Positions 1 through 64,000 of a stretch of DNA of 64,000 bases are shown one piece after another. The notes beneath the pieces are model-generated. The model saw only the letters and a list, made by a program, of their open reading frames with translations. It was not told where the DNA came from and did no database searches. How positions within the stretch are numbered: the stretch's first letter is position 1; each line of letters starts with the position of its first letter. A program made the translations under genes and the position numbers. The stretch comes from Oscillospiraceae bacterium (GTDB taxonomy: Bacteria; Bacillota; Clostridia; Oscillospirales; Ruminococcaceae), in the NCBI GenBank assembly GCA_017460835.1, contig JAFUAD010000039.1, positions 3,655 to 67,654 of the forward strand, written 5' to 3'.

Positions 1-201
1 CCGCTGTATTGCTTCGGGAAATATTACAGGGCAGCGGTTCTGCCGGAATATGAAGCAACGCTGGAAAGAATCCCGGAGGAAACGCTGAAAAGGAAGCGGG
101 AGATCTGCCGCTGCTATGCATCGCAGGCGGATGTGATCAAAAAACTCGGGCATATGCTGCCCTATGAAAACTGGACATTATACCGGACAAATTCGCAATG
201 A
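1..201 (+). CDS. 3' end of an upstream ORF (partial, function unknown)
   Basis: Frame 1 is open from base 1 to TGA at 199-201 (...EETLKRKREICRCYASQADVIKKLGHMLPYENWTLYRTNSQ*). No recognisable motif. Confidence 0.35.
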   Translation, partial: PLYCFGKYYRAAVLPEYEATLERIPEETLKRKREICRCYASQADVIKKLGHMLPYENWTLYRTNSQ

Positions 202-220
202 AAACCGGAGAGGCAAAGCA

Positions 221-2965
221 ATGAAGCTGAAAAACCGATACAAGGATCTGACTGCGCTCGGCATCATCTTTCTTCTGTGCGCTGCGGTGATCGTATCCTG
301 CGTGAAAAAGGGCAGTGTTTACGGCTCGCAGATTGACTGGGCATCTCAGCACTACCTGATTCCGGAGTATTTCCGGACGCTGTTTTATCATACGCACAAG
401 CTGTTCCCGTCCTATGCTGCCAACCTCGGCGCGGGGGAGAATATCTATGTGCTGTCCTATTACGGGCTGTATTCGCCGATTATCGTGTTCTCTTATCTGT
501 TCCCGTTCATTCCGATGGGCGTATACATGACCGCCGCCGGCATTGCGATCGCCTTTGGCTCGTCGAGCATCTTTTATTTTTTCCTGCGCAAGCGGTATCA
601 GATCTGCGCTGCGGCCTTTGCGGCTGCCTCCTATGCCTTTTCGGCCCCGCTGCTCCTGCATACGCACCGGCATATCATGTTCATGTGCTATATGCCCTTT
701 CTGCTGCTTTCGATGCATTTTACCGACCGCTATTTTCAGACCGGCAAGCGGTATCCGCTGGTGCTGTGTGCCTTTCTGATGATCATGTGCAACTTCTTTT
801 TTGCAGTTTCCGCGATGCTCTCGCTCGCGGCATACGGGCTCTATGCGGTGCTGGAGCGGCGCCCGGGCAGCGTCAGGGCATGTATCCGGCGGTATGTCCC
901 GTTCCTGCTGCTGCTGGCGGTCAGTGTGATGATGGCGTGTGTGCTGCTGCTGCCGACGGGCTATACGCTGCTCTCGGGCAGAGATGAGGCGAACACGGTG
1001 ATCTCCCTGCGGCAGTTTTTGCCGACCATTCGGCTCGACTGGCTGACCTATTACGGCTACTCGATGGGCTCGTCGGTACTCGGCGTTTTTTCCGCAATTT
1101 ACTTTGCGGTCAACGGCAGGCGCGGCAAGCGGTTTATCGCGATCCTGATCCTGCTGTTTGCGGTGTTCCCGTTCTTTCTGTTTCTGATGAACGGGACGCT
1201 GTATATTGATGCGAAGGTGCTGTTTGCATTTCTGCCGCTCACGCTGATCCTGACAGCGGAGCTCGTGAAACGGATTTTCAGCGGCCGGAAAATGCACTAT
1301 AAGCTGCCCGCCGCGATTCTCGCAGGCAGTGTGCTGCTCTCGATCTTTACCAGCAGGTTCGGTATTCCGATGTGGTGCTTATACGCAGATACGGCGGTTA
1401 CGGCGCTGGTTCTGGTGATTCTGTTGAAACGGAAAAATCCGAGGCTCATCTATCTCTGCCTGCTGATGCCCTTTGTGGTCTGCTGTGTCAGAAACCGGAT
1501 GGACGAGAGGGAGTCATCTGCAAACTACAACACCGTCAATTCTCCGACAGTCAGGGCGCTGACCGCGGATGCCGCGGCGGGAAAAATGGTGCGGACGGCG
1601 ATCGACACGGTCCGGCTTGATACCGTGAACAAGATCTATACAGCCTCACATTATTCCGATACGATTTACTCCTCGGTGCATTCAAAGGATTATAACAGTT
1701 TTTATCTGAATGAGATGTATAACGAAAATCAGTTCCGCAATTCCGCGCTCACCACGCGCTCTCGCAGTCTGATCTTCAACACCTATATGGGCAACCGGTA
1801 TTATATTTCCAATGCGCCGGTTGACTTTTATCTGCATGAGCTGAGGCAGCAGACCGATGACGGCTATTATCTCTATGAGAATCCGTATGCGTTCCCGATG
1901 CTGTACTGCTCCGACCGCGTCATGAGCAGGCGGCAGTATGAAACGCTCGAATATCCGTATAATATCGAGGCACTGCTCCGGTACCGCATCATCGAGCAGG
2001 ATATCCCCGATGCGGAGTTCGTGCCGCATGCCGAGCGTGCAGCGCGTTCGGAGCTCGACGGGCTGTTCGCAATTTCGCCGTATCTCTCTGAAAGCGAGCG
2101 GCAGCTTGCGCACTTCTCTGAGGACCATTACAGCTTTTTCCTCGAAAACGGCAGTCTGACCTATTCCTGTCCGCTCCCGGAAGCGTTCAGGGGCAAGATC
2201 GTCCTGCTGCGGCTGTATGCCGATAATCCGAAGCAGGGGACTTCGATCGGCTGGGAGACCGCCGGCGATATCCGCATCAAAATCAACGGGCAGAAGAATA
2301 CATTGACCGACCCGGACTGGAAATACTATAACCACAACCATTATTTCGAGTTTGTGATTTCCGATCACAGCGACCGCCTTGAGATCGAGCTGCTCGGCTC
2401 TCATTTTGAGCTTTCCGGGCTCGAAGCATACACGCTCGACCCGCAGGAGCTCTGCGAGGCTTCGGAGGCGCTCACGCCGTTTGTGCCCGATCTGAGGGAA
2501 ACCGGCGCGGATGTGATCGCGGGAAGCATCAATGCGGAGCACGACGGCTATTTTGCGACAAGTCTTGTCTATCATGAGGGCTTTACAGTCTATGTTGACG
2601 GCACGGAGGTGCAGCCGGAGCGGGTCAATCTCGCATTTCTGGGATTTCCGCTCAGGGAAGGAACCCATACTGTCCGGATTGAATTCCGCGCGCCGTTTCT
2701 GCGCTGTGGACTCATCATCAGCGGCGCCGGAGCGATTCTGTTCATGATCCTTGTGATTCTGGATATCCGGGCTGCGAAACGCAAAAAAAGGGGGAGAAAT
2801 CCGCATGTGGACACAGGAACGGATCCACGCACTCACCGAAAGGCAGCGCCGCTTCTTCAAAAGCGGAAAAACGCTTCCGGTCGAGTTCCGGCTGCGGCAG
2901 CTTGCAAGGCTGCGTCAGGCAGTACAGAAGCACAGGGACGCGCTGACGCAGGCGCTCTGCGATGA
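221..2965 (+). CDS. YfhO-family polytopic membrane protein (putative cell-envelope glycosyltransferase), 914 aa
   Basis: Track ORF 164-2965. Start moved to ATG 221 (MKLKNRYKDL) just before the first hydrophobic helix. Many hydrophobic segments lie in the N-terminal two thirds, followed by a large soluble C-terminal part and a terminal TM helix. QIDWASQHY / YYGLYSPII / LFPFIP resemble YfhO-family proteins. The basic low-complexity tail overlaps the next gene. Confidence 0.7.
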   Translation: MKLKNRYKDLTALGIIFLLCAAVIVSCVKKGSVYGSQIDWASQHYLIPEYFRTLFYHTHKLFPSYAANLGAGENIYVLSYYGLYSPIIVFSYLFPFIPMGVYMTAAGIAIAFGSSSIFYFFLRKRYQICAAAFAAASYAFSAPLLLHTHRHIMFMCYMPFLLLSMHFTDRYFQTGKRYPLVLCAFLMIMCNFFFAVSAMLSLAAYGLYAVLERRPGSVRACIRRYVPFLLLLAVSVMMACVLLLPTGYTLLSGRDEANTVISLRQFLPTIRLDWLTYYGYSMGSSVLGVFSAIYFAVNGRRGKRFIAILILLFAVFPFFLFLMNGTLYIDAKVLFAFLPLTLILTAELVKRIFSGRKMHYKLPAAILAGSVLLSIFTSRFGIPMWCLYADTAVTALVLVILLKRKNPRLIYLCLLMPFVVCCVRNRMDERESSANYNTVNSPTVRALTADAAAGKMVRTAIDTVRLDTVNKIYTASHYSDTIYSSVHSKDYNSFYLNEMYNENQFRNSALTTRSRSLIFNTYMGNRYYISNAPVDFYLHELRQQTDDGYYLYENPYAFPMLYCSDRVMSRRQYETLEYPYNIEALLRYRIIEQDIPDAEFVPHAERAARSELDGLFAISPYLSESERQLAHFSEDHYSFFLENGSLTYSCPLPEAFRGKIVLLRLYADNPKQGTSIGWETAGDIRIKINGQKNTLTDPDWKYYNHNHYFEFVISDHSDRLEIELLGSHFELSGLEAYTLDPQELCEASEALTPFVPDLRETGADVIAGSINAEHDGYFATSLVYHEGFTVYVDGTEVQPERVNLAFLGFPLREGTHTVRIEFRAPFLRCGLIISGAGAILFMILVILDIRAAKRKKRGRNPHVDTGTDPRTHRKAAPLLQKRKNASGRVPAAAACKAASGSTEAQGRADAGALR

Positions 2966-4217
2966 CCTCGGCCGCAGCAGGGCAGAGGCTTATCTCTGCG
3001 ATGTCGGCGTGACGCTGACCGAGATCACCGAAACGATGAAGGGGCTGAGAAAATGGGCAAAGCCCGAGCGCCGCTTCAGCGGGATTCAGTGCTTTCCAAG
3101 CATCACGACCAAAATCTACAAAATGCCATACGGCGTTTCGCTGATTATCAGCCCGTTCAATTTCCCGGTGCTGCTGACGCTCGGCGTGCTGACCGCGAGC
3201 ATTGCAGGCGGAAACACCGCGGTCATCAAGACCAGCTCGAAGTCCGTTCACTGTACGGAAGCGCTGAAAAAGCTGATCTCCGAAACCTTCCCGGAGCAGT
3301 ATATTGCACTGGTTGACGGCGGGCACGATATCGCCGACCTCTGCCTCGCCGAGCGCTTTGACAAGATCTTCTACACCGGCTCCCCGAGGGTCGGGGTGCA
3401 TGTCATGGAAGCGGCGGCGAAGAATCTGACGCCGGTCGCGCTGGAGCTCGGCGGCGAGACCGGAAACTGGTGCGTTGTAAGGAAGGATGCGGATATTAAG
3501 GATGCTGCGCGGAAAATCGCATTCTTCAAGCTCTGCAACAGCGGGCAGATCTGCATTAACATCAACCAGATTGCCGTTGCGGAGGAGATCGCGGAGCCGT
3601 TTCTTGCGGCATTGAAGCAGGCGTTCATCCGGCAGATCGGGGATGATCCGGTGCAGAATCCGGAATACCCGCGCCTGATTTCGGAGCAGGCCTACCGGAA
3701 ATGTGCGGATGAGGCGGAGCTGTACCGCGACCGGATCATCTTCGGCGGAAACGGAGACCCGGAGCGCTGCAAATATGCCCCGACGATCATCTATCCGGTG
3801 AAGGCCGATGAACCGATCGTGCAGCATGAGCTGTTTTCGCCGCTGCTGCCGGTCGTGCCGTACCGCGATACGGAGATCGGCAGCCTCATGAAGCTGATTG
3901 CATCCAGAGAGCACGGCCTTGCGCTGTATCTCTTTACCCGCGACCGGAAATGGGCGGAGAAAACCATGTCCTCGCAGCAGTTCGGCGGCGGCTGTGTCAA
4001 TGAGGTCTGCATGCACATGATGGTTCCGGGTGCGCCGTTCGGCGGGACCGGACACTCCGGCATGGGCGCCTACCACGGCGAGTGGGGCTTCCGCGAATTT
4101 ACGCATCCTACGACCGTTCTGTACGGCAGCAGATTCTGCAATCTGCCGCTGAGAGAGCATCCGTATACCGGAAAGGGCGCATGGAAGGAGAAGCTGCTAC
4201 GCCTGATGGAGCGGTAA
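2805..4217 (+). CDS. NAD(P)-dependent aldehyde dehydrogenase (class-3-like), 470 aa
   Basis: ALDH hallmarks are present: ELGGETG (catalytic Glu region), CNSGQIC (catalytic Cys) and PFGGTGHSGMGAYHG. The N-terminus ERQRRFFKSGKTLPVEFRLRQL is typical of ALDH3-type enzymes. A purine-rich RBS (AGGGGGAG) lies upstream of ATG 2805. Confidence 0.9.
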   Translation: MWTQERIHALTERQRRFFKSGKTLPVEFRLRQLARLRQAVQKHRDALTQALCDDLGRSRAEAYLCDVGVTLTEITETMKGLRKWAKPERRFSGIQCFPSITTKIYKMPYGVSLIISPFNFPVLLTLGVLTASIAGGNTAVIKTSSKSVHCTEALKKLISETFPEQYIALVDGGHDIADLCLAERFDKIFYTGSPRVGVHVMEAAAKNLTPVALELGGETGNWCVVRKDADIKDAARKIAFFKLCNSGQICININQIAVAEEIAEPFLAALKQAFIRQIGDDPVQNPEYPRLISEQAYRKCADEAELYRDRIIFGGNGDPERCKYAPTIIYPVKADEPIVQHELFSPLLPVVPYRDTEIGSLMKLIASREHGLALYLFTRDRKWAEKTMSSQQFGGGCVNEVCMHMMVPGAPFGGTGHSGMGAYHGEWGFREFTHPTTVLYGSRFCNLPLREHPYTGKGAWKEKLLRLMER

Positions 4218-4229
4218 TATCCTGAAAAT

Positions 4230-4262
4230 CAGGGGAGAAACGGCGGTTCTTCCCTGTTTTTG
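4230..4262 (+). terminator. Rho-independent terminator after the aldehyde dehydrogenase gene
   Basis: CAGGGGAGAA-n7-TTCTTCCCTG stem (one G-U pair) followed by TTTTT. Confidence 0.6.
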
Positions 4263-4331
4263 CTGTTTTGTCCATCCGCTTCGGCAATGTTTGCGTATCT
4301 TTGGGAAGATTCGATAAATCGCATGGAACGG

Positions 4332-4360
4332 TTGCTTTTTTCGACATAATATGCTATAAT
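4332..4360 (+). promoter_or_regulatory. Sigma-A-type promoter upstream of the MBOAT/DHHW pair
   Basis: TTGCTT - 17 nt - TATAAT, with TGc immediately upstream of the -10 (extended -10). Confidence 0.5.
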
Positions 4361-4456
4361 AATGGCTGAGATCAGATCGTATGCAAAAAGCGGCAGCAAG
4401 CATGCCGCGCTTTTTGACATGCTTTGGATAGATTTTGGAAACAGGTGTTGAATCAG

Positions 4457-5896
4457 ATGGTTTTTGCGGACTTGTTCTTTATATACTTTTTTATGCCGCT
4501 GTGCTTGTTGTTTTATTTCTTTGCCGGCAGCATTAAGGCGAGAAATGCAGTTCTGCTGGCCTTCTCGCTGATTTTTTATGCATGGGGCGAGCCGGTCTGG
4601 GTGCTGATGCTCATTGCGTATTCCTATCTGAACTATAAAACCGGAATGCTGATCGGCAGGGCGCGGAAGAAGCATGCGCCGCGCGCGGCACACAGGGCGC
4701 TGATGCTTGCCGTGATTGTCGATATCGGCGTGCTGGGCATTTTCAAATACAGCGGATTTTTCGTCGAGAATCTCAATGCACTGTTCGGCAGTTCGATACC
4801 GGTGCCGAACATCCGGCTGCCGATCGGCATTTCCTTCTATACCTTCCAGACGCTTTCCTATTCGATCGACTGCTACCGCGGCAAGGTAAAGGTGCAGCGG
4901 AGCTTCGGCAAATTTCTGCTCTATGTTTCGATGTTCCCGCAGCTCGTTGCGGGGCCGATCGTGCGGTATTCGACCATTGCAGCGGAAATTGACAGGAGAA
5001 AAACAAAGCTGAAGGATGTTTCCGAGGGCTTTACGCGCATCATTTACGGCATCGGCAAAAAGGTCATCCTCGCGAACAGCCTGAGCAAGGTCGTAAACGG
5101 ATGCTTTGGCTCCCGTGAGGGCGGCTATGCTGCCGTCGGGACGGTCTCGGCGCTCGGCGCATTCTTCGGCGCGGCGGCGGTTGCGCTGTGGTATTATTTC
5201 GATTTCTCCGGCTATTCCGACATCGCGATCGGGCTCGGCAGAATCTTCGGATTCCATTTTGACGAAAACTTCAAGCATCCGTATCTCTGCGATTCGATCA
5301 CGGATTTCTGGAGAAGATGGCATATTTCGCTGTCCTCGTGGTTCCGCGATTATGTCTACATCCCGCTCGGCGGCAACCGGAGAGGGCTCCCCAGACAGTG
5401 CCTCAATATCATGATTGTCTGGGCGCTGACCGGCTTCTGGCACGGCGCAAGCTGGAATTTCATGCTCTGGGGCATTTATTTCGGTGTGCTGCTGCTGATC
5501 GAAAAGCTGTTTCTGCTGGAACAGCTCAAAAAGCTGCCGAAGGCCGTCAGGCATCTCTATGCGCTGTTCATGGTGACGATCGGCTGGGGCATTTTCCATT
5601 TTGACGATCTCGGTGCGCTGCGGCTCTTTTTCCGTGCGCTTGTCTGCGCAAACGGCAACCCGTTCAGCTCGGTGATTACCAGAAGCATCCTGTTCTCGAA
5701 TCTGTTTCTGCTGATCGCGGCGGTGCTGCTCTCGCTCCCGCTGCGGAATCAGATCCGCCGGTTTGCGATGCGGTCGCAGAATACCTATCTTGTGTGCAAG
5801 TGCCTCAGCATTGTGTTCAATGTCTGGGTTTTGATCGTCAGCTCGATGATGCTGCTGAATAATACGAATAATCCGTTCCTGTATTTCAGGTTTTAA
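4457..5896 (+). CDS. MBOAT-family membrane O-acyltransferase (AlgI/DltB-like), 479 aa
   Basis: Polytopic membrane protein with the MBOAT signature FWRRWHISLSSWFRDYVYIPLGG (conserved His). Start chosen at ATG 4457 (MVFADLFFIYFF). Confidence 0.9.
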   Translation: MVFADLFFIYFFMPLCLLFYFFAGSIKARNAVLLAFSLIFYAWGEPVWVLMLIAYSYLNYKTGMLIGRARKKHAPRAAHRALMLAVIVDIGVLGIFKYSGFFVENLNALFGSSIPVPNIRLPIGISFYTFQTLSYSIDCYRGKVKVQRSFGKFLLYVSMFPQLVAGPIVRYSTIAAEIDRRKTKLKDVSEGFTRIIYGIGKKVILANSLSKVVNGCFGSREGGYAAVGTVSALGAFFGAAAVALWYYFDFSGYSDIAIGLGRIFGFHFDENFKHPYLCDSITDFWRRWHISLSSWFRDYVYIPLGGNRRGLPRQCLNIMIVWALTGFWHGASWNFMLWGIYFGVLLLIEKLFLLEQLKKLPKAVRHLYALFMVTIGWGIFHFDDLGALRLFFRALVCANGNPFSSVITRSILFSNLFLLIAAVLLSLPLRNQIRRFAMRSQNTYLVCKCLSIVFNVWVLIVSSMMLLNNTNNPFLYFRF

Positions 5897-5920
5897 CGGT
5901 TACGGTCAGGAGATCGACAT

Positions 5921-7612
5921 ATGTCAGTAGAAAAAAAGGATAACAGCCGGAAGCCTGCTCCCAGGAAGGCTTTTGCCTCGGAGCTTCAGGAGTGCCTTGA
6001 CATTCTGGAGCAGCACCACGAGGAGATCGGGGAGCCGGAGCAGCGTCCGGCAGCAAAGGCAGAACCCCGGCTCAAGCGCAGTGTGCCGCAGACGCAGCAG
6101 AGCCCAGTGCGAAGGGCTGCTGCCGGTACAGGTACACGGCAGGCAAAGCCGTCTGTGCGCATTCAGTCGAAGCACGGCCGGAAGGATCAGAGATACCGGC
6201 GGATCGGCGCAGCCTTCCAGCGAATCAATGTTGTGGTATGCACGCTGCTGTTTTTCGGCATCGGGCTGTATCTGGTGATTGCCAAGCGCACCAGCGGCTT
6301 TGTCGATTCCGAAAACCGGAACCGGGCAGAGTTCCCGTCCTTTACGCTGAGCAGCTATTTCAGCGGGAAATATGCGGACGGCATTGTGGATTATTACACC
6401 GATACGATTCCCGGGCGCGAGCGGATGCGGAGCTCCGTCAGCCGGTTCACCTCGCATTTCGGCTTCCGGACGAACGATGTGGAGGTCTACGGCAACACCG
6501 TTCAGGGCGAAAAGGAGACGATTAGCGAGGAGGAAAAGGCGGTAACCAGCAAGGTGACGGTCTACACCGGCACGCAGCCGACGACCACCACCACGACAAC
6601 GTCTGTTTCCTCTGATGCATCGGGTGATACCACGGCTCCTGCCTCGGAAACAACGGAAATGACCACCACAACCACCGCGCCGATCACAACAAAGGCGCGC
6701 ACCGTGATGCAGGACGAGGGCGAGATTCTCAATAATGTGATCGTCTCGGGAAGAGGCACGCCGAATGTCCGTGCCATGTCGATGTTCGGCGGGAAATTTG
6801 AGACCGGAAAGCGCTATGCCGAGGTGCTGAACGCCTACAAGGAAATGGTCGGCCCGACGGTCAATGTCTACAACCTGAGCGCGCCGCTTGCCTCTGCATA
6901 TTACATGCCGAAGAATATGGAAAATCAGTTCTCCGATCAGCATGACTGCATCGAAAACATCGGGCTTTCGCTGCGCGATGTCATCAATGTTGATGTGTTT
7001 GACACCTTGCAGGCGCACAAGGACGAGTACATCTATTTCCGCACCGATCACCACTGGACCACACTCGGCGCTTATTATGCGGCACAGAAATTTGCCGAGG
7101 AGGCAGCCGTGCCCTTTGCCGATCTTTCAACCTTTGAACAGCACCAGACCGACAATTTCTGCGGCACGATGTACGGCTACACGAATTATCTTGAGGATCT
7201 GAAGCAGTATCCCGATACCTATTACTACTACAAGCCGACCAATCAGTACACGATCCGGTATTACGACGATGCGTTCCGGAATCCGAAGGACGGCTCCCTG
7301 TTCTATGACTGGGCGCACGGCGTCAATACCTATTCGACGATTCTCGGCGGCGATGTCAATATCGCGGAGATCGAGACCGACGTCCAGAACGGCAGAACGC
7401 TCGTGCTAATCAAAAACAGCTACGGCAATGCGATGGTGCCATATTTCGTCGGCAGCTTCCAGAAGATCTATGTTGTGGATTTCCGGTATGTCAAGATCGG
7501 GATGCAGGATTTCTTCCAGCGGGTCGGCGCAACGGATGTGCTGTTCGGCGTTGCGATTTCAAGCTGCTATACGAAGCAGCATATCAATGCGATCGAGGAG
7601 ATCATGCGCTGA
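5921..7612 (+). CDS. DHHW-family protein (extracytoplasmic partner of MBOAT acyltransferases), 563 aa
   Basis: Literal DHHW motif (FRTDHHWTTLGAYYAA). Has an N-terminal membrane anchor (VVVCTLLFFGIGLYLVIA) and a Thr-rich linker. CAGGAG RBS lies before ATG 5921. It sits immediately downstream of the MBOAT gene. Confidence 0.85.
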   Translation: MSVEKKDNSRKPAPRKAFASELQECLDILEQHHEEIGEPEQRPAAKAEPRLKRSVPQTQQSPVRRAAAGTGTRQAKPSVRIQSKHGRKDQRYRRIGAAFQRINVVVCTLLFFGIGLYLVIAKRTSGFVDSENRNRAEFPSFTLSSYFSGKYADGIVDYYTDTIPGRERMRSSVSRFTSHFGFRTNDVEVYGNTVQGEKETISEEEKAVTSKVTVYTGTQPTTTTTTTSVSSDASGDTTAPASETTEMTTTTTAPITTKARTVMQDEGEILNNVIVSGRGTPNVRAMSMFGGKFETGKRYAEVLNAYKEMVGPTVNVYNLSAPLASAYYMPKNMENQFSDQHDCIENIGLSLRDVINVDVFDTLQAHKDEYIYFRTDHHWTTLGAYYAAQKFAEEAAVPFADLSTFEQHQTDNFCGTMYGYTNYLEDLKQYPDTYYYYKPTNQYTIRYYDDAFRNPKDGSLFYDWAHGVNTYSTILGGDVNIAEIETDVQNGRTLVLIKNSYGNAMVPYFVGSFQKIYVVDFRYVKIGMQDFFQRVGATDVLFGVAISSCYTKQHINAIEEIMR

Positions 7613-7692
7613 GAGAAACAGAACCGCATATCCCGTCCGCTGCGGCGCGGGGGATATGCGGCTCATTCTGTGATGCGGCAGGGCAATCGGGC

Positions 7693-7741
7693 AAAAAAAA
7701 TACGTATCATTCTTCGCAGCAATTCTGCGAAGAACGATACG
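7693..7741 (-). terminator. Rho-independent terminator (minus strand) downstream of the HPr-like gene
   Basis: 17-bp stem CGTATCgTTCTTCGCAG/CTGCGAAGAAtGATACG (one mismatch) with a 5-nt loop. On the minus strand it is followed by T8. Confidence 0.7.
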
Positions 7742-7852
7742 CCAGAGCTTGTTTGCCCCCCTCAGCCGAAACATCGGGGAGCAACATGAAAAAAGGGGGA
7801 TTCTGGGAGCGGCATATGCCTCCCAAAAGGAAGTTGTCAGTCAGAATTCCGG

Positions 7853-8101
7853 TCAGTGAACCGGCTTATAGAGAAAACGATTGAGACCTGCCGAGAGCTT
7901 GCTCAGCGCGGCTTCGTTTGTGGTCTGAAGCTCAAGCTGAATCGGCTGCTCGCGGTCGAGCGTGAAAATGCCCATGATGGATTTTGCATCCACGGAATAG
8001 TTGCCGACATGGAGCTGTGCTTCATAGGGAAACTGCGACATGATGTTGACGAATTCCGCAACATCCGAAATTTCCGGCAGATAAATGGACATAACAGCCA
8101 T
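7853..8101 (-). CDS. HPr-fold family small protein lacking the canonical His-15 motif, 82 aa
   Basis: VDAKSIMGIFTLD and the overall size resemble the HPr-family phosphocarrier-like proteins of Clostridia. No GLHARPA-type His-15 site is present. Confidence 0.55.
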   Translation of the reverse strand: MAVMSIYLPEISDVAEFVNIMSQFPYEAQLHVGNYSVDAKSIMGIFTLDREQPIQLELQTTNEAALSKLSAGLNRFLYKPVH

Positions 8102-8263
8102 CGTAATTACCTCACTTCAAAAATCCAAAAAACGGGCGGTGGACGGGGACGCTGCGCTGAGCGCTTGTGACGAGAGGGGGAAGCACAAGGCTTTGATCAC
8201 GCGAGGCTCCCGCACACACCTGAAAAAGTTTTTGGAGGGTTGTCATGAACTTACCCTGCGATA

Positions 8264-8292
8264 AATATAGCACTGTTCAGGCGATTTGTCAA
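8264..8292 (-). promoter_or_regulatory. Sigma-A-type promoter (minus strand) for the HPr-like gene
   Basis: Reverse complement reads TTGACA - 17 nt - TATATT with a TGc extended -10. This predicts a leader of roughly 155 nt. Confidence 0.5.
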
Positions 8293-8427
8293 GCAATATC
8301 GCTCCATTTTGTATACCTGAACGGTTTTTTCAACACTTTCCGCGTTTCTTTTTTACACAGATGATAAATTGTAGCCCATGCACAATCGCGAGATGTTGAA
8401 TTTGTGCACTATTCACAGGAGGAACCG

Positions 8428-9735
8428 ATGAAATTTCAGATCATGACCCTCGGCTGCAAGGTGAACCAGACCGAGAGCTCCGGGCTGGCGGAGGCGCTCA
8501 GGAAGCAGGGGCTTTCCGATGCCGGTTCCGCGGAGGCTGCCGATCTTGTCATCGTCAATAGCTGCGCCGTCACGGCGGAGAGCGTCCGCAAGACCAAGCA
8601 GATGCTCCGCAGCATCCGGCGGCGGAATCCCGCTGTCAGGCTGGTGCTGACCGGCTGCTGGCCGCAGGCGTTTCCGGAGGACGATTTTGCCGACGCCGAT
8701 TTCGTGACCGGCACGAAGAACCGCGATGCGGTGCTGGAATGGGTCGCGGGGCAGATGCCCGAAAACGGCGATCATGCGCAGATTCTGCCCTATCAGAGCG
8801 GGGACGGGTTCTCCGTTCTGCCCTGCGCCGATACGACCAGAACCAGAGCATTCCTGAAAATTCAGGACGGCTGCAACCAGTTTTGCAGCTATTGCATCAT
8901 CCCTTACGCGCGCGGCAGATGCCGCTCCATGCCGCCGGAGCGTCTGGAGCAGGAGGTTCGGGCGCTGGCGGAGCAGGGCTTCCGCGAGATCGTGCTGACC
9001 GGAATCAATCTGGGCTTTTTCGGTACGGATACCGGCCAGAGCCTTGCGGATGCGGTGCGGGTCTGCGCAGAGCAGCCGGGCTTCTGCCGGGTGCGGCTGG
9101 GGTCGCTGGAGCCTGAGCGGATGGACACCGGGACGCTCGAACAGCTCGCTGCCTGCGAAAAGTTCTGTCCGCAGTTTCATCTTTCCCTGCAAAGCGGCAG
9201 CGATGCCGTTCTAAAGCGCATGAACCGCCGCTATACCGCCGCGGAGTACCGTGCGCTCGCCTTGCAGATTCACCGGCTGTTTCCGGAGGCGGCGCTGACG
9301 ACCGATGTGATCGTCGGATTCCCCGGCGAAACGGACGGGGAATTTCAGGAAACGCTCGATTTTGTGCGGGAAATCGGCTTTGCGAAGGTGCATGTGTTCC
9401 CGTATTCCGTGCGGGAGGGCACCAGAGCCGCCGGCTTCCCGGATCAGATTCCGCAGCCGGTCAAGGCCGCGCGCGCGGCAACGCTCAAGGCCTGTGCGGA
9501 CGAAATCCGCAGGGCGCATCTGTCAAAGCTCGTCGGAAAGACCGTTTCGGTGCTGGTCGAGGGCGAAAAAGAGCAAAATGCACAGCGATATTCACAAGGA
9601 CACACGCCGGATGGTACACTTGTGAAAATTTTTCCGGAAAATTCCGAAAAGGGTTTGCAGAATTCCCTGATTTGTGTTACAATAGTAGAGTATGAGGATG
9701 ACTGTGTCATCGGGCGGGTGCTTTCCGCCGAATGA
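8428..9735 (+). CDS. mtaB: tRNA t6A37 methylthiotransferase MtaB (radical SAM MTTase), 435 aa
   Basis: N-terminal MTTase domain (TLGCKVNQTES), radical-SAM CNQFCSYC motif and a C-terminal TRAM-like segment. AGGAGG RBS lies before ATG 8428. Confidence 0.8.
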   Translation: MKFQIMTLGCKVNQTESSGLAEALRKQGLSDAGSAEAADLVIVNSCAVTAESVRKTKQMLRSIRRRNPAVRLVLTGCWPQAFPEDDFADADFVTGTKNRDAVLEWVAGQMPENGDHAQILPYQSGDGFSVLPCADTTRTRAFLKIQDGCNQFCSYCIIPYARGRCRSMPPERLEQEVRALAEQGFREIVLTGINLGFFGTDTGQSLADAVRVCAEQPGFCRVRLGSLEPERMDTGTLEQLAACEKFCPQFHLSLQSGSDAVLKRMNRRYTAAEYRALALQIHRLFPEAALTTDVIVGFPGETDGEFQETLDFVREIGFAKVHVFPYSVREGTRAAGFPDQIPQPVKAARAATLKACADEIRRAHLSKLVGKTVSVLVEGEKEQNAQRYSQGHTPDGTLVKIFPENSEKGLQNSLICVTIVEYEDDCVIGRVLSAE

Positions 9736-9790
9736 CGCACATCCGCTGAATGCGATACTGTATTATATGATAATGGAGGCTGATTCGTTC

Positions 9791-12700
9791 ATGGCAGTTT
9801 ATCGGATTTATACAGAGAAAAAGCCGCAGTTTGCGGTGGAGGCGCAGTCGGTGCTGGCTGACCTGCGCACGGCGCTGCGTCTGGACGTCATGGGGGTTCG
9901 CGTATTGAACCGCTACGACGCCGATCATATTGATGAGGAGGATTTCCGGCGGGCAATTCCGACGGTTTTTTCGGAGCCGGCTGTTGACTATGTGTACGAA
10001 AAGCTCCCGCTGCTCTCAAACGGCGAGCGCGTGTTTGCGGTGGAATATCTGCCGGGGCAGTTCGATCAGAGAGCGGACTCCTGTGAACAGTGTATTCAGA
10101 TCTTAAACGGAAAAGAACGCTGCCGGGTGCGCAATGCCCGCATTTATATCATTTCCGGCACGGTCTCCGATGAGGAATTCGTGAAGCTGAAGTCCTATCT
10201 GATCAACCCGGTCGAGAGCCGCGAGGCTTCGCTCGAAACCGTGGATTCGCTGGATACCAACTATTCGATTCCGGAGACGGTCGAGACGCTGACCGGCTTC
10301 ACTGCGCTTGATGCGAAAGGGAGAGCGAAATTCCTGAAGGATTACGGTCTGGCAATGGATCTTGACGATGTGGCGTTCTGCCAGAGCTATTTCCGCGATA
10401 CCGAGCACCGCGACCCGACCATCACCGAAATCCGCATGATTGATACATACTGGAGCGATCACTGCCGGCACACGACCTTCCTCACCACGATCGACAAGGT
10501 GAAGATCGACACGCCCTATATTCAGGAGACCTACGACGACTATCTCCGCATCCGGAAGGAGCTCGGCAGAGAGAGCAAGCCCGTGACGCTGATGGATATG
10601 GCGACGATGGCGATGCGCAAGCTCAAGGCGGACGGCAAGATTCCGGCGCTTGACGAGAGCGAGGAGATCAACGCCTGCTCCGTCAAGATCAAGATCGACA
10701 CCGATCACGGGCAGGAGGACTGGATCCTCATGTTCAAGAATGAGACCCACAACCACCCGACGGAGATCGAGCCGTTCGGCGGTGCGGCGACCTGCCTCGG
10801 CGGCGCGATCCGTGACCCGCTCTCCGGCAGAAGCTATGTCTATCAGGCAATGCGCGTGACCGGCGCGGGCAATCCGCTGACGCCGGTTGCCGATACGATT
10901 CCCGGCAAGCTCCCGCAGCGCAAGATCACCGTCGGTGCCGCAAACGGTTACAGCTCCTACGGCAACCAGATCGGCCTTGCGACCGGACATGTCACCGAGG
11001 TGTATCATCCGGGCTATGTCGCAAAGCGCATGGAGATCGGCGCGGTCGTCGGTGCGGCTCCCGCTGAGAATATCCGCAGAGAGCGCCCGGAGCCCGGCGA
11101 TGTTATCATCCTGCTCGGCGGCAAAACCGGCAGAGACGGCTGCGGCGGCGCGACCGGCTCCTCCAAATCCCACACGCTCGAATCCCTGACCCACTGCGGC
11201 GCTGAGGTGCAGAAGGGCAATCCGCCGGAGGAGCGGAAGCTGCAAAGACTTTTCCGTGATCCGGAGGTGACGCGGCTCATCAAGCGCTGCAATGACTTCG
11301 GCGCGGGCGGTGTGTCCGTTGCGATCGGCGAGCTGACCGACGGTCTGGATATCGACCTGAACGCGGTTCCGAAGAAGTATGACGGTCTGGACGGCACCGA
11401 GCTTGCGATCTCCGAATCGCAGGAGAGAATGGCGGTTGTCGTGGCACCGGAGGATGTGGATGCCTTCATGGCAGCAGCCGCAAAGGAAAATCTGCTGGCA
11501 ACGGTCGTCGCAAAGGCAACCGACACCAACCGCCTGCGGATGAACTGGAACGGCAAAACGATCGTAGACCTTTCCCGCGAATTCTTAAATTCCAACGGCG
11601 CAGAGAAGCACACGGATATTGTTGCGGCGGTACCGACCGGCATGCCGGAGCGTGACCCGCGCTTCGAGGATACGCCGGACGGCTGGCGCGAGCTGATGAG
11701 CAGCCTGAATGTCTGCTCGCAGAAGGGCCTTGTCGAGAAATTCGATTCCACGATCGGTGCCGGCACGGTTCTGATGCCCTACGGCGGCGTGTATCAGCTC
11801 ACACCGGCGCAGGCAATGGCGGCGAAGATTCCGGTGCTGAAGGGCGACACCGCGACCTGCTCCATTATGGCATGGGGCTTCCATCCGACGATCTCTGAGC
11901 ATTCGCCGTATCACGGCGCGATCTATGCCGTGATCGAATCCGTCGCGAAGGTGATCGCGGCGGGCGGCTCGTGGCATCAGTGCTGGCTGACCTTCCAGGA
12001 GTATTTCGAGCGCACCCAGAACAATCCCAAGCGCTGGGGCAAGCCGTTCTCTGCGCTGCTCGGCGCATTCCGCGCACAGCTTGAGCTTTCCTGCGCATCC
12101 ATCGGCGGCAAGGACTCCATGTCCGGTACCTTCGAGGATATCGACGTCCCGCCGACGCTCGTTTCCTTCGCGGTTTCCACATCCGATACCAAGCGCGTCG
12201 TATCGACGGAATTCAAGGATGCCGGCAGCACGGTCATCCGGATTGCGCCGGAGTACAGCAGCAGCGGAATCCCGAACTGGAGCACGGTGCGTTCGGTATT
12301 TGACCAGCTTGAACAGATCATCACCGACGGCAGAGCAAAGGCTGTCTGGACGGTCTCGAACGGCGGCGTCGCGGAAGGTATCGCAAAAATGGCGTTCGGC
12401 AACCACATCGGCTTTGAATTCACCAAAACCCTGCCGGAGCATGTGCTGTTTGATGCCTGCCCGGGCTCGTTCATCGTCGAGCTGAACGGCGCTGCAAAGC
12501 GCGGCGAGGAGGTCATCGGCAGAACGACCGGTCAGTACAAGATCTTCAGCGATACACAGACAATCAGCCTCGATACGCTGCAAAAGGCATGGGAGAGCAA
12601 GCTCGAATCCGTGTTCCCGTGCAGAATCAAGACGGCATTCGCGACGATCGAGTCTTATGCGCACAAGGCGAGCAGCCGCCCGGCACCTGCTGTCAAGGTC

Positions 12701-13504
12701 GCAAAGCCGCGTGTGCTGATTCCGGTCTTCCCCGGCACCAACTGCGAATACGATACTGCGCGTGCATTTGAGCGCGCCGGCGCCGTGCCGGAGGTTCTGG
12801 TCATCCGGAATCTCTCCGCCTCTGCGATTGAGGAATCGGTTGCGGCGGCGGTCAAGGCGATCAACAATTCGCAGATGATTATGATTCCCGGCGGCTTCTC
12901 CGGCGGCGACGAGCCGGACGGCTCCGGCAAGTTCATCACGGCATTCTTCCGGAATCCGAGCGTGACGGAGGCGGTACACAAGCTGCTGAAGGAGCGCGAC
13001 GGCCTGATGCTCGGCATCTGCAACGGCTTCCAGGCGCTGGTCAAGCTCGGTCTGGTTCCCTACGGTGAGATCACCGATATGAGCGAAAACTCCCCGACGC
13101 TGACCTTCAACACCATTGCGCGCCACCAGAGCATGATGGTCACGACGCGGATCGCCTCAAACAAATCGCCGTGGCTCGCGGCCTGCGAGGTCGGTGATCT
13201 GCACACGATTCCGATTTCGCACGGCGAGGGGCGCTTCATCGCTTCCGGCTCGCTGCTGCAAAGAATGGCGGGCAACGGTCAGATCGCGACACAGTATGTC
13301 GATCTTTCCGGCCGTCCGACAATGGATATCCGGTTCAATCCGAACAGCTCGGTGGATGCGATCGAGGGCATTACCTCTCCGGACGGCAGAGTCCTCGGCA
13401 AAATGGGCCACAGCGAGCGCATCGGCACCGAGGTCTGCAAGAATGTCCCCGGCGAAAAGGATCAGAAGATCTTTGAGAGCGGCGTCAGATATTTCGCGGA
13501 CTGA
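9791..13504 (+). CDS. purL: Phosphoribosylformylglycinamidine (FGAM) synthase, single-chain large form, 1237 aa
   Basis: FKNETHNHPTEIEPFGGAATCLGG and GRDGCGGATGSS are PurL motifs. The C-terminal glutamine amidotransferase carries LGICNGFQAL. Start at ATG 9791 (MAVYRIYTEK). Confidence 0.95.
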   Translation: MAVYRIYTEKKPQFAVEAQSVLADLRTALRLDVMGVRVLNRYDADHIDEEDFRRAIPTVFSEPAVDYVYEKLPLLSNGERVFAVEYLPGQFDQRADSCEQCIQILNGKERCRVRNARIYIISGTVSDEEFVKLKSYLINPVESREASLETVDSLDTNYSIPETVETLTGFTALDAKGRAKFLKDYGLAMDLDDVAFCQSYFRDTEHRDPTITEIRMIDTYWSDHCRHTTFLTTIDKVKIDTPYIQETYDDYLRIRKELGRESKPVTLMDMATMAMRKLKADGKIPALDESEEINACSVKIKIDTDHGQEDWILMFKNETHNHPTEIEPFGGAATCLGGAIRDPLSGRSYVYQAMRVTGAGNPLTPVADTIPGKLPQRKITVGAANGYSSYGNQIGLATGHVTEVYHPGYVAKRMEIGAVVGAAPAENIRRERPEPGDVIILLGGKTGRDGCGGATGSSKSHTLESLTHCGAEVQKGNPPEERKLQRLFRDPEVTRLIKRCNDFGAGGVSVAIGELTDGLDIDLNAVPKKYDGLDGTELAISESQERMAVVVAPEDVDAFMAAAAKENLLATVVAKATDTNRLRMNWNGKTIVDLSREFLNSNGAEKHTDIVAAVPTGMPERDPRFEDTPDGWRELMSSLNVCSQKGLVEKFDSTIGAGTVLMPYGGVYQLTPAQAMAAKIPVLKGDTATCSIMAWGFHPTISEHSPYHGAIYAVIESVAKVIAAGGSWHQCWLTFQEYFERTQNNPKRWGKPFSALLGAFRAQLELSCASIGGKDSMSGTFEDIDVPPTLVSFAVSTSDTKRVVSTEFKDAGSTVIRIAPEYSSSGIPNWSTVRSVFDQLEQIITDGRAKAVWTVSNGGVAEGIAKMAFGNHIGFEFTKTLPEHVLFDACPGSFIVELNGAAKRGEEVIGRTTGQYKIFSDTQTISLDTLQKAWESKLESVFPCRIKTAFATIESYAHKASSRPAPAVKVAKPRVLIPVFPGTNCEYDTARAFERAGAVPEVLVIRNLSASAIEESVAAAVKAINNSQMIMIPGGFSGGDEPDGSGKFITAFFRNPSVTEAVHKLLKERDGLMLGICNGFQALVKLGLVPYGEITDMSENSPTLTFNTIARHQSMMVTTRIASNKSPWLAACEVGDLHTIPISHGEGRFIASGSLLQRMAGNGQIATQYVDLSGRPTMDIRFNPNSSVDAIEGITSPDGRVLGKMGHSERIGTEVCKNVPGEKDQKIFESGVRYFAD

Positions 13505-13515
13505 TATAAAATGAT

Positions 13516-13553
13516 AATCCCGGAACCGGTTGATATTTACCGGTTCCGGGATT
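13516..13553. terminator. Bidirectional hairpin terminator between purL and the convergent AraC gene
   Basis: Perfect 15-bp stem AATCCCGGAACCGGT / ACCGGTTCCGGGATT with an 8-nt loop, flanked by A/T-rich sequence on both sides. Confidence 0.7.
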
Positions 13554-13564
13554 TGTGTTTCTGT

Positions 13565-14410
13565 TTATTCGAGCTCTGCCTCATGCAGCGCGGCATGAAG
13601 AAAAACACCGTCGATGCTGCATTCCGGAGGAGCGGAGGCGGCGCGGTATTCCCGCGGGGAAATGCCCGTGACATCCTGAAATGCCTTTGCGAATTTGCTG
13701 CCGTTGTCATAGCCGTAATCCCCGGCAATGTCTAGCACCGTCCGGCTGCTCCTGCGCAGCTCTCCTGCGGCGGCGAGCATTTTCTGCGTCCGGAGATAGC
13801 TGTAAAGCGAATCGCCGAAGACAATGCGGAAGCCGTTTTTGAGGTGGGTCGGGGAGACCTCCAGCATTTCGGCCAGCGCGTGAATCGAAATGTGCTGCTC
13901 GGGATGCTGCGAGGCAAAGGCATATGCCGCACAGGCAATGTGCATCTGCGCGCGCGGGCAGATTTTCGCGCCCGATTCGGGGTCAGGGAGCGCATTTGCA
14001 AGCACGCGCAGGATATCCGGCGCATATTTGTCTGAGATTTCCGCATCAAATGCACCGAGGATATCGGCATTGTCAGGGAACCGGCGGCAGAGCTCCTTTC
14101 TGCCCTCTGACAGGGAGGGCGGCACAGCCTCCGGCTTTGCGCAGATCACAATGCCCTGAAATGCGCCTGTCTGCGTATAAAACGGAATATGCTCATGCTG
14201 CCGGAGGACGACCGTCTCGCCGGCGCTGAGAATCTGATACTGCTTGCCGGTCATGCAGGCGGCTCTGCCCGCTTTGACATGCAATACCGTGACCGGTTTT
14301 TTCGGCGGGAGCATCAGCGAAAGCCTGCCCGGACGGTCGGATGAGATTCTGCATACATCCGTTAGCGCAGACTGACAAAGGATGCTCTGAACCGTATGAA
14401 ACTGCTCCAT
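13565..14410 (-). CDS. AraC-family transcriptional regulator, 281 aa
   Basis: C-terminal double HTH: LAEMLEVSPTHLKNGFRIVFG...IAGDYGYDNGSKFAKAFQDVTGISPREYR. Start set at ATG 14410 (MEQFHTV), preceded by AAAGGAG. Divergent from the pectate lyase gene. Confidence 0.85.
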   Translation of the reverse strand: MEQFHTVQSILCQSALTDVCRISSDRPGRLSLMLPPKKPVTVLHVKAGRAACMTGKQYQILSAGETVVLRQHEHIPFYTQTGAFQGIVICAKPEAVPPSLSEGRKELCRRFPDNADILGAFDAEISDKYAPDILRVLANALPDPESGAKICPRAQMHIACAAYAFASQHPEQHISIHALAEMLEVSPTHLKNGFRIVFGDSLYSYLRTQKMLAAAGELRRSSRTVLDIAGDYGYDNGSKFAKAFQDVTGISPREYRAASAPPECSIDGVFLHAALHEAELE

Positions 14411-14713
14411 TATCGCGATACTCCTTTCATTCAAATGGTTAGCAGCAACTAACATATCACTTATATCATAGCTGTTTTCCCGCATTTTGTCAAGTCCATT
14501 CCGGTTTGGATTTCTGTTTTTGTGAAACCGGCTAAGATACTGCCTTTTCGGAGCGTTTATTTTGTGAATCCAACTAACGCCGGTGATCGGGATTTGATAC
14601 GATATGGCATAAACTGTATGCATTTTGTTATTGAATCTGCGTGATAGATGTGCTATCATAATACTGAGGGATGCTATGTCCCGAAATTATATAAAGAAGA
14701 GGTTAGGGGTAAA

Positions 14714-17700
14714 ATGAACAGTATGTACCGTACAAAGCAGCGGGTGAGTGCAGCGCTCTGTGCGCTGATGATCGCCTGCACCGGCACAGCGGCTTCCCTG
14801 CGGCTCACCGAACCGCAGTCTGCGGCAGTGCTGACGGCGTCCGCGTTTGACACGGGCTCCCGCATCCGGGTTGACATCAATAAGAATGACGGCAGAAAGG
14901 CGTCCTATTCCAAGAACGCGAACAACTGGCTGCTGGCCGAGGGCTCCTCCGCGTCATACAGCGTCGGCGGCGTGACCTTCAAGCTCTCGAACGGCGGCTC
15001 CGTCGGCGGAAATGTCACCGGCGCCAACAACAAAAAATTGCAGCTTCAGAGTCAGGTTTATCCGCGTATGACGATGGACGGCGCAAAGATCAAGGACGGC
15101 GACAACGGCGGCGTTCTGAAATTTGAGATCAGCGGGCTTTCAAGCGGGAATCACTCGCTCCAGATGTGGCACTGCAACACGGACGGCTACGCAAACAGCA
15201 AGCTCTCGATTTCCGTCAACGGAAAAAAGGTGCTGACCGGCGTGAACTGCCCGACCAATGTGTCCAACGAGGACGATGCCGGTATTTCCTATGTCACATT
15301 CTCCGGCAGCAGCGCGACCATCCTCATCACGCCGGAGGGCGGCGGAAAAATGGACGTCGCATGGCTGAACGGCTTTGAGATCGACGGCTCCGATCCGGTG
15401 AACGGCGTTTCGCGCATGAGCCCGAAGGATCAGGAGACGCATCTTGACCGCTCCGCCGGACTGTCATGGACAGCGGGCAAGAATGCGAAATCCCACAATG
15501 TCTACATCGGCACGGACTATAACAGCGTATTCCAGGCGACTACCTCCTCAAAGGAGTTCAAGGGCAACCAGACCGGCACCAAATTTACGCTCGATGACAG
15601 CTATTCCTCGATCCCGACCTATTACTGGCGTGTCGATGAAGTCAGCGACAGCGGCACGGTCAAGGGTGCTGTGTACTCCTTCCAGATCAACCGCCTTGCC
15701 TTCCCGACCGCGGAGGGCTACGGCAGATACGCCCGCGGCGGCAGAGGCGGCTATGTCTATCATGTGACGAATCTCAACGATTCCGGCGAGGGCTCGCTCC
15801 GCTACGGCCTCGAAACGCTGAAGGGCGCCCGCACCGTCGTATTTGACGTCGGCGGCGTGATCGCGCTCAAGAGCGTGCTCTGTATTCCGGAGGACGGCGG
15901 CGATGTGTATGTAGCGGGACAGACCGCGCCCGGCGACGGCATCACGCTGATCAACTACGATTTCGGCGCAATGGGTGCGGATGATGTGGTCATCCGCGAT
16001 GTGCGCGTCCGCGTCGGCGAGAGCAACGGCAAATCCACCGGCGGCATGGGACTCGGAAGCTGCAACTATTCCATCGTCGATCACTGCTCGATCTCGTGGG
16101 CGACCGACGAAGGCTTCTCCTCCCGCTCCGCTGCAAATATCACGTTCCAGTGGAATATCATCGGCGAATCCCTGAACAATTCCGTTCACTACAATGCAGC
16201 CGACCGCAGCGACGTCGAGCGCCACGCCTTTGCTGCGTCGATCGGCGGCTATACCGGCAGTTTCCACCACAATCTGCTGATTAACAATACCGGCAGAAAC
16301 TGGTCGCTTGCCGGCGCAATGGAGCAGGATGCCGTGACCTACGGCGGTCAGCTCGATATCCGCAACAATGTCGTCTACAACTGGAAGGACAGAACCACCG
16401 ACGGCGGCGCACGGCGCGTGCAGTTCGTCAACAACTACTACAAGGCCGGCCCTGTCTCCAATACCTCGCTGCATCTGGTCTCGGTTGACGGCAACGAGCT
16501 CAATACCAGCGATATGCAGATGCTCTACGCTTCCGGCAACATGAAGGTCGCGCAGAACGGCTCGACGCTGATCGCCGCGAGCGCGGACGAGTGGAGCAGC
16601 GGAAAGGCTGTCTGCGGAAACAAGGGCAACAATGCCAATGCCTCGACCATCCGCAGCAATTCTCCGTGGTTCGAGTCCTATGTCAATACCCAGACCGCTG
16701 AGCAGGCATATGCTTCGGTCATTGTCAATGCGGGCGCGAGCGTTCCGGCATTTGACTACATCGACTCCCGCTACCAGAAGGAAGTCAAGAACGGTACCTA
16801 CACCTATACCGGCAGCCGCGACAAGCTCAAGGGCATTATTGATACGCAGAATGACGCAGGCGGCTATCCGAACAGCTCGAACTTCAAGGGCGGCACAAAG
16901 CCCACGGATACCGACGGCGACGGCATGCCGGATGCATGGGAATCCGCACACGGCCTGAATCCGAACAATGCAGCAGACGGCGCAGTCGTCAGCCTTTCCG
17001 GCGATGATTACACCAATCTGGAGCTGTATCTGAACGAGCTTGCCGGCGACAATGTCGCATTCAACGGCGGAAAGCAGGGCGCTTCGTTCGATACGCAGTA
17101 CAAGTACACGCTGAAAAATGTCGGCAGCGGCCTGTATCTGAACAGTGCAGATGCATCGCCCGCGAGCGGCACGAATGTGCAGCAGGGGACTGAGAGACAG
17201 ACATGGCTGCTTGCCGATGCAGGCGAAGGCTATTACTACATCTACTCGACGCTCGGAAACGGCAGCCTTTGCATTGATATCCCCTACGGCAGCGCGGATA
17301 ACGGCACGAGCATCGGGCTCTGGTCGAATGACGAATCCGACGCCAGAAAGATCAAGCTGGCCGATAACGGCGACGGCACCTACACGCTCTGCACGAAGGT
17401 CAGCAGCGATAACTCCTGCCTCGGCGTCATTTCCGGCTCGAAGGAAGCGGGCGCGGATGTGATCGAGTGGAGCTGCGACGGTACGGATTCGCAGAAATGG
17501 ATCGTGGATATCAGCCTCGACCCGATCAACGGCACGCTGATCCGCGACCTGACGATTCTCGATTCCAAATACTATTCCTCCTATGCAATTGACGACAGTC
17601 TCGCAGTCGGCGATCTGCTCTTCGGTGACCGCGAGGTGACCTATCAGGAGGTTCCGGAGGCGCTGCTCGGCGCGGAGACGATCGTGACGCCCTGTGATGC

Positions 17701-18223
17701 GAAGAATCAGAGCGGAGAGCTCGCGGAATTCACCGCCGGCGCGGATATTTCCGTGTATGTGCTGCTCGATCAGCGCGTTGTCGATGTGCAGCAGGCAAAG
17801 CCCGCATGGCTCTCCGGCTGGACGCAGACCGATATGACCGTGAAAAACGACAAGGATGTCGTGTTCTATGTCTATCAGAAGGATGTATCTGCCGGCGAAA
17901 CCGTGTCGCTCGGCGATAACGGTACCGCGACCAGCGTGGTGCATTATACGGTTCTGGCACTGCCGCAGAAGGCAGCGGAGACGACCACAGACCCGGGCGA
18001 TAACCTGCTCGTTCTGGGTGATGCGGACTGCAACGGCTCCGTCGATGTGCTGGATGCGGTTATGCTCGCGCGTGTGACATCAGAGGATACCGGCACCGGC
18101 ATTACCGCACAGGGCAAGCTCAACGCGGACTGCGATCAGAACGGCTCGATTCAGGCTGCTGACCTGAGTCTGCTGCTCAGCTATCTTGCCGGAAACACCA
18201 ATCAGCTTGAAATCAGATCATAA
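14714..18223 (+). CDS. Secreted multimodular pectate lyase (PL1-like) with ricin-type lectin module and C-terminal dockerin, 1169 aa
   Basis: Signal peptide (ALCALMIACTGTAASL). PL1-like core (AEGYGRYARGGRGGYVYHVTNLNDSGEGSLRYG; IVDHCSISWATDE). Ca-binding DTDGDGMPDAWE repeat. Beta-trefoil QxW-type module (QTWLLAD, QKWIVD). Type-I dockerin duplicated motif (GDADCNGSVDVLDAVML / LNADCDQNGSIQAADLSLLL). Confidence 0.85.
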   Translation: MNSMYRTKQRVSAALCALMIACTGTAASLRLTEPQSAAVLTASAFDTGSRIRVDINKNDGRKASYSKNANNWLLAEGSSASYSVGGVTFKLSNGGSVGGNVTGANNKKLQLQSQVYPRMTMDGAKIKDGDNGGVLKFEISGLSSGNHSLQMWHCNTDGYANSKLSISVNGKKVLTGVNCPTNVSNEDDAGISYVTFSGSSATILITPEGGGKMDVAWLNGFEIDGSDPVNGVSRMSPKDQETHLDRSAGLSWTAGKNAKSHNVYIGTDYNSVFQATTSSKEFKGNQTGTKFTLDDSYSSIPTYYWRVDEVSDSGTVKGAVYSFQINRLAFPTAEGYGRYARGGRGGYVYHVTNLNDSGEGSLRYGLETLKGARTVVFDVGGVIALKSVLCIPEDGGDVYVAGQTAPGDGITLINYDFGAMGADDVVIRDVRVRVGESNGKSTGGMGLGSCNYSIVDHCSISWATDEGFSSRSAANITFQWNIIGESLNNSVHYNAADRSDVERHAFAASIGGYTGSFHHNLLINNTGRNWSLAGAMEQDAVTYGGQLDIRNNVVYNWKDRTTDGGARRVQFVNNYYKAGPVSNTSLHLVSVDGNELNTSDMQMLYASGNMKVAQNGSTLIAASADEWSSGKAVCGNKGNNANASTIRSNSPWFESYVNTQTAEQAYASVIVNAGASVPAFDYIDSRYQKEVKNGTYTYTGSRDKLKGIIDTQNDAGGYPNSSNFKGGTKPTDTDGDGMPDAWESAHGLNPNNAADGAVVSLSGDDYTNLELYLNELAGDNVAFNGGKQGASFDTQYKYTLKNVGSGLYLNSADASPASGTNVQQGTERQTWLLADAGEGYYYIYSTLGNGSLCIDIPYGSADNGTSIGLWSNDESDARKIKLADNGDGTYTLCTKVSSDNSCLGVISGSKEAGADVIEWSCDGTDSQKWIVDISLDPINGTLIRDLTILDSKYYSSYAIDDSLAVGDLLFGDREVTYQEVPEALLGAETIVTPCDAKNQSGELAEFTAGADISVYVLLDQRVVDVQQAKPAWLSGWTQTDMTVKNDKDVVFYVYQKDVSAGETVSLGDNGTATSVVHYTVLALPQKAAETTTDPGDNLLVLGDADCNGSVDVLDAVMLARVTSEDTGTGITAQGKLNADCDQNGSIQAADLSLLLSYLAGNTNQLEIRS

Positions 18224-18271
18224 AAACAGAACCCCGTCCACGGCCTGTGGGCGGGGCTCCTTGCGTCATAC

Positions 18272-18316
18272 AAAGAAAAACTGCTCCGGGTCTCAAGCTC
18301 CGGAGCAGTCGGTTTT
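18272..18316. terminator. Bidirectional terminator between the pectate lyase gene and a convergent small gene
   Basis: ACTGCTCCGG-n10-CCGGAGCAGT stem, with an A-run upstream and a T-run downstream. Confidence 0.6.
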
Positions 18317-18323
18317 CAGCGGA

Positions 18324-18569
18324 TTATTCCTTTTTGTCGTCGTCCTTCTTACCGAAAAGGCCGCCGATTTTATCGGTGACTTTGCCGAGAACGCCGCTTC
18401 CGAGCGCCTTCTTGACAGCATCCACGATCTTTTTCACGGTGTCATTGTCTGCCTTGTCACCGACGAGGCCGCGGACAGTACCCTCCGGATCCTTCGAGAA
18501 CTTGTCCTTCAGCGCGTCATCCTTCGTGATCTTACCGACGAGCTTTTCGATTTCTGCCTTGATATCCAT
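18324..18569 (-). CDS. Small Lys/Asp-rich hypothetical protein, 81 aa
   Basis: Clean ORF with GGAGG RBS (revcomp of cctcc at 18578-18582) and its own terminator. No recognisable family. Confidence 0.55.
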   Translation of the reverse strand: MDIKAEIEKLVGKITKDDALKDKFSKDPEGTVRGLVGDKADNDTVKKIVDAVKKALGSGVLGKVTDKIGGLFGKKDDDKKE

Positions 18570-18635
18570 TGAAAAAACCTCCTGATGTTAAATATATAAG
18601 AAGCAGTGCGGGATTTTATGAAGCAGGGAGAGGCC

Positions 18636-19007
18636 TTATGCCTCCTGCACAACGATCTCGGAGTCTGCGTTCTTTTTGACGGATTCGATGCCGTTCATGC
18701 AGCCGCTCAGTGCCTTGTAGCCCTCGCTGACCGCGATGATCTGGCCATTTGTCGCCTTCAGGCGGAAGCGGAACTCGCCGGCCTTATCGTTGTAAATCTC
18801 GAATTTCGGGTGCTTTTCGGTCTGGAAGCCCTCGGCGGTCTGATTCTCGACTGCTGCGATCGGCGCGTTCTTCTGCACACTGGCAATGCCGGCACGGCAG
18901 GCACGTTCTGTCGTGTAAACCTCAGAGGTTGCGATTACTTCACCGTTTCCTGCCTTCAGATCGAATTTGATGCCGGTTTTTGTGCGCTTCATTAAATACT
19001 TACCCAT
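18636..19007 (-). CDS. YegP-family (DUF1508) protein, two repeats, 123 aa
   Basis: Two DUF1508-like repeats (FDLKAGNGEVIATSEVYTTERACRAGIASVQKNA and FRFRLKATNGQIIAVSEGYKALSGCMNGIESVKKNA). Start moved to ATG 19007, behind AGGAGG. Confidence 0.8.
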   Translation of the reverse strand: MGKYLMKRTKTGIKFDLKAGNGEVIATSEVYTTERACRAGIASVQKNAPIAAVENQTAEGFQTEKHPKFEIYNDKAGEFRFRLKATNGQIIAVSEGYKALSGCMNGIESVKKNADSEIVVQEA

Positions 19008-19163
19008 GGTGCAAATCCTCCTGTTTTTCACTTGATTCTGTTTCAAATCAGGGCAATTTGAATGCCCGCAGTATTATTATAACGGAAAATATACAAAAAG
19101 TCAAGATGAATCAGCAAATTTTTAGAAAATATCGGGTGGATCACAAAAGAATGCGATTTCCCA

Positions 19164-19192
19164 TTGACAAAGCGGAGGAAATCAGGTATAAT
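19164..19192 (+). promoter_or_regulatory. Consensus sigma-A promoter of the metK leader
   Basis: TTGACA (19164-19169) - 17 nt - TATAAT (19187-19192). Confidence 0.7.
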
Positions 19193-19195
19193 AAC

Positions 19196-19315
19196 CTTAG
19201 CCTTATCATGAGCGGTGGAGGAACGGGTCCTGTGAAGCCGCGGCAACCGCATCTCCCTCTTTGAGATGAATGGTGCCAAGTCCTGCGGCGGGATATCGCC
19301 GGAAGATGAGGAACG
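19196..19315 (+). promoter_or_regulatory. SAM-I (S-box) riboswitch
   Basis: CCTTATCATGAGCGGTGGAGGAACGGGTCCTGTGAAGCCGCGGCAACC...GGTGCCAAGTCCTGCGGCGG...GGAAGATGAGG matches the S-box core (CTTATCanGAG, GGTGGAGG, GGCAACC, GGTGCCAA, closing P1 GATGAGG). It sits between the promoter and metK. Confidence 0.88.
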
Positions 19316-19332
19316 TTTGCAGTGATGAATCA

Positions 19333-19364
19333 AAGCGGCATGCGTTTCTGCGTGCCGCTTTTTG
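19333..19364 (+). terminator. Riboswitch expression-platform terminator
   Basis: AGCGGCAtGCG-tttc-tGCGtGCCGCT stem followed by TTTTT, directly after the S-box aptamer and before the metK RBS. Confidence 0.75.
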
Positions 19365-19406
19365 TAAGCGTCATGATGCGGCATTTGAATGAACGGAGGT
19401 AGTATA

Positions 19407-20582
19407 ATGAAACGCTTTTTTACATCGGAATCCGTAGCAGAGGGGCATCCGGACAAGATCTGCGACCAGATCTCCGACGCGGTGCTGGACGCAATTCTTG
19501 AGCAGGATCCCAGCGGCAGAGTTGCCTGTGAGACCTGTACGACGACCGGCATGGTGCTGATCATGGGCGAAATCTCCACGACGGCAGATGTGGACATTCC
19601 TGCGATTGCCCGCAAGGTGATCGTGGATATCGGCTATGACCGCGCAAAATACGGCTTTGACGGCCACACCTGCGCGATTCTGACCTCGATCGACCAGCAG
19701 TCCGGCGATATCGCACAGGGCGTCGATGCTGCGGCGGATTATGCGGAGGATGCGGCTGCCGAGCAGCTCGGTGCCGGCGATCAGGGCATGATGTTTGGGT
19801 ATGCCTGCAATGAAACGCCGGAAAAAATGCCGCTGCCGATCTCGCTGGCACACAAGCTCGCGCTGCGCCTGACTGCGGTTCGCAAGGACGGCACGCTGCA
19901 TTACCTCAGACCGGACGGCAAAACACAGGTCACGGTCGAGTATGAGAATGACAAGCCCGTCAGAGTGGACACGATCGTCATTTCGACACAGCACGCGGCA
20001 TCGGTTGACCCCGAGCAGATCCGGGAGGATCTGGTCGATCTGGTCATCAGACCGACGGTTCCGGCTGAGCTGCTCGATCAGAATACGAAAATCTTTATCA
20101 ATCCGACCGGGCGCTTTGTCATCGGCGGCCCGCAGGGTGACAGCGGCCTGACCGGCAGAAAGATCATCGTCGATACCTACGGCGGCTATTCCCGTCACGG
20201 CGGCGGCGCCTTCTCCGGAAAGGACCCCTCGAAGGTTGACCGCTCCGCGGCCTATATGGCGCGCTATATTGCGAAGAATATTGTCGCGGCTGAGCTCGCC
20301 GACCGCTGCGAGGTGCAGCTTGCCTACGCAATCGGCGTTGCCGAGCCGGTCTCCGTGTTCGTCGAGACCTTCGGCACCGGAAAGGTTGACGAGGAAATTC
20401 TCGCAAATGCCGTCAGAACGTGCTTTGATCTGCGCCCGCTCGGCATCATCGAGACGCTGGAGCTCAGAAAGCCGCAGTATTCCAAGCTCGCGGCCTACGG
20501 CCACATGGGCAGAGAGGACTTGCAGACTGCATGGGAGCGCACCGACCGTGCGGATGCACTCCGCGCTGCGGTACAGATTTAA
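19407..20582 (+). CDS. metK: S-adenosylmethionine synthetase, 391 aa
   Basis: [32 protein letters not shown] and [19 protein letters not shown] are MetK signatures. GGAGG RBS lies before ATG 19407. Confidence 0.95.
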
Positions 20583-20589
20583 CAGTGTT

Positions 20590-20628
20590 GCCCCGGTACA
20601 CCTTTGAAGGCGTACCGGGGCTTTGCTG
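20590..20628 (+). terminator. Hairpin terminator after metK
   Basis: GCCCCGGTAC-n12-GTACCGGGGC stem followed by a weak TTTGCTG tail. Confidence 0.55.
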
Positions 20629-20703
20629 TAGGGCTGAGGCATTCTTTGTGCAGATTACCAATTTATCCTTCGATTCTGCGGGCATTTTCGCTGATATGCC
20701 GAC

Positions 20704-20732
20704 TTGCAATTTTTGTCGAATTCCGATATAAT
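20704..20732 (+). promoter_or_regulatory. Sigma-A-type promoter upstream of xpt
   Basis: TTGCAA - 17 nt - TATAAT. Confidence 0.55.
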
Positions 20733-20822
20733 AAAGATAAGATATCTCCGGAATTCAGACCTTTGAGCAATGCCTTCAACTGTCTGATTTTTTATTTTCC
20801 GGACGCAAAAGGAGTGCGCTTT

Positions 20823-21407
20823 ATGAAGGCTCTGGAAGACAGAATCCGCGAGGAGGGCAAGATCCTGCCCGGTCCGGTTCTGAAGGTCTCCTCCTTTCTG
20901 AATCACCAGATGGATGCGGATTTCATCATGCAGCTCGGTGCTGCGATTGCGGAGCAGTACAAAGGCTTTCGCGTGACGAAGATTCTGACGATCGAATCCT
21001 CCGGCATCGCCATTGCGGTTGCGGCAGGCGCGGCGCTGCATGTGCCGGTGCTCTTTGCGAAGAAGCACCTGACCAGCAATGTTTCCGGCGACCTCTATCA
21101 GACCGTCGTGCATTCCTATACGCACGGAACCGATTATACGGTCGTGGTTGAGCGGGAGTATCTCAAAGCCGATGACAAGGTGCTGATCGTCGATGATTTC
21201 CTCGCGAACGGCAAGGCGATCGAGGGGCTGCTCGATCTGATCCGTCAGGCGGGCGCAGAGGCAGCCGGCGCCGGCATCGCGATCGAAAAGGGCTTTCAGG
21301 AGGGCGGACAGAAGCTCAGAGAGAGCGGGCTGCCCGTGTATTCCCTTGCGATCGTTGACCGCATGGACGAAAACGGAATCGTATTCCGCGGCGAAAACAG
21401 CTTGTAA
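20823..21407 (+). CDS. xpt: Xanthine phosphoribosyltransferase, 194 aa
   Basis: MKALEDRIREEGKILPG..LKVSSFLNHQMD and the PRPP-binding VLIVDDFLANGKA are Xpt-typical. AAAGGAG RBS is present. Confidence 0.9.
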   Translation: MKALEDRIREEGKILPGPVLKVSSFLNHQMDADFIMQLGAAIAEQYKGFRVTKILTIESSGIAIAVAAGAALHVPVLFAKKHLTSNVSGDLYQTVVHSYTHGTDYTVVVEREYLKADDKVLIVDDFLANGKAIEGLLDLIRQAGAEAAGAGIAIEKGFQEGGQKLRESGLPVYSLAIVDRMDENGIVFRGENSL

Positions 21408-21461
21408 TATGCAGCATTCCGCTGTGTATACAACATACTTGGAATGGAAAAGGAGTTTGCT

Positions 21462-22688
21462 ATGAAAAGAAAGTTTTTCCGGATGACCGCACTGGCACTG
21501 ACAGGTGCAATGGGACTCGGCTTTTCTGCATGCGGCGGGGACAGCGGTGCAGGCAAGGACGGGCTCAGCAAGGACAACATCAAGATCGGTCTGATCTGTC
21601 TGCATGACGACAACTCGACCTACGATGCAAACTTCATCAAGGCAATGGATGAAGCGAAGAAGAACCTCGGGCTGAAGGACAGCCAGGTGATCGTCAAGAC
21701 GAATGTGCCGGAGACCAGCGAGTGCAAGGAGGCTGCCGTCGATCTTGCCGATCAGGGCTGCAACATCATCTTTGCCGATTCGTTCGGCCATGAGTCCTAT
21801 ATGCTGGAGGCTGCCGAGCAGTTCCCGGATGTGCAGTTCTGTCACGCGACCGGAACCCTTGCACACACCGAGAAAAAGTCGAACTTCCACGATGCATTTG
21901 CTTCGATCTATCAGGGACGCTACCTCGCCGGCATCGCAGCCGGACTGAAGCTCAATGAGATGATCGACGCCGGTACGATCACTGCGGACAAGGCACAGAT
22001 GGGCTATGTCGGCGCATTTACCTATGCAGAGGTGATCTCCGGTTATACCTCGTTCTATCTCGGCGCAAAGTCCGTATGCCCGAGCGTGACGATGCAGGTG
22101 CAGTTCACCGGCTCGTGGTACGATGAAACCGCTGAAAAGGAAGCCGCTACCACGCTCATTAACAAGGGCTGCGTCCTGATCTCCCAGCACGCGGACTCGA
22201 TGGGCGCACCGACTGCCTGCGAGAATGCGAATGTTCCGAACATCTCCTATAACGGCTCCACGAAGGATGCCTGCCCGAATACCTTTATCGTTTCCTCCAG
22301 AATCAACTGGGCACCGTACTATGAGTACGCCGTGAACTGCGTGCTGGAGGGCAAGGATATCGGCTATGACTGGACCGGCGACCTCTCGACCGGCTCTGTT
22401 GTGCTGACGGAGGTCAATGAGCAGGCTGCTGCACCCGGTACACAGGAGGCGATCAACGAGGCAATGGAGAAGCTGAAGAACGGCTCTGTCCATGTGTTTG
22501 ATACCGCAAACTTCACCATCGCCGGTGCTCAGCTCACCACCTATATGGCGGATGTTGATACCGATGCAAACTATGAGGGCGATACCGAGGCAATCAAGGA
22601 CGGCTATTTCCATGAGTCCGAATCCCGTTCCGCACCGTATTTTGATCTGCGGATCGACGGCATCACACTGTTGAATGACATGTATTGA
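21462..22688 (+). CDS. BMP-family (PnrA/NupN-like) ABC transporter substrate-binding lipoprotein, 408 aa
   Basis: Lipobox LGFSAC after a signal peptide, and BMP-family sequence throughout. First gene of a 4-gene ABC operon. Confidence 0.88.
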   Translation: MKRKFFRMTALALTGAMGLGFSACGGDSGAGKDGLSKDNIKIGLICLHDDNSTYDANFIKAMDEAKKNLGLKDSQVIVKTNVPETSECKEAAVDLADQGCNIIFADSFGHESYMLEAAEQFPDVQFCHATGTLAHTEKKSNFHDAFASIYQGRYLAGIAAGLKLNEMIDAGTITADKAQMGYVGAFTYAEVISGYTSFYLGAKSVCPSVTMQVQFTGSWYDETAEKEAATTLINKGCVLISQHADSMGAPTACENANVPNISYNGSTKDACPNTFIVSSRINWAPYYEYAVNCVLEGKDIGYDWTGDLSTGSVVLTEVNEQAAAPGTQEAINEAMEKLKNGSVHVFDTANFTIAGAQLTTYMADVDTDANYEGDTEAIKDGYFHESESRSAPYFDLRIDGITLLNDMY

Positions 22689-22754
22689 TCGAATTCAGGC
22701 GGGGCACAAACGACTGCGCCCCGCCTGCTTCATTATAAGCAGAGGAGGACGGGT

Positions 22755-24344
22755 ATGAGCGAACCCACAGTTACGGAAAAACCGGAGAAGCCGGAGATTC
22801 CTGCCATCCGGCTGGAGCATATTACCAAGCGGTTCGGAGAGGTCGTTGCAAATGATGACGTGAATCTGACAGTGTATCACGGGCAGATTCTCTCGATTCT
22901 CGGCGAAAACGGCAGCGGAAAAACCACGCTGATGAACATGATCTCCGGCATTTATTTCCCCGATCACGGAAAAATCTATGTGGACGGGCAGGAGGTTGTC
23001 ATCCGTTCTCCGAAGGATGCGTTTCAGTGCAAAATCGGCATGATTCACCAGCATTTCAAGCTGGTTGATATCTTCACGGCGACGGAAAATATCGTGCTCG
23101 GCCTGAATGAAAAGGGGCGCTTCAGCCTCAGGCGCGCTGCCGAGCGTGTCCGCGAGATCAGTGCGAAATACGGCTTCGAGCTCGACCCGAACAAGAAAAT
23201 CTATGAGATGTCGGTCTCGGAGAAGCAGACCGTCGAGATCATCAAGGTGCTCTACCGCGGCGCCGATATTCTGATTCTCGACGAGCCGACCGCGGTTCTG
23301 ACGCCGCAGGAGACGCAGAAGCTCTTCGCCGTTCTGCGGAATATGCGGGACAGCGGCAAGGCCATCATCATCATCACGCACAAGCTGCATGAGGTGCTCT
23401 CGCTGTCCGATCAGGTCACGGTTCTGTGCAAGGGCAAAAACGCCGGTACCGTGCAGACTGCGGAAACCAATGAGGAACAGCTCACTGAGATGATGGTCGG
23501 GCGCAAGGTGACACTGAACATCGACCGCTCTGAGCCGGTGAATCCGGTTGACCGGCTGATGGTTCAGGGGATTTCCTGTAAAAACCGTGAGGGAACGGAG
23601 CTGCTGCATGATATCAGCTTTACGGCGCGCTCCGGTGAGATTCTCGGCATTGCCGGCATCGCCGGAAGCGGGCAGCGCGAGCTGCTGGAGGCAATCGCCG
23701 GCTTGCAGCATGTAGACGGCCAAATCCTCTATCACAATCCCAAAACCGATCAGATCGACGATCTGCGCGACAAAACGCCGGTGCAGATTCGCGAGCTGGG
23801 CGTGCGGCTGTCGTTTGTGCCGGAGGATCGCCTTGGCATGGGGCTTGTCGGCAATATGGATATTGTGGACAATGTGATGCTGCGGAGCTACCGGAAGGGC
23901 AAATCCATTTTTCTGGAGCGCAAGGCGCCGAAATCGCTCGCGGAAAAGATCATCCGCGATCTGGAGGTCGTGACGCCGAGCGCTGCGACGCCGGTGCGCA
24001 GGCTCTCCGGCGGCAATGTGCAGAAGGTGCTGGTCGGGCGTGAGATTGCTGCGAGCCCGACTGTGCTGATGGCGGCGTATCCGGTCCGCGGGCTGGATAT
24101 CAATGCCTCGTTTACGATCTATCATTTGCTGAATGAGCAGAAGGAGCACGGAACCGCCGTGATCTTCGTCGGCGAGGATCTGGATGTGCTGCTCGAGCTG
24201 AGCGACCGGATCATGGTCATCAGCTCCGGCCGCATCGCGGGCATCGTCGATGCGAGAACCGCGACAAAGGAGCAGATCGGTCTGATGATGACAAAGAATA
24301 CCAAAGTGCAGACACAGGAGGGAGGTGCCGCGGATGCCGGCTGA
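22755..24344 (+). CDS. ABC transporter ATP-binding protein with duplicated ATPase domains, 529 aa
   Basis: Walker A GENGSGKTT, signature SVSEKQ / LSGGNVQK, Walker B ILILDEP. The second domain is degenerate, as in sugar/nucleoside CUT2-type importers. Confidence 0.9.
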   Translation: MSEPTVTEKPEKPEIPAIRLEHITKRFGEVVANDDVNLTVYHGQILSILGENGSGKTTLMNMISGIYFPDHGKIYVDGQEVVIRSPKDAFQCKIGMIHQHFKLVDIFTATENIVLGLNEKGRFSLRRAAERVREISAKYGFELDPNKKIYEMSVSEKQTVEIIKVLYRGADILILDEPTAVLTPQETQKLFAVLRNMRDSGKAIIIITHKLHEVLSLSDQVTVLCKGKNAGTVQTAETNEEQLTEMMVGRKVTLNIDRSEPVNPVDRLMVQGISCKNREGTELLHDISFTARSGEILGIAGIAGSGQRELLEAIAGLQHVDGQILYHNPKTDQIDDLRDKTPVQIRELGVRLSFVPEDRLGMGLVGNMDIVDNVMLRSYRKGKSIFLERKAPKSLAEKIIRDLEVVTPSAATPVRRLSGGNVQKVLVGREIAASPTVLMAAYPVRGLDINASFTIYHLLNEQKEHGTAVIFVGEDLDVLLELSDRIMVISSGRIAGIVDARTATKEQIGLMMTKNTKVQTQEGGAADAG

Positions 24345-25452
24345 TGCAAAGCAGGCGCGAACTGCAAAGGAACCGCTGTTTCATATCGCAAAGCGCGACC
24401 ATATCGCGTGGTGGAAGGCATGGCTCATCCGCGTCTCTGCGATTGTGCTCGCACTCGTTTTCAGCGGGATTATCTCGTATCTGCTGACAAAAGAGAATCC
24501 GCTCAGCATTTATGCGACGATGTTTGACGGCGCATTCGGCACCGAGCGCCGCATCTGGAATCTGAGCCAGAGCCTTGCGATGCTGCTCTGCGTGTCCGTT
24601 GCGGTTACGCCCGCATTCAAAATGCGCTTCTGGAATATCGGCGCTGAGGGGCAGGTTCTGGTCGGCGGACTGGCAACGGCCGCCTGCATGATTCTGATTG
24701 GTGATAAGCTGCCTTCATGGCTGCTGCTGCTTGTAATGGTGATCGCGAGCATTGCAGCGGGCGCACTCTGGGCAGTGATCCCGGCATTTTTCCGTGCAAA
24801 CTGGCAGACCAATGAAACGCTGTTCACGCTGATGATGAACTATATCGCGATTCAGCTCGTTTCGTTTTTCGTATACAAATGGTCAGTGCCGAAGGGCTCG
24901 GGGCAGGTCGGGCTCATCAACCGCTCGACGAAGGTCGGCTGGCTGCCGAAAATCGGCGATCAGGAATATCTGCTGAACATCCTGATTGTCCTCGCCATTA
25001 CGCTGATTATGTTCATTTACCTGAAATATTCCAAGCACGGCTATGAGATTTCGGTTGTCGGCGAGAGCGAAAACACGGCACGGTATATCGGCATCCCGGT
25101 GAAAAAGGTTATCATCCGCACGATGCTGATTTCCGGCGCAGTCTGCGGCATTGCCGGCTTCCTGCTGGTCTCCGGAACCGATCACACGATCTCCCGCGAT
25201 ACGGCCGGCGGCAGGGGATTCACCGCGATTATGGTGTCATGGCTTGCAAAATTCAACCCGATCTTCATGGTTCTGACCTCGTTCCTGCTGGTATTTCTCG
25301 ATAAGGGCGCCTCGCAGGTCTCAACCAAATTCGGCCTGAACAAATCCTTTTCGGATATCATCACGGGCATAATCATCTTCTTTATCATCGGATGCGAATT
25401 CTTTATTCAGTATCGGGTGCAGTTCCGTGAAAAGGAGGGCAAAACGAAATGA
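24334..25452 (+). CDS. ABC transporter permease, 372 aa
   Basis: Polytopic membrane protein. ATG 24334 lies behind AGGAGGGAGG and overlaps the ATPase stop. Confidence 0.85.
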   Translation: MPADAKQARTAKEPLFHIAKRDHIAWWKAWLIRVSAIVLALVFSGIISYLLTKENPLSIYATMFDGAFGTERRIWNLSQSLAMLLCVSVAVTPAFKMRFWNIGAEGQVLVGGLATAACMILIGDKLPSWLLLLVMVIASIAAGALWAVIPAFFRANWQTNETLFTLMMNYIAIQLVSFFVYKWSVPKGSGQVGLINRSTKVGWLPKIGDQEYLLNILIVLAITLIMFIYLKYSKHGYEISVVGESENTARYIGIPVKKVIIRTMLISGAVCGIAGFLLVSGTDHTISRDTAGGRGFTAIMVSWLAKFNPIFMVLTSFLLVFLDKGASQVSTKFGLNKSFSDIITGIIIFFIIGCEFFIQYRVQFREKEGKTK

Positions 25453-26429
25453 TGCTTGTCAGCTTTTTGCAGCGCGCGATCATGCAGGGCATTCCGCTGC
25501 TGTACGGCTCGACCGGTGAGATCGTGACCGAAAAATCCGGCAATCTGAACCTCGGCATTCCCGGTATCATGTATGTCGGCGGAATCGGCGGTGTCATCGG
25601 CGCATTTCTCTACGAGCAGCATACGGATTCGCTGAATCCGGTGCTTGCGGTACTGATTCCGCTCTTTTGCTCGATGCTCGGCTCGTTCCTCATGGGACTG
25701 ATTTACAGCTTCCTGACCGTAACGCTGCGGGCGAATCAGAATGTGACGGGACTTGCGCTGACGACCTTCGGCGTCGGCATCGGCAATTTCTTCGGCGGCT
25801 CCCTCGCAAAGCTCGCCGGCAGCGACATCCCCTCGATCAATCTGACCAAAACGAGCAAATACTTCCGGACGAGCTTTTCCGGCGCGAAGGATCTCGGCTG
25901 GTTCGGTCAGATTTTCCTCTCGCACAGCTTTCTTGCCTATGCGGCGATTCTGATTGCGATTATCACATCGTTTGTGCTGTCGCATACCAGAGTCGGCCTT
26001 CAGCTCCGCGCAGTCGGTGAGAATCCGGCAACGGCGGATGCAGCGGGCATCCGCGTCGGCAGGTACAAGTATTTCGCAACCTGCATCGGCAGCGTGATCG
26101 CAGGTCTCGGCGGGCTGTACTATGTCATGGACTATGCGAACGGCGTCTGGTCAAACGACGGCTTCGGCGACCGCGGCTGGCTCGCGATTGCACTCGTCAT
26201 CTTCGCAGTCTGGCGGCCGAATATCAGCATTTTCGGCTCGATTCTGTTCGGCGGACTGTATATCGTACACATGTATATTCAGAATCTCGATGTTTCCGGG
26301 CAGGAGCTTTTCAAGATGCTGCCCTATGTCGTGACGATTCTGTTCCTCATTGTCATCAGCATGCGCAGAAAAAAGGAAGCACAGCCGCCCGCACATCTCG
26401 GACTGCCGTACTTCCGCGAAGAACGGTAA
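25449..26429 (+). CDS. ABC transporter permease, 326 aa
   Basis: Polytopic membrane protein. ATGA start/stop overlap with the preceding permease gene. Confidence 0.85.
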   Translation: MMLVSFLQRAIMQGIPLLYGSTGEIVTEKSGNLNLGIPGIMYVGGIGGVIGAFLYEQHTDSLNPVLAVLIPLFCSMLGSFLMGLIYSFLTVTLRANQNVTGLALTTFGVGIGNFFGGSLAKLAGSDIPSINLTKTSKYFRTSFSGAKDLGWFGQIFLSHSFLAYAAILIAIITSFVLSHTRVGLQLRAVGENPATADAAGIRVGRYKYFATCIGSVIAGLGGLYYVMDYANGVWSNDGFGDRGWLAIALVIFAVWRPNISIFGSILFGGLYIVHMYIQNLDVSGQELFKMLPYVVTILFLIVISMRRKKEAQPPAHLGLPYFREER

Positions 26430-26468
26430 CAAGGCCGGCCGGTTCCGATTCGGAGCCGGCCTTGCTGC

Positions 26469-26576
26469 TTATTGCTCATCGAAATAGGAATCCGCTTCGC
26501 CTGCGACCCTTGCAAAGCACATGAAAGCAACGCCGATCACGCCGCCGGTCATGCATCCGACAATAAATCCGATCAT
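26469..26576 (-). CDS. Candidate 35-aa single-TM micro-protein (not in the ORF track)
   Basis: The reverse strand reads GGGAGGA-n7-ATG and encodes MIGFIVGCMTGGVIGVAFMCFARVAGEADSYFDEQ*. It starts 28 nt downstream of the spoVAE stop and is followed by a hairpin at 26432-26465. Confidence 0.35.
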   Translation of the reverse strand: MIGFIVGCMTGGVIGVAFMCFARVAGEADSYFDEQ

Positions 26577-26604
26577 CCAAAATCCTCCCTTTCCGCTGAA
26601 ATGA

Positions 26605-26958
26605 TTATTTCTCCTTCGGCCGGAACATCACGGATGCCAGCAGCCCGAACAGCATAGCCGCCGTGATGCCGCCCGCGGCAGAGGTCAGTCCGCCGGTCAG
26701 GATGCCGAGCGCACCGTGCTCTGCGATATCCTTCCGGATGCCCTGTGCCAGCAGATTGCCAAAGCCCGACAGCGGTACGCTCGCGCCCGCGCCGGCAAGC
26801 TCGACCAGCGCCGGATAAATGCCGAGCGCACCGAGGATCACACCGGAAACCACATACCCGACCAGAATCCGTGCCGGGGTCAGCTTGGTGTAATCCAGAA
26901 TCAACTGACCGATCATGCAAAGCAGCCCGCCGATCAGAAATGCCCAGAGATACGTCAT
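26605..26958 (-). CDS. spoVAE: Stage V sporulation protein AE (SpoVAEB-type), 117 aa
   Basis: MTYLWAFLIGGLLCMIGQLILD...VPLSGFGNLLAQG...GILTGGLTSAAGGITAAMLFG is typical SpoVAE(B). Start at ATG 26958 overlaps the spoVAD stop (ATGA). Confidence 0.85.
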   Translation of the reverse strand: MTYLWAFLIGGLLCMIGQLILDYTKLTPARILVGYVVSGVILGALGIYPALVELAGAGASVPLSGFGNLLAQGIRKDIAEHGALGILTGGLTSAAGGITAAMLFGLLASVMFRPKEK

Positions 26959-27539
26959 ATTTCCCGCTCCCTTCCGAAAGTATGCGACAGATGCACGACA
27001 TGACAGATGCCCGGAATGCTCTCGCCCTGCTGACAGAGCATCGGGGAGAGCAGCGCGCCCGTCGCCGCATAGAGCACATTCTGATATTCCCCGCTTTGCA
27101 GCCGCGGCAGGAAGTATCCGCAGATGATGCTGGCAGAGCATCCGCAGCCGGAGCCGCCCGCATGTGTATCCTGCGCTTTGTTGTCAAACATCATGATGCC
27201 GCAGTCGCGGTGAACCGGGCGCAGATCGTAGCCGTTGTGCTCCATGAGCTGCATCAGCAGGCGGCTCCCGACAATGCCGAGATCGCCGGTCACGATCGCA
27301 TCGTAGTCAGCGGGTCTGGTGCGGGTCGCCGAGAGGTACCGCGCAATGGTATCCGCAGCTGCGGGCGCCATAGCCGCGCCCATGTTTCCCGCGTCGGTGA
27401 TCCCGGCATCGCGCACTCTCCCTGCACAGACCCCGCGGATATAGGGCGGCTGATCGCATGGCGTCAGCATGGCCGCGCCCGCTGCGGTGCAGGTCCACTG
27501 CGCATTCGGGGTGTCTCGATACCCTCGATTTGATGTCAA
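26955..27539 (-). pseudogene. spoVAD: spoVAD, 5'-truncated (only about the C-terminal 55-60 percent is present)
   Basis: PNAQWTCTAAGAAML...GITDAGNMGAAMAPAAADTI...VTGDLG...DTHAGGSGCGCSA...ATGALLSP match the C-terminal half of SpoVAD (about 338 aa in B. subtilis, from memory). The N-terminal half and spoVAC are absent. Similarity stops near 27.51-27.54 kb. Confidence 0.8.
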
Positions 27540-27633
27540 GGGGCACGATTTTTCGGTTTATATGTTCTCGGAAAAAGGTCAACGGCGTTTCTGCGTTCTT
27601 GGAAATAGGTCGGATACCGATTCGGTAGATTCC

Positions 27634-27670
27634 AAAGTGCAAAATTTGCACTTTGAATTTGCACTTTGAG
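27634..27670. repeat. Palindrome plus tandem repeat at the island junction
   Basis: AAAGTGCAAA-a-TTTGCACTTT palindrome (27634-27654) overlapping a tandem ATTTGCACTTTGA x2 (27644-27669). Confidence 0.6.
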
Positions 27671-27723
27671 ATTGTCACACGCTGCTGACTATAGTATAGC
27701 ATCTGTGCCTCGGTCTGCACTCG

Positions 27724-28719
27724 ATGTGCAAGGGCGCGGAGTTGCAGTATTTCAACGGGCACACCAATATCCGCGGTGCACAGCAGATGGGATACGAAAC
27801 GATTGACGCATGGCGCAGCCTTGTTCGCAGACAGATTCCAAACATCGCAAAGCAGATGAAAATTGACATGAACAATCTGCGCTGGTATGCGGCGTTTCAT
27901 GATAAAGAAACGAATCCACATGTACATATCGTGGTGTACTCTGCTGATCCGAAGGAGGGCTTCTTGACTGAGCGCGGGATTGAGAAAATCCGCAGCGGCT
28001 TTGCGAATGATGTGTACGCAGACGAGCTGCACCATCTCTACGAACAGCAGACCGATGTACGTGATCTTCTCAAACAAAGCACCACCGAACAAATGCGGGA
28101 GCTGGTGAAACACATTTCCGAATCCGGTTACGGTGATGACGAACTGAACGCATTGCTCATGAAACTAAAGCAGCAGCTTGCAAATGCAAAGGGCAAAAAG
28201 GTGTATGGCTATCTGAAACAGGACACGAAGCGCACAGTCGATGCAATTTTTGCGTTGCTTGCAAATCCGGATATCCGGAAAATGTATGCGCTTTGGTGTG
28301 AGATGGAACAGCGCAAGCACGATGTGTATTCGTCCGCAAAGGTGACATTCCCTCCGATCACGGAGAACCCGCAGTTTCGGTCGGTGAAGAATATGATCGT
28401 GCGTGCGGTCAATGAAATGCAAATTGCGTCGCCGCTTGATTCGGAGGAATTGCAGCCGCATGATTTTGTCTGGGACGACAATGCGGAAATGGTTTGCGAG
28501 GAGGTACCGGAACGTGCTGCATCGCAGTCCGGGCAAATTCCGGATGGCGAAATGGCAGCGACGATGCTTGGTCTTTTTGCGAGTCTCAGCCGCGTGATTG
28601 CGGATGACTATACGCATCAGGAACGGCAGTTTCGTTCCCGCATTGATCGTAAGCTGCGGAGGATGATTCGGAGGCAGAAGGAGGCGATTGGACTGAAACA
28701 GGAAGATCATCGGTATTGA
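27724..28719 (+). pseudogene. 5'-truncated MobL/MOB-type relaxase remnant
   Basis: NLRWYAAFHDKETNPHVHIVVYS is the relaxase HxDxxx(N)PHxH histidine-triad motif. The roughly 100-130 aa that normally precede it, including the catalytic Tyr region, are missing. No relaxase-like sequence is found in any frame upstream. Confidence 0.7.
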
Positions 28720-28804
28720 GTCTTCAACGTATGAATGCCGCTTGAGTATCATTCATAGCGGCTCCGTGTGATTGATCTATATTCATACATTTTTAGATCT
28801 CGAA

Positions 28805-29662
28805 TCATATCAGATTCTGTATCGCATCATAAATGCGGTGCGCGATATATGGATGATTCATCGTATAAAGATGAATTCCGTCAACACCTTCTGCGATCAA
28901 ATCTGTAATCTGATCGACTGCATATGCAATTCCGGCGTCTAGCAGAGCAGTATCATTGTCTCCGTAACGATCAAGTATGCGAATAAATTTCGTTGGCAGT
29001 GAAGCACCGCAAAGCTTTACCATTCGTTCGATCTGCCGTTTGTTTGTCACAGGCATAATCCCCGCCTCTATAGGTACACTGATTCCTGCAAGCTGTGTCC
29101 TTTCACGAAATTCATAAAAATATTTGTTGTCAAGAAACAGCTGTGTTATCAAATGATTCACACCGCAGTCAACCTTGCTTTTCAGGTGCATGATATCTTC
29201 TACCGCATTTTTGCTCTCAGGATGTACTTCAGGGTAGCAAGCGGCGATGATATTACAGTCATAATGTTCGCGAATAAAGGTGACAAGTTCACTCGCATAC
29301 TTAAAATCACCGGTCATCACGCCGCTGTCTGGAATATCTCCGCGCAGGGCAAGCACATTTTCAATCCCGTTTGCCATCATGCTGTCAAGTATCTGTGCTA
29401 CCTGTACTTTTGTTAGATTGATACAAGGCAGATGTGCCACGCCGGGAGTATGATACTTTGTAATGATGTCAGAGGTAATCTGAATTGTTCGGCATCCGTT
29501 GTTTCCGCCGCCCGCTCCGTAAGTCACACTGATAAAGTCGGGATGAATATCTGACAGTTGATTGAGTGTATCGTAAATCACACGTTCATCGGCATCGGGC
29601 TTAGGCGGGAAAACTTCCAGAGAAAATACTGTTTTCTGTTTGAAAAGGTCAGCTGTTTTCAT
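28805..29662 (-). CDS. metF: 5,10-methylenetetrahydrofolate reductase, 285 aa
   Basis: [10 protein letters not shown]...[11 protein letters not shown]...HLPC...ALRGD...GGFPE-like (CYPEVHPES) are MetF motifs. The start overlaps the metE stop by 14 nt. Confidence 0.9.
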
Positions 29663-31922
29663 TTCTGACCTCTTTCGCCGCAGCAACAAGATTTTTCAGG
29701 CTCGGAACGGTCTCCGCATTTCCTCTTGTTTTCAATCCGCAGTCCGGATTCACCCACAGCTTTGCAGCCGGGATACGCGCAAGCATTTGCGCAAGTGCCG
29801 CCTTGATCTCCTCCTTTGAGGGGATTCGCGGCGAGTGGATGTCATAGACACCCGGACCGACCTCTGTGCGGAAATGGTTCTCCTTCAGCACATCGAGAAT
29901 CGTCAGATCGGAGCGCGACGCTTCAAAGGTAATGACATCCGCATCCATATTGTCGATATCCGTGATGATGTCGGCAAATTCACTGTAGCACATATGCGTG
30001 TGGATCTGCGTCTCCGGTCTGACGCCACTGTGGACAAACCGAAATGCAGGGATCGCCCAATCAAGATAATCTGTTCTCCAGTCGGATTTGCGAAGCGGCA
30101 GCTTTTCGCGCAGCGCGGCTTCGTCCACCTGAATGATGCGGATACCGTTTGCCTCCAGATCAAGCACCTCTTCCCGAATTGCAAGCGCGATCTGGAATGC
30201 ACTCTCTTTCAGAGAAATGTCCTCACGGGGGAACGACCAGTTCAGAATCGTGACCGGTCCTGTCAGCATTCCCTTCATCGGCTTGTCGGTCAGGCTCTGC
30301 GCGTAGCTTGACCACCGCACCGTCATAGGCTTTGCTCTTGCAATATCACCCCAGATGATCGGCGGCTTGACGCAGCGCGTGCCATAGGACTGCACCCATG
30401 CCTTTTCTGTGAAGAGGTAACCGTCCAGGCATTCTCCGAAATACTCGACCATGTCGTTGCGTTCAAATTCGCCGTGAACAAGCACATCGAGCCCGATTTC
30501 CTCCTGCAGTGCAACGCATTCTGCGATTTTTCTTTCGATGAGCTGTTCGTAATCGGCGGCAGAAAGTTCACCCTTGCGCAGTGCAGTACGGGCTGCTTTA
30601 ACATCAGCTGTCTGCGGGAATGAGCCGATCGTGGTTGTCGGGAGCAGCGGCAGGGCAAAGCGCGCCTTCTGAATCTTCTCGCGCTCTGAGAAGGCGGGAA
30701 GCCGCAAAAAATCGCGGTCGGTCAGTGCTGCAACCTTTGCGCGCACATCCGCATTGACGCCCGCCCGCGGCGCACTGTGCAGTGCCGCATTCTGTCTGTA
30801 CGCCGATGTATCAGTCGGCTGTGCCGATTGGAAAATGGCTTTCAGCTCCGCAAGCTCTGTCAGCTTTTCCTTTGCAAATGCAAAATGCTGTTTGCAGTCC
30901 GCGCTGAGTTTGGTCTCATTCGCAAGCGTACACGGAACATGCAACAGGGAGCAGGAGGTATTCAGCACGGTCTGCGCCGCATATTTCTGCAATTCCTGTA
31001 CGATGGACAGGGTATGGGCATAATTGTTGTGCCAGATGTTCTTTCCGTTTACCACGCCCGCAAACAGCGTTTTGTCTTTCGGAAAGCCGTTCGCACGGAC
31101 AAGTGCAAGAGACTGCTTCCCTTCTGCAAAATCCAGCCCGATGCCGTCAAAATCCAGTGTGCAAAGCTGATTGTAGCAATCACGCACATCTCCGAAATAT
31201 GTCTGCACCAGCACCTGCACACCGTGCTTGTTTGCGAGGATCTTCTCATAGATTGACACAAACAGCGCGGTCTCCGCTTCGGTCATATCTTTGACCAGAG
31301 ACGGCTCGTCCAGCTGCACCCATGCTGCACCGAGTTCGCCGAACCGGCACAGCAGCTCGGAATATGCAGCAGCGATCGCATCTGCAAAGTCAGCGGCGGT
31401 CTTGGTGCCTGTGTACCGAGCCAGCTTCAAAAATGTATACGCCCCGAGGACGACTGGCTTTGTCTGCACCCCCTGATCGAGCGCCTCGCGGAACAAATCA
31501 AAGGGCTTTGTGCCCACCAGCTTCAGTTCTGCTGCATCGCTGATCTCCGGCACCATGTAGTGGTAGTTGGTGTTGTACCACTTTTTCATGGCGAGTGCCT
31601 TCACGTCGCCTTTTTCGCCCTGATAGCCTCTTGCGGCGGCAAAATAGGTATCGAGCGCGGAAAGACCGAGCGCGGTGTACCGCTCGGGAACGGCGTTCAG
31701 CAGAAACGCCGTGTCCAGCACGCCGTCATAGAACGAAAAGTCGTTTGACGGGATGAAATCCAGACCGCTGTTTTTCTGCAGATTCAGATTGTACAGCCGG
31801 ATCGCTTTTGCAGTCTGCTCTAACTCGGCGGCAGTGATTTCGCCTCTGAAATACTGCTCGCTTGCGAATTTCAATTCACGCAGATTGCCGATTCTCGGGT
31901 AGCCGATGATGGATGTTTTCAT
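29649..31922 (-). CDS. metE: Cobalamin-independent methionine synthase, 757 aa
   Basis: [20 protein letters not shown] at the N-terminus and the C-terminal Zn site region HTHMCYSEF...[16 protein letters not shown] lies before ATG 31922. Confidence 0.95.
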
Positions 31923-32009
31923 TTGCCTATTCCTCCAGTATGATTCGTCGGTGATGTCATTATACCACAGATCGGGGCAATACGGAAATATCAAAATTTC
32001 ATGCAGTGC

Positions 32010-32026
32010 CATAGCCAAAAGCTATG
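32010..32026. promoter_or_regulatory. Candidate LysR (T-N11-A) operator in the metE / LysR divergent region
   Basis: CATAGC-caaaa-GCTATG perfect inverted repeat containing T-N11-A. It lies about 90 nt upstream of metE and about 75 nt upstream of the LysR gene. Confidence 0.45.
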
Positions 32027-32048
32027 ACGTGGCATTCGGTTTTCAGAG

Positions 32049-32077
32049 TTGCAACATTTCGGAAAATGTGGTAGAAT
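32049..32077 (+). promoter_or_regulatory. Sigma-A-type promoter of the first LysR gene
   Basis: TTGCAA - 17 nt - TAGAAT with a TGg extended -10. Confidence 0.5.
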
Positions 32078-32097
32078 AGAGACGAGGTGGTCTCATC

Positions 32098-33069
32098 ATG
32101 AACCTGAATCAGCTGAAATACATTATCACAATTGCAGAATGCGGCTCAATTACAACCGCTGCACAGAAGCTCTTTCTTGCACAGCCAAGCCTGTCAAAAT
32201 CCGTTGCAGAACTGGAAAAGGAAATGGGCATCGTGATCTTTCACCGCAGCAGCCGCGGCGTGTATCTTTCAGAGGACGGCACAAAGTTTTTGTCATATGC
32301 CCGACAGATCGTGGAGCAGACAGAGCTGCTGGAGCGCGAATATAAGGCAGCGCCGCCGCCGCGCAGAGCCTTTGCAATTTCATCTCAGCATTACGCCTTT
32401 GTGGTGAATGCCTTTGTGGAACTGGTGCGGGAATGCGGAAAGGAGAAATATGAATTCACCCTGCGGGAACTGCGCACCGGCGAGATCATTGAGGATATCC
32501 GCACACACCGCAGCGACATCGGTGTGCTGTATCTCTCCCGGTTCAACCGAGAGGTCATGCAGCACATCCTGCAAACGGAGGAAATGCAGTTTACAACGCT
32601 GTTTTCTGCCAAGCCGCACATATTTGTCAGCCGTCAGAATCCATTGGCGGGGCGCAGCTCTGTGACCTTGGAGGAATTAAAGGATTATCCTCGTCTGACC
32701 TACGATCAGGGCGTCAAAAATTCCTTTTATTTTGCAGAGGAACTGCATATCACGGCAGACAGCCCCAAGAATCTTGTCGTATCCGACCGGGCAACTCTGT
32801 TCAATCTGCTGATCGGGCTGGACGGTTACACCATTTCCTCTGGGATCCTCAGCACGGATCTGAACGGAGACAATATTGTCTCCATTCCGCTGGAAAGCGA
32901 TGAGCAGATGGACATCGGCTATGTCACAAAATCGGACAGACCGATGAATGCGATCACGGTTCGCTATGTAGAGCTGCTGAGATGTTATATCCGGCAATTT
33001 ACAGGGAATACTGAAAAGATAAGCGAGGAACACGAACATGAATATTTTGCACATGAAATATGCGGTTAA
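32098..33069 (+). CDS. LysR-family transcriptional regulator, 323 aa
   Basis: N-terminal wHTH LNQLKYIITIAECGSITTAAQKLFLAQPSLSKSVAELEKEMG plus a LysR substrate-binding domain. Divergent from metE-metF. Confidence 0.9.
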   Translation: MNLNQLKYIITIAECGSITTAAQKLFLAQPSLSKSVAELEKEMGIVIFHRSSRGVYLSEDGTKFLSYARQIVEQTELLEREYKAAPPPRRAFAISSQHYAFVVNAFVELVRECGKEKYEFTLRELRTGEIIEDIRTHRSDIGVLYLSRFNREVMQHILQTEEMQFTTLFSAKPHIFVSRQNPLAGRSSVTLEELKDYPRLTYDQGVKNSFYFAEELHITADSPKNLVVSDRATLFNLLIGLDGYTISSGILSTDLNGDNIVSIPLESDEQMDIGYVTKSDRPMNAITVRYVELLRCYIRQFTGNTEKISEEHEHEYFAHEICG

Positions 33070-33964
33070 GGTGTCGGAAATCGGCTCGCTGAATAAGGCG
33101 GCCGAGCAGCTTCTCATTGCACAACCCAATCTGAGCCGGTGCATCAAGGAGTTGGAGGCGGCACTTGGCATCACGATTTTTGTGCGCAGTACAAAAGGAA
33201 TGAGCCTGACACCGGAGGGCGAGGAATTTATCGCATATGCCAAGCAGGTACTTCGACAGATTGATGATATTGAAAAAATGTATCAGCAAGGGATTCCGAA
33301 AAAACAGAAATTTTCGATTTCCGTGCCGCGTGCCAGTTATATATCTGAAGCATTTGCAGTGTTTTCCCGCTGCATTGCACCTGATTCCGCCGAGATTTTT
33401 TACAAGGAAACCAATTCCTCACGCGCGATTCACAATATTTTATCCTCGGACTACCGCCTCGGAATTATACGGTATGCGGCAAGTTATGATAAATATTTCA
33501 AGCAAATGCTCGATGAGAAAGAATTGTGTTATGAGGTTGTATCGGAATTTCAGTATATGATCGTGGCAAGCAAAAACAGCTGTCTGATGCAGTTGCCGGA
33601 AATTCGTCTTTCCGATCTGGATTCACTGATTGAAATTGCGCACGCCGATCCGTATGTTCCCTCATTGCCGATGTCGGCGGTCAAAAAAGAGGAACTGTCC
33701 GAGCATATCAACAGGCGTATTTTTGTTTTTGAGCGCGCAAGTCAGTTTGATCTGCTCGCTATGAATCCGGAAACCTTTATGTGGGTCTCTCCGCTCCCGA
33801 ACCAACTATTGGCACGCTATCAGCTTGAGCAGCGGCAATGTCCCGATAACAAGCGCATTTATAAGGACGTCCTGATTCACAGAAAGGACTATCAGTTAAC
33901 GCCGCTAGATCAGCAGTTCATCACAGAGTTATGCCGCGCAAAACGTGCGTATATTCATGAATAA
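33038..33964 (+). CDS. LysR-family transcriptional regulator (second, paralogous), 308 aa
   Basis: ILHMKYAVKVSEIGSLNKAAEQLLIAQPNLSRCIKELEAALG wHTH. The start overlaps the previous LysR gene by 32 nt. Confidence 0.9.
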   Translation: MNILHMKYAVKVSEIGSLNKAAEQLLIAQPNLSRCIKELEAALGITIFVRSTKGMSLTPEGEEFIAYAKQVLRQIDDIEKMYQQGIPKKQKFSISVPRASYISEAFAVFSRCIAPDSAEIFYKETNSSRAIHNILSSDYRLGIIRYAASYDKYFKQMLDEKELCYEVVSEFQYMIVASKNSCLMQLPEIRLSDLDSLIEIAHADPYVPSLPMSAVKKEELSEHINRRIFVFERASQFDLLAMNPETFMWVSPLPNQLLARYQLEQRQCPDNKRIYKDVLIHRKDYQLTPLDQQFITELCRAKRAYIHE

Positions 33965-33973
33965 GAGCCATAT

Positions 33974-34013
33974 ACAGCAGTTCCTTCTGAGAAAAAAAGG
34001 AACTGCTGTTTTG
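33974..34013 (+). terminator. Rho-independent terminator after the LysR pair
   Basis: Perfect 13-bp stem ACAGCAGTTCCTT / AAGGAACTGCTGT followed by TTTT. Confidence 0.8.
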
Positions 34014-34117
34014 TATTCCGTATCAGTTATATCGATAGCAATATGACCGATATGCTTTTTTGGTTCTTCTCAAAGCGATTTCTGTCTGTTATAATATAAG
34101 CGGTCGGAGGTGATGAT

Positions 34118-34741
34118 GTGAAACGACCGATTTGTTCAAAAGCAACGCTCGGCAGGCTTCCTTTATATCTGACATATTTGCGCACGGCAGAAATCGGCGA
34201 AACAGTTTCTGCATCGCATATCTCCAAGTCTCTGAGTCTGGGAGAGGTGTTGGTTCGTAAGGATTTGAATGCTGTCTGCGGCAACGGCAAACCCAAAATC
34301 GGCTATCATACCGATGCGCTCTTGAAAAAACTGGAATCCATTCTGGGTGAGCATCATACTTTGCCGGCGGTCATTGTCGGAGCCGGAAAGTTGGGTTCAG
34401 CACTTTTGGGCTTCGAGGGCTTTGATGCTTACGGTCTGAAAATCATTGCCGCTTTTGACAGCCGAATCGAGCAGCGTGACAGCGCGGTCTATCCGATGGA
34501 GCAATTCACACACTTCTGCATGATGCAGGATGTTCACATCGGCATCATCACCGTGCCGGTCAATTCGGCGCAGGAAATATGTGATCTCATGGTGCGAAGC
34601 GGGATCACGGCAATCTGGAATTTTGCACCGTGCGTATTACAGGTTCCGAAATCGGTGATCGTGCAGCAGGAGAACCTTGCGTTATCTCTGGCACATCTTA
34701 CCCTATCGGTCCGAGGGGCAACAATCAATCAGGAGGAATAA
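34118..34741 (+). CDS. rex: Redox-sensing transcriptional repressor Rex, 207 aa
   Basis: ATLGRLPLYLTYL...ISKSLSLGEVLVRKDL wHTH and the Rossmann motif VIVGAGKLGSAL. GTG start lies behind GGAGG. Confidence 0.9.
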   Translation: MKRPICSKATLGRLPLYLTYLRTAEIGETVSASHISKSLSLGEVLVRKDLNAVCGNGKPKIGYHTDALLKKLESILGEHHTLPAVIVGAGKLGSALLGFEGFDAYGLKIIAAFDSRIEQRDSAVYPMEQFTHFCMMQDVHIGIITVPVNSAQEICDLMVRSGITAIWNFAPCVLQVPKSVIVQQENLALSLAHLTLSVRGATINQEE

Positions 34742-34744
34742 ATC

Positions 34745-37465
34745 ATGGATCAGAAAGCCTATGAGATCGTAGACAGCGTAGAAAAACTGGAGGCGGCACT
34801 TGCGCGTGTGAGAGCCGCACAGCAGAAATTCGCTGTTTACACACAAGAACAGGTAGATCAAATCTTCCTTGCAGCAGCAACCGCAGCGAATCAGGCGCGC
34901 ATCCCGCTTGCAAAGCTTGCTGTGGAAGAAACAGGAATGGGGATTGCTGAGGACAAGGTCATCAAGAACCATTATGCAAGCGAATACATCTATAATGCCT
35001 ATCGCAACGCGAAGACCTGCGGCGTGATTGAGGAAGATGCGGCATTCGGCACGAAAAAGATTGCAGAGCCGATTGGCGTAATCGGTGCTGTCATTCCGAC
35101 AACAAACCCGACATCCACGGCGATCTTTAAAACACTGATTGCACTGAAAACCCGAAACGGTATTGTAATCAGCCCACACCCTCGCGCAAAAGGATGCACC
35201 ATTGCAGCCGCAAAGGTTGTGTTGGAGGCAGCGGTGAAGGCAGGCGCGCCGGAGGATATCGTTGCGTGGATTGATGTGCCGAGCCTTGAGATGACAAATC
35301 TGCTGATGAAGGAATCGGATATCATTCTTGCGACCGGTGGACCGGGAATGGTTCGTGCCGCATATTCCAGCGGAAAGCCTGCACTCGGCGTCGGCGCCGG
35401 CAATACGCCTGCTATTATTGATGACACTGCGGACATTTTTCTTGCGGTGAATTCCATTATTCATTCTAAAACATTTGATAACGGCATGATCTGCGCATCC
35501 GAGCAGTCCGTGATTGTACTTGATCGGGTCTATGATGCCGTCAAGCAGGAATTTGCCGCGCGCGGCTGCTATTTCCTGAACCCGGAGGAAACCGAAAAGG
35601 TCAGAAAGACGATCATCATCAACGGCGCACTGAACGCAAAAATCGTCGGACAGCGTGCCGCAAAGATCGCACAGCTCGCAGGAGTCACTGTGCCGGACGG
35701 CACAAAAATTCTGATCGGAGAAGTGGAATCCGTTGATATCTCTGAAGAATTTGCACATGAAAAGCTCTCTCCGGTTCTCGCTATGTACCGTGCGAAGGAC
35801 ATTCACGATGCGTTTGATAAGGCAGAGCATCTGATCGCGGACGGCGGCTACGGACACACATCCTCCATCTATCTGAATCCTGCCACGGAGCAGGCAAAAC
35901 TCGACGAATTCTCCGCACGCATGAAAACCTGCCGTATTCTTGTCAATACACCGTCCTCGCAGGGCGGCATCGGCGACCTGTACAATTTCAAACTGACACC
36001 CTCTTTGACGCTGGGCTGCGGTTCATGGGGCGGCAATTCTGTCAGCGAGAATGTTGGGATCAAGCACCTGTTGAACATCAAAACAGTCGCTGAGAGGAGA
36101 GAGAATATGCTGTGGTTCCGTGCGCCGGAAAAGATCTACCTGAAGAAGGGCTGTCTGCCTGTTGCGTTGGATGAATTGAAAACGGTAATGGGTAAGAAAA
36201 AAGCATTCATTGTCACAGACAGCTTCCTCTATCAGAACAATTATACCAAGCCGATCACTGATAAACTCGATGAGATCGGGGTTCAGCACACAACATTTTT
36301 CGATGTTGCACCGGACCCGACACTTGCCTGCGCCAAAGAGGGCGCTACACAAATGTCGGCATTCCAGCCGGATGTCATTATTGCGCTGGGCGGCGGTTCG
36401 GCAATGGATGCGGCAAAAATCATGTGGGTGCTGTATGAGCATCCGGATGTTGACTTTATGGATATGGCAATGCGCTTTTCCGATATCCGCAAGCGGATCT
36501 ATACTTTCCCGAAAATGGGCGAAAAGGCTTATTTTATTGCCATTCCGACCTCTGCCGGAACCGGCTCGGAGGTGACGCCGTTTGCCGTTATCACGGATGA
36601 ACAATCCGGCATCAAATATCCGCTTGCGGATTATGAACTTCTGCCGAATATGGCGATTGTGGACGCCGATTTCCACATGACGGCACCGAAGGGACTGACC
36701 GCGGCATCTGGCATTGATGCGGTCACACACGCGCTGGAGGCGTATGCTTCCATGCTTGCGACCGATTACACCGACGGGCTTGCACTGCGTGCATTGAAAA
36801 CAATCTTTGAATATCTGCCGCGTGCGTATGAAAACGGTCAGAACGATCCCGAAGCTCGTGAGAAAATGGCGAACGCAGCAACAATGGCAGGTATGGCGTT
36901 TGCAAACGCATTTCTCGGCGTTTGCCATTCGATGGCGCATAAACTCGGCGCATTCCACCATCTGCCGCACGGCGTTGCCAACGCATTGATGATTGATGAG
37001 GTACTGCGCTTCAATGCCGCAGAGGTGCCTGCGAAGATGGGAACATTCCCACAGTACGATCATCCGCATACACTTGCGCGTTATGCAGAAATTGCGGACT
37101 ACCTCGGCTGCGGCGGCAATACGGACGAGGAAAAACTCGAAAACCTCATCCGCAAGATTGACACGCTGAAAAACAGGATCGGCATTAAACCGACAATCCG
37201 TGGCTATGTTGCAGATGAAGCAGATTTTCTTGCACGGCTCGATGATATGACGGAGCAGGCATTTGACGACCAATGCACCGGCGCGAATCCGCGGTATCCG
37301 CTGTTCAGTGAGATCAGGCAAATGTATCTGAATGCCTACTATGGGGAACACACCTTTACGGAGGAAGCAAAGCCGGATGAAAGTCAGCTTACGGCGGCAT
37401 CCGATGCAAAGGATGTCAAGCAGGCATTTAACCGTGCAAAGCGCGGCATTCACAAGAATCTGTAA
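34745..37465 (+). CDS. adhE: Bifunctional acetaldehyde-CoA/alcohol dehydrogenase, 906 aa
   Basis: N-terminal ALDH domain (catalytic FDNGMICASEQS) plus a C-terminal iron-ADH domain (GGGSAMDAAK, HSMAHKLG). Starts 3 nt after the rex stop. Confidence 0.95.
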   Translation: MDQKAYEIVDSVEKLEAALARVRAAQQKFAVYTQEQVDQIFLAAATAANQARIPLAKLAVEETGMGIAEDKVIKNHYASEYIYNAYRNAKTCGVIEEDAAFGTKKIAEPIGVIGAVIPTTNPTSTAIFKTLIALKTRNGIVISPHPRAKGCTIAAAKVVLEAAVKAGAPEDIVAWIDVPSLEMTNLLMKESDIILATGGPGMVRAAYSSGKPALGVGAGNTPAIIDDTADIFLAVNSIIHSKTFDNGMICASEQSVIVLDRVYDAVKQEFAARGCYFLNPEETEKVRKTIIINGALNAKIVGQRAAKIAQLAGVTVPDGTKILIGEVESVDISEEFAHEKLSPVLAMYRAKDIHDAFDKAEHLIADGGYGHTSSIYLNPATEQAKLDEFSARMKTCRILVNTPSSQGGIGDLYNFKLTPSLTLGCGSWGGNSVSENVGIKHLLNIKTVAERRENMLWFRAPEKIYLKKGCLPVALDELKTVMGKKKAFIVTDSFLYQNNYTKPITDKLDEIGVQHTTFFDVAPDPTLACAKEGATQMSAFQPDVIIALGGGSAMDAAKIMWVLYEHPDVDFMDMAMRFSDIRKRIYTFPKMGEKAYFIAIPTSAGTGSEVTPFAVITDEQSGIKYPLADYELLPNMAIVDADFHMTAPKGLTAASGIDAVTHALEAYASMLATDYTDGLALRALKTIFEYLPRAYENGQNDPEAREKMANAATMAGMAFANAFLGVCHSMAHKLGAFHHLPHGVANALMIDEVLRFNAAEVPAKMGTFPQYDHPHTLARYAEIADYLGCGGNTDEEKLENLIRKIDTLKNRIGIKPTIRGYVADEADFLARLDDMTEQAFDDQCTGANPRYPLFSEIRQMYLNAYYGEHTFTEEAKPDESQLTAASDAKDVKQAFNRAKRGIHKNL

Positions 37466-37477
37466 GGAGGGAACAAC

Positions 37478-38227
37478 ATGAATTTGGATCGAGTCATCGC
37501 AGTTCGTAACACGAAAACCGTCTACCGTGACGGCGACCGCTGCATCAAGGTATTCAATGCCGAATACTCAAAAGCAGATGTCCTGAACGAGGCATTGAAT
37601 CAGGCACGAATCGAAGAAACCGGACTGTATGTGCCGAAGCTGATTGAGGTTCTGATGATTGACGGAAAATGGGCAATCGTTTCGGAATTTATCAAGGGAA
37701 AGACGCTTGCGCAGCTCATGGAGGAGCATCCCGAAAATCGTGCGCAGTATCTGGAGCTGCTTGTTGACATTCAGCTTGAGATTCAGTCCAAAACCTGTCG
37801 GCTGCTCAGTAAGCTGAAAGACAAAATGAACGACAAGATCAGTCAGGCGGATCTGAATGCGACAACGCGCTATGATCTGCATACCCGTCTGGAGGGTATG
37901 CCAAAGCATAACAAGGTGTGCCACGGAGATTTGAACCCGTCAAATGTAATCATTACAGAGGACGGAACGCCGTACATCATTGACTGGGCGCACGCAACAC
38001 AGGGCAATGCATCCGCAGATGCTGCCAGAACATATCTGCTGTTCTGGCTGAACGGCGATATCGAGGGGGCAAAACAATATCTCACGGTCTTCTGTCAAAA
38101 GAGCAATACTGCAATGCAGTATGTTCAGAAATGGATGCCGATTGTTGCCGCTTCACAGTCCGTAAAAGGAAACACCAAAGAACGAGAATTCCTACTCTCG
38201 TGGGTCGATGTTGTGGACTATATGTAA
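37478..38227 (+). CDS. Protein-kinase-like (APH-fold) phosphotransferase, 249 aa
   Basis: Catalytic loop HGDLNPSNVII, metal-binding IIDW, and beta-3 Lys in RCIKVF. It occupies the kinase position of the HydS signalling cluster. Confidence 0.7.
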   Translation: MNLDRVIAVRNTKTVYRDGDRCIKVFNAEYSKADVLNEALNQARIEETGLYVPKLIEVLMIDGKWAIVSEFIKGKTLAQLMEEHPENRAQYLELLVDIQLEIQSKTCRLLSKLKDKMNDKISQADLNATTRYDLHTRLEGMPKHNKVCHGDLNPSNVIITEDGTPYIIDWAHATQGNASADAARTYLLFWLNGDIEGAKQYLTVFCQKSNTAMQYVQKWMPIVAASQSVKGNTKEREFLLSWVDVVDYM

Positions 38228-38239
38228 GGAGGGGTTTTG

Positions 38240-38482
38240 ATGAAAGTTACAGTGTGTATTGGCTCATCCTGCCATCTGAAAGGCTCCCGTCAGGTTGTTG
38301 AACAGCTTCAGTATCTGATCGCCGAGGAAAACTTAGGCGATGCAGTCAGTCTTGGCGGAACATTCTGCATGGGCAAATGTCAGCAGGGGGTCTGCGTTAC
38401 GGTTGACGATATGTTTTACTCGGTGACGCCGGATACCGTCAGGGATTTCTTTGAAACGCAGATCAAGGCAAAGGTTTCATGA
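38240..38482 (+). CDS. Thioredoxin-like [2Fe-2S] ferredoxin-domain protein, 80 aa
   Basis: CIGSSCHLKG ... FCMGKCQQG gives a four-Cys pattern (CxxxxC...CxxxC). Confidence 0.65.
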   Translation: MKVTVCIGSSCHLKGSRQVVEQLQYLIAEENLGDAVSLGGTFCMGKCQQGVCVTVDDMFYSVTPDTVRDFFETQIKAKVS

Positions 38483-38483
38483 C

Positions 38484-38747
38484 ATGATGATTGTTGAAAT
38501 CTGTGTCGGCTCTTCCTGCCATTTGAAAGGTGCAGAGGATATCGTCACATTATTCCAATCCGCAATTGCCGAACATCATCTGGATGAGGATATTACACTT
38601 GTCGGGAGCTTTTGCACCGGCAAGTGTAATCGTATCGGTGTGACAGTCACAATTGATGACGAGATTTATCCCGGCATTACAAAGGAGCATTTCCAGGAGT
38701 TTTTTGCCATGCATATCCTACAGCACTTTTCGGCTGAAAGCAGGTGA
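38484..38747 (+). CDS. Thioredoxin-like [2Fe-2S] ferredoxin-domain protein (tandem paralogue), 87 aa
   Basis: CVGSSCHLKG ... FCTGKCNRIG. Same architecture as the preceding gene, and it starts 1 nt after that gene's stop. Confidence 0.65.
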   Translation: MMIVEICVGSSCHLKGAEDIVTLFQSAIAEHHLDEDITLVGSFCTGKCNRIGVTVTIDDEIYPGITKEHFQEFFAMHILQHFSAESR

Positions 38748-40429
38748 ACAGAGTGAAAAGCTGTTTGACATTAAAAAAGTCGAATTGTAAGAACTGTTAT
38801 AAATGTATTCGGCATTGTCCGGTGAAATCCATTCGGTTCTCCGGCAATCAGGCTCATATTATCGAGCAGGATTGTATCCTGTGCGGACAGTGCTTTGTTG
38901 TATGTCCGCAGGATGCAAAACAGATCGTTGATGAAACGGAAAAGGTGCGCGTATTGCTGCAAAGCGGCGCACCGGTCGTAGTCAGTCTGGCACCGTCATT
39001 TATTGCAAATTACGACGGTGTTGGAATTGAATCCATGCGGAATGCACTGAAACAACTTGGTTTTTACGATGTTGAGGAAACTGCAATCGGTGCAACCTTT
39101 GTAAAGCGAGAATACGAACGGCTGCTTCGTGATGAAAAAAGAGACATCGTGATCTCCTCATGCTGCCATACTGTAAATCTGCTGATTCAAAAATATTTCC
39201 AGAAAGCACTGCCGTACTTGGCAAATGTGCTTTCCCCGATGCAGGCGCACTGCATGGATATCAAAGCACGCATTCCAAATGCGAAAACGGTTTTTATCGG
39301 TCCATGCGTTTCAAAAAAGGATGAAGCGGAATACTATGGCGACACGGTGGATGCCGTTTTAACCTTTGATGAACTGTCCGCTTGGCTGAAAAAAGAACAT
39401 ATTTCTTTGGAACAGTCTGATGCGCCCAAGACCGAGGGGCGTGCCAGATTTTTCCCGACAGCAGGCGGCATCCTGAAAACAATGGAGCAGAATCAGCCCG
39501 GGTATACATATCTGGCAGTTGACGGTGTGGAAAACTGCATCCGCGTTTTGCATGAAATTGAAAACGGCACACTCCGTCAATGTTTCATTGAAATGTCATC
39601 CTGCGCCGGAAGCTGCATCGGCGGTCCTGCTATGGAACGGCATCCGCGCAGTCCTGTGCGTGATTATATCGCAGTATCCCAATATGCGGGGACGGCGGAT
39701 TTTGCAGTGCATCAGCCGAATTATGCCGCATTGCAAAAGCAGTTTTCCTATATTGAACGCAGTGCGGCATTGCCGTCCGAGATTGAGATCAGACAAATTC
39801 TCGAACAGATGGGGAAGTTCAAACCGGAACAGGAGCTGAACTGCGGTTCCTGCGGATATGACTCCTGTCGGGAAAAGGCGATTGCGATTTATCAGGGAAA
39901 AGCCGATATGTCCATGTGCCTCCCTTATTTGAAGGAAAAAGCGGAAAGTTTTTCGGATACGATCGTAAAAAACACACCGAACGGTCTGATTGTATTGAAT
40001 CAATCGCTTGAGGTGCAGCAGATCAATGCGGCAGCAATGCAAATCATGAACATCCGCTATGCAGGTGATGTGCTGGGCGATCAGGTCGTGCGGATTCTGG
40101 AACCGAAAATCTTTCTCGATGTCCTGAAAACAGGGCGCGGTGTCTACAATGAACGTATTTATCTTGCAGAATACAGCCGCTTTGTGGAGCGTACCATTGT
40201 GCAGGACAGAGAGAGTAAAATGCTCATATGCATCATGCGTGATGTGACAAATGAGGAAAACGAGCGAAAGAAAAAAGAGACAATCAGTCGAAACACGGTT
40301 GAGGTTGCGGATAAAGTGATCGACAAGCAGATGCGGATTGTGCAGGAAATTGCATCTCTGCTCGGGGAAACAGCGGCGGAAACCAAAATTGCGCTGTCAA
40401 AGCTCAAGGAGTCGATGGAAGATGAATGA
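38744..40429 (+). CDS. hydS: Putative sensory [FeFe]-hydrogenase (HydS-type, group C) with C-terminal PAS domain, 561 aa
   Basis: Two 4Fe-4S motifs (CKNCYKCIRHCP, CILCGQCFVVCP). H-cluster-like motifs SSCCHTV, GPCVSKKDE, EMSSCAGSCIGGP. Extra CGSCGYDSC-x16-C (Cx2Cx4Cx16C) at 39842-39919, followed by a PAS-like segment. Confidence 0.8.
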   Translation: MNRVKSCLTLKKSNCKNCYKCIRHCPVKSIRFSGNQAHIIEQDCILCGQCFVVCPQDAKQIVDETEKVRVLLQSGAPVVVSLAPSFIANYDGVGIESMRNALKQLGFYDVEETAIGATFVKREYERLLRDEKRDIVISSCCHTVNLLIQKYFQKALPYLANVLSPMQAHCMDIKARIPNAKTVFIGPCVSKKDEAEYYGDTVDAVLTFDELSAWLKKEHISLEQSDAPKTEGRARFFPTAGGILKTMEQNQPGYTYLAVDGVENCIRVLHEIENGTLRQCFIEMSSCAGSCIGGPAMERHPRSPVRDYIAVSQYAGTADFAVHQPNYAALQKQFSYIERSAALPSEIEIRQILEQMGKFKPEQELNCGSCGYDSCREKAIAIYQGKADMSMCLPYLKEKAESFSDTIVKNTPNGLIVLNQSLEVQQINAAAMQIMNIRYAGDVLGDQVVRILEPKIFLDVLKTGRGVYNERIYLAEYSRFVERTIVQDRESKMLICIMRDVTNEENERKKKETISRNTVEVADKVIDKQMRIVQEIASLLGETAAETKIALSKLKESMEDE

Positions 40430-41594
40430 TCTTTGTGCAGATATCGGATATAAAAGTGTCAATCACGTCGGGGAGCAGCTCTGCGGAGATCATATCGACA
40501 TCGTGGAGCAGAATGAAAACTCGTCTGTCATTGTTCTGGCAGACGGGCTCGGCAGCGGTGTGAAGGCGAGCATTCTATCCACATTGACATCGAAAATCAT
40601 TTCTACAATGCTTGCCGCAGGATTGCCGCTTGAGGAGTGCGTCTCAACCATTGCCGCGACCCTGCCGGTGTGTTCGGTGCGCGGTGTCGCATATTCGACA
40701 TTTACCATTGTGCATCTGATCGACAATGAAATTGCAGAGTTGATTCAATATGACAATCCGCTTGTGATTTTGATTCGGGATGAAAAAGTGATCGACTATC
40801 CGCGGACGGAAATGAATATCGGCGGAAAAACAATATTTCGCTCGGAAATTCGGTTACAGGAAAACGATATTTTTATTATGATGAGCGACGGATGTCCGCA
40901 CGCAGGAATCGGACTGGCATTTAATTTCGGCTGGAAGCGAGAGGATATTGCTGACTTTATGGAGGGGCTTGCACCGGTCGGGTATACGGCAAAAACACTC
41001 TCCACGATCTTGGTGGACGAATGCGACAAGCTATACGGTCATAAGCCCGGTGACGATGCAACGGCGTGTGTCATCCGCATACGGAAGCGTGTGCCGATGA
41101 ATATTTTATTCGGACCGCCGTCCAATCGGGATGACTGTGACCGTATGATGAGTTTGTTTTTCTCCAAGGAAGGCAAGCACATTATCTGCGGCGGCACTAC
41201 ATCCACCATTGCCGCAAATTGGCTCAAAAAACCGTTGCAGGCAAGTCTTCATTTTGAACGCGGCGATGTACCGCCGATTGCCAGCATTGAGGGAGTTGAT
41301 CTGGTGACAGAGGGGGTCATCACGGTCAATAAAGTGCTGGAATATGCGAAGGATCATCTTGACCAAAATGCGCTCTATGAGCATTGGAGTCTGAAACGGG
41401 ACGGCGCTTCCCTGATCAGCCGTATGCTGTTTGAGGAAGCGACAGACATCAATTTCTATGTCGGGCGTGCGATCAATCCGGCACATCAAAATCCTGATCT
41501 GCCGATCAATTTTAGCATAAAAATGAATCTGGTACAAGAGCTTTCCGCCGCGCTCAGGCAGATGGGCAAACGCATCAAGGTCAGTTATTTCTGA
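40422..41594 (+). CDS. PP2C/SpoIIE-family serine/threonine phosphatase, 390 aa
   Basis: GEQLCGDHIDIV...VIVLADGLGSGVKASILS...IFIMMSDG are PP2C/SpoIIE metal-binding Asp motifs. ATG 40422 overlaps the hydS stop. Confidence 0.85.
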   Translation: MNDLCADIGYKSVNHVGEQLCGDHIDIVEQNENSSVIVLADGLGSGVKASILSTLTSKIISTMLAAGLPLEECVSTIAATLPVCSVRGVAYSTFTIVHLIDNEIAELIQYDNPLVILIRDEKVIDYPRTEMNIGGKTIFRSEIRLQENDIFIMMSDGCPHAGIGLAFNFGWKREDIADFMEGLAPVGYTAKTLSTILVDECDKLYGHKPGDDATACVIRIRKRVPMNILFGPPSNRDDCDRMMSLFFSKEGKHIICGGTTSTIAANWLKKPLQASLHFERGDVPPIASIEGVDLVTEGVITVNKVLEYAKDHLDQNALYEHWSLKRDGASLISRMLFEEATDINFYVGRAINPAHQNPDLPINFSIKMNLVQELSAALRQMGKRIKVSYF

Positions 41595-41614
41595 GGGAAG
41601 GAACGGGATCCGCC

Positions 41615-43048
41615 ATGCGGAAATTTGATACAAAAGTACAATATTTAAAATACAAGGTGCTGCGTGAGGTAGCGCGGCTGGCATGGCAGGGCACACTCTG
41701 GGAAAACGTTCTGAACATTCCGAAAATGATTGTACCCGGAAAAACGCCGACCATGCGGTGCTGTGTCTATAAAGAACGTGCAATTCTAGCCGAGCGTGTG
41801 AAAATCGCGATCGGGGGCAATCCGGAAAATCCGAATGTAATAGAGGTCATTGATATTGCCTGCGATGAATGTCCTGCCGCTGGTTATGAGGTAACCGACT
41901 CCTGCCGCGGCTGTCTTGCACATCGCTGTGAGGATGCCTGCCGTCGCGGTGCCATTTCATTCGACCAAAATCATACGGCACATATTGATAAATCAAAGTG
42001 TGTTGAATGTGGGCAGTGTGCGAAGGTCTGTCCGTATTCTGCGATTGCAAACCGAAAACGTCCGTGTCAGAATGCCTGTAAAATCAAGGCAATCTCAATC
42101 AATGGTGAGAATGCCGCAGCCATTGACAATGAAAAATGTATTGCCTGCGGTGCTTGCGTATATCAATGTCCGTTCGGCGCCATTATGGATAAATCCTTTA
42201 TGTTGGACGTGGTTGACTTAATCAAGCAAAGTGAAGCCGGGCAGAATTATCGGCTTTATGCAGTGGTCGCACCGTCTATTGCGAGCCAGTTTACCTATGC
42301 AAAGCTCGGTCAGGTTGTGACGGGACTGAAAAAGCTGGGGTTTCATACTGTGATCGAGGCGGCACTCGGCGCGGATATGGTCGCATATGAAGAATCGAAG
42401 GAGCTTGCAGAAAAGGGCTTTTTGACAAGTTCCTGCTGTCCGGCATTCGTGCGCTATGTGCAGACAGCCTATCCGGAACTGGCAGAGCATATTTCGCACA
42501 ATTTGTCACCAATGGCAATGATCGCAAAGTATATCAAGGATACAACTGAAAACGCAAAAATCATCTTCATCGGACCGTGTACTGCGAAAAAAATGGAGGT
42601 GCAGCTTGCGTCTGTCAAACCGTATGTAGATACTGCATTGACCTTTGAAGAATTGCAGGCACTGTTTGACAGCAGAGATATTGAGCTTTCCGAATTAGAG
42701 GAGGATGTGCTGGACAATGCCTCTTTCTACGGCCGAATCTTTGCAAGAAGCGGCGGCGTTTCCGAGGCAGTCGCACAGGCCGCGAAAGAGCATCAGATTA
42801 CAGACTTTGCGGTCAAGGCGTGCCCCTGCGATGGCATTGAGGCATGCAAAGCTGCGCTCATGCGCAAAAAGCGCAACACACTGGATGCGAACTTTATCGA
42901 AGGAATGGCATGTGAGGGCGGCTGCATCGGGGGTGCCGGCTGCCTGACACACGGTGACCGAAACAAAGCACAGGTCGATGCCTACGGAAAACAGGCGCTT
43001 GAAAAAACAATTACAGATGCAGTTTCCATGCTGCATTCCGTGCAATGA
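41615..43048 (+). CDS. hydA: Monomeric [FeFe]-hydrogenase (group B-type), 477 aa
   Basis: Ferredoxin-type clusters (CVECGQCAKVCP, CIACGACVYQCP) and H-cluster motifs TSSCCPAF, IGPCTAKKME, EGMACEGGCIGG. Confidence 0.88.
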   Translation: MRKFDTKVQYLKYKVLREVARLAWQGTLWENVLNIPKMIVPGKTPTMRCCVYKERAILAERVKIAIGGNPENPNVIEVIDIACDECPAAGYEVTDSCRGCLAHRCEDACRRGAISFDQNHTAHIDKSKCVECGQCAKVCPYSAIANRKRPCQNACKIKAISINGENAAAIDNEKCIACGACVYQCPFGAIMDKSFMLDVVDLIKQSEAGQNYRLYAVVAPSIASQFTYAKLGQVVTGLKKLGFHTVIEAALGADMVAYEESKELAEKGFLTSSCCPAFVRYVQTAYPELAEHISHNLSPMAMIAKYIKDTTENAKIIFIGPCTAKKMEVQLASVKPYVDTALTFEELQALFDSRDIELSELEEDVLDNASFYGRIFARSGGVSEAVAQAAKEHQITDFAVKACPCDGIEACKAALMRKKRNTLDANFIEGMACEGGCIGGAGCLTHGDRNKAQVDAYGKQALEKTITDAVSMLHSVQ

Positions 43049-43063
43049 ATGATGCGGCTCTGT

Positions 43064-43441
43064 TTAGGCAGAGTCGCTGTTCATATTTGCACTTTTGATC
43101 AAACTCCGCATGAACCCCCTCGCTGCAATGCTCGAAATATCCCCGTTCCGACTGAGAAGGCAGATAGAAAACTGTGGCAACACCTCTGACAGTGTGAGCG
43201 CATATACACCGGAGGAATCCTGTAAAAACGGTGCCGGGACAAACCCGATTCCGAGATTGTGCCGTACAAGCGGAAGAATCTGATTTGCTGCTGCCGTTTC
43301 TGTTTCCGGCGCAAACCGCAGTCCGTGCCGCAAAAACCAGTCCGAATACACTGCGTGCGTCTGTGTATGTACACCGAGAGATACAAGCGGAAATTGGAGG
43401 CTTCTGGCATGAGTGTGGGTAAAAATCGACCTGTCAGCCAC
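43064..43441 (-). pseudogene. LysR-family regulator remnant (C-terminal about 120 aa only)
   Basis: ILPLVRHNLGIGFVPAPFL...ICLLSRNGDISSIAARGFMRSL is the end of a LysR effector domain. No wHTH is present, and an in-frame stop lies 2 codons upstream of the GTG. Confidence 0.6.
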
Positions 43442-43500
43442 ACATCAAAGCTGTTCTTAGATTCCGAACCAGAGGCAAAGCCAGCCACCGCCGTAAGGCG

Positions 43501-43612
43501 GCTTGCCTTTGACAGGTTCTGAAAGAAATGCTACAATGGCTGACCAACGGTGAACCTACAAAGCTGTTCTTGAGTTCGTCACCGTCGGTACCGACTTCAT
43601 AGCATTTCTTTC
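43501..43612. repeat. Long imperfect hairpin in the non-coding junction
   Basis: The 15-nt perfect arms CTGAAAGAAATGCTA (43509-43523) and TAGCATTTCTTTCAG (43590-43604) enclose a second stem, ACCaACGGTG/CACCGTcGGT. A 13-nt direct repeat CAAAGCTGTTCTT occurs at 43446 and 43549. Confidence 0.5.
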
Positions 43613-43714
43613 AGGTTCTGTCAAGGGTGGCGGTCGCCTTGCAGGAACTATCCTGATGTTGTAAGATGTTAGAGTACACACTCTGCATTTACCGCACCAG
43701 AGGTGCTCCTGAAT

Positions 43715-43835
43715 ATGGAATCTGCCAAGTTTCTCTGCAAGAAGCTTTTGAATTTCAAGAACACAGTTATCACTGACTGCGAGTTCTATACGGATACCGA
43801 TAATATCAACCACATTCGCATTCAGGCACGTCCGA
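43715..43835 (+). mobile_element. ISL3-family transposase N-terminal fragment (about 40 codons)
   Basis: MESAKFLCKKLLNFKNTVITDCEFYTDTDNINHIRIQARPS resembles the ISL3 transposase N-terminus (LLxIKDxNIxITD...). The similarity is lost where the opposite-strand gene begins. Confidence 0.35.
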
Positions 43836-44827
43836 GTAAACGGTATCGAGCAAGGGCAGCGTGCCAGTCATCAATCCGATTACAGCACTATCTTCACTAT
43901 CCGGATACAGCCCCTTCACATGGTCAAATATCCGCTGCCACGATTCCGCAGGCTCCTCACTGTAAGCACTCGTCATAAGATCATACCCCCAGATCGTTTC
44001 CGGCGGGAACATTACAGAAACACTCATTCCGTATTCTGCGCCTTTCTTGTTTTTGCGTCGCTGAAAGTCTGTGATTACGAGATATAGCTGCATTTGCAGC
44101 CCAGTGATGATGCCGGGATAGTTTTTTAGTCCACCCTTGCCGAAACCGAATAATTTTTTCAGTTCTGTTGAGAGAATCACATCCTGATTCCAGAGTATAT
44201 CACCATCGCTATCTTCACTGATATACTTGCCTCTGTTGCAAAATATACGAATGTATATTTTGCAGGTTGCGAAGCAGCCAAAAGGTCGCTGTGCGACCTT
44301 TTACAGAGGCTGTATCACGGAGCGCTAGCGGCGCTGTGCGCCGCCCGCCGTCAAAGACGGCGGTTGCAAAATAGATATTTTGCAATAGCGCGTAGTATAT
44401 AATAATCCATGATGACCTTCTCTCGGTAAGTTGCTAGTCCGTCCTCATAGCGTGAATCAAAATCATAGCCGTTACGCCTATAATTTGCAAAGTACGGCAG
44501 CCACTTCTTGCTGATAAAGCCTGCCTTCTTGTCAAAGAACTTCCCGTATGCAACCTGATGACTTGCGGCGATGATCTCCCGCCACTCCCATGGATCCTGC
44601 TCCCTGTTACCAGTCCACCAGTAATTCGAGGAGACATGCTCTTCTGCCGAAAAGCCTGTGATGTCATTTGCGAACAGCGGCAGGAAGCCGATCTCGTTTA
44701 CCCAGCTTACAAGCTCCTGCCATGTGCGTATCCTATATGGATCATCCCAAGACAAGCCCCGCATGATCCACTCTCCGTTTTCTACTGCCATATAGTTCTG
44801 CCGCCATCCTCTCTTATCATTCTCCAC
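43806..44827 (-). pseudogene. AlkZ-related / winged-helix (HTH_42-like) protein gene split by a roughly 150-nt insert
   Basis: The N-part (44351-44827: WWTGNREQDPWEWREIIAASHQVAYGKFFDKKAGFISKKW) and C-part (43806-44230: LKKLFGFGKGGLKNYPGIITGLQMQLYLVITDFQRRKNKKG) read like one protein family (from memory). They are in different frames and are separated by a hairpin-rich block. Confidence 0.5.
44229..44385. repeat. Five-hairpin palindromic insert (MITE-like or structured-RNA element)
   Basis: Consecutive perfect stems: 44237-44264 (12 bp), 44280-44302 (10 bp), 44329-44343 (6 bp), 44345-44363 (8 bp), 44364-44385 (10 bp). Both ends carry TTGCAAAATA. Confidence 0.6.
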
Positions 44828-44886
44828 GATCTGCTCCGCACACTTGCCGCACTTGCCGAAGTGCAGTTCACCTCCAAGAAAACAGC

Positions 44887-47688
44887 TTACACTAAATGAA
44901 TAGAGCCGATTCTCACTACCACCTCAAGCTGAAGTTTGCTCTTTGATCCGTTATCAAACTGAACTTCTATCACATGGATATCATCTCTTATGGTTTCAAG
45001 TCCGACAATAATCCCTTCGCCATAAGTAGCATGTTTTATCCGTGTGTTGACGGTATACGGCGCAAGGTCTGAATCAGCCTGAATGGGTTTCGTTTCCATT
45101 TTCGGTTCTTTAATTTGAACATCAGGATGACGGATGACCGGCTCTCTTGCTGTTCTGTCGGGTGGAGCAACCGAATTCACAAATTCAGATGCGCATTCGC
45201 TGACATAGAACAAATGCAGTTCGTTCTTTGCACGTGTGATCCCCACATAGAATAAGCGTCTCTCTTCCTCATAAGTATCGACACGCTCCTGCTCCGGTGC
45301 ATCTTCCCGGCACGAATGTGGGAGACATCCATCATAAACATCTACGATATAGACTGTATCAAATTCAAGCCCTTTGGCGGAATGAATAGTTGAGAGTATG
45401 ACAGGGTTCTCCTCTGTGCATTTGTAGCTCTCAATCAACTGCGGCAACTGCTCCAGTCGTGCAAGAAATCCTTTTATGGTCTCCTCATGAACGGCCAAGG
45501 CATATAGAATGTCCACCTTTCCTATGTCAAGTTCCTTTTCCTTGGCATAGGCATAGTACCAGAAACGGCAAATCAAGTCAATTGCATCATGTGGCTTTGA
45601 GGCTGCGATTTTCTTGAACTTATTCCGGAAATCCTCCGCTTTACGCATCAATGTTGGCCATTGAGACATCTGGTTTATCAGTTCATCGGCTATTGTGATT
45701 CGCTTCTGCGTAGCTTTTCTACAGCTCCAATATGCTGCATTCTTTTTGAATCCATATCCGCACTTATAATACACCTGATTAAATGCTTCGGCATCATTCA
45801 GATTGATAGCGAATCTCAGGAAATAAACAATGTCTTGAACGACCTTGCTTGTAAAAAAGTTCTCTCCAGCTTCTTTCAGACGAACAAATGGGATACTCTC
45901 ACGAAGGAACAAGTCCATCAAAGGAATAGCACTGCCGTTGTTGCGATAAAGTACTGCCATCTGACCGTGCTCTTTCTTGGATATCTCAGCAATTGCAGAA
46001 TACTGCTGATGCTTTTTTCTGACCGTTATTCTCTCAATCGGCTTTCCATCGCCTCGGCTGGCAACCATGTGCTTTTCAGAATGACGATTGATATTCTGGC
46101 TTATGAACCGTTGTGCTGCAGAGACGATGGGCTTAGTAGAGCGATAATTCGTCTCAAGAAACAGGATGTACGGGTTGGTATATGTGTCAGTGAAGTCAAG
46201 GAGCGCACGAGGGTAAGCCGCACGGAAGCGATAAATACTCTGGTCTTCGTCTCCAACCATGAAGATATTGTTATGCTTCGATGCAAGTATTCTTATGATT
46301 TCATGCTGAATTTTTGATGTGTCCTGCGCTTCATCCACACAGATATATTGATATTGAGCTTGAAACCATGCTAATACATCTGCGTAAATAATCAGGATAC
46401 TCCTTGCATAGATCAACTGGTCATCAAAATCCATGCGTTGTTGCGATTTGAGCGTGTTGACATATTTATTGAAGAACTCCTCATAGAAAGGCTCATCATG
46501 CAAATACTCAGCCCTCTGTTCAGCCGTTGTCATCATCATATTTTTGATGTAGCTGATAACTGTCTGAGCTGCAATTAAATCTGCTTCGTGCGGAAATTGG
46601 TCACCAGTAAGCGCAATGTAGATTGACTTAATGATGTTGGCTTGCTCATTCGCTTTCAGCATTGTAAATCGTGTACGCTGATGTATCTGAACATATTTAT
46701 TGATTACCTGTTCACACAGGGAATTGATAGTGCGAACGTTTAGACGTTTTGCTATCTCGGGATCGAATTTCTCTGCAAAACGCCGTTTGATGTCATTAGT
46801 CGCACTGACTGTATATGTGATCGCAAGGATATTCTCCGGAGCGATTTTCTTACAGTAGATCATGTAGCCCATTCTAGCAACCATGACTGTGGTCTTACCG
46901 CTGCCGGGGACAGCAATCATCAGATTAGCACCACTGACTGCCTGTACTGCACGCTGCTGCTGTGGGTTCAATCTGATTTTGTACTTTTCAGAAAACGTCC
47001 GGAATACCTCATCTATTTGCATATCCAGATGTAGCGGCAGAGGGCAAACACCATTAATCAGACCGACATACTCTAAAAATGCATCCTTCGTATACTTACA
47101 TTTGATAAGGAATCCATCGTTGGTAAAAGCCTGAATATGAAGGATGCATTCTCCCTCATCAGCAATCTGGAAAAACAAGTCGATTTCACCGGCACGCAGG
47201 TTATACTTCCGAAATGTTGAACGCGGCTTGCTCCATGCGAATTGGTTCACAGCTGATTCTGTGATTAATTCCTGCTCATAATCCTCTCGCATATCGTACA
47301 GCCATACAACCTTATACCCGATATTTCCATGATAGAACACGTTTCTGTCATTAAACTTTCCGGAAGAAAGCGGGCTGTGCTGAAACTCCACAACTGTTCT
47401 GTCAGTCAGAACATCTGCTCTGTGGCGTATATCATCGCACTGAACAACTACTTCCTGATTCTCAGGCGGAAACTGGTTCTGCCACCCGTAATGCCAGTCG
47501 GACATATCATACTGCCCGTTCCAGCTATCATTGCATTCGCAATTCGGATAATGAGAAAAATGACGTGCTCGTTCAGTACCTGACTTCACAAACATCTTTT
47601 CAAGACAAACAGGGCAGAAGAATGTATCGCCCTGAACCGCATCACTAATTGAAATGCGTTTTTGTTCTTTATCTAAGGCAATATACAT
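44887..47688 (-). CDS. CoiA-like nuclease domain fused to a UvrD/PcrA-type SF1 helicase with C-terminal Tudor-like tail, 933 aa
   Basis: N-terminus has FFCPVCLEKMFVKSGTERARHFSH...SDWHYGWQNQF...HRADVLTDRTVVEFQHSPLS...KVVWLYD (CoiA/PD-(D/E)xK-like). The helicase has AVPGSGKTT, VDEAQDT, VGDEDQSIYRFRAA, TNYRST, TIHSAKGLEFD, YVGITRAK. The C-terminus has HATYGEGIIVG. Confidence 0.85.
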   Translation of the reverse strand: MYIALDKEQKRISISDAVQGDTFFCPVCLEKMFVKSGTERARHFSHYPNCECNDSWNGQYDMSDWHYGWQNQFPPENQEVVVQCDDIRHRADVLTDRTVVEFQHSPLSSGKFNDRNVFYHGNIGYKVVWLYDMREDYEQELITESAVNQFAWSKPRSTFRKYNLRAGEIDLFFQIADEGECILHIQAFTNDGFLIKCKYTKDAFLEYVGLINGVCPLPLHLDMQIDEVFRTFSEKYKIRLNPQQQRAVQAVSGANLMIAVPGSGKTTVMVARMGYMIYCKKIAPENILAITYTVSATNDIKRRFAEKFDPEIAKRLNVRTINSLCEQVINKYVQIHQRTRFTMLKANEQANIIKSIYIALTGDQFPHEADLIAAQTVISYIKNMMMTTAEQRAEYLHDEPFYEEFFNKYVNTLKSQQRMDFDDQLIYARSILIIYADVLAWFQAQYQYICVDEAQDTSKIQHEIIRILASKHNNIFMVGDEDQSIYRFRAAYPRALLDFTDTYTNPYILFLETNYRSTKPIVSAAQRFISQNINRHSEKHMVASRGDGKPIERITVRKKHQQYSAIAEISKKEHGQMAVLYRNNGSAIPLMDLFLRESIPFVRLKEAGENFFTSKVVQDIVYFLRFAINLNDAEAFNQVYYKCGYGFKKNAAYWSCRKATQKRITIADELINQMSQWPTLMRKAEDFRNKFKKIAASKPHDAIDLICRFWYYAYAKEKELDIGKVDILYALAVHEETIKGFLARLEQLPQLIESYKCTEENPVILSTIHSAKGLEFDTVYIVDVYDGCLPHSCREDAPEQERVDTYEEERRLFYVGITRAKNELHLFYVSECASEFVNSVAPPDRTAREPVIRHPDVQIKEPKMETKPIQADSDLAPYTVNTRIKHATYGEGIIVGLETIRDDIHVIEVQFDNGSKSKLQLEVVVRIGSIHLV

Positions 47689-47713
47689 TTTCTGCCCTCC
47701 TTTGACTATTCAC

Positions 47714-48574
47714 TTATTTATGCTTATTACGATAATCCTGCACCATCTCGCGTGTAATCGGATATGGATCACCAAGCATCCACTTGCAATCGTAAAATTT
47801 CCAAATTCTCTCCAATTCCTCTTCCGAATCGATTCCAAGCTGATACATCTTTACCTGAACCAAAGTCAATTCATACCATTTGCAATCATAGTGCAGACAC
47901 AAGGCATCTAATTCATCTCCGCTTTCAATACCAAGTTCCATCATATATATATCTATTTCATCAGGTGCATTTCTGTCTTCCTGTTCACACATAATAGCCA
48001 TTTCAAAGCACTTCTGAAGAAGATAGCCAAACGGAATCGACAGTTTTTCAGACAACTCGGAAATAAGGCAGCAGGTAGAAGTATCAAATCCAAGTTCATC
48101 CGTAGCGTGGATAAAGTCCTCAAAATAGCGCCAGTCCGATGAGCTCATATATTTTTGGGAGTCCATCTTATCGAATATTGCGTCGAGTCTGCTGCTTGAT
48201 GCAAGGAGGCTATCCAGCACTTCACGATTGTCCGGGATTTCCGGCTTTTCTCTTCGCAGTTCCGAGGGAGTTTTCCCATACTCTTTGGTCACAGCCCTCG
48301 TAAAAGCCGACTGATCAGAATACCCGTATTCCAGCGCAATCTCAGCCAGCGGCTTCTCAGGATGGTTGATCAGGTCACCTACAGCAAAGAAGAGCTTACG
48401 CTTTCGGATGTAGTCACGCAGCGTGAATGCTCCAGACGAGACAACAGCAAGATATTTGTTGTAATCCTGGTCGCAGTAACCGGTCTCGGCGTAAACCTTC
48501 CTTACGATCTCGCTGTGCTTGAGGCGGATGTCCCGATCAATGATAGTTAACGCAGTGTCAAGAACTTTACTCAT
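47714..48574 (-). CDS. AraC-type HTH protein with an unknown repeat-containing C-terminal domain, 286 aa
   Basis: IALEYGYSDQSAFTRAVTKEYGKTPSELR is an AraC HTH. The C-terminal half carries two copies of LGI(E/D)S..EL(D/E)....(Y)DCKW. Confidence 0.7.
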   Translation of the reverse strand: MSKVLDTALTIIDRDIRLKHSEIVRKVYAETGYCDQDYNKYLAVVSSGAFTLRDYIRKRKLFFAVGDLINHPEKPLAEIALEYGYSDQSAFTRAVTKEYGKTPSELRREKPEIPDNREVLDSLLASSSRLDAIFDKMDSQKYMSSSDWRYFEDFIHATDELGFDTSTCCLISELSEKLSIPFGYLLQKCFEMAIMCEQEDRNAPDEIDIYMMELGIESGDELDALCLHYDCKWYELTLVQVKMYQLGIDSEEELERIWKFYDCKWMLGDPYPITREMVQDYRNKHK

Positions 48575-48677
48575 AGTGTTGAGTACCTCCTTTATTTGAT
48601 GTCTCTATTATATCAGAAAGGAAACATAAAGTCTTGACATTCAAGCAGCATTAGAAGTCAACGAGGTAGTCAGCTTC

Positions 48678-48986
48678 TCACACTCCCAGATGCTTCTCAA
48701 AAATCCTCATAATCTCCTCGGCACGTTTTTCTCCGATACCCCTGATGGCTTTTATATCTTTCTCAATCTCTCGAAGATCCAAAATCTTGCTGTCATCAGT
48801 ACCATCAACATCTTCATCAACGATCACCCCTGCCTCAGCCAGACCTTTCTTCCGTCCGCGTTCAAAGATATCGTTTAATAGCCCTTCGAGCGTGACTCTA
48901 TCCATGCGCTTAACTGCCTTGTAGAGGTTTCGGTCGAGGAGAGGGGCTGTGTCCTCTGTGGTCGTATTCATATCGTCTGTGGACAT
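48678..48986 (-). CDS. Small acidic protein with helix-hairpin-helix-like motif, 102 aa
   Basis: IRGIGEKRAEEIMRIF resembles an HhH motif. No other recognisable features. Confidence 0.5.
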   Translation of the reverse strand: MSTDDMNTTTEDTAPLLDRNLYKAVKRMDRVTLEGLLNDIFERGRKKGLAEAGVIVDEDVDGTDDSKILDLREIEKDIKAIRGIGEKRAEEIMRIFEKHLGV

Positions 48987-49080
48987 CCATAGACTCCTTT
49001 CTTACTATGTTGTCGGATACTACAGCATGGTGTGTTCAAAACTCTGTTGAAAAGCTGTTGGTAAATGTGGAAAAGTCGTA

Positions 49081-49311
49081 TTAGGATAAAGCCATCTGCT
49101 TAATCGCCCTCTCCACACTATCAATAAGCATCGGTCTCCGCATCTCACCGACCATCTTATCAAAATCGTCTCCGCTCGGTTCACCGTACATGAGATTATC
49201 GCCATCGGTGGTGCGGAGCCATGAGAGAGCCTTCTCCAGAGACTCAGGAGAATTCGTATCAAAGCTTTTAGATTGTAGGAATGCTAAGTTTGCATCGTGT
49301 TGTGTGGGCAT
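49081..49311 (-). CDS. Hypothetical protein, 76 aa
   Basis: ORF in the same orientation as its neighbours, with AAAGGAG upstream (revcomp of ctccttt at 49321-49327). No motif. Confidence 0.45.
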   Translation of the reverse strand: MPTQHDANLAFLQSKSFDTNSPESLEKALSWLRTTDGDNLMYGEPSGDDFDKMVGEMRRPMLIDSVERAIKQMALS

Positions 49312-49340
49312 GGCGGTTTACTCCTTTTTACATTTTGTAG

Positions 49341-49706
49341 TTACGTCTTATTCCCGCTCTCCATAAATCCCGGCTTATCATTAGCAATTGCGTCTATTAG
49401 CAGTTCTAATCTGTATTGTAGGCGGTCGCCGATTGTGGTTATCAACGGAATGCCGGGACTATGCAGCCTTTCATAATAACGTCCGTCCTTCAGATCGGCT
49501 ATCTCGTTATTAATGCCGTTCAGTTCAAAGCAGTACTTTACCTTGATATCCTCCGGCAGTGAGGACAGCAGTTGTTCAAAGTAATGTGTACACTCGGATA
49601 GCGGCGGCGATGATTCCGTTGGCTCATTATAGTATTCAAGGGATTCTTTGACGTTGCCTTTCGCAAGCAGAGCAGCGATTTTCATGAGAGCTTCAAAGGT
49701 GTTCAT
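49341..49706 (-). CDS. Hypothetical protein, 121 aa (last gene of the RM operon)
   Basis: Starts 9 nt after the res stop. No recognisable motif. Confidence 0.55.
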   Translation of the reverse strand: MNTFEALMKIAALLAKGNVKESLEYYNEPTESSPPLSECTHYFEQLLSSLPEDIKVKYCFELNGINNEIADLKDGRYYERLHSPGIPLITTIGDRLQYRLELLIDAIANDKPGFMESGNKT

Positions 49707-49715
49707 TATCGCGCC

Positions 49716-51944
49716 TCACTTCAGCACGCTTTCAAGCGGCTGCCAGTTATCGCCGACCATTGAATCGGTATACTCCGTATTACAAATAAATAGATCACCA
49801 TCATTATCTCGTACAAAGCCCCACTTTACACCATATCTTTTAGCATAGTCCTTGAATGCCTCAAACTTGTTCTCGACCTGCATATCAATATTCTTTGAAT
49901 AGCCGGCACTCATTCCGCCCTTTGTTTCGATGATCCAAACCTCGCCGTTTGTGAGCTTCACAATGTAGTCGGGATAGAACAGCCACTGCTTGCCGGAGAA
50001 ACCATCCAGATATACAACAGAGAAATACTGCTGTCCGGCATCACCGTTCTTGTATACCCATTCGACCGCATCGCATCTCTCGCAGAATTTCTCAAAGAGG
50101 CGTTCCGAATCGCTTTTTCGAGTTTCACTGGTAATAAATTCCGTAGTATAGCCTGCATAGACGTTTTTCGTCATCGGCTTGATTTGCTTGACAAAGCTGA
50201 ATTTATACAGCTCCGATTCAGGAATTGTGAACGTTGCAGTTTTTGCCTGCCCGGACATAGCGAGTTGGAGCTGCTTGCCGCTTTCCTTCGCCATGATCTC
50301 GCGGAATTCTTGCTTGAGCATTTTGATATTGTTGATGATGAATGCATAGAAATCGCTTGTATTCAATGCAATTAGTTTGAACTTTGTCTTTTTCCCTTTT
50401 AGGAAAAGTCGGTTCAGAATCTTTCTGGCTCTCTGCGCCGGAATGGATGTGATTGTCTTGATATCCTCAACAGCGCGCATGAGGTAGATACCATGTGTAT
50501 GAGTGTTGATTTTCGTCTTGATCTCTACCTTTTTCGATGAGCCGGCATTCGCCAGATCGGATGCGGTTCTGAATTCACCGCGGAGAACCTGACTGTCAAT
50601 CTCGTGTGAGAAGCTGTATCCCGCTGATTCGAGAGCGAGCTGGTTATCTGTTGTCCTGGAACCGAGGTGATACTTCTCCTTGAAATGCTCATATACCTTG
50701 CGCATCATCTCACGTTCACCGATATCACTATCAACATCGTGGTTACGCATTTCTTTGGTAAGGGAGAAATCCCGCACTTCCGGTTTCAGGAACAGCTTTC
50801 TGACCTGATATGCTTTATCGAGTGCAGTCAACAGGTCGTTCTTGTACTCGGTGTCAAGGGTATAGATGAAACATAGATCGAGAACGCCGGGAAAAAGATA
50901 GTGCTTACGCTCCGGCATACGGCGGATTCTGCCGATGGTCTGGATCTGGAAACGCTCACTGCCGCCCTCACGCAGCTTGACGAGAATCTTGGCGCGGGGG
51001 CAGTCCCAGCCGGTAGCAACCGCTTGCTTCATGAGCAGGAACGCAGGCGCACCGTTGGGTGCGGTGAGGTCTTCACTGATAACCTTCTGATCGCTCATCC
51101 AGATGTTGACCATGCCGTTATCGTAGGTGTAGCCCATTGATGCGAGTTTATCCTCAACAGCCTTGATGGTTTCAGGCTGCCCCACAGGGAACTGAATCAG
51201 CACCAGCGGACGGATATCGACATCGATAGAGTCATATGCTCCGAGTATCTCCTGACGCTTCATATCCGCTAATTTGAGTAGAATGTCATAATCATCGGAA
51301 ATACGCTCCGAGTCCTCCACGCCCTCATTGACATAGATAGCCCGTGTGATAAGCCCTGCATCGATGACCTCTTCCTCCGGAATTTCGTAGAATTCCTGAT
51401 GCGGCACCTTGATTGGCGTAGCGGATACACGGATGATATGCACGGGCTTGAACGCCTCGATTATGTCATTAGCTTTTGAGGTGTTGTTCTCATGCTCTTC
51501 ATCAATGATGACAATGAAGCGGATTCCGTCGTTGTGCGCTTCTTCGATCTTCTCAAAGAGGTTCTTTCTTTCGCCGTCCTTGAGGGCATTATTCTTCTTG
51601 CGGGTGACAAGCTCCCAGTTGATGAAGGTGACGCTCCTGCCCTCGAAACCGCAGAGCATGGAGTACGGGAGCGAACGGGTGTCGATGTGCGGTGCAAGCG
51701 AGTCCATGCGATCCTTGCTCTGCTCCTCCAGATTGCCCTTTCCGGGGCAGAGCCAGACGAACGCAGTCTTGCCGTCTGTGTTCTTCAGATATGCATCAAC
51801 ATACTTCACCAGAATGACGGTTTTGCCTGCTCCGGTCGGTGCTTTGACCGTAACGATCTGCTTTGTTCCGGAGGCGGTTGTTTTATTGTAAAGGAAATCG
51901 ACACAGTTTTCCTGAAATTCGTAGTTTTCGATGCCGTTTACCAT
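49716..51944 (-). CDS. res: Type III restriction enzyme Res subunit (SF2 helicase + PD-(D/E)xK endonuclease), 742 aa
   Basis: APTGAGKT (motif I), IIDEEHEN (motif II), VSATP (motif III), and the C-terminal YPDYIV...WIIETKGG nuclease motif. Overlaps the mod stop by 7 nt. Confidence 0.88.
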   Translation of the reverse strand: MVNGIENYEFQENCVDFLYNKTTASGTKQIVTVKAPTGAGKTVILVKYVDAYLKNTDGKTAFVWLCPGKGNLEEQSKDRMDSLAPHIDTRSLPYSMLCGFEGRSVTFINWELVTRKKNNALKDGERKNLFEKIEEAHNDGIRFIVIIDEEHENNTSKANDIIEAFKPVHIIRVSATPIKVPHQEFYEIPEEEVIDAGLITRAIYVNEGVEDSERISDDYDILLKLADMKRQEILGAYDSIDVDIRPLVLIQFPVGQPETIKAVEDKLASMGYTYDNGMVNIWMSDQKVISEDLTAPNGAPAFLLMKQAVATGWDCPRAKILVKLREGGSERFQIQTIGRIRRMPERKHYLFPGVLDLCFIYTLDTEYKNDLLTALDKAYQVRKLFLKPEVRDFSLTKEMRNHDVDSDIGEREMMRKVYEHFKEKYHLGSRTTDNQLALESAGYSFSHEIDSQVLRGEFRTASDLANAGSSKKVEIKTKINTHTHGIYLMRAVEDIKTITSIPAQRARKILNRLFLKGKKTKFKLIALNTSDFYAFIINNIKMLKQEFREIMAKESGKQLQLAMSGQAKTATFTIPESELYKFSFVKQIKPMTKNVYAGYTTEFITSETRKSDSERLFEKFCERCDAVEWVYKNGDAGQQYFSVVYLDGFSGKQWLFYPDYIVKLTNGEVWIIETKGGMSAGYSKNIDMQVENKFEAFKDYAKRYGVKWGFVRDNDGDLFICNTEYTDSMVGDNWQPLESVLK

Positions 51945-53569
51945 ATCTCGCCCGCCTCCCTCAGTTCAAAATCAAAGTAGTAATCCGGAATGATGTAGGA
52001 GTCGATCTTTTCAAGCAGCGCCTCCTGCGAAGAAGAGAGGAACACATCCTGATTGATGAACACTGCACAGAGATCGGGGTAGTTCCCGATATTCTGCTCG
52101 AAAGCATCCATCTCCTCATCGGTCATGATGATGACATACTTCTGGTCATCGATCTTGACACCATGCTCAAGCTGTATCATTTCACGGATATGTTCTAAGA
52201 GGTTTTCGGACAGTTCCTCCGACTCTTTCTCTACAAAATCCGTGCGGAAGTACATGAGGTTTGCAGGGATGCCTTCAGAGTATTCGCTGCCATCCTGACG
52301 CTTTCCGGTGATGACGGTTTTTATGCGCTGATAGGTTACTCCCTCGCAAATATTGTTTTCGTTATTTGTGCAGAGGATGAACTTGCGCTTTCCGCCGTCT
52401 TCGGCATTTTGAGCTAATACTGCATGAGCCGTTGTACCTGAACCCGCAAAGAAGTCAAGAACGATAGAGTTAGGATTTGACGCTATATGTATAATACGCT
52501 TTATCAATTCTGTAGGCTTTGGAGTGTCAAACGGTGCCTTACCGCCAAATATATCCTTCAGTTCAGCCGTCGCTTGACGAGTAGTTCCTGCCACACCTCC
52601 AACCCAAATGTTTTCTGGAACCTTTCCATCTAAGTCAGAGAGGTAGAGTTTGTGTATGATATTCGTTTGATCAGCATTAAAGATTATTTCACCAGAATCT
52701 ATTTTTGATTGCATAGTTTCTTTACTCCATCTCCAACCTTTTTCTGGAGGAGCAATGATATTTCCGTTAGGCGCAATGACTTCATATACCAAATTTGGTC
52801 TGTACAATCCGTTTACACAATATCCAGCTCTCCACGGTCCTCTCGGATCATTGTCTGGATTTCTATACATCTTATTGTCTTTATCAGTCCTCGGTAGATT
52901 TTTCAAAATGAACTGTGGTTTTGCGTATACTAAAGTATGATTAAACTGAGAAACAAATTTTCCACCATATCCATTTGCTTGTAAACTATGTTGCCATATA
53001 ACATCAGCTAAAAAGCAAGACTCACCAAACAATTCATCACAAAGCAATTTAAGATTAGCCTGTTCTCTATCATCTATACTGATGAAAATAGCACCTGCAT
53101 TACTAAGAAGTTTCCATGCCATTTGCAGACGGCTTCTCATAAAGGAAATCCACTTGCTATGTTTATAAGTATCATCATCGCCAATCATTGTATCATCATA
53201 AATGAATTCCTTGTTCCCTGTATTGTAAGGCGGATCAATATAAATTAAATCGATTCTACCAGAATGTGTTTTTTCAAGCAGGCGTAGGGAGTGCAGGTTG
53301 TCACCCTCAAGCAGGAAGTTATACTGCTCACTATTGGGATCACCGTTGATCTCCATGCTCTCATCTGCCGTGAACACAGGGATATGTGTCCGCATCATTA
53401 CATCGACAGCTTCCTCGTGCTCTTCCCACACAAGACCATATTTCTTTGCCTTCAGCTCCTTTTCAATCTCGCCGAGCGCAATCAGGGAATCATCGTCCGT
53501 GTGTTGCGATTTCAGCATTTCGAGAAAGGCGAGCATCCTCTCTCGCTTCTGTTGTGACAGGTTTGCCAT
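51938..53569 (-). CDS. mod: Type III (beta-class) N6/N4 DNA methyltransferase Mod subunit, 543 aa
   Basis: IYIDPPYNTG (motif IV) precedes VLDFFAGSGTTAHAV (motif I), the beta-class order typical of Type III Mod. Confidence 0.88.
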   Translation of the reverse strand: MANLSQQKRERMLAFLEMLKSQHTDDDSLIALGEIEKELKAKKYGLVWEEHEEAVDVMMRTHIPVFTADESMEINGDPNSEQYNFLLEGDNLHSLRLLEKTHSGRIDLIYIDPPYNTGNKEFIYDDTMIGDDDTYKHSKWISFMRSRLQMAWKLLSNAGAIFISIDDREQANLKLLCDELFGESCFLADVIWQHSLQANGYGGKFVSQFNHTLVYAKPQFILKNLPRTDKDNKMYRNPDNDPRGPWRAGYCVNGLYRPNLVYEVIAPNGNIIAPPEKGWRWSKETMQSKIDSGEIIFNADQTNIIHKLYLSDLDGKVPENIWVGGVAGTTRQATAELKDIFGGKAPFDTPKPTELIKRIIHIASNPNSIVLDFFAGSGTTAHAVLAQNAEDGGKRKFILCTNNENNICEGVTYQRIKTVITGKRQDGSEYSEGIPANLMYFRTDFVEKESEELSENLLEHIREMIQLEHGVKIDDQKYVIIMTDEEMDAFEQNIGNYPDLCAVFINQDVFLSSSQEALLEKIDSYIIPDYYFDFELREAGEIW

Positions 53570-53579
53570 GTGTGTCCTC

Positions 53580-54482
53580 CTATTTATCTATTCTTCTTGC
53601 GTCTTTTATGAGTTGAAGTTGCTCTTCAGTGATTGGATAACGAGAATATATCCACTCTTTAGCGCATTGAGCTATACTCCACTGAACCTCTCGTATAAAT
53701 TCATCGGGTAAATCCATAAGAACATTGCGTTTTCTGCGTGTTTCTTCACTGTTTGGTATCATGTACAACACCATAGTTGGTGAGAGCGGAAAGATGACTT
53801 TTTCTGGTCGATCCATACTAAAATCAATCGTATCCCGTTCACTATGGAAAAGGAAAATCGGCCGGTCCGCTGTGAAGAAAACAGGTTCTTTGGAACGCCC
53901 AATAATAAACGCCATATCCTCAAACCAGTTTGCAATCCGCCAGAAGATGCTGTTTCTCTCAACATCAAACTTCCCATCAATAAAAGCATCTAAGCAGTTC
54001 CATACAGCAACATTTCTAGCCTCATTTGCTTTTAATTGATCGGGAAACATTTCATTGAGTAGGTCTTCGGCACTGGATAATACAAATGGATATCGTAAGA
54101 TTTGCAATGTCATAAATGCCATTAATAGTGCTTTTTCTTTGGAGGATAGAAAGCATCTCGTGTGAAGATTCTTATCATTCTCGGCATTCCTCAATACTTG
54201 ACCGATAGTGTTTGAAAACTCTATTTCATAACGAGACAGAGTATTTTCTACGCTGTTCCTATAAATGAAGTTGCTTTCTTCATCCTTAAATTCGTAAAGG
54301 TGTTTCTCAAAGCAGATACTTTCAATACGAATTTGATCAGGAAGCTGCTTCATTTCAGTCAGATTATATGCCCATATTAGGTCTTTAAACTTTCCTTTAT
54401 TTAGCTTTCTCTCAGAAAAGCGACGCAGATGCATTCTTGGTACAAAGTGTTCATCTGTTGTTGGTTTTTTATCATTGGCCAT
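53580..54482 (-). CDS. DUF4238-family protein, 300 aa
   Basis: The N-terminal EHFVPRMHLRRFS matches the H(Y/F)VP..(Y/H)L..F signature I associate with DUF4238. There are 10-nt gaps to both neighbouring genes. Confidence 0.75.
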   Translation of the reverse strand: MANDKKPTTDEHFVPRMHLRRFSERKLNKGKFKDLIWAYNLTEMKQLPDQIRIESICFEKHLYEFKDEESNFIYRNSVENTLSRYEIEFSNTIGQVLRNAENDKNLHTRCFLSSKEKALLMAFMTLQILRYPFVLSSAEDLLNEMFPDQLKANEARNVAVWNCLDAFIDGKFDVERNSIFWRIANWFEDMAFIIGRSKEPVFFTADRPIFLFHSERDTIDFSMDRPEKVIFPLSPTMVLYMIPNSEETRRKRNVLMDLPDEFIREVQWSIAQCAKEWIYSRYPITEEQLQLIKDARRIDK

Positions 54483-54492
54483 ATAGTCACCA

Positions 54493-57192
54493 TTAAGTGT
54501 ATTTTCGTTGTTCCGTCTTACTCAAGCACAAGTGTCCGAGCCGACACTTGGAGCAGTTCTCCTTGCTGCACCGCCTCGGCAGATTGTTCCGCCGGATGCT
54601 GTCAGCCGCCTGTTTGATTTCCGTTTCTACGCCTGCTATCGTTGCATCCGTGACCGGCTCTCTGGCGGTATTCTCGGAATCGAGATGATAGATCTCCATG
54701 AAGTCTGCCGTTGCACCTGTCAGCCGCTGATAGCCGAGCGCATATATTTTGAGCTGCTGGCTGTTGATCGCCTCCAGCACCCGCTTGTTTGCTGTTTTGA
54801 AGTCAACGATCACCGTTTTCGGCTGACCATCAATGCTTTCCTCACGCACCATGTCGATGCGTCCATTCACGGTAACGCCGTCACCGAGATCAATCTCGAT
54901 CTGCGACTCGGCAAGGCGTATCTCGCTGAATCGGTCTGCATTATGCTCAACATACTTCTTGATGCTGCGCTTTGCACTTTCAAGCATTCTCTCAAACTGT
55001 ACCTGCTTTGCATACGGCAGATAGAACACCTGATCGAACGTCTGCTTGATGAAGTCATCCGTGATCGGCGTGCCGTTGATCGCTGCAAGATTGATGTTCC
55101 GCACAATATCATGTAGCGCATTACCGTATCCCATCAGCTCCGAGAACGGCTGCTGAAAGCCGTAGAACATGGACAGCTTGAAACGATAGGGGCATTCAAA
55201 GTAGTCCTGCAGGAGCGAGAAGTTCAGCGTGAGGGGCATCTTGCTTTGCCGCAGCTCCGGCAGATGCTTCGGATCATAGACGGCCGATCTGTCATACGGA
55301 AGCATACACGGCGAGCCCTGCGCCTCTACGAAAAATGTCGAGATGGTTTTATCGCGGGTATCTTTCGCCCTGGATATGAACAGATACTTCTTCGCTCTGG
55401 TGACGGCAACATAGAACAGCTTGCGCTCGTCCTCCAAATCGCCATCAAAGCGGCTCGACCCCGTGATCCAGTTGCGCTGAATAACGTGCCACACGCCCTT
55501 GCCACCGACACGCTGCGCCGGAAAGTAGTTCTTATTCAGTCCGGGGATGAACACCGCCGCATACTCCAGACCTTTCGACTGGTGAACAGTCATGATGGAA
55601 ACAGCATCCGGCTTTGTATAGGAATTGTCAAGATAGCCCTCCGGATAATAATCCCCGGCGGTATATTTCAGGAACGCACAGAAGCCGTATATTTTCGATT
55701 TCGGCTTCAGCGTGAAATTGATGACCTCATAGTCACCGATGACCTGACTGAATTTGCCGAGGTTATAGAGGATGATCTCCGTTTCCGGTCTGCCGTCCTC
55801 CACAAGCGATATACCCTTTAGAAAATCATGGTATATCTGCTGAAGATTCAGTTCTGTGTAAAACTTCATCTTTGCAACATCGGTCGTCATGAGCAGTTGC
55901 AGGCTGTCAGCGACTTCTTTCTTGTTGAAGGGGTAGTCTACGGCAAGCCAGCGCTTGAACAGCTCCGTTGAGTCAATATCACCATTCAGATACTCAAAGA
56001 TGCCCTTTGCCGCTTTGCATTCCGGCGTAAAAAGCAGTTCATTGACACCTTCTATAATAAAAGGAATGTCATGCTCGGAGAGTGTTTCGGCAATGTCGGG
56101 ACCAATCTTCCGCTTGCGGAGAAGGATTGCCATTTCCGAATACGGCACGCCGATGTCATGCAGCTTTACGATATTTTCTGCAATGAATTCGTATTCATCT
56201 TCCGACAGCATGGTTTCCTTGAAAACAATATCGCCGTCATCATATACAGTGCTGCAGCCGGAATCCATTTTCTTTGGAAGGCGATGGGAGTTGTTCAGGA
56301 TGACATTTTGAGCAACACTGACAATGCCTTTTGTGCTGCGATAGTCCGTATCCAGTACAATATATTTCTGGATGTTGTACCGCTGCATGAACGTCAGAAT
56401 ATTATTGGAATCGCTGCCGCGAAATTGATAAATCGTCTGATCGTCATCACCCACCACGCAGATATTTGCACCGAGGTCTTTGAGCAGACGCACGAGCTTC
56501 TCCTGCACTGGATTGGTATCCTGATACTCGTCCACAGTGAGGTATTTTACCTTTTCAGCAATGATACCTTGAAAAACGAGGTTGCTTTCAAGCTGTTGCA
56601 CCATTTCACGCAGAATCAGCGAGTAGTCAAAATACTTCTCGGCATACAGCTTTTTCTTATATTTCTCAAATGCAGTCTGAACTTCCTTACTCCATTTATC
56701 AGAGTCGTACCAGTTTTCATTGAGCATACTCATGACACGCACGAACAGATCCGTTTCGATATATTTTTGCAGTTCCAGATCCGTCATGCCGATCTCTTCA
56801 TAGTATCGCTCAACGAACAGTTTTGTATGTATTTCATCCAAAACGGAGAATGACTGAAATTCCGGCAGAAATTCCTGCAGCATTTGCAGGCAGAAGCCGT
56901 GGATCGTGCCAATATACATATTTGCAAAGCCTTGCGTATTTCCCAGAACAGCTTGTCCCATAGAATAGATACGGCTTTTCAGCTCCTCGGCGGCTTTCTT
57001 TGTGAATGTGAAAGCTACGATGTTTTCTGGATGTACTTCGGGCTTGCTTTTCAGGATGTTAATGATGCGGCGTGTTACAACACCGGTCTTTCCCGCACCA
57101 GCGCACGCTATGATTTCGACATCTTCATCGATAGCGTTTACGGCTTCAATTTGCTTATCAGATAGCTTATGAGTCAGGATATTGTCTTGCAT
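54493..57192 (-). CDS. UvrD-type SF1 helicase fused to a C-terminal Cas4/AddB-like Fe-S PD-(D/E)xK nuclease, 899 aa
   Basis: Helicase has ACAGAGKTG, VDEYQDT, VGDDDQTIYQFRGS, TDYRST, TVHQSKGLEY, YVAVTRAK. Nuclease has FECPYRFK...GRIDMV...VDFKT...QLKIYALGY and the terminal C-x2-C-x5-C (CSKCRLGHLC). Confidence 0.88.
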   Translation of the reverse strand: MQDNILTHKLSDKQIEAVNAIDEDVEIIACAGAGKTGVVTRRIINILKSKPEVHPENIVAFTFTKKAAEELKSRIYSMGQAVLGNTQGFANMYIGTIHGFCLQMLQEFLPEFQSFSVLDEIHTKLFVERYYEEIGMTDLELQKYIETDLFVRVMSMLNENWYDSDKWSKEVQTAFEKYKKKLYAEKYFDYSLILREMVQQLESNLVFQGIIAEKVKYLTVDEYQDTNPVQEKLVRLLKDLGANICVVGDDDQTIYQFRGSDSNNILTFMQRYNIQKYIVLDTDYRSTKGIVSVAQNVILNNSHRLPKKMDSGCSTVYDDGDIVFKETMLSEDEYEFIAENIVKLHDIGVPYSEMAILLRKRKIGPDIAETLSEHDIPFIIEGVNELLFTPECKAAKGIFEYLNGDIDSTELFKRWLAVDYPFNKKEVADSLQLLMTTDVAKMKFYTELNLQQIYHDFLKGISLVEDGRPETEIILYNLGKFSQVIGDYEVINFTLKPKSKIYGFCAFLKYTAGDYYPEGYLDNSYTKPDAVSIMTVHQSKGLEYAAVFIPGLNKNYFPAQRVGGKGVWHVIQRNWITGSSRFDGDLEDERKLFYVAVTRAKKYLFISRAKDTRDKTISTFFVEAQGSPCMLPYDRSAVYDPKHLPELRQSKMPLTLNFSLLQDYFECPYRFKLSMFYGFQQPFSELMGYGNALHDIVRNINLAAINGTPITDDFIKQTFDQVFYLPYAKQVQFERMLESAKRSIKKYVEHNADRFSEIRLAESQIEIDLGDGVTVNGRIDMVREESIDGQPKTVIVDFKTANKRVLEAINSQQLKIYALGYQRLTGATADFMEIYHLDSENTAREPVTDATIAGVETEIKQAADSIRRNNLPRRCSKENCSKCRLGHLCLSKTEQRKYT

Positions 57193-57335
57193 AGCGGCCT
57201 CCTTTGCGTATAATTATACATCTTCCATTATACCACAATCCCCCTCAATTTTCAATCCCCGTACAGCACTTTTTCAATAGAAATTCCGCCGACAATATCG
57301 CAGAAGCGCTCCCACAAAATTTTTTTCCGTACCCC

Positions 57336-57364
57336 TTGACAAACCTTTCCTCCTGTGCTATAAT
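57336..57364 (+). promoter_or_regulatory. Consensus sigma-A promoter for the XRE-WYL regulatory operon
   Basis: TTGACA - 17 nt - TATAAT with a TGc extended -10. It shares the 13-mer TGTGCTATAATA with the promoter at 59618-59646. Confidence 0.65.
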
Positions 57365-57428
57365 ACATATAACCCAATGCGGTTCTATAAAAACCACAAT
57401 ACGGTACTAACTTGAAGGAGGAAGAACT

Positions 57429-58169
57429 ATGGAAAACAAAAATCTATCTGATGATAGCATCGATCTCAGTGGCTTCAGTACAGTTCACCTTGACTGCGCT
57501 AATAGTGTGTTGCAAGAGAGGCGGCTTGTTTTGGAGCTGACGCAGAAGCAAATTGCTGAAAGAGCTGGAATCCCGTTATCTACATACAAAAAATTTGAGT
57601 CCGGTGAGCGAAATATCCGCACAGCAGCATTTGAAGTGACTTGCCGTGTGCTGAATGCTTTGGAACTTGATATTGAAGGCTTCTACCACGGAATCTATGC
57701 TATCGGCGAGGAGGTATATATTGACGAGGAGGGGCAGAAGTATGTCCGCACAGGTAGACTGACCTCCGAGGAGATTGATGATGACGAGGCAATCAATGTC
57801 GTGCGTGTACATATAGTTGATCGTTCTCTTATCATTCCGCTGAAGCTGCTCCGAATCATCAATAACCCGGATAAGATTCATCTGATGTATCACAAGGACG
57901 ACAGGCGTTTTGGTATCCGTGTGTTAAAGGAGTCCACTGACGGCGCTATCTATATCCCGCAGGAAGTTTACAGCGGAAAATGGCGCGGCATTCGTATTGA
58001 GAACGATGTGTTCATTGACCTTATCTATTCTATTATACAGAGAGACACAGGGAGATACTTTGTAGAGCCGCACTTTAATGAATACGGATTTATCGTGCAT
58101 TTAGATGAAACCGTGAAATCTGACTATAAGACGAAGCCAGATAAGTATTATCTGCTTAATCTGGAGTAA
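57429..58169 (+). CDS. XRE-family HTH protein with an unknown C-terminal domain, 246 aa
   Basis: LELTQKQIAERAGIPLSTYKKFESGERNIR is a Cro/C1-type HTH. GGAGG RBS is present. Divergent from the defence operon. Confidence 0.8.
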   Translation: MENKNLSDDSIDLSGFSTVHLDCANSVLQERRLVLELTQKQIAERAGIPLSTYKKFESGERNIRTAAFEVTCRVLNALELDIEGFYHGIYAIGEEVYIDEEGQKYVRTGRLTSEEIDDDEAINVVRVHIVDRSLIIPLKLLRIINNPDKIHLMYHKDDRRFGIRVLKESTDGAIYIPQEVYSGKWRGIRIENDVFIDLIYSIIQRDTGRYFVEPHFNEYGFIVHLDETVKSDYKTKPDKYYLLNLE

Positions 58170-58185
58170 CAGGAAGAAACAGAAT

Positions 58186-58467
58186 ATGAGAAGCGATAAG
58201 AAAGCGTATGTCAGCCCACATAATCCTGATGTTATGGTGCTTCCGGCTGATCCGAAAGCAGTTCAGGAAGCGCATGAACAGGATGCAAGCCGAATGTCAG
58301 TGAAAAGCGAACTGCTCGACCTATACCGCAAATTGAGCGCAGCACGCATTAAACTCGAAGAGGACGACCGCATTATCGATCTTATTTTGCAGCAGCGGAA
58401 CCAGATCGCAGCCGAGATTGCAGATATGGAACAGCGTGTTCAGGAGCTGGAGGAAAGGAAGATATAA
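58186..58467 (+). CDS. Small coiled-coil hypothetical protein, 93 aa
   Basis: ORF between the XRE and WYL genes with short gaps (16 and 4 nt). The C-terminal half is heptad-like. Confidence 0.5.
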   Translation: MRSDKKAYVSPHNPDVMVLPADPKAVQEAHEQDASRMSVKSELLDLYRKLSAARIKLEEDDRIIDLILQQRNQIAAEIADMEQRVQELEERKI

Positions 58468-58471
58468 CACA

Positions 58472-59482
58472 ATGCCTGAAAACACAACACTCACAATCAA
58501 AGGCCGCCTGCTCTTTTTGGAGCATTACTTGCAGACCTATACGGACGATCAGCATTCTGTCTCGACTGATGAGCTTATCGAAATCTACACAGCTAACGGT
58601 TTCAAGGCGAACCGCAACACGATCCGTGATGATATGGCGATCCTGTCCTCCTCCGGCGTAGATGTCATTCAGTCCTACAAGGGCAAACAGCGTGCTTACC
58701 ATATCGGCAATCGACTCTTCGATCTTGCCGAAGTAAAGACACTGGTCGATGCGGTGTGTAGTTCGCACTTTATAGCGGCCAAGAAAAGCGAGGAGCTGAT
58801 AGAGAAGCTCACACAGCTCACAAGTATCCATTACAGAGACACGCTTGCTCACAGTGCTTTTGCCGCCGGGCGCATCAAGGTCGAGACACCCAATATCTTC
58901 ATAACCATCGACAAGATCAACGATGCCATAAGCAGCGGGAAGAAGATCAGCTTTCAGTATATTGACTATAAGCCGGATAAGACCGAGGTGCTGCGGCATG
59001 ACGGCAAGAAATACATCGTTTCCCCGCAGACGTTCCTTTGGAACGATGACAGATACTATGTGCCGTCCTATTCTGAAGAGAAGGGCTGTATTATTCCGTT
59101 CCGTGTGGACAGAATGCGGAATGTGGAGATATTGGAAGCAGAGCGTTTCGTTGACAGTTCCTTCGATTCCTCCGAATACACCCGCAAGGTTCTGAAGATG
59201 TATGACGGTGATCTGCCGGAGCAGGAAGTGACGCTGATAGTCGACAACAAGCATATGCTGAGTATCATTGACCGCTTCGGCGAGGACATCGAGACTGAAG
59301 TATTGGATGACGAGCATTTCAAGGCTGTGGTCACAGTATGCCCAAGCGTCACCTTCTTTGCGTGGGTGTTCCAGTTCGCTGGAAGTATTCGGATCGCGGG
59401 GCCGGAAGATGTGAAGGAAAAGTACAAGGAACTGCTCACACAGATTCTGACGGAGCAGGAAGAGACTGCCATGAGTGAATAA
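58472..59482 (+). CDS. HTH + WYL-domain transcriptional regulator, 336 aa
   Basis: N-terminal wHTH (STDELIEIYTANGFKANRNTIRDDMAIL), WYL core (YIVSPQTFLWNDDRYYVPSYS...IPFRVDRM) and a C-terminal WCX-like segment. Start at ATG 58472. Confidence 0.8.
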   Translation: MPENTTLTIKGRLLFLEHYLQTYTDDQHSVSTDELIEIYTANGFKANRNTIRDDMAILSSSGVDVIQSYKGKQRAYHIGNRLFDLAEVKTLVDAVCSSHFIAAKKSEELIEKLTQLTSIHYRDTLAHSAFAAGRIKVETPNIFITIDKINDAISSGKKISFQYIDYKPDKTEVLRHDGKKYIVSPQTFLWNDDRYYVPSYSEEKGCIIPFRVDRMRNVEILEAERFVDSSFDSSEYTRKVLKMYDGDLPEQEVTLIVDNKHMLSIIDRFGEDIETEVLDDEHFKAVVTVCPSVTFFAWVFQFAGSIRIAGPEDVKEKYKELLTQILTEQEETAMSE

Positions 59483-59556
59483 TCCACGTTTAGTGTACAA
59501 ATTAGCCGCATTCAGCACTATAAACACAAAATTAAATATTCTGTTGATATATTTCT

Positions 59557-59613
59557 GCCTCTTGAAATCCTGTTGCACGTTTATTTGTGCAGCAGACTTC
59601 AAGAGGCATTTTT
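59557..59613 (+). terminator. Rho-independent terminator after the WYL gene
   Basis: GCCTCTTGAA...CTGTTGCAC-loop-GTGCAGCAG...TTCAAGAGGC, followed by ATTTTT. Confidence 0.75.
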
Positions 59614-59617
59614 CCTC

Positions 59618-59646
59618 TTTACAAACGTTCCAAGATGTGCTATAAT
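59618..59646 (+). promoter_or_regulatory. Sigma-A-type promoter of the LexA-like repressor gene
   Basis: TTTACA - 17 nt - TATAAT with a TGc extended -10. Predicts a roughly 165-nt leader. Confidence 0.6.
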
Positions 59647-59816
59647 AGATTTAAGGGTACAGTCTGTTACCTAAAATCAAGGAATTTCGCCGAAAACACG
59701 TTGTTGAGGTTCTCAAAACTGTCCCTGCAAGGTCGCTCTGGCGGGCGATTTTGTCTCCGGACGGTAGGAAAAAGAGACCTACAGGACTCCGCAGCATGAT
59801 GAAAGGGTGTTATAGT

Positions 59817-60443
59817 ATGGCAATGCGGCAAGCTACGAAGGACAAGTTGGAACGGATGAAGGAATTCATCGACAACTATGCCTTAGAGAATATGGGACAG
59901 CCGCCAAGCACCAGAGAGATCGGTGCCGAATTCGGCATGGCAAATGTCAGTGCCTATCGCTTTCTGCAAAAGATGGCGGAGCTTGGCATGATCGAATATG
60001 AGAACGGTGAGATCCGCACGGATGTGATCGATAGAATCACATGCAGGATGGAGATGCTGGGCACGTTAGATTCTGAAGTACCTGCCGGTACTCCGGATAT
60101 GGTCGATGATGCACACGTTGAGAGGTATTTTCCGATACCATCGGCGCTTGTCAACGACATGACCGGTAAATTCTATATGATGAAAGTCAAGGGTGAATCG
60201 ATGGTTGATGCAGGCATCGATGACGGAGATTATGTCATTTTCCGTGAGGATAATCTGCCGCATGTGAACGATATCGTTGTTGCGTTTGTTATGAATGAAG
60301 GCAATACGCTGAAACGCTTTTGCAAGGATAAGCGTGGTCCGTATCTGTGGGCTGAGAATGAAAGCTGGACAAGAAAAGAACGTTACTTCGGTCGAAAGTT
60401 CAAGGTTATGGGCATTGTTCTCAAGATTATTAAGGATGCGTAA
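59817..60443 (+). CDS. LexA/CI-like repressor with S24 autopeptidase domain, 208 aa
   Basis: N-terminal wHTH (STREIGAEFGMANVSAYRFLQKMAELGMIE). S24 Ser-Lys dyad context (VKGESMVDAGIDDGDYVIF ... GNTLKRF). Alternative start at ATG 59796. Confidence 0.8.
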   Translation: MAMRQATKDKLERMKEFIDNYALENMGQPPSTREIGAEFGMANVSAYRFLQKMAELGMIEYENGEIRTDVIDRITCRMEMLGTLDSEVPAGTPDMVDDAHVERYFPIPSALVNDMTGKFYMMKVKGESMVDAGIDDGDYVIFREDNLPHVNDIVVAFVMNEGNTLKRFCKDKRGPYLWAENESWTRKERYFGRKFKVMGIVLKIIKDA

Positions 60444-60556
60444 GAACAACATAAAGCTATATATAGATGTAAGTGCAAGACATAGAAAAGCAAAGCACAA
60501 GATATAGGGCAAGGCAAGGATGCAATAGAACTACTATCATTTTCACAGAGGGGTTG

Positions 60557-61288
60557 ATGTCAATGATTGAGGCAAACAAGACACAGGAGTATGCTATTCC
60601 GTGTCCGAAATGCGGTAAGGAACACTGTTTCATGCCGAACTATAACTACAGCGTGCTTGATTCGACTGTAAGCTGCGAGTGCGGCTATGACTTCTATGTG
60701 TTCGCATCCGGCGGTTTTCGCATTATCATGCCAAAGTGCGAAGCTGAATCAGAAAGAATCGTTCGTGCCATGCGTAAATTCGTTGTAGCAACAGGCAGAT
60801 GCCCGGATATTTCGCCTGAATTGTATGAGGACATCGCAGAGATGACAGTAAACGATACACCGGTGGAGCAGTTTGACATTGAAGACCTGATAGTTTACGC
60901 TCTTGAACAGTATCAGACTGATGCATATGGCGATTATTTCTTCACACTGGAAACGCTTGATGATATGTTTGAGTTGCTGACACGGGACAGGGACGTACTG
61001 CTTACAAGGAAGAAGAACGAAGTCGAGGTCAAGGAGCAGAGGCCAAAGAATCGTGGGAAATTCGGATTTCACGCTGATGAGAGCAATCTAACGCACTTCT
61101 GCAAGTATCGACTCAAAAGAAAGGCCAGAAAGACAGGAAGTACAAGCAAAGCTGGTGGTACGGGCGGGACTGATACAATCAAGACTGCCGAAGATATTAC
61201 CGAAACAGAAAGCACCATCCATATTACGATAGGACAAGGCCTTCTGCACACTACCCCGCCAATCAAGGCGGATAGCATACCAAGTTGA
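60557..61288 (+). CDS. Zinc-ribbon hypothetical protein, 243 aa
   Basis: CPKCGKEHC...CECG four-Cys ribbon near the N-terminus. The tail is basic and Thr/Gly-rich. AGAGGGG RBS is present. Confidence 0.55.
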   Translation: MSMIEANKTQEYAIPCPKCGKEHCFMPNYNYSVLDSTVSCECGYDFYVFASGGFRIIMPKCEAESERIVRAMRKFVVATGRCPDISPELYEDIAEMTVNDTPVEQFDIEDLIVYALEQYQTDAYGDYFFTLETLDDMFELLTRDRDVLLTRKKNEVEVKEQRPKNRGKFGFHADESNLTHFCKYRLKRKARKTGSTSKAGGTGGTDTIKTAEDITETESTIHITIGQGLLHTTPPIKADSIPS

Positions 61289-61412
61289 TGGTGTTAATGG
61301 TATTGGAGACACCGGATAAACCTTTACAATTGAATAAAAAGCCATGAATGATATGGCAGACGATATTTATCGTAAAAAACCGTGCAGCAAGTGGGTTGTA
61401 CGAAGAGTCAGT

Positions 61413-61602
61413 GGGACTGAAGTATATCGCTAAATATCAACTGCCTGTCAGAGATGGGGCTGAGTGTAACCTTATATTGATAAGGGAGCAGCTCCGGGCT
61501 ACGAGCAGCAGAATGGCTGTGTGATGAACACGGATTCTGTTTTGTTGCTGTACCCTCTGACAGGCAAGATGTTGATATAGCGTGTATTTCAGTCCCTTTT
61601 TT
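61413..61602 (+). ncRNA. Candidate structured RNA / long inverted repeat with U-tail
   Basis: The 41-42-nt imperfect arms (61413-61453 and 61555-61596) have perfect 9- and 12-nt ends (GGGACTGAA...TGCCTGTCAGAG). They enclose about 100 nt and are followed by TTTTTT. Confidence 0.4.
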
Positions 61603-61615
61603 ATCCTAATCGCAG

Positions 61616-61629
61616 AGAACAGTTGTTCT
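61616..61629. promoter_or_regulatory. GAAC-N4-GTTC palindrome (Cheo/SOS-box-like core)
   Basis: AGAACAGTTGTTCT lies about 50 nt upstream of the XRE gene start, directly abutting the 20-nt operator repeat. Confidence 0.4.
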
Positions 61630-61630
61630 T

Positions 61631-61650
61631 AGAATTATACTAAAGTATAA
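61631..61650. promoter_or_regulatory. 20-nt operator-like repeat, copy 1
   Basis: AGAATTATACTAAAGTATAA contains the palindrome TTATACT-aa-AGTATAA. An identical copy occurs at 62122-62141. Confidence 0.55.
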
Positions 61651-61679
61651 GAGATATCGGCAGAAAGGAGGGAAAGCGT

Positions 61680-62021
61680 GTGGCTGAGTTTAACGCAGAA
61701 CTTGCTGAAATAGGCGCAAGAATCGTGGAGCGCAGAGAGGAACTTGGAATGACAGCATCTACGCTGGCTATTCAGGTCGGGATCACTGCCGCATCGCTTT
61801 CCTATATCGAATCAGGGCAGAAAGCTGCAAAATCCACCACACTTGCGGCAATCGCAGATGCTCTGAAAGTCCCTCTTAACAGTCTCCAACCGAAAAAGCT
61901 GGACAAGTATTCAGATATTCCGAAAGAACTGGAAGCCCTGCTCCCGAAATTAAAGGAGAAACCTCCTGCCGAGCAGCAGATGCTCATCAGAATGTTCAGC
62001 GCCATGATAGATTCAATGTAA
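61680..62021 (+). CDS. XRE-family HTH regulator, 113 aa
   Basis: LGMTASTLAIQVGITAASLSYIESGQK is a Cro/C1 HTH. GTG start lies behind AAAGGAGGG. Confidence 0.8.
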   Translation: MAEFNAELAEIGARIVERREELGMTASTLAIQVGITAASLSYIESGQKAAKSTTLAAIADALKVPLNSLQPKKLDKYSDIPKELEALLPKLKEKPPAEQQMLIRMFSAMIDSM

Positions 62022-62121
62022 CCGTCCTTAATTGAAAGGGCGGTTATTTTTTTGCCTAAATGCGGCTACGAAGATGGCCTATAATGCCGTAATCTTATGT
62101 TATAACACATTTCTCCGAAAA

Positions 62122-62176
62122 AGAATTATACTAAAGTATAAAATTTCGCTCGAATCTTATAGTTTACTATAATTCT
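62122..62176. promoter_or_regulatory. Operator-like repeats, copy 2 (direct) and copy 3 (inverted, 2 mismatches)
   Basis: 62122-62141 is identical to 61631-61650. The reverse complement of 62161-62176 is AGAATTATAGTAAACT, which differs from the first 16 nt of the repeat at 2 positions. Confidence 0.55.
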
Positions 62177-62254
62177 TTTGCGGCGGAATCTGGTACAATA
62201 TAATCACAGTCAAGGACACGGACTCCCCTCCCAAGACTGAAAACAACACCCTTC

Positions 62255-62379
62255 GCCGGATGCATACGGCAGCGGATGTTCATACAAGCTACTACATCTT
62301 GTAGATATAGGCTCGAACTATACCCACAAGCACAAGATGTAGCTGTATGTTCTCCCTCCGTATGCATCCGGCTTTTTTT
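62255..62379 (+). ncRNA. Rod-like about 118-nt hairpin with U7 tail (leader/attenuator or small RNA)
   Basis: Perfect 15-bp outer stem GCCGGATGCATACGG / CCGTATGCATCCGGC. Inner stem CATACAAGCTACTACATCTTGT / ACAAGATGTAGCTGTATG. Followed by TTTTTTT, with the RBS and ATG 62423 about 45 nt downstream. Confidence 0.5.
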
Positions 62380-62422
62380 GTATCCACATTCATCAACCGA
62401 TTTTCAGAAAGGAAAGATTATC

Positions 62423-62845
62423 ATGAAAGACCAGAAGCGCGTTTACATCTGCAGCCCCCTCCGCCCTATCAGCACAGATCCCATCCTCCGTGCCAACGAG
62501 CTGATTGACAATCTGAAGCTCACAAAGGATGCATGCACCTTCGCAGCACTCCGCGGCTGTGAGCCGATTGCACCTCACCTCTACTACCCGCAGTTCCTCG
62601 ATGACAACGATCCGACCGAGCGTGCGCTTGGCATGGAGCTGGGACTGAAGGCTCTGCGCTCCTGCGATGAGCTGTGGATCATCTCTTCCCGCATCAGCAG
62701 CGGAATGTCTGCGGAGATCAAAGAAGCACAGAAGTGCGGCATTCCGGTGCTTGTGTTCACCGTCGCAGGATTCCGAGAGCATAAGGGAGCCGGTGATATG
62801 GCCGATAACTGCTACGCTGATACCGCCGACGGCGTGATCGACTAA
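62423..62845 (+). CDS. DUF4406 / nucleoside 2-deoxyribosyltransferase-like protein, 140 aa
   Basis: VYICSPLRP...IAPHLYYPQFLDD...CDELWIISSRISSGMSAEIKEAQKCGIPVLVF fits the DUF4406 pattern (from memory). Start at ATG 62423 rather than 62276. Confidence 0.55.
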   Translation: MKDQKRVYICSPLRPISTDPILRANELIDNLKLTKDACTFAALRGCEPIAPHLYYPQFLDDNDPTERALGMELGLKALRSCDELWIISSRISSGMSAEIKEAQKCGIPVLVFTVAGFREHKGAGDMADNCYADTADGVID

Positions 62846-62874
62846 CTACAACTGATAATTTGAAAGGAAGGTAC

Positions 62875-63636
62875 ATGATTATGAGAACCACGAGAACCAC
62901 AGGAACCACAGGAAACAAGAACAACCGCAGTGCAAGAGCGATCAAGGCGACAGCACCCAAGAAGCCGATCACACCATCCTCATTCAACGACAAGCTGACG
63001 CTCCGTGAGCTGCTGACGATGATCTCATCGACTGCCGGTGTGTCCATCCCGACCGCAAAGGGACTGAGAACTTCCGGTGATCCCATCGCTATGTATGCCG
63101 TTCCTAACTTCAGCATCTCGGTTTACCCGTCCGGCTTTGCGCTGGCTGTGTCTTATAAGAGAACCACTGTTGTGAGAGTCGATGAATGCACGGACTACAG
63201 CTACGATACGCTCCACGAGGCTCTGGCGAACTGCAAAAAGAGCGCAACGCCGTCACATATCGGCTTTGAAGTGTTCCTTGATGCCGCATGGCCGGTTAGA
63301 GTTACGATGACGGCGGAGGATCAGCTTGAGCGCAACAATAACGGCGCAGCTTGGTCGAGGATCTGCCTGCACCCGGATGTTGCCGCCGATGTGAAGGAGT
63401 ACAACAGAAGCGTCCACGGGCAGTCTATCGAGGATATGGCGTTTGCGAAAATGGAAAAGGAGGAGATGCTGGAAAGACTGACGGACAAGCAGAGAGAAGC
63501 GTATGCCCTCTACTACGATGAGGGGTACACAATGGAAGAGATCGGAGGGATGCTGGGGATTTCAAGAGATGCCGTGAAGGACAGACTGCATAGTGCTGTT
63601 CAGAAGACTCGTAAATATATAGCTGAAAATCAGTAA
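62875..63636 (+). CDS. Protein with C-terminal sigma-70 region-4 HTH, 253 aa
   Basis: LTDKQREAYALYYDEGYTMEEIGGMLGISRDAVKDRLHSAVQKTRK is a region-4 HTH. The N-terminal roughly 190 aa is not sigma-like. ATG 62875 lies behind AAAGGAAGG. Confidence 0.6.
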   Translation: MIMRTTRTTGTTGNKNNRSARAIKATAPKKPITPSSFNDKLTLRELLTMISSTAGVSIPTAKGLRTSGDPIAMYAVPNFSISVYPSGFALAVSYKRTTVVRVDECTDYSYDTLHEALANCKKSATPSHIGFEVFLDAAWPVRVTMTAEDQLERNNNGAAWSRICLHPDVAADVKEYNRSVHGQSIEDMAFAKMEKEEMLERLTDKQREAYALYYDEGYTMEEIGGMLGISRDAVKDRLHSAVQKTRKYIAENQ

Positions 63637-63879
63637 TCATGTAACTCAGCTACAAAACAGAAGAAACCAACTTCACATTTGTTAGTCAGGGCGCGCACTG
63701 GCGGACAGATGCTCATAGAGGAATACAGAGACATTCAACACAGAGATATGACCTGTGTTGCTAATGGGATAGCTGTATCCTTTTGACATCTGCTGCCAAA
63801 GTGCGCCCTTTTTGTGGGTGCGGAGCGTAGTGTCAGGGCATCTGCCGCCTGTTGTGTTCCTTGCGGAAAGGACACAATT

Positions 63880-64000
63880 ATGGAAAATATTAATGTTCAG
63901 GCTGTCAATATCCCCCACACCACAGAATTGCCGAAAATCACTGCCGAAACCACGCTTGGTGAACTGATGACATTTCTTGGAATGGAGCTGGGACAGAAGA
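63880..64000 (+). CDS. 5' end of an ORF running off the window (function unknown)
   Basis: ATG 63880 (MENINVQAVNIPHTTELPKITAETTLGELMTFLGMELGQK...) is open to the window end. Confidence 0.35.
   Translation, partial: MENINVQAVNIPHTTELPKITAETTLGELMTFLGMELGQK

Follow-up and report, generated by a model that had tools for sequence, protein, structure and literature searches.

CoiA, the competence-induced D-loop resolvase of Bacillota, is a stand-alone protein some 320 aa long, encoded in competence-associated loci such as mecA-coiA-pepF; it has an N-terminal C2H2 zinc ribbon, a nuclease core carrying the PD-ExQ active-site variant described earlier (PMC1189080) and a C-terminal region of its own. 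The pneumococcal protein is a nicking enzyme and an endonuclease of 5'-tailed junctions and D-loops; its residues D95 and E105 are essential and its partner helicase is RadA (bioRxiv 10.1101/2024.02.06.579203). AddA/RecB proteins link a UvrD-family motor covalently to a nuclease of the PD-(D/E)xK superfamily, coupling unwinding and cutting; the nuclease, of the PDDEXK_1/Cas4 type, occupies the C-terminus, and the protein acts together with AddB or RecC. UvrD and PcrA carry a Tudor domain that binds RNA polymerase. Among defence systems, the single-polypeptide proteins Nhi and Hna, and also GajB, follow the general logic of a nuclease acting with a superfamily 1/2 helicase in defence islands, and in Gabija the partner of GajB is GajA, an OLD-family ATPase/TOPRIM nuclease.

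The locus analysed here lies in a window of 64,000 nucleotides, the whole stretch of Oscillospiraceae DNA that was studied, and holds a gene in which a CoiA-type nuclease and a UvrD-type helicase are parts of a single protein:

44887..47688, minus strand: fusion gene of 933 aa, comprising CoiA-type nuclease, UvrD helicase and probable Tudor tail (ORF, translation and Pfam domains)
47530..47664, minus strand: CoiA_N C2H2 zinc ribbon, residues 9-53, with C25, C28, H43 and H46 (Pfam PF25164)
47284..47511, minus strand: PD-ExQ nuclease core, residues 60-135, with E79, D92, E101 and Q103 (Pfam PF06054)
46981..47283, minus strand: beta-rich subdomain over residues 142-199, then a flexible linker, about 205-236, bridging nuclease and helicase (AlphaFold2 model)
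45199..46980, minus strand: SF1A helicase core of the UvrD/PcrA type, residues 237-830, with Walker A K265 (Pfam)
44890..45066, minus strand: probable UvrD/PcrA-like Tudor tail, residues about 875-933 (PDB sequence matches, PcrA alignment and Pfam)

The ORF starts with ATG, with an AGGAGG ribosome-binding site 8 nt 5' of the start, and an identical protein in NCBI nr is named [quoted passage not shown]. It has four parts: a zinc ribbon of the CoiA type is followed by a PD-ExQ nuclease, then by a complete SF1A helicase of the UvrD/PcrA kind and a probable UvrD-type Tudor tail. This is the architecture of CoiA-type nuclease, UvrD helicase and tail that the first-pass annotation had described. 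The CoiA, UvrD-helicase and UvrD_C domains named there were all matched by Pfam profiles, and the motifs quoted there are exactly those conserved in an alignment of 23 full-length family members (35-67% identity).

In the N-terminal region, CoiA_N (PF25164) matched residues 9-53 above the gathering score (E 6.5e-11), and CoiA_nuc (PF06054) gave a partial match to residues 84-152 (E 1e-5, 26 bits against a cut-off of 20.3). The zinc-ribbon residues C25, C28, H43 and H46 are invariant in two family alignments, one of which includes S. aureus CoiA, and all 23 full-length members share C25, C28, H46, E79, H89, R90, D92 and Q103, with E101 conserved at ≥90%. When the canonical CoiA of S. aureus, taken from its spxA-mecA-coiA-pepF locus, was added to the alignment, the D92, E101 and Q103 columns held and aligned with its IPDI...IELQ, which places the catalytic D, E and Q of the two proteins in matching columns. 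In the AlphaFold2 model of the nuclease (pLDDT 88) the order of elements is alpha-beta-beta-beta-alpha-beta, the topology of PD-(D/E)xK nucleases; strand 2 carries D92, and strand 3 carries E101 and Q103. The zinc ribbon and CoiA pattern had been read correctly from the sequence, but the length of about 140 aa given to this module was too short, since it extends over about 200 aa and includes an additional beta-rich subdomain at residues 142-199 of the model. Residues 170-210 were modelled with a pLDDT >90, and linker residues 221-236 with about 51-59. This stretch of subdomain and linker is aligned in full-length relatives; stand-alone CoiA-like proteins end at about residue 178. Foldseek found no significant match of the N-domain model in the PDB (best E 0.15), the weak matches being to Bax1, Can2, restriction enzymes, XPF and MUS81, and this result neither supports nor contradicts the Pfam assignment.

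The complete set of SF1A helicase motifs noticed earlier was borne out by Pfam matches to UvrD-helicase (residues 240-503, E 6e-60) and UvrD_C (residues 511-830, E 5e-43), and the Walker A (AVPGSGKT), DEAQD, GDEDQ, NYRS, TxHxxKGxE and TR motifs are invariant in the 23 full-length members. The PcrA structure 1pjr matches the helicase core at an E-value of 5.5e-71, with the four-subdomain core (1A/1B/2A/2B) aligned lengthwise and the alignment extending over the tail. For the tail itself, the Pfam PcrA_UvrD_tudor match was weak (E 0.14), the TIGR pcrA model (NCBIfam/TIGR01073) aligned with the protein through model position 712 of 725, and the sole PDB sequence matches at E ≤ 10 were the UvrD C-terminal Tudor structures 7EGS_B and 6YI2_A (E 0.05). 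The PcrA/UvrD-like C-terminal module recognized in the first-pass annotation is therefore less strongly marked than the other domains but consistent in these three comparisons, which weakly but specifically point to a UvrD-type Tudor domain.

These likenesses raise the question of whether the protein is a plain competence protein CoiA, or a housekeeping PcrA helicase, in an unusual fused form. The CoiA_N and CoiA_nuc scores above the Pfam thresholds, the PcrA-like helicase and the name that one homologue bears in NCBI would all fit. Nevertheless, identity to canonical CoiA reaches just 22-25% across some 180 aa, a helicase stands where the canonical protein has its C-terminal region, and the spxA-mecA-coiA-pepF synteny seen at S. 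aureus coiA is lacking at the fusion locus. Like CoiA with RadA, the nuclease is paired with a helicase, but here in cis and from the SF1A UvrD family. The TIGR pcrA model scored 324.5 bits against an equivalog cut-off of 911.2, and since this is far below the cut-off the protein is not a PcrA orthologue; it differs further from PcrA, UvrD and Rep in its unusual AVPGSGKT Walker A, its N-terminal nuclease module of roughly 235 aa, its own regulator and a variable genomic position in islands. The tests of identity, synteny, equivalog score and position largely refute this explanation, and we consider it scarcely credible.

Membership of the other described systems fared no better, as GajB, Nhi, AddA, PcrA and canonical CoiA each failed on at least one defining feature. 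In contrast to AddA/RecB, the nuclease is N-terminal and of the CoiA type, the locus has no AddB or RecC partner, PDDEXK_1 gave no match in the protein, and the addA/recB models hit helicase motifs only, far below their cut-offs. The earlier comparison with Nhi and GajB holds as an analogy of nuclease-helicase logic but not as membership. Nhi has a different nuclease and an Upf1-like (AAA_11/AAA_12) SF1B helicase, whereas the fusion has a UvrD-type SF1A helicase and no PADLOC Nhi model matched its N-domain at E ≤ 1. The GajB models of PADLOC do match the helicase core (E 2.5e-74), but GajA is absent from the locus; the fusion gene is flanked by an AraC-like gene and an AlkZ-related pseudogene, neither of which has a PADLOC match.

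The architecture had not been recognized among named defence systems, and neither PADLOC-DB v2 nor the searchable literature contains it. No model in PADLOC-DB v2 covers the fusion, the whole protein matching only generic GajB and RTasHel helicase models, and the sole match of the N-domain alone (E ≤ 1) was the N-terminal zinc ribbon of DruB. With no PADLOC model on the N-domain, validated systems therefore offer no precedent in which a CoiA nuclease core takes part. PD-lambda-4B was considered as a precedent and rejected, its "CoiA" match being to the zinc ribbon only (residues 1-66). Searches of the literature returned nothing relevant on a CoiA-UvrD fusion or on CoiA nucleases in defence.

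The fusion is shared by at least 120 clusters at 90% identity, carried by Oscillospiraceae, Lachnospiraceae and gut or rumen metagenomes. The NCBI name of one homologue is "competence protein CoiA family protein". Among members the C-terminal tail is exchanged, being a Tudor domain, a zinc ribbon or absent, and the zinc ribbon is found in the majority. Decayed copies occur (L017, L019 and P0058) and, with the exchanged tails, point to turnover. A split, two-gene version was sought at nuclease-less helicase loci, and a separate CoiA-like gene was found beside none of these relatives in about 160 loci.

The defence-island setting beside a restriction-modification system was confirmed, since the fusion gene lies about 2 kb from a Type III Mod and Res-like pair, together with a DUF4238 gene and a second UvrD-nuclease. 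The neighbouring gene at 54493-57192 is of AddA/RecB-type architecture (UvrD motor and PDDEXK nuclease by Pfam), and the window also holds a LexA-like gene. Homologues elsewhere adjoin McrBC, a Schlafen-type helicase and NUDIX (L017), an MmeI/Eco57I-type methylase and T5orf172 (L019), an LlaJI-type RM system with two C5 methylases (L185), GmrSD and a DUF2726 helicase (L189), a large serine recombinase, a relaxase and an SNF2 helicase (L191), HinfI RM, a TIR protein, SRAP and a LexA-like S24 protein (L196), a DISARM-like set (L004), Eco57I, ResIII and GmrSD (L006), GmrSD and a PLD-helicase-DUF3427 protein (L105 and L027) or a Y-family polymerase (L186); L007, L008 and L188 have no obvious defence genes in their neighbourhoods. 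Restriction or defence genes lie within about 10 kb in about two thirds of some 17 distinct fusion neighbourhoods, so that the fusion homologues are not in the competence or housekeeping contexts that would have spoken against a defence role.

We also took a small census of Pfam families present in at least two members, in which 20 fusion loci were compared with 19 control loci of nuclease-less helicase relatives from other taxa. Within 5 kb on either side, the fusion loci (136 ORFs) had ResIII 5 times, C5 methylase 3 times, GmrSD and a Schlafen-type helicase twice each and recombinases 2+2 times, whereas each of these families occurred fewer than two times among the 125 ORFs of the controls, whose content is housekeeping-like. 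Aside from the regulator genes, the fusion neighbourhoods are not related to one another, and defence and mobile-element genes abound. Lack of synteny as a stand-alone sign of mobility was dropped, because it does not discriminate: the control loci likewise have no common neighbours.

This genomic context makes the fusion a credible candidate for an immune function. A serious rival is that it is an accessory, horizontally mobile enzyme of DNA repair or recombination, in which a PcrA-like helicase, induced by a stress-responsive MarA/SoxS-type regulator, would ride RNA polymerase via its Tudor domain and the CoiA nuclease would resolve host D-loops, R-loops, stalled forks or crosslink intermediates. 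The helicase is nearest to PcrA, UvrD and Rep, the tail resembles the RNA-polymerase-binding Tudor domain of UvrD, CoiA is itself a recombination D-loop resolvase acting with a helicase, and the nuclease-less helicase relatives are in housekeeping-like contexts. Repair-type neighbours are also present, namely the AlkZ-related pseudogene and the LexA-like gene in the window, SRAP and the LexA-like S24 gene in L196 and the Y-family polymerase in L186. However, the spread of the fusion is patchy, with no fixed chromosomal position even within Ruminococcus, the neighbourhoods are dominated by restriction/defence genes and recombinases, the tail is exchangeable and in most members is the zinc ribbon instead of Tudor, and copies are often decayed. 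On balance we regard a repair role as possible but rather unlikely; if it were correct, the fusion would show repair functions being passed around on defence islands.

The effector had been put forward as a candidate single-protein system, which does not hold in detail, as the gene is preceded by a conserved regulator gene. In this clade the regulator is AraC-like; in another its place is taken by genes for a small membrane protein (DUF6442) and an XRE regulator. The elements of the upstream region are as follows:

47689..47713, minus strand: intergenic spacer of 25 nt with the AGGAGG ribosome-binding site; no terminator found by scan
47714..48574, minus strand: AraC-family partner gene of the MarA/SoxS/Rob type, 286 aa, with an N-terminal DNA-binding domain (Pfam HTH_18, HTH_AraC)
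48575..48661, minus strand: conserved promoter/operator region 5' of the AraC-like gene (sequence and comparative alignment)
48661-48634, minus strand: inverted repeat TTGAC-N18-GTCAA in the promoter/operator region
48615-48607, minus strand: extended -10 TGATATAAT in the promoter region of the AraC-like gene
48593-48586, minus strand: leader ribosome-binding site of the AraC-like gene (sequence)

The short spacer without a terminator implies that the fusion gene is co-transcribed with the AraC-like gene. The latter is directly 5' of the fusion gene in every close homologue locus, L007 having only a disrupted remnant, and also in a distant clade (L198), where the protein is 33% identical; it is co-inherited with the fusion gene. 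Pfam delineates a bipartite HTH_18/HTH_AraC DNA-binding domain (HTH_18 E 4e-13), and residues 1-110 of the AlphaFold2 model resemble SoxS, MarA, Rob and STM3175 by Foldseek. The C-terminal domain is all-helical and Cys-containing in the model and had no match among known structures in Foldseek, where only the DNA-binding domain was matched. A DNA-binding domain of this kind would fit a stress-induced repair enzyme, though the replacement of the regulator in other members by the unrelated XRE and membrane-protein pair speaks against that role.

A scan for consensus promoters and terminators did not exceed what shuffled sequence would give and was uninformative; it was a comparative alignment of the loci that revealed the conserved promoter. 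The promoter, inverted repeat and leader elements are invariant in 8 loci, and the 87-bp leader has a mean identity of 80%, against 71% for coding DNA and 47% for DNA farther upstream. This autoregulatory-looking operator, invariant across loci, and the tight coupling of regulator and effector genes (gaps of 2-25 nt) would also suit a selfish module of mobile elements, in which the AraC-like or XRE protein would be an antitoxin-like repressor or neutralizer of a potentially toxic nuclease-helicase serving addiction, abortive infection or the replication or transfer of the element. Large serine recombinase, relaxase/NikA, TnpV and MazE-like genes do adjoin the module in some loci, and the L105 member sits on a contig classed as viral. 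Against this, there is no steady link to any one element type, and a 286-aa MarA-type regulator is atypical as an antitoxin. In a tblastn search of 50,697 GenBank phage records the N-domain had no match, which does not support a phage origin; in plasmid records the sole matches were to distant members of the CoiA family from proteobacteria and cyanobacteria. Furthermore, in R. callidus the fusion gene is intact while the AraC-like gene is disrupted, which argues against a toxin that is lethal when not neutralized. We consider a selfish module improbable.

We therefore return to the immune interpretation and propose, with confidence evenly divided, that the fusion is a regulator-controlled nuclease-helicase effector attacking branched or single-stranded intermediates of invading DNA. 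The operon would be a small mobile unit, regulator then effector, located where defence genes and mobile elements cluster in Clostridia of the gut and rumen, and most likely directed against invading DNA. By homology, the UvrD/PcrA-type SF1A motor should translocate 3'->5' on single-stranded DNA with ATP, and it may load on nicks, 3' tails, forks, D-loops or R-loops in the DNA of a phage or plasmid, perhaps brought there by RNA polymerase through a swappable C-terminal adaptor, here the UvrD-like Tudor domain. Unwinding by the motor would expose the 5'-tailed junction preferred by CoiA-type nucleases, and the PD-ExQ nuclease, whose pneumococcal relative is a nicking enzyme that also cleaves 5'-tailed single-strand/duplex junctions and D-loops, would cut there and so destroy the invader's intermediates of replication or recombination. 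The MarA/SoxS-type regulator presumably binds TTGAC-N18-GTCAA at its own promoter and controls both genes.

A bolder version, which we offer as speculation and think quite unlikely, is that helicase and resolvase do in cis what RadA and CoiA do in trans, repurposed as anti-recombination or anti-replication immunity. The protein would patrol with RNA polymerase via its Tudor or zinc-ribbon adaptor and cut RecA D-loops, R-loops or recombination-dependent replication forks of incoming phage, plasmid or transforming DNA, and the novel Cys-containing domain of the AraC-like partner would be the sensor of infection or stress. If true, such helicase-plus-resolvase immunity would recognize the structure of recombination intermediates instead of sequence or modification.

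If the fusion is a defence system, gut and rumen Clostridia, which experimental defence screens have covered thinly, would contribute a new family of effectors, and the CoiA nuclease fold would gain a role beyond natural transformation. By its sequence, the fusion appears to couple a UvrD motor with the recently characterized chemistry of a D-loop resolvase and, in this clade, with a tail likely to bind RNA polymerase, making structure-sensing immunity, or mobile repair, directly testable, and the interchangeable tails and regulators amount to a natural experiment on the targeting and control of such effectors.

One further gene is found upstream of the operon:

48678..48986, minus strand: small helix-hairpin-helix ORF of 102 aa (weak Pfam HHH match)

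By tblastn, this ORF immediately precedes the AraC-like gene at loci L008, L196 and L003, with a remnant in L001/L002, and it is a frequent but non-obligatory companion of the module.

The open reading frame at 44887-47688 on the reverse strand is real, encoding 933 aa behind a good ribosome-binding site 8 nt 5' of the ATG. The first-pass annotation had described it as a CoiA nuclease fused to a UvrD helicase and a Tudor-like tail, and this composition was confirmed by Pfam and by invariant motifs, the tail match being weak but specific.

Pfam domains of the fusion protein
Residues 9-53: CoiA_N, E 6.5e-11
Residues 84-152: CoiA_nuc, E 1e-5, above the gathering score, only model positions 29-99 covered
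Residues 240-503: UvrD-helicase, E 6e-60
Residues 511-830: UvrD_C, E 5e-43

When 23 full-length relatives (35-67% identity) were aligned, C25, C28, H46, E79, H89, R90, D92 and Q103 were invariant, as were all the SF1 helicase motifs, and E101 was at least 90% conserved. Adding a canonical S. aureus CoiA, from a spxA-mecA-coiA-pepF locus, to the alignment left the columns of the zinc ligands and of D92, E101 and Q103 invariant. The "PD-ExQ" active-site variant that these three residues represent defines the CoiA family (PMC1189080), and in pneumococcal CoiA the equivalents of D92 and E101, D95 and E105, are essential (bioRxiv 10.1101/2024.02.06.579203). AlphaFold2 modelled residues 1-236 with a pLDDT of 88 as a zinc ribbon, a core of alpha-beta-beta-beta-alpha-beta topology whose strand 2 carries D92 and strand 3 E101/Q103, an additional beta-rich subdomain (residues 142-199) and a flexible linker; a Foldseek search of this model against the PDB returned no significant neighbour. 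Judging from the sequence, a conserved CoiA-type nuclease is covalently joined to an SF1A helicase, and both are apparently active.

Support for the Tudor tail is weak but specific. The Pfam match has an E-value of only 0.14, the alignments of the TIGR pcrA model and of the PcrA structure 1pjr with the fusion extend through the tail, and the tail alone, when searched against the PDB, matched only two UvrD C-terminal Tudor-domain structures (E 0.05). In a regular-expression screen of 134 full-length fusion members, 32 had a Tudor-like tail (more are recognisable by eye), 61 had a conserved zinc-ribbon tail, and in the other 41 the tail was absent or of another kind. The zinc-ribbon type, a module of ~60 aa with the pattern EVKDRFxQQ...DSxGxRWxxCxxCGxIK...NLGxC..C and a charged coiled-coil-like stretch N-terminal to it, replaces the Tudor tail in most non-Ruminococcus members (P0046, P0047, P0057, P0061, P0236-P0306) and gave only a weak match to DUF7685 in Pfam. 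Since it is also present in a relative 69% identical to the window protein, tails have been swapped recently.

The exact window protein is already in NCBI nr, uncharacterised, as a "UvrD-helicase domain-containing protein", and at least 120 sequence clusters (90% identity) combine CoiA_N, CoiA_nuc and UvrD domains. Searched exhaustively, the N-terminal nuclease domain matched 3,522 cluster representatives; full-length fusions made up about 25-30 of the best 150, the remainder of these being CoiA-like proteins, 300-450 aa long, that stand alone and have unrelated C-terminal regions. Full-length copies in named genomes were from Ruminococcus or Oscillospiraceae throughout, and one more distant member came from Mobilitalea. 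Relatives of the helicase half that lack the nuclease (37-44% identity, starting at about residue 229) are abundant in gut metagenomes, and no separate CoiA-like gene was found beside them. Some fusion copies have decayed: one is split in two (locus L017), one is truncated (L019), and one protein (P0058) lacks the Walker A motif and motif II.

The first-pass reading of the fusion as a candidate single-protein immunity factor was partly supported: immunity stays a candidate function, and "single-protein" did not hold, since an upstream regulator is co-inherited with the fusion. At each of the nine genome loci that carry a close homologue, an AraC-family gene encoding 286 aa lies directly upstream on the same strand, with a gap of 18-26 nt (at L007 this gene is reduced to its final 94 residues), and further contexts beyond these nine confirm the arrangement. 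All other neighbours differ among the nine. The pairing is kept even in a distant clade, in which identity falls to 33-35% for the partner and 43% for the fusion. In other clades the upstream genes encode a DUF6442 small membrane protein and an XRE regulator of 71 aa, and are tightly coupled to the fusion gene. The fusion is therefore part of a module, not a lone gene. The AraC-like partner has an N-terminal DNA-binding domain of the MarA/SoxS/Rob type and an all-helical C-terminal domain (~residues 116-286; 47714-48230, reverse strand) with one or two repeats of LGIxSxxELxxxCxHYxCKWYELT and conserved cysteines at C168, C189, C226 and C231. This domain matched no known fold and could be metal- or redox-sensing. 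The promoter of the AraC-like gene is invariant in eight loci (TTGAC-N18-TGTCAAGAC, with an extended -10, TGrTAyAAT, and leader), and the 87-bp leader is 80% conserved, compared with 71% for coding DNA and 47% for DNA further upstream. The invariant promoter region is a putative operator, most likely for autoregulation. Outside it, an ORF of 102 aa whose C-terminus has a helix-hairpin-helix motif (48678-48986 in the window, reverse strand) also immediately precedes the AraC-like gene in L008, L196 and L003, with a remnant in L001/L002. In L007 (22-9979; Ruminococcus callidus ATCC 27760, NZ_CP186925.1) a remnant of this ORF is ~9.5 kb from what survives of the AraC-like gene, which suggests that an insertion of ~9.5 kb disrupted the regulator and left the fusion gene intact.

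The residency in a defence island noted at first pass extends to the family, with restriction or defence genes within about 10 kb of the module in most of ~17 distinct neighbourhoods.

Genes within about 10 kb of the fusion module, by locus
Window: Type III Mod/Res-like genes, DUF4238, UvrD-PDDEXK gene
L017: McrBC, Schlafen-type helicase, NUDIX
L019: MmeI/Eco57I-type methylase, T5orf172
L185: LlaJI-type RM system with two C5 methylases
L189: GmrSD, DUF2726 helicase
L191: SNF2 helicase, large serine recombinase, relaxase
L196: HinfI RM system, CAP12-type TIR protein
L004/L005: DISARM-like helicase/DUF1998/PLD set
L006: Eco57I, ResIII, GmrSD
L003: SLFN_AlbA_2, NYN
L001: AAA_13 ATPase
L105 and L027: GmrSD, PLD-helicase-DUF3427 protein
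L007, L008 and L188: no obviously defensive gene in the surveyed neighbourhood

A blind Pfam census took in every ORF of 130 aa or more up to 5 kb on either side and counted, at 20 fusion loci (136 ORFs), five each of ResIII and HTH_3, four DEAD, three C5 methylases, and two each of Schlafen-type helicase, SRAP, GmrSD, resolvase/recombinase and integrase. The control of 19 nuclease-less helicase relatives (125 ORFs) gave metabolic and housekeeping families, and none of the families counted at fusion loci reached two there, the samples being small and the control loci from other taxa. Shared synteny was absent from both sets, so its lack around the fusion is not evidence by itself. That the fusion is a defence effector we hold with roughly even confidence; a selfish or toxin-like module seems to us quite unlikely.

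UvrD and PcrA are 3'->5' translocases on single-stranded DNA and bind RNA polymerase through their Tudor domain. CoiA, a monomeric nickase, acts synergistically with a helicase: it cleaves 5'-tailed single-strand/duplex junctions at a point one nucleotide inside the duplex, and it resolves D-loops (bioRxiv 10.1101/2024.02.06.579203). On entering a fork or D-loop, the 3'->5' motor of the fusion would produce a 5'-tailed junction on the displaced strand and, since this is the preferred substrate of CoiA, unwinding and junction cleavage should be coupled in the fusion. Alternatively, since a flexible linker attaches the nuclease to helicase domain 1A, the nuclease could be placed where the tracked strand leaves the motor, as it is in RecB. 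Judged by its genomic context, such a defence effector would most likely target intermediates of phage and plasmid replication or recombination; the tail would be an adaptor for its recruitment, and expression of the module would be set by the upstream regulator. A mobile repair or recombination enzyme is a serious alternative but appears less probable than a defence effector.

At the domain level the fusion belongs to both the CoiA nuclease family and the UvrD/PcrA helicase superfamily. Orthology to competence CoiA, PcrA, AddA/RecB, GajB or Nhi was ruled out, a defining feature failing in each case. Nuclease-helicase effectors in defence islands are already known, but this combination of CoiA-UvrD architecture, regulators and interchangeable tails appears undescribed, in keeping with the novelty first claimed for it: PADLOC-DB v2 has no model for the N-terminal domain, and no mention of a CoiA-UvrD fusion was found in the literature searched. 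The "CoiA domain" reported for PD-lambda-4B differs in being the zinc ribbon only. The CoiA_N ribbon of the fusion (residues 2-53; 47530-47685) is also similar to the N-terminal end of Druantia DruB (E 1.6e-4 in PADLOC), and this small zinc ribbon may be a recurrent module of defence proteins.

Just upstream of the module in the window is a second helicase-nuclease cluster (49716-57192, reverse strand), perhaps an RM-like system of composite or atypical kind.

54493-57192, reverse strand: UvrD helicase with C-terminal PDDEXK_1/Cas4 nuclease
53580-54482, reverse strand: DUF4238
51938-53569, reverse strand: Type III Mod methylase (PADLOC E 2e-144)
49716-51944, reverse strand: ResIII helicase, 742 aa, matched weakly and partially by Type III Res models

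Downstream of the fusion, an AlkZ-related (DNA glycosylase-like) gene is split into two ORFs (43806-44180 and 44351-44827, reverse strand), one spanning profile positions 1-110 and the other 117-216, and is probably a pseudogene. To the right of the island (57429-63636, forward strand) are an HTH_3 protein, a LexA-like S24 repressor (59751-60443), DUF7768 and a sigma-70 region-4 protein, possibly left over from a prophage or integrative element that borders it; [FeFe]-hydrogenase and SpoIIE genes (38744-43048) mark the island's left border.

Follow-up and report, generated by a model that had tools for sequence, protein, structure and literature searches.

The UvrD-Cas4 fusion was described in 2017 in a purely comparative account (Hudaiberdiev, Shmakov, Wolf, Terns, Makarova and Koonin, BMC Evol Biol, PMC5704561), in which its most common neighbourhood was Type III Mod/Res and no genes were mentioned between the fusion and Mod. 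We found no experimental work in the literature on this arrangement of UvrD-Cas4 with Type III Mod/Res. A DUF4238 protein, Rst_DUF4238, is known as a free-standing gene of the P2 hotspot that acts alone as a single-gene anti-T7 defence in E. coli (Rousset et al. 2022, PMC9122126). Accessory defence genes co-transcribed within R-M operons are known from PrrC/EcoprrI and RloC, PrrC combining an ABC-ATPase and an anticodon nuclease in one protein. An additional 5' ATPase has also been reported for Type III systems of the m4C type, as a helicase-type third gene that lacks a nuclease motif and is 'intimately associated' with mod-res (Murray et al. 2021, PMC8259958). AddAB, RecBCD and AdnAB combine a UvrD-like SF1A motor with a RecB-family nuclease and the AddB/Cas4-type set of Fe-S cysteines.

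The window analysed here, a 64,000-nucleotide stretch of Oscillospiraceae DNA, carries a UvrD-Cas4 helicase-nuclease gene, a DUF4238 gene, mod and res in a single minus-strand array. It shares with the 2017 loci the SF1 UvrD motor joined to a PF12705 Cas4-like nuclease with conserved cysteines, the Mod and Res neighbours, the WYL and HTH regulators nearby (PMC5704561) and, in some of the related loci (L013-16; loci are given L numbers throughout), Schlafen/AlbA_2 proteins downstream. It differs from that account in having a DUF4238 cassette at the junction of the fusion and Mod, a place taken by Thoeris in L026. The DUF4238 protein, like Rst_DUF4238, is a single-PF14022-domain protein, but it is embedded in R-M, of Type III here and of Type I in relatives. 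Its position as an accessory defence gene of an R-M operon recalls PrrC and RloC, although the protein resembles them in neither sequence nor domains. The helicase-nuclease stands 5' of mod-res like the helicase-type gene of Murray et al., but it joins UvrD to a Cas4-type nuclease and its Mod has DPPY; unlike AddAB, RecBCD and AdnAB, it is a single polypeptide of 899 aa with no partner subunit, encoded in a mobile defence operon. The arrangement had originally been thought undescribed, but UvrD-Cas4 beside Type III Mod/Res was already known from comparative work (PMC5704561), as was DUF4238 as a defence gene (PMC9122126); the new elements here are the cassette slot and a DUF4238 subfamily embedded in R-M.

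The operon and its gene products

Five ORFs occupy the minus strand at 49341-57192 and encode, in order of transcription, proteins of 899, 300, 543, 742 and 121 aa. They are separated in the same order by two 10-nt gaps, a 7-nt overlap and a 9-nt gap, with a GGAGG-type ribosome-binding site at every junction, and ORF and domain analysis matched the original prediction exactly in coordinates, spacings and domains. A promoter scan identified a sigma-70-type operon promoter (57227..57255, minus strand; TTGAAA-17-TATAAT with a TG extension) that agrees with the consensus at 11/12 positions, lies about 35 nt upstream of the helicase-nuclease ATG and falls within the DNA block common to relatives, which ends at 57238-57275. 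The scan found no terminator-like site on the minus strand of 49341-57192, and promoter-like matches inside the operon were weak (9/12) and in total no more numerous than in shuffled sequence. Promoter and terminator calls of this kind are consensus matches only; they suggest that the genes, which are intact, probably share a transcript starting from the ~57.24 kb promoter, in agreement with the co-expression from 57.2-57.4 kb that had been proposed. The co-directional array runs on past the 121-aa ORF through a 76-aa ORF, a 102-aa ORF, an AraC gene and a CoiA-UvrD gene to 44887. Intergenic inverted repeats were weak, with no convincing operator. The catalytic motifs of the operon proteins are all intact, and dN/dS values of 0.05-0.13 for the helicase-nuclease, DUF4238 (0.10), Mod and Res indicate purifying selection on all four.

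The first gene (54493..57192, minus strand) was assigned from Pfam domains and motifs to the UvrD-Cas4 helicase-nuclease. The 899-aa protein matched UvrD-helicase PF00580 (192 bits), UvrD_C PF13361 (140 bits), PDDEXK_1 PF12705 (72 bits) and Cas_Cas4 PF01930 (28 bits). Its SF1A motor has the Walker A sequence AGAGKT and the motif DEYQD, and its C-terminus is predicted to be a RecB/Cas4-type PD-(D/E)XK nuclease, in which four cysteines (C667 + CX2CX5C) make up an Fe-S signature. Among 20 family members with identities as low as 31%, no substitutions occur at G32, G34, K35, D221-D225, C667, H694, D780, K799, Q813, Y817, C880, C883 and C889. The protein thus has the N-terminal UvrD SF1 helicase and C-terminal PF12705 Cas4-like nuclease of the UvrD-Cas4 fusion family, along with the Type III Mod and Res neighbourhood of that family. 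A housekeeping equivalog was rejected from the bit scores against the NCBIfam cut-offs (pcrA, 279 versus 911; uvrD, 234 versus 1144; addA, 132 versus 708; recB, 132 versus 696). Gabija pairs GajB, a UvrD-like helicase, with GajA, an ATPase-TOPRIM nuclease of the OLD family; it was rejected because there was no GajA, a match to which was found in 0/9 of the neighbouring proteins scanned with PADLOC; the PADLOC GajB matches to the 899-aa protein reflect the generic UvrD core, and beside them the protein has a nuclease domain of its own. A metagenome scan using the helicase-nuclease alignment returned mostly generic UvrD motifs, with true fusions at only ~12/80 loci, and nothing consistent could be read from the varied surroundings of those at 24-30% identity.

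Mod (543 aa; 51938..53569, minus strand) was recognized by Pfam, PADLOC and motifs as a Type III beta-class N6-adenine methyltransferase, with 132 bits to N6_N4_Mtase PF01555 and 480 bits to the PADLOC model MTase_III PDLC03642 over residues 1-542, its full length. The motif IDPPYNTG (DPPY, motif IV) lies ahead of FFAGSGTT (FxGxG, motif I), which is the beta-class order of a Type III Mod, and between relatives the central target-recognition domain (~52470-53021) is exchanged, this central block varying by allele. The mod gene contains no simple repeats, and phase variation was rejected on this ground. Res (742 aa; 49716..51944, minus strand), the start of which overlaps the mod stop by 7 nt, has Pfam ResIII and DEAD domains and the SF2 helicase motifs APTGAGKT, DEEH and QTIGRIRR, in which GAGKT, DEEH and QTIGRIRR are invariant. 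A C-terminal PD...ETK motif (P658-D659...E673-x-K675) adds the PD-(D/E)XK nuclease of a Type III Res. The REase_III and NCBIfam Res models that Res matched are longer, at 809-989 positions, and among PDB sequences the protein had no match. In PADLOC 2.0.0, which had been put forward as a check on the system, the MTase_III match was strong, that of Res to REase_III was weak (52 bits), and no model detected the DUF4238 protein. The best explanation of the sequence features is that Mod and Res make up a complete Type III R-M system. Relatives of Res in viral contigs reach at most 53% identity and have no full-length UvrD-Cas4 and no DUF4238 gene nearby; the sole UvrD-family match among these contigs, in L253, is weak, partial and several kb off Res.

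The conserved unit and its cassette slot

DNA homology to every DUF4238-carrying relative spans 49718-57255/57275 only. At least three different flanking contexts are represented among the other genomes in which helicase-nuclease, DUF4238, Mod and Res follow one another in this order. The helicase-nuclease is also found directly 5' of Mod-Res at 14 loci without DUF4238 (L013-18, L020-21, L023, L024, L027, L028, L031 and L109), where its identity is 58-78%, and divergent fusions lie directly upstream of Mod-Res in L111 (41%) and L171 (27%, with a Res of 921 aa). Identity matrices of the helicase-nuclease and Res are correlated (r=0.80, Mantel p ~2e-4). Among species loci with measured Res identity, the helicase-nuclease was present in 6/7 with Res at >=64% and in 0/40 with Res at <64%. 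In L026, Mod-Res is intact and the helicase-nuclease is reduced to a stump. These comparisons are best explained if UvrD-Cas4 is a long-term co-inherited yet dispensable accessory of this Type III clade; co-mobilisation alone could also produce co-inheritance of the helicase-nuclease, Mod and Res. As the best explanation of the shared DNA, the conserved mobile unit runs from 49716 to ~57255 of the window and consists of the promoter, UvrD-Cas4, a cassette slot, Mod and Res.

The slot of the window holds the DUF4238 gene (53580..54482, minus strand), encoding a protein of 300 aa that matched PF14022 with 99.7 bits against a cut-off of 27 (E=2.6e-28, residues 11-281). It is thus a PF14022 protein, the domain that defines the DefenseFinder single-gene system Rst_DUF4238, and PF14022 was found in all its homologues as well; identity to annotated proteobacterial DUF4238 proteins is only ~25%, and the protein is a distant relative of the P2-hotspot member whose phage resistance was demonstrated in E. 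coli. The AF2 model of the protein had a pLDDT of 77. In the PDB, Foldseek with this model found no structure at E<1 and a profile search against PDB sequences gave no match, while the BFVD fold search returned a single putative relative, an uncharacterised protein of Stenotrophomonas phage Smp131, presumably a P2-like phage. With tblastn against plasmids and phages, two weak plasmid matches of ~25% identity were obtained and none was found in phages.

Within the unit, DUF4238 occurs only in the window, L025, L001-6, L197-8 and L279, which form one sub-lineage. Relative to operons without DUF4238, the gene corresponds to an indel of ~0.9 kb (~53588-54507): in L023 and L017, which lack it, homology stops at 53580/53587 and is found again from 54508 (L023) or 54665 (L017), on either side of the gene. 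DUF4238 is missing from most helicase-nuclease/Mod/Res operons, and the slot between helicase-nuclease and Mod in L026 is filled by a complete Thoeris system, ThsB-ThsB-ThsA. Its absence from most operons and the presence of Thoeris in L026 together point to modular nesting and not to a fixed composite machine, so DUF4238 can no longer be described as welded onto the R-M system. Given this nested cassette arrangement, tools such as PADLOC would call just 'Type III R-M' here.

Proposed working and alternative explanations

We consider it probable that the locus is a nested defence operon that brings together Type III restriction, end-processing by the helicase-nuclease and an independently acting DUF4238, with the 121-aa gene as a neighbour. 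Mod would mark host DNA by adenine methylation of a short asymmetric site, and Res, with its SF2 ATPase and PD-ExK nuclease, would cut unmodified incoming DNA. Type III enzymes in general hemimethylate an asymmetric site, and for cleavage they need ATP and two unmodified sites in inverse orientation. Most likely, UvrD-Cas4 would load on the double-strand ends made by Res, then unwind and degrade the DNA; as a system-encoded analogue of AddAB/RecBCD, it may make a single Type III cut irreversible. DUF4238 would have been inserted once at the helicase-nuclease/Mod junction and be expressed by read-through, and as an independent single-gene anti-phage module it could widen the range of phages blocked. 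The idea that the extra genes form a second line of defence is plausible for DUF4238, shown by experiment elsewhere to be a stand-alone anti-phage gene (PMC9122126).

In Type I operons, relatives of DUF4238 with 35-39% identity are encoded between hsdS and hsdR (L007-12, L103 and L106-108), their start codons abutting or overlapping. In every lineage with a readable context this DUF4238 subfamily was found inside R-M operons, once in Type III and, for Type I, in three protein clusters. Such confinement hints, from gene neighbourhoods, at something more than random nesting. A joint reading, which we regard as doubtful, would treat the junction as a dedicated landing slot for autonomous cassettes (DUF4238, Thoeris), the R-M-embedded DUF4238 of Type I and Type III operons as a new class of R-M-coupled second-line effector released on restriction failure, and UvrD-Cas4 as a 'finisher' degrading restricted DNA. 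It is rather unlikely that DUF4238 is a PrrC-like guardian of R-M, silenced by the R-M complex and toxic or abortive once a phage anti-restriction protein disables that complex. The Type I-embedded relatives and the place of the gene within the Type III operon of the window would fit such a role, for which there is a precedent in PrrC, whose gene guards the R-M locus in which it lies (PMC12707154), but the P2-hotspot DUF4238 protects E. coli with no partner R-M (PMC9122126), unrelated and autonomous Thoeris fills the same slot in L026, L001 has DUF4238 without a functional R-M, and DUF4238 has no similarity to PrrC or RloC. Assignment as a PrrC-type guardian by domain was rejected, Pfam, NCBIfam and PADLOC having found no ABC-type ATPase and no anticodon nuclease in DUF4238.

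Among solved structures in the PDB, the helicase-nuclease comes closest to the repair helicases PcrA and UvrD and to the subunits AddA and AdnB, and Hudaiberdiev et al. proposed for the fusion an ancillary role like that of the RecB/AddB nuclease domains, partly redundant with RecB (PMC5704561). Both would suit an enzyme serving the host, either in the repair or resection of self-inflicted Type III breaks (restriction alleviation, recombination support) or as a general ancillary repair enzyme. However, we find this improbable because the gene is the first of a mobile defence operon, is confined to a sub-clade of R-M systems, and scores far below the pcrA, uvrD and addA cut-offs. In L001, the helicase-nuclease and DUF4238 are exactly the two genes retained, with only the first 112 residues of Mod left and a Type II m5C system in place of Res, so the pair may work without R-M, or together. 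That these two genes constitute a defence system of their own, merely beside the Type III system, would follow the L001 pattern but is quite improbable, as the DUF4238 relatives of Type I operons have no UvrD-family neighbour, many lineages have the helicase-nuclease and Mod-Res without DUF4238, and the helicase-nuclease co-diverges with Res.

The 121-aa gene (49341..49706, minus strand), whose protein belongs to no family that we could find, lies outside the shared DNA block, since homology with every relative ends at the Res stop codon (49718). Its homologues are in mobile elements without R-M (L189-L193), and elsewhere the gene comes after a 270-aa gene with no R-M nearby. The gene order originally noted is thus shared with other genomes for the helicase-nuclease, DUF4238, Mod and Res but not for the 121-aa gene, and the view that the five genes make up one unit is not supported. 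The 121-aa gene is best explained, from its distribution, as a real conserved gene that is only a neighbour, the next gene of the host element and part of mobile-element backbone or cargo. One integrated machine of five genes, the three besides mod and res each serving to modulate or extend Type III restriction, would account for the spacing of <=10 nt or overlap and the single promoter, but it is very improbable, being already contradicted for the 121-aa gene, with different genes of 178 and 155 aa following Res in L002-6 and L197 and DUF4238 absent from most such operons.

Downstream of the unit, the 76-aa ORF (49081-49311, minus strand) and the 102-aa ORF (48678-48986, minus strand; phrog_19490) are mobile-element backbone. 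On the other side, a divergent consensus promoter (57336..57364, plus strand) matching at 12/12 positions is followed by an XRE-type HTH gene (57429-58169, plus strand), a possible regulator, and by a WYL/WCX-domain regulator (58418..59482, plus strand) recognized from its domain. Both genes were rejected as members of the unit, as they are not conserved beside it in relatives and homology ends at 57255-57275. A GC drop at ~28 kb was not accepted as the edge of an island, since genes for MetE, AdhE and hydrogenase are found in the low-GC part and no tRNA genes are present. The best reading is that the operon is carried on a prophage-like mobile element.

The nested defence operon would mean that defence systems are stacked inside one transcription unit, not just side by side in an island, and that other autonomous defence modules have a defined slot available to them in a Type III operon whose helicase-nuclease partner is conserved. 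Its four genes provide a tractable model for asking what the widespread UvrD-Cas4 partner adds to Type III restriction and whether DUF4238 proteins cooperate with R-M.

Layout of the cluster

The five open reading frames of the minus-strand cluster were real, and recomputing their coordinates returned the positions and spacings of the original prediction (+10, +10, -7 and +9 nt in cluster order). They are the helicase-nuclease, a UvrD helicase joined to a PDDEXK_1/Cas4-like nuclease (54493-57192, minus strand; 899 aa); the DUF4238 protein (53580-54482, minus strand; 300 aa), with a DUF4238 match of 99.7 bits; the Type III methyltransferase Mod (51938-53569, minus strand; 543 aa), with a full-length PADLOC MTase_III match of 480 bits; the ResIII helicase Res (49716-51944, minus strand; 742 aa), whose REase_III matches were weak; and a 121-aa gene (49341-49706, minus strand). 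Pfam, PADLOC and NCBIfam bore out the domains claimed for the first four.

A GGAGG-type ribosome-binding site lies at every junction, a sequence scan of the minus strand found no terminator-like sites within the cluster, and the internal promoter-like matches were weak and no more numerous than in shuffled sequence. A promoter scan for consensus matches located a TG-extended promoter close to consensus (57255..57227, minus strand) in the predicted promoter region at 57.2-57.4 kb, as well as a perfect divergent promoter (57336..57364, plus strand). Two genes oriented divergently from the operon encode an HTH protein and a WYL/WCX protein.

DUF4238 and Thoeris at the helicase-nuclease/Mod junction

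A word-indexed search found just 13 DUF4238 homologues. Those at 76-99% identity all lie between a helicase-nuclease and a Mod, and the close homologues (relative loci L002-6, L197-8, L025 and L279) are spread over three different flanking contexts, with a viral contig of IMG/VR among their sources. DNA homology between the window and its DUF4238-bearing relatives begins at 49718, directly behind the Res stop codon, and extends to 57238-57275, a short way beyond the promoter. Since homology to operons without DUF4238 breaks at 53580/53587 (L023, L017) and restarts at 54508 (L023), the insertion is about 0.9 kb, comprising the DUF4238 gene with its own ribosome-binding site and nothing else. 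A single insertion event would be enough to explain the pattern, because helicase-nuclease identities pair the window with L002 as nearest relatives. The dN/dS of DUF4238 is 0.10 at a dS of about 1.3, indicative of purifying selection since insertion.

DUF4238 is thus a cassette, and it is not the only occupant of this slot. In L026, from an uncultured Clostridia MAG (CAMDZD010000015.1), the same position holds a complete Thoeris system of two ThsB TIR proteins and a SIR2-STALD ThsA (L026:5139-8366), with a helicase-nuclease stump, truncated at its 5' end, directly on one side and the usual Type III mod start on the other.

More distant DUF4238 relatives (35-39% identity) are encoded between hsdS and hsdR in Type I operons of conjugative or mobilisable elements; two further relatives sit on contigs too short for a context to be read. 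Type I operons on such elements in L007-L012, L103 and L106-L108 hold several genes between hsdM and hsdR, with DUF4238, a DUF1016/YhcG nuclease and an uncharacterised 272-aa protein embedded in varying order. An AF2 model of DUF4238 (pLDDT 77) had no neighbours in the PDB, and its sole structural match was an uncharacterised protein of the P2-like phage Smp131. A rival explanation, to be set beside the position within Type I operons, is that DUF4238 is a PrrC-like guardian; DUF4238 is, on the other side, a known defence gene in its own right, a P2-hotspot DUF4238 protein alone protecting E. coli against T7 (PMC9122126).

Conservation and turnover of the core

Res homologues at 65-75% identity always stand in the order UvrD-PDDEXK, Mod, Res, without DUF4238. 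A genome scan with BLAST annotation, taking one genome per species, covered 80 loci, 49 of which extended 3 kb or more upstream of Mod; a helicase-nuclease was present in 7 of these 49, in one case as a remnant only. Because it was carried by 6 of 7 loci with a measured Res identity of at least 64% and by 0 of 40 below that value, the helicase-nuclease is a clade-specific accessory that this Res family can do without. In the clade that has it, the helicase-nuclease and Res are co-inherited, their identity matrices correlating at r=0.80 (Mantel p ~2e-4), and the helicase-nuclease stop is followed by GGAGG and the Mod start (ATGGCAAAYTTATCACAG), always within 17 nt or overlapping. Very divergent fusions again precede such genes, an N6_N4 methylase in L111 (41% identity) and, in L171 (27%), a methylase together with a 921-aa ResIII/RE_endonuc protein.

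The UvrD-Cas4 fusion has been reported to stand most commonly beside Type III Mod and Res, with WYL/HTH regulators and Schlafen-like proteins as frequent further neighbours (Hudaiberdiev et al. 2017, PMC5704561); the window shares with those loci the Mod/Res neighbours and the HTH and WYL/WCX genes, and L013-16 share an AlbA_2/Schlafen gene after Res. The term "UvrD-Cas4" was found in no other paper of the searchable literature. The helicase-nuclease/Mod/Res core of the composite arrangement, of which the original prediction knew no description, was already on record, computationally only (PMC5704561).

The central target-recognition domain of Mod (52470-53021, minus strand), variable among relatives, was exchanged between otherwise identical or near-identical operons. 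Mod is 66% identical between L002 and L006, in which the helicase-nuclease and Res are 100% identical, and between the window and L025 its central block is 5-50% identical and its ends 90-100%. The swapping of this block while the helicase-nuclease and Res stay 98-100% identical in both pairs implies frequent specificity switching by recombination in Mod. An IS element with a DDE_Tnp_1 transposase (L013:5887-7257) splits mod into 358-aa and 159-aa pieces in L013, leaving helicase-nuclease and Res intact. The AlbA_2/Schlafen protein of L013-L016 is accompanied after Res by an FRG-domain protein and an 806-aa dCMP-deaminase-domain protein, these defence-type genes being flanked by IS66 elements.

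L001 has lost Res and retains only the first 112 residues of Mod, a Type II m5C set (HTH-Dcm, Vsr, Z1 and NgoFVII-type genes; L001:10881-16680) having replaced them. This arrangement resembles the Dcm/Vsr neighbourhood that the 2017 study gave as the second context of UvrD-Cas4, and suggests that such a neighbourhood can arise through replacement of Type III genes. The helicase-nuclease and DUF4238 are both kept in L001, and that they form a functional pair is a rival explanation, to be weighed with the many operons of helicase-nuclease, Mod and Res that lack DUF4238.

The helicase-nuclease contains AGAGKT, DEYQD, the nuclease residues H694, D780 and K799, QxxxY, and four cysteines (C667 and a C-terminal CX2CX5C). 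Since these are present and do not vary in any of 20 family members, the most distant of them at 31% identity, the protein is a UvrD motor fused to a predicted Fe-S Cas4/AddB-type nuclease. Its closest solved relatives are PcrA, UvrD, AddA and AdnB, and a role in host repair is a further rival; its scores against the NCBIfam housekeeping models for PcrA, UvrD and AddA were far under the cut-offs. Mod has DPPY and FAGSGTT. The presence in Res of GAGKT, DEEH, QTIGRIRR and an invariant C-terminal P-D...E-T-K indicates a complete though compact Type III Res, of a large family (>7000 matches, ~735-745 aa).

Neighbouring genes and proposed action

The 121-aa gene is real, with homologues down to 61% identity, and matched no family in Pfam, PADLOC or NCBIfam. 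Because its homologues in L189-L193 lie in phage-like cargo without an R-M system (in the order 270-aa gene, 121-aa homologue, homologue of the window's 102-aa ORF, phrog_19490), and because the place after Res is taken by other genes (178 or 155 aa) in R-M-bearing relatives, we assign it on comparative grounds to the host element. With this gene outside the system, the predicted five-gene unit is not supported, and the rival of one fully integrated machine is contradicted as far as the 121-aa gene goes.

A second nuclease-helicase fusion of the window, co-directional with the operon, joins CoiA_N, a CoiA nuclease-like domain and a UvrD helicase (44887-47688, minus strand; 933 aa), and is possibly another defence gene; an AraC-type regulator lies upstream of it (47714-48574, minus strand). 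L020, L022 and L189-190 likewise encode CoiA_N proteins, a few kb away from the R-M unit. An AlkZ-related gene of the DNA glycosylase family is split into two ORFs (43806-44180 and 44351-44827, minus strand; profile positions 1-110 and 117-216) and is probably a pseudogene. A LexA-like S24 peptidase repressor (59751-60443, plus strand) and a sigma-70 region 4 protein (62860-63636, plus strand), related to that of L189 (29% identity over 231 residues), suggest that the window runs into a prophage-like element at its right end; the L189 protein adjoins a module of DUF2800, ssDNA-binding protein and DNA polymerase A. A drop in GC content from ~0.57 to ~0.47 at about 28000 was rejected as a defence island boundary, since the low-GC part holds housekeeping genes (MetE, AdhE, Fe-hydrogenases, SpoIIE).

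In the action that we propose, Mod and Res would tell self from non-self by methylation and Res would then make a double-strand cut; the UvrD-Cas4 protein would load onto the ends so made and degrade the DNA, and DUF4238 may work in parallel through an effector activity of its own. E. coli RecBCD likewise degrades DNA from ends left by restriction. Judged by the searchable literature, two features are new: a cassette slot between the helicase-nuclease and Mod genes, occupied by DUF4238 in some operons and by Thoeris in L026, and a DUF4238 subfamily whose members are embedded in Type I as well as Type III operons.
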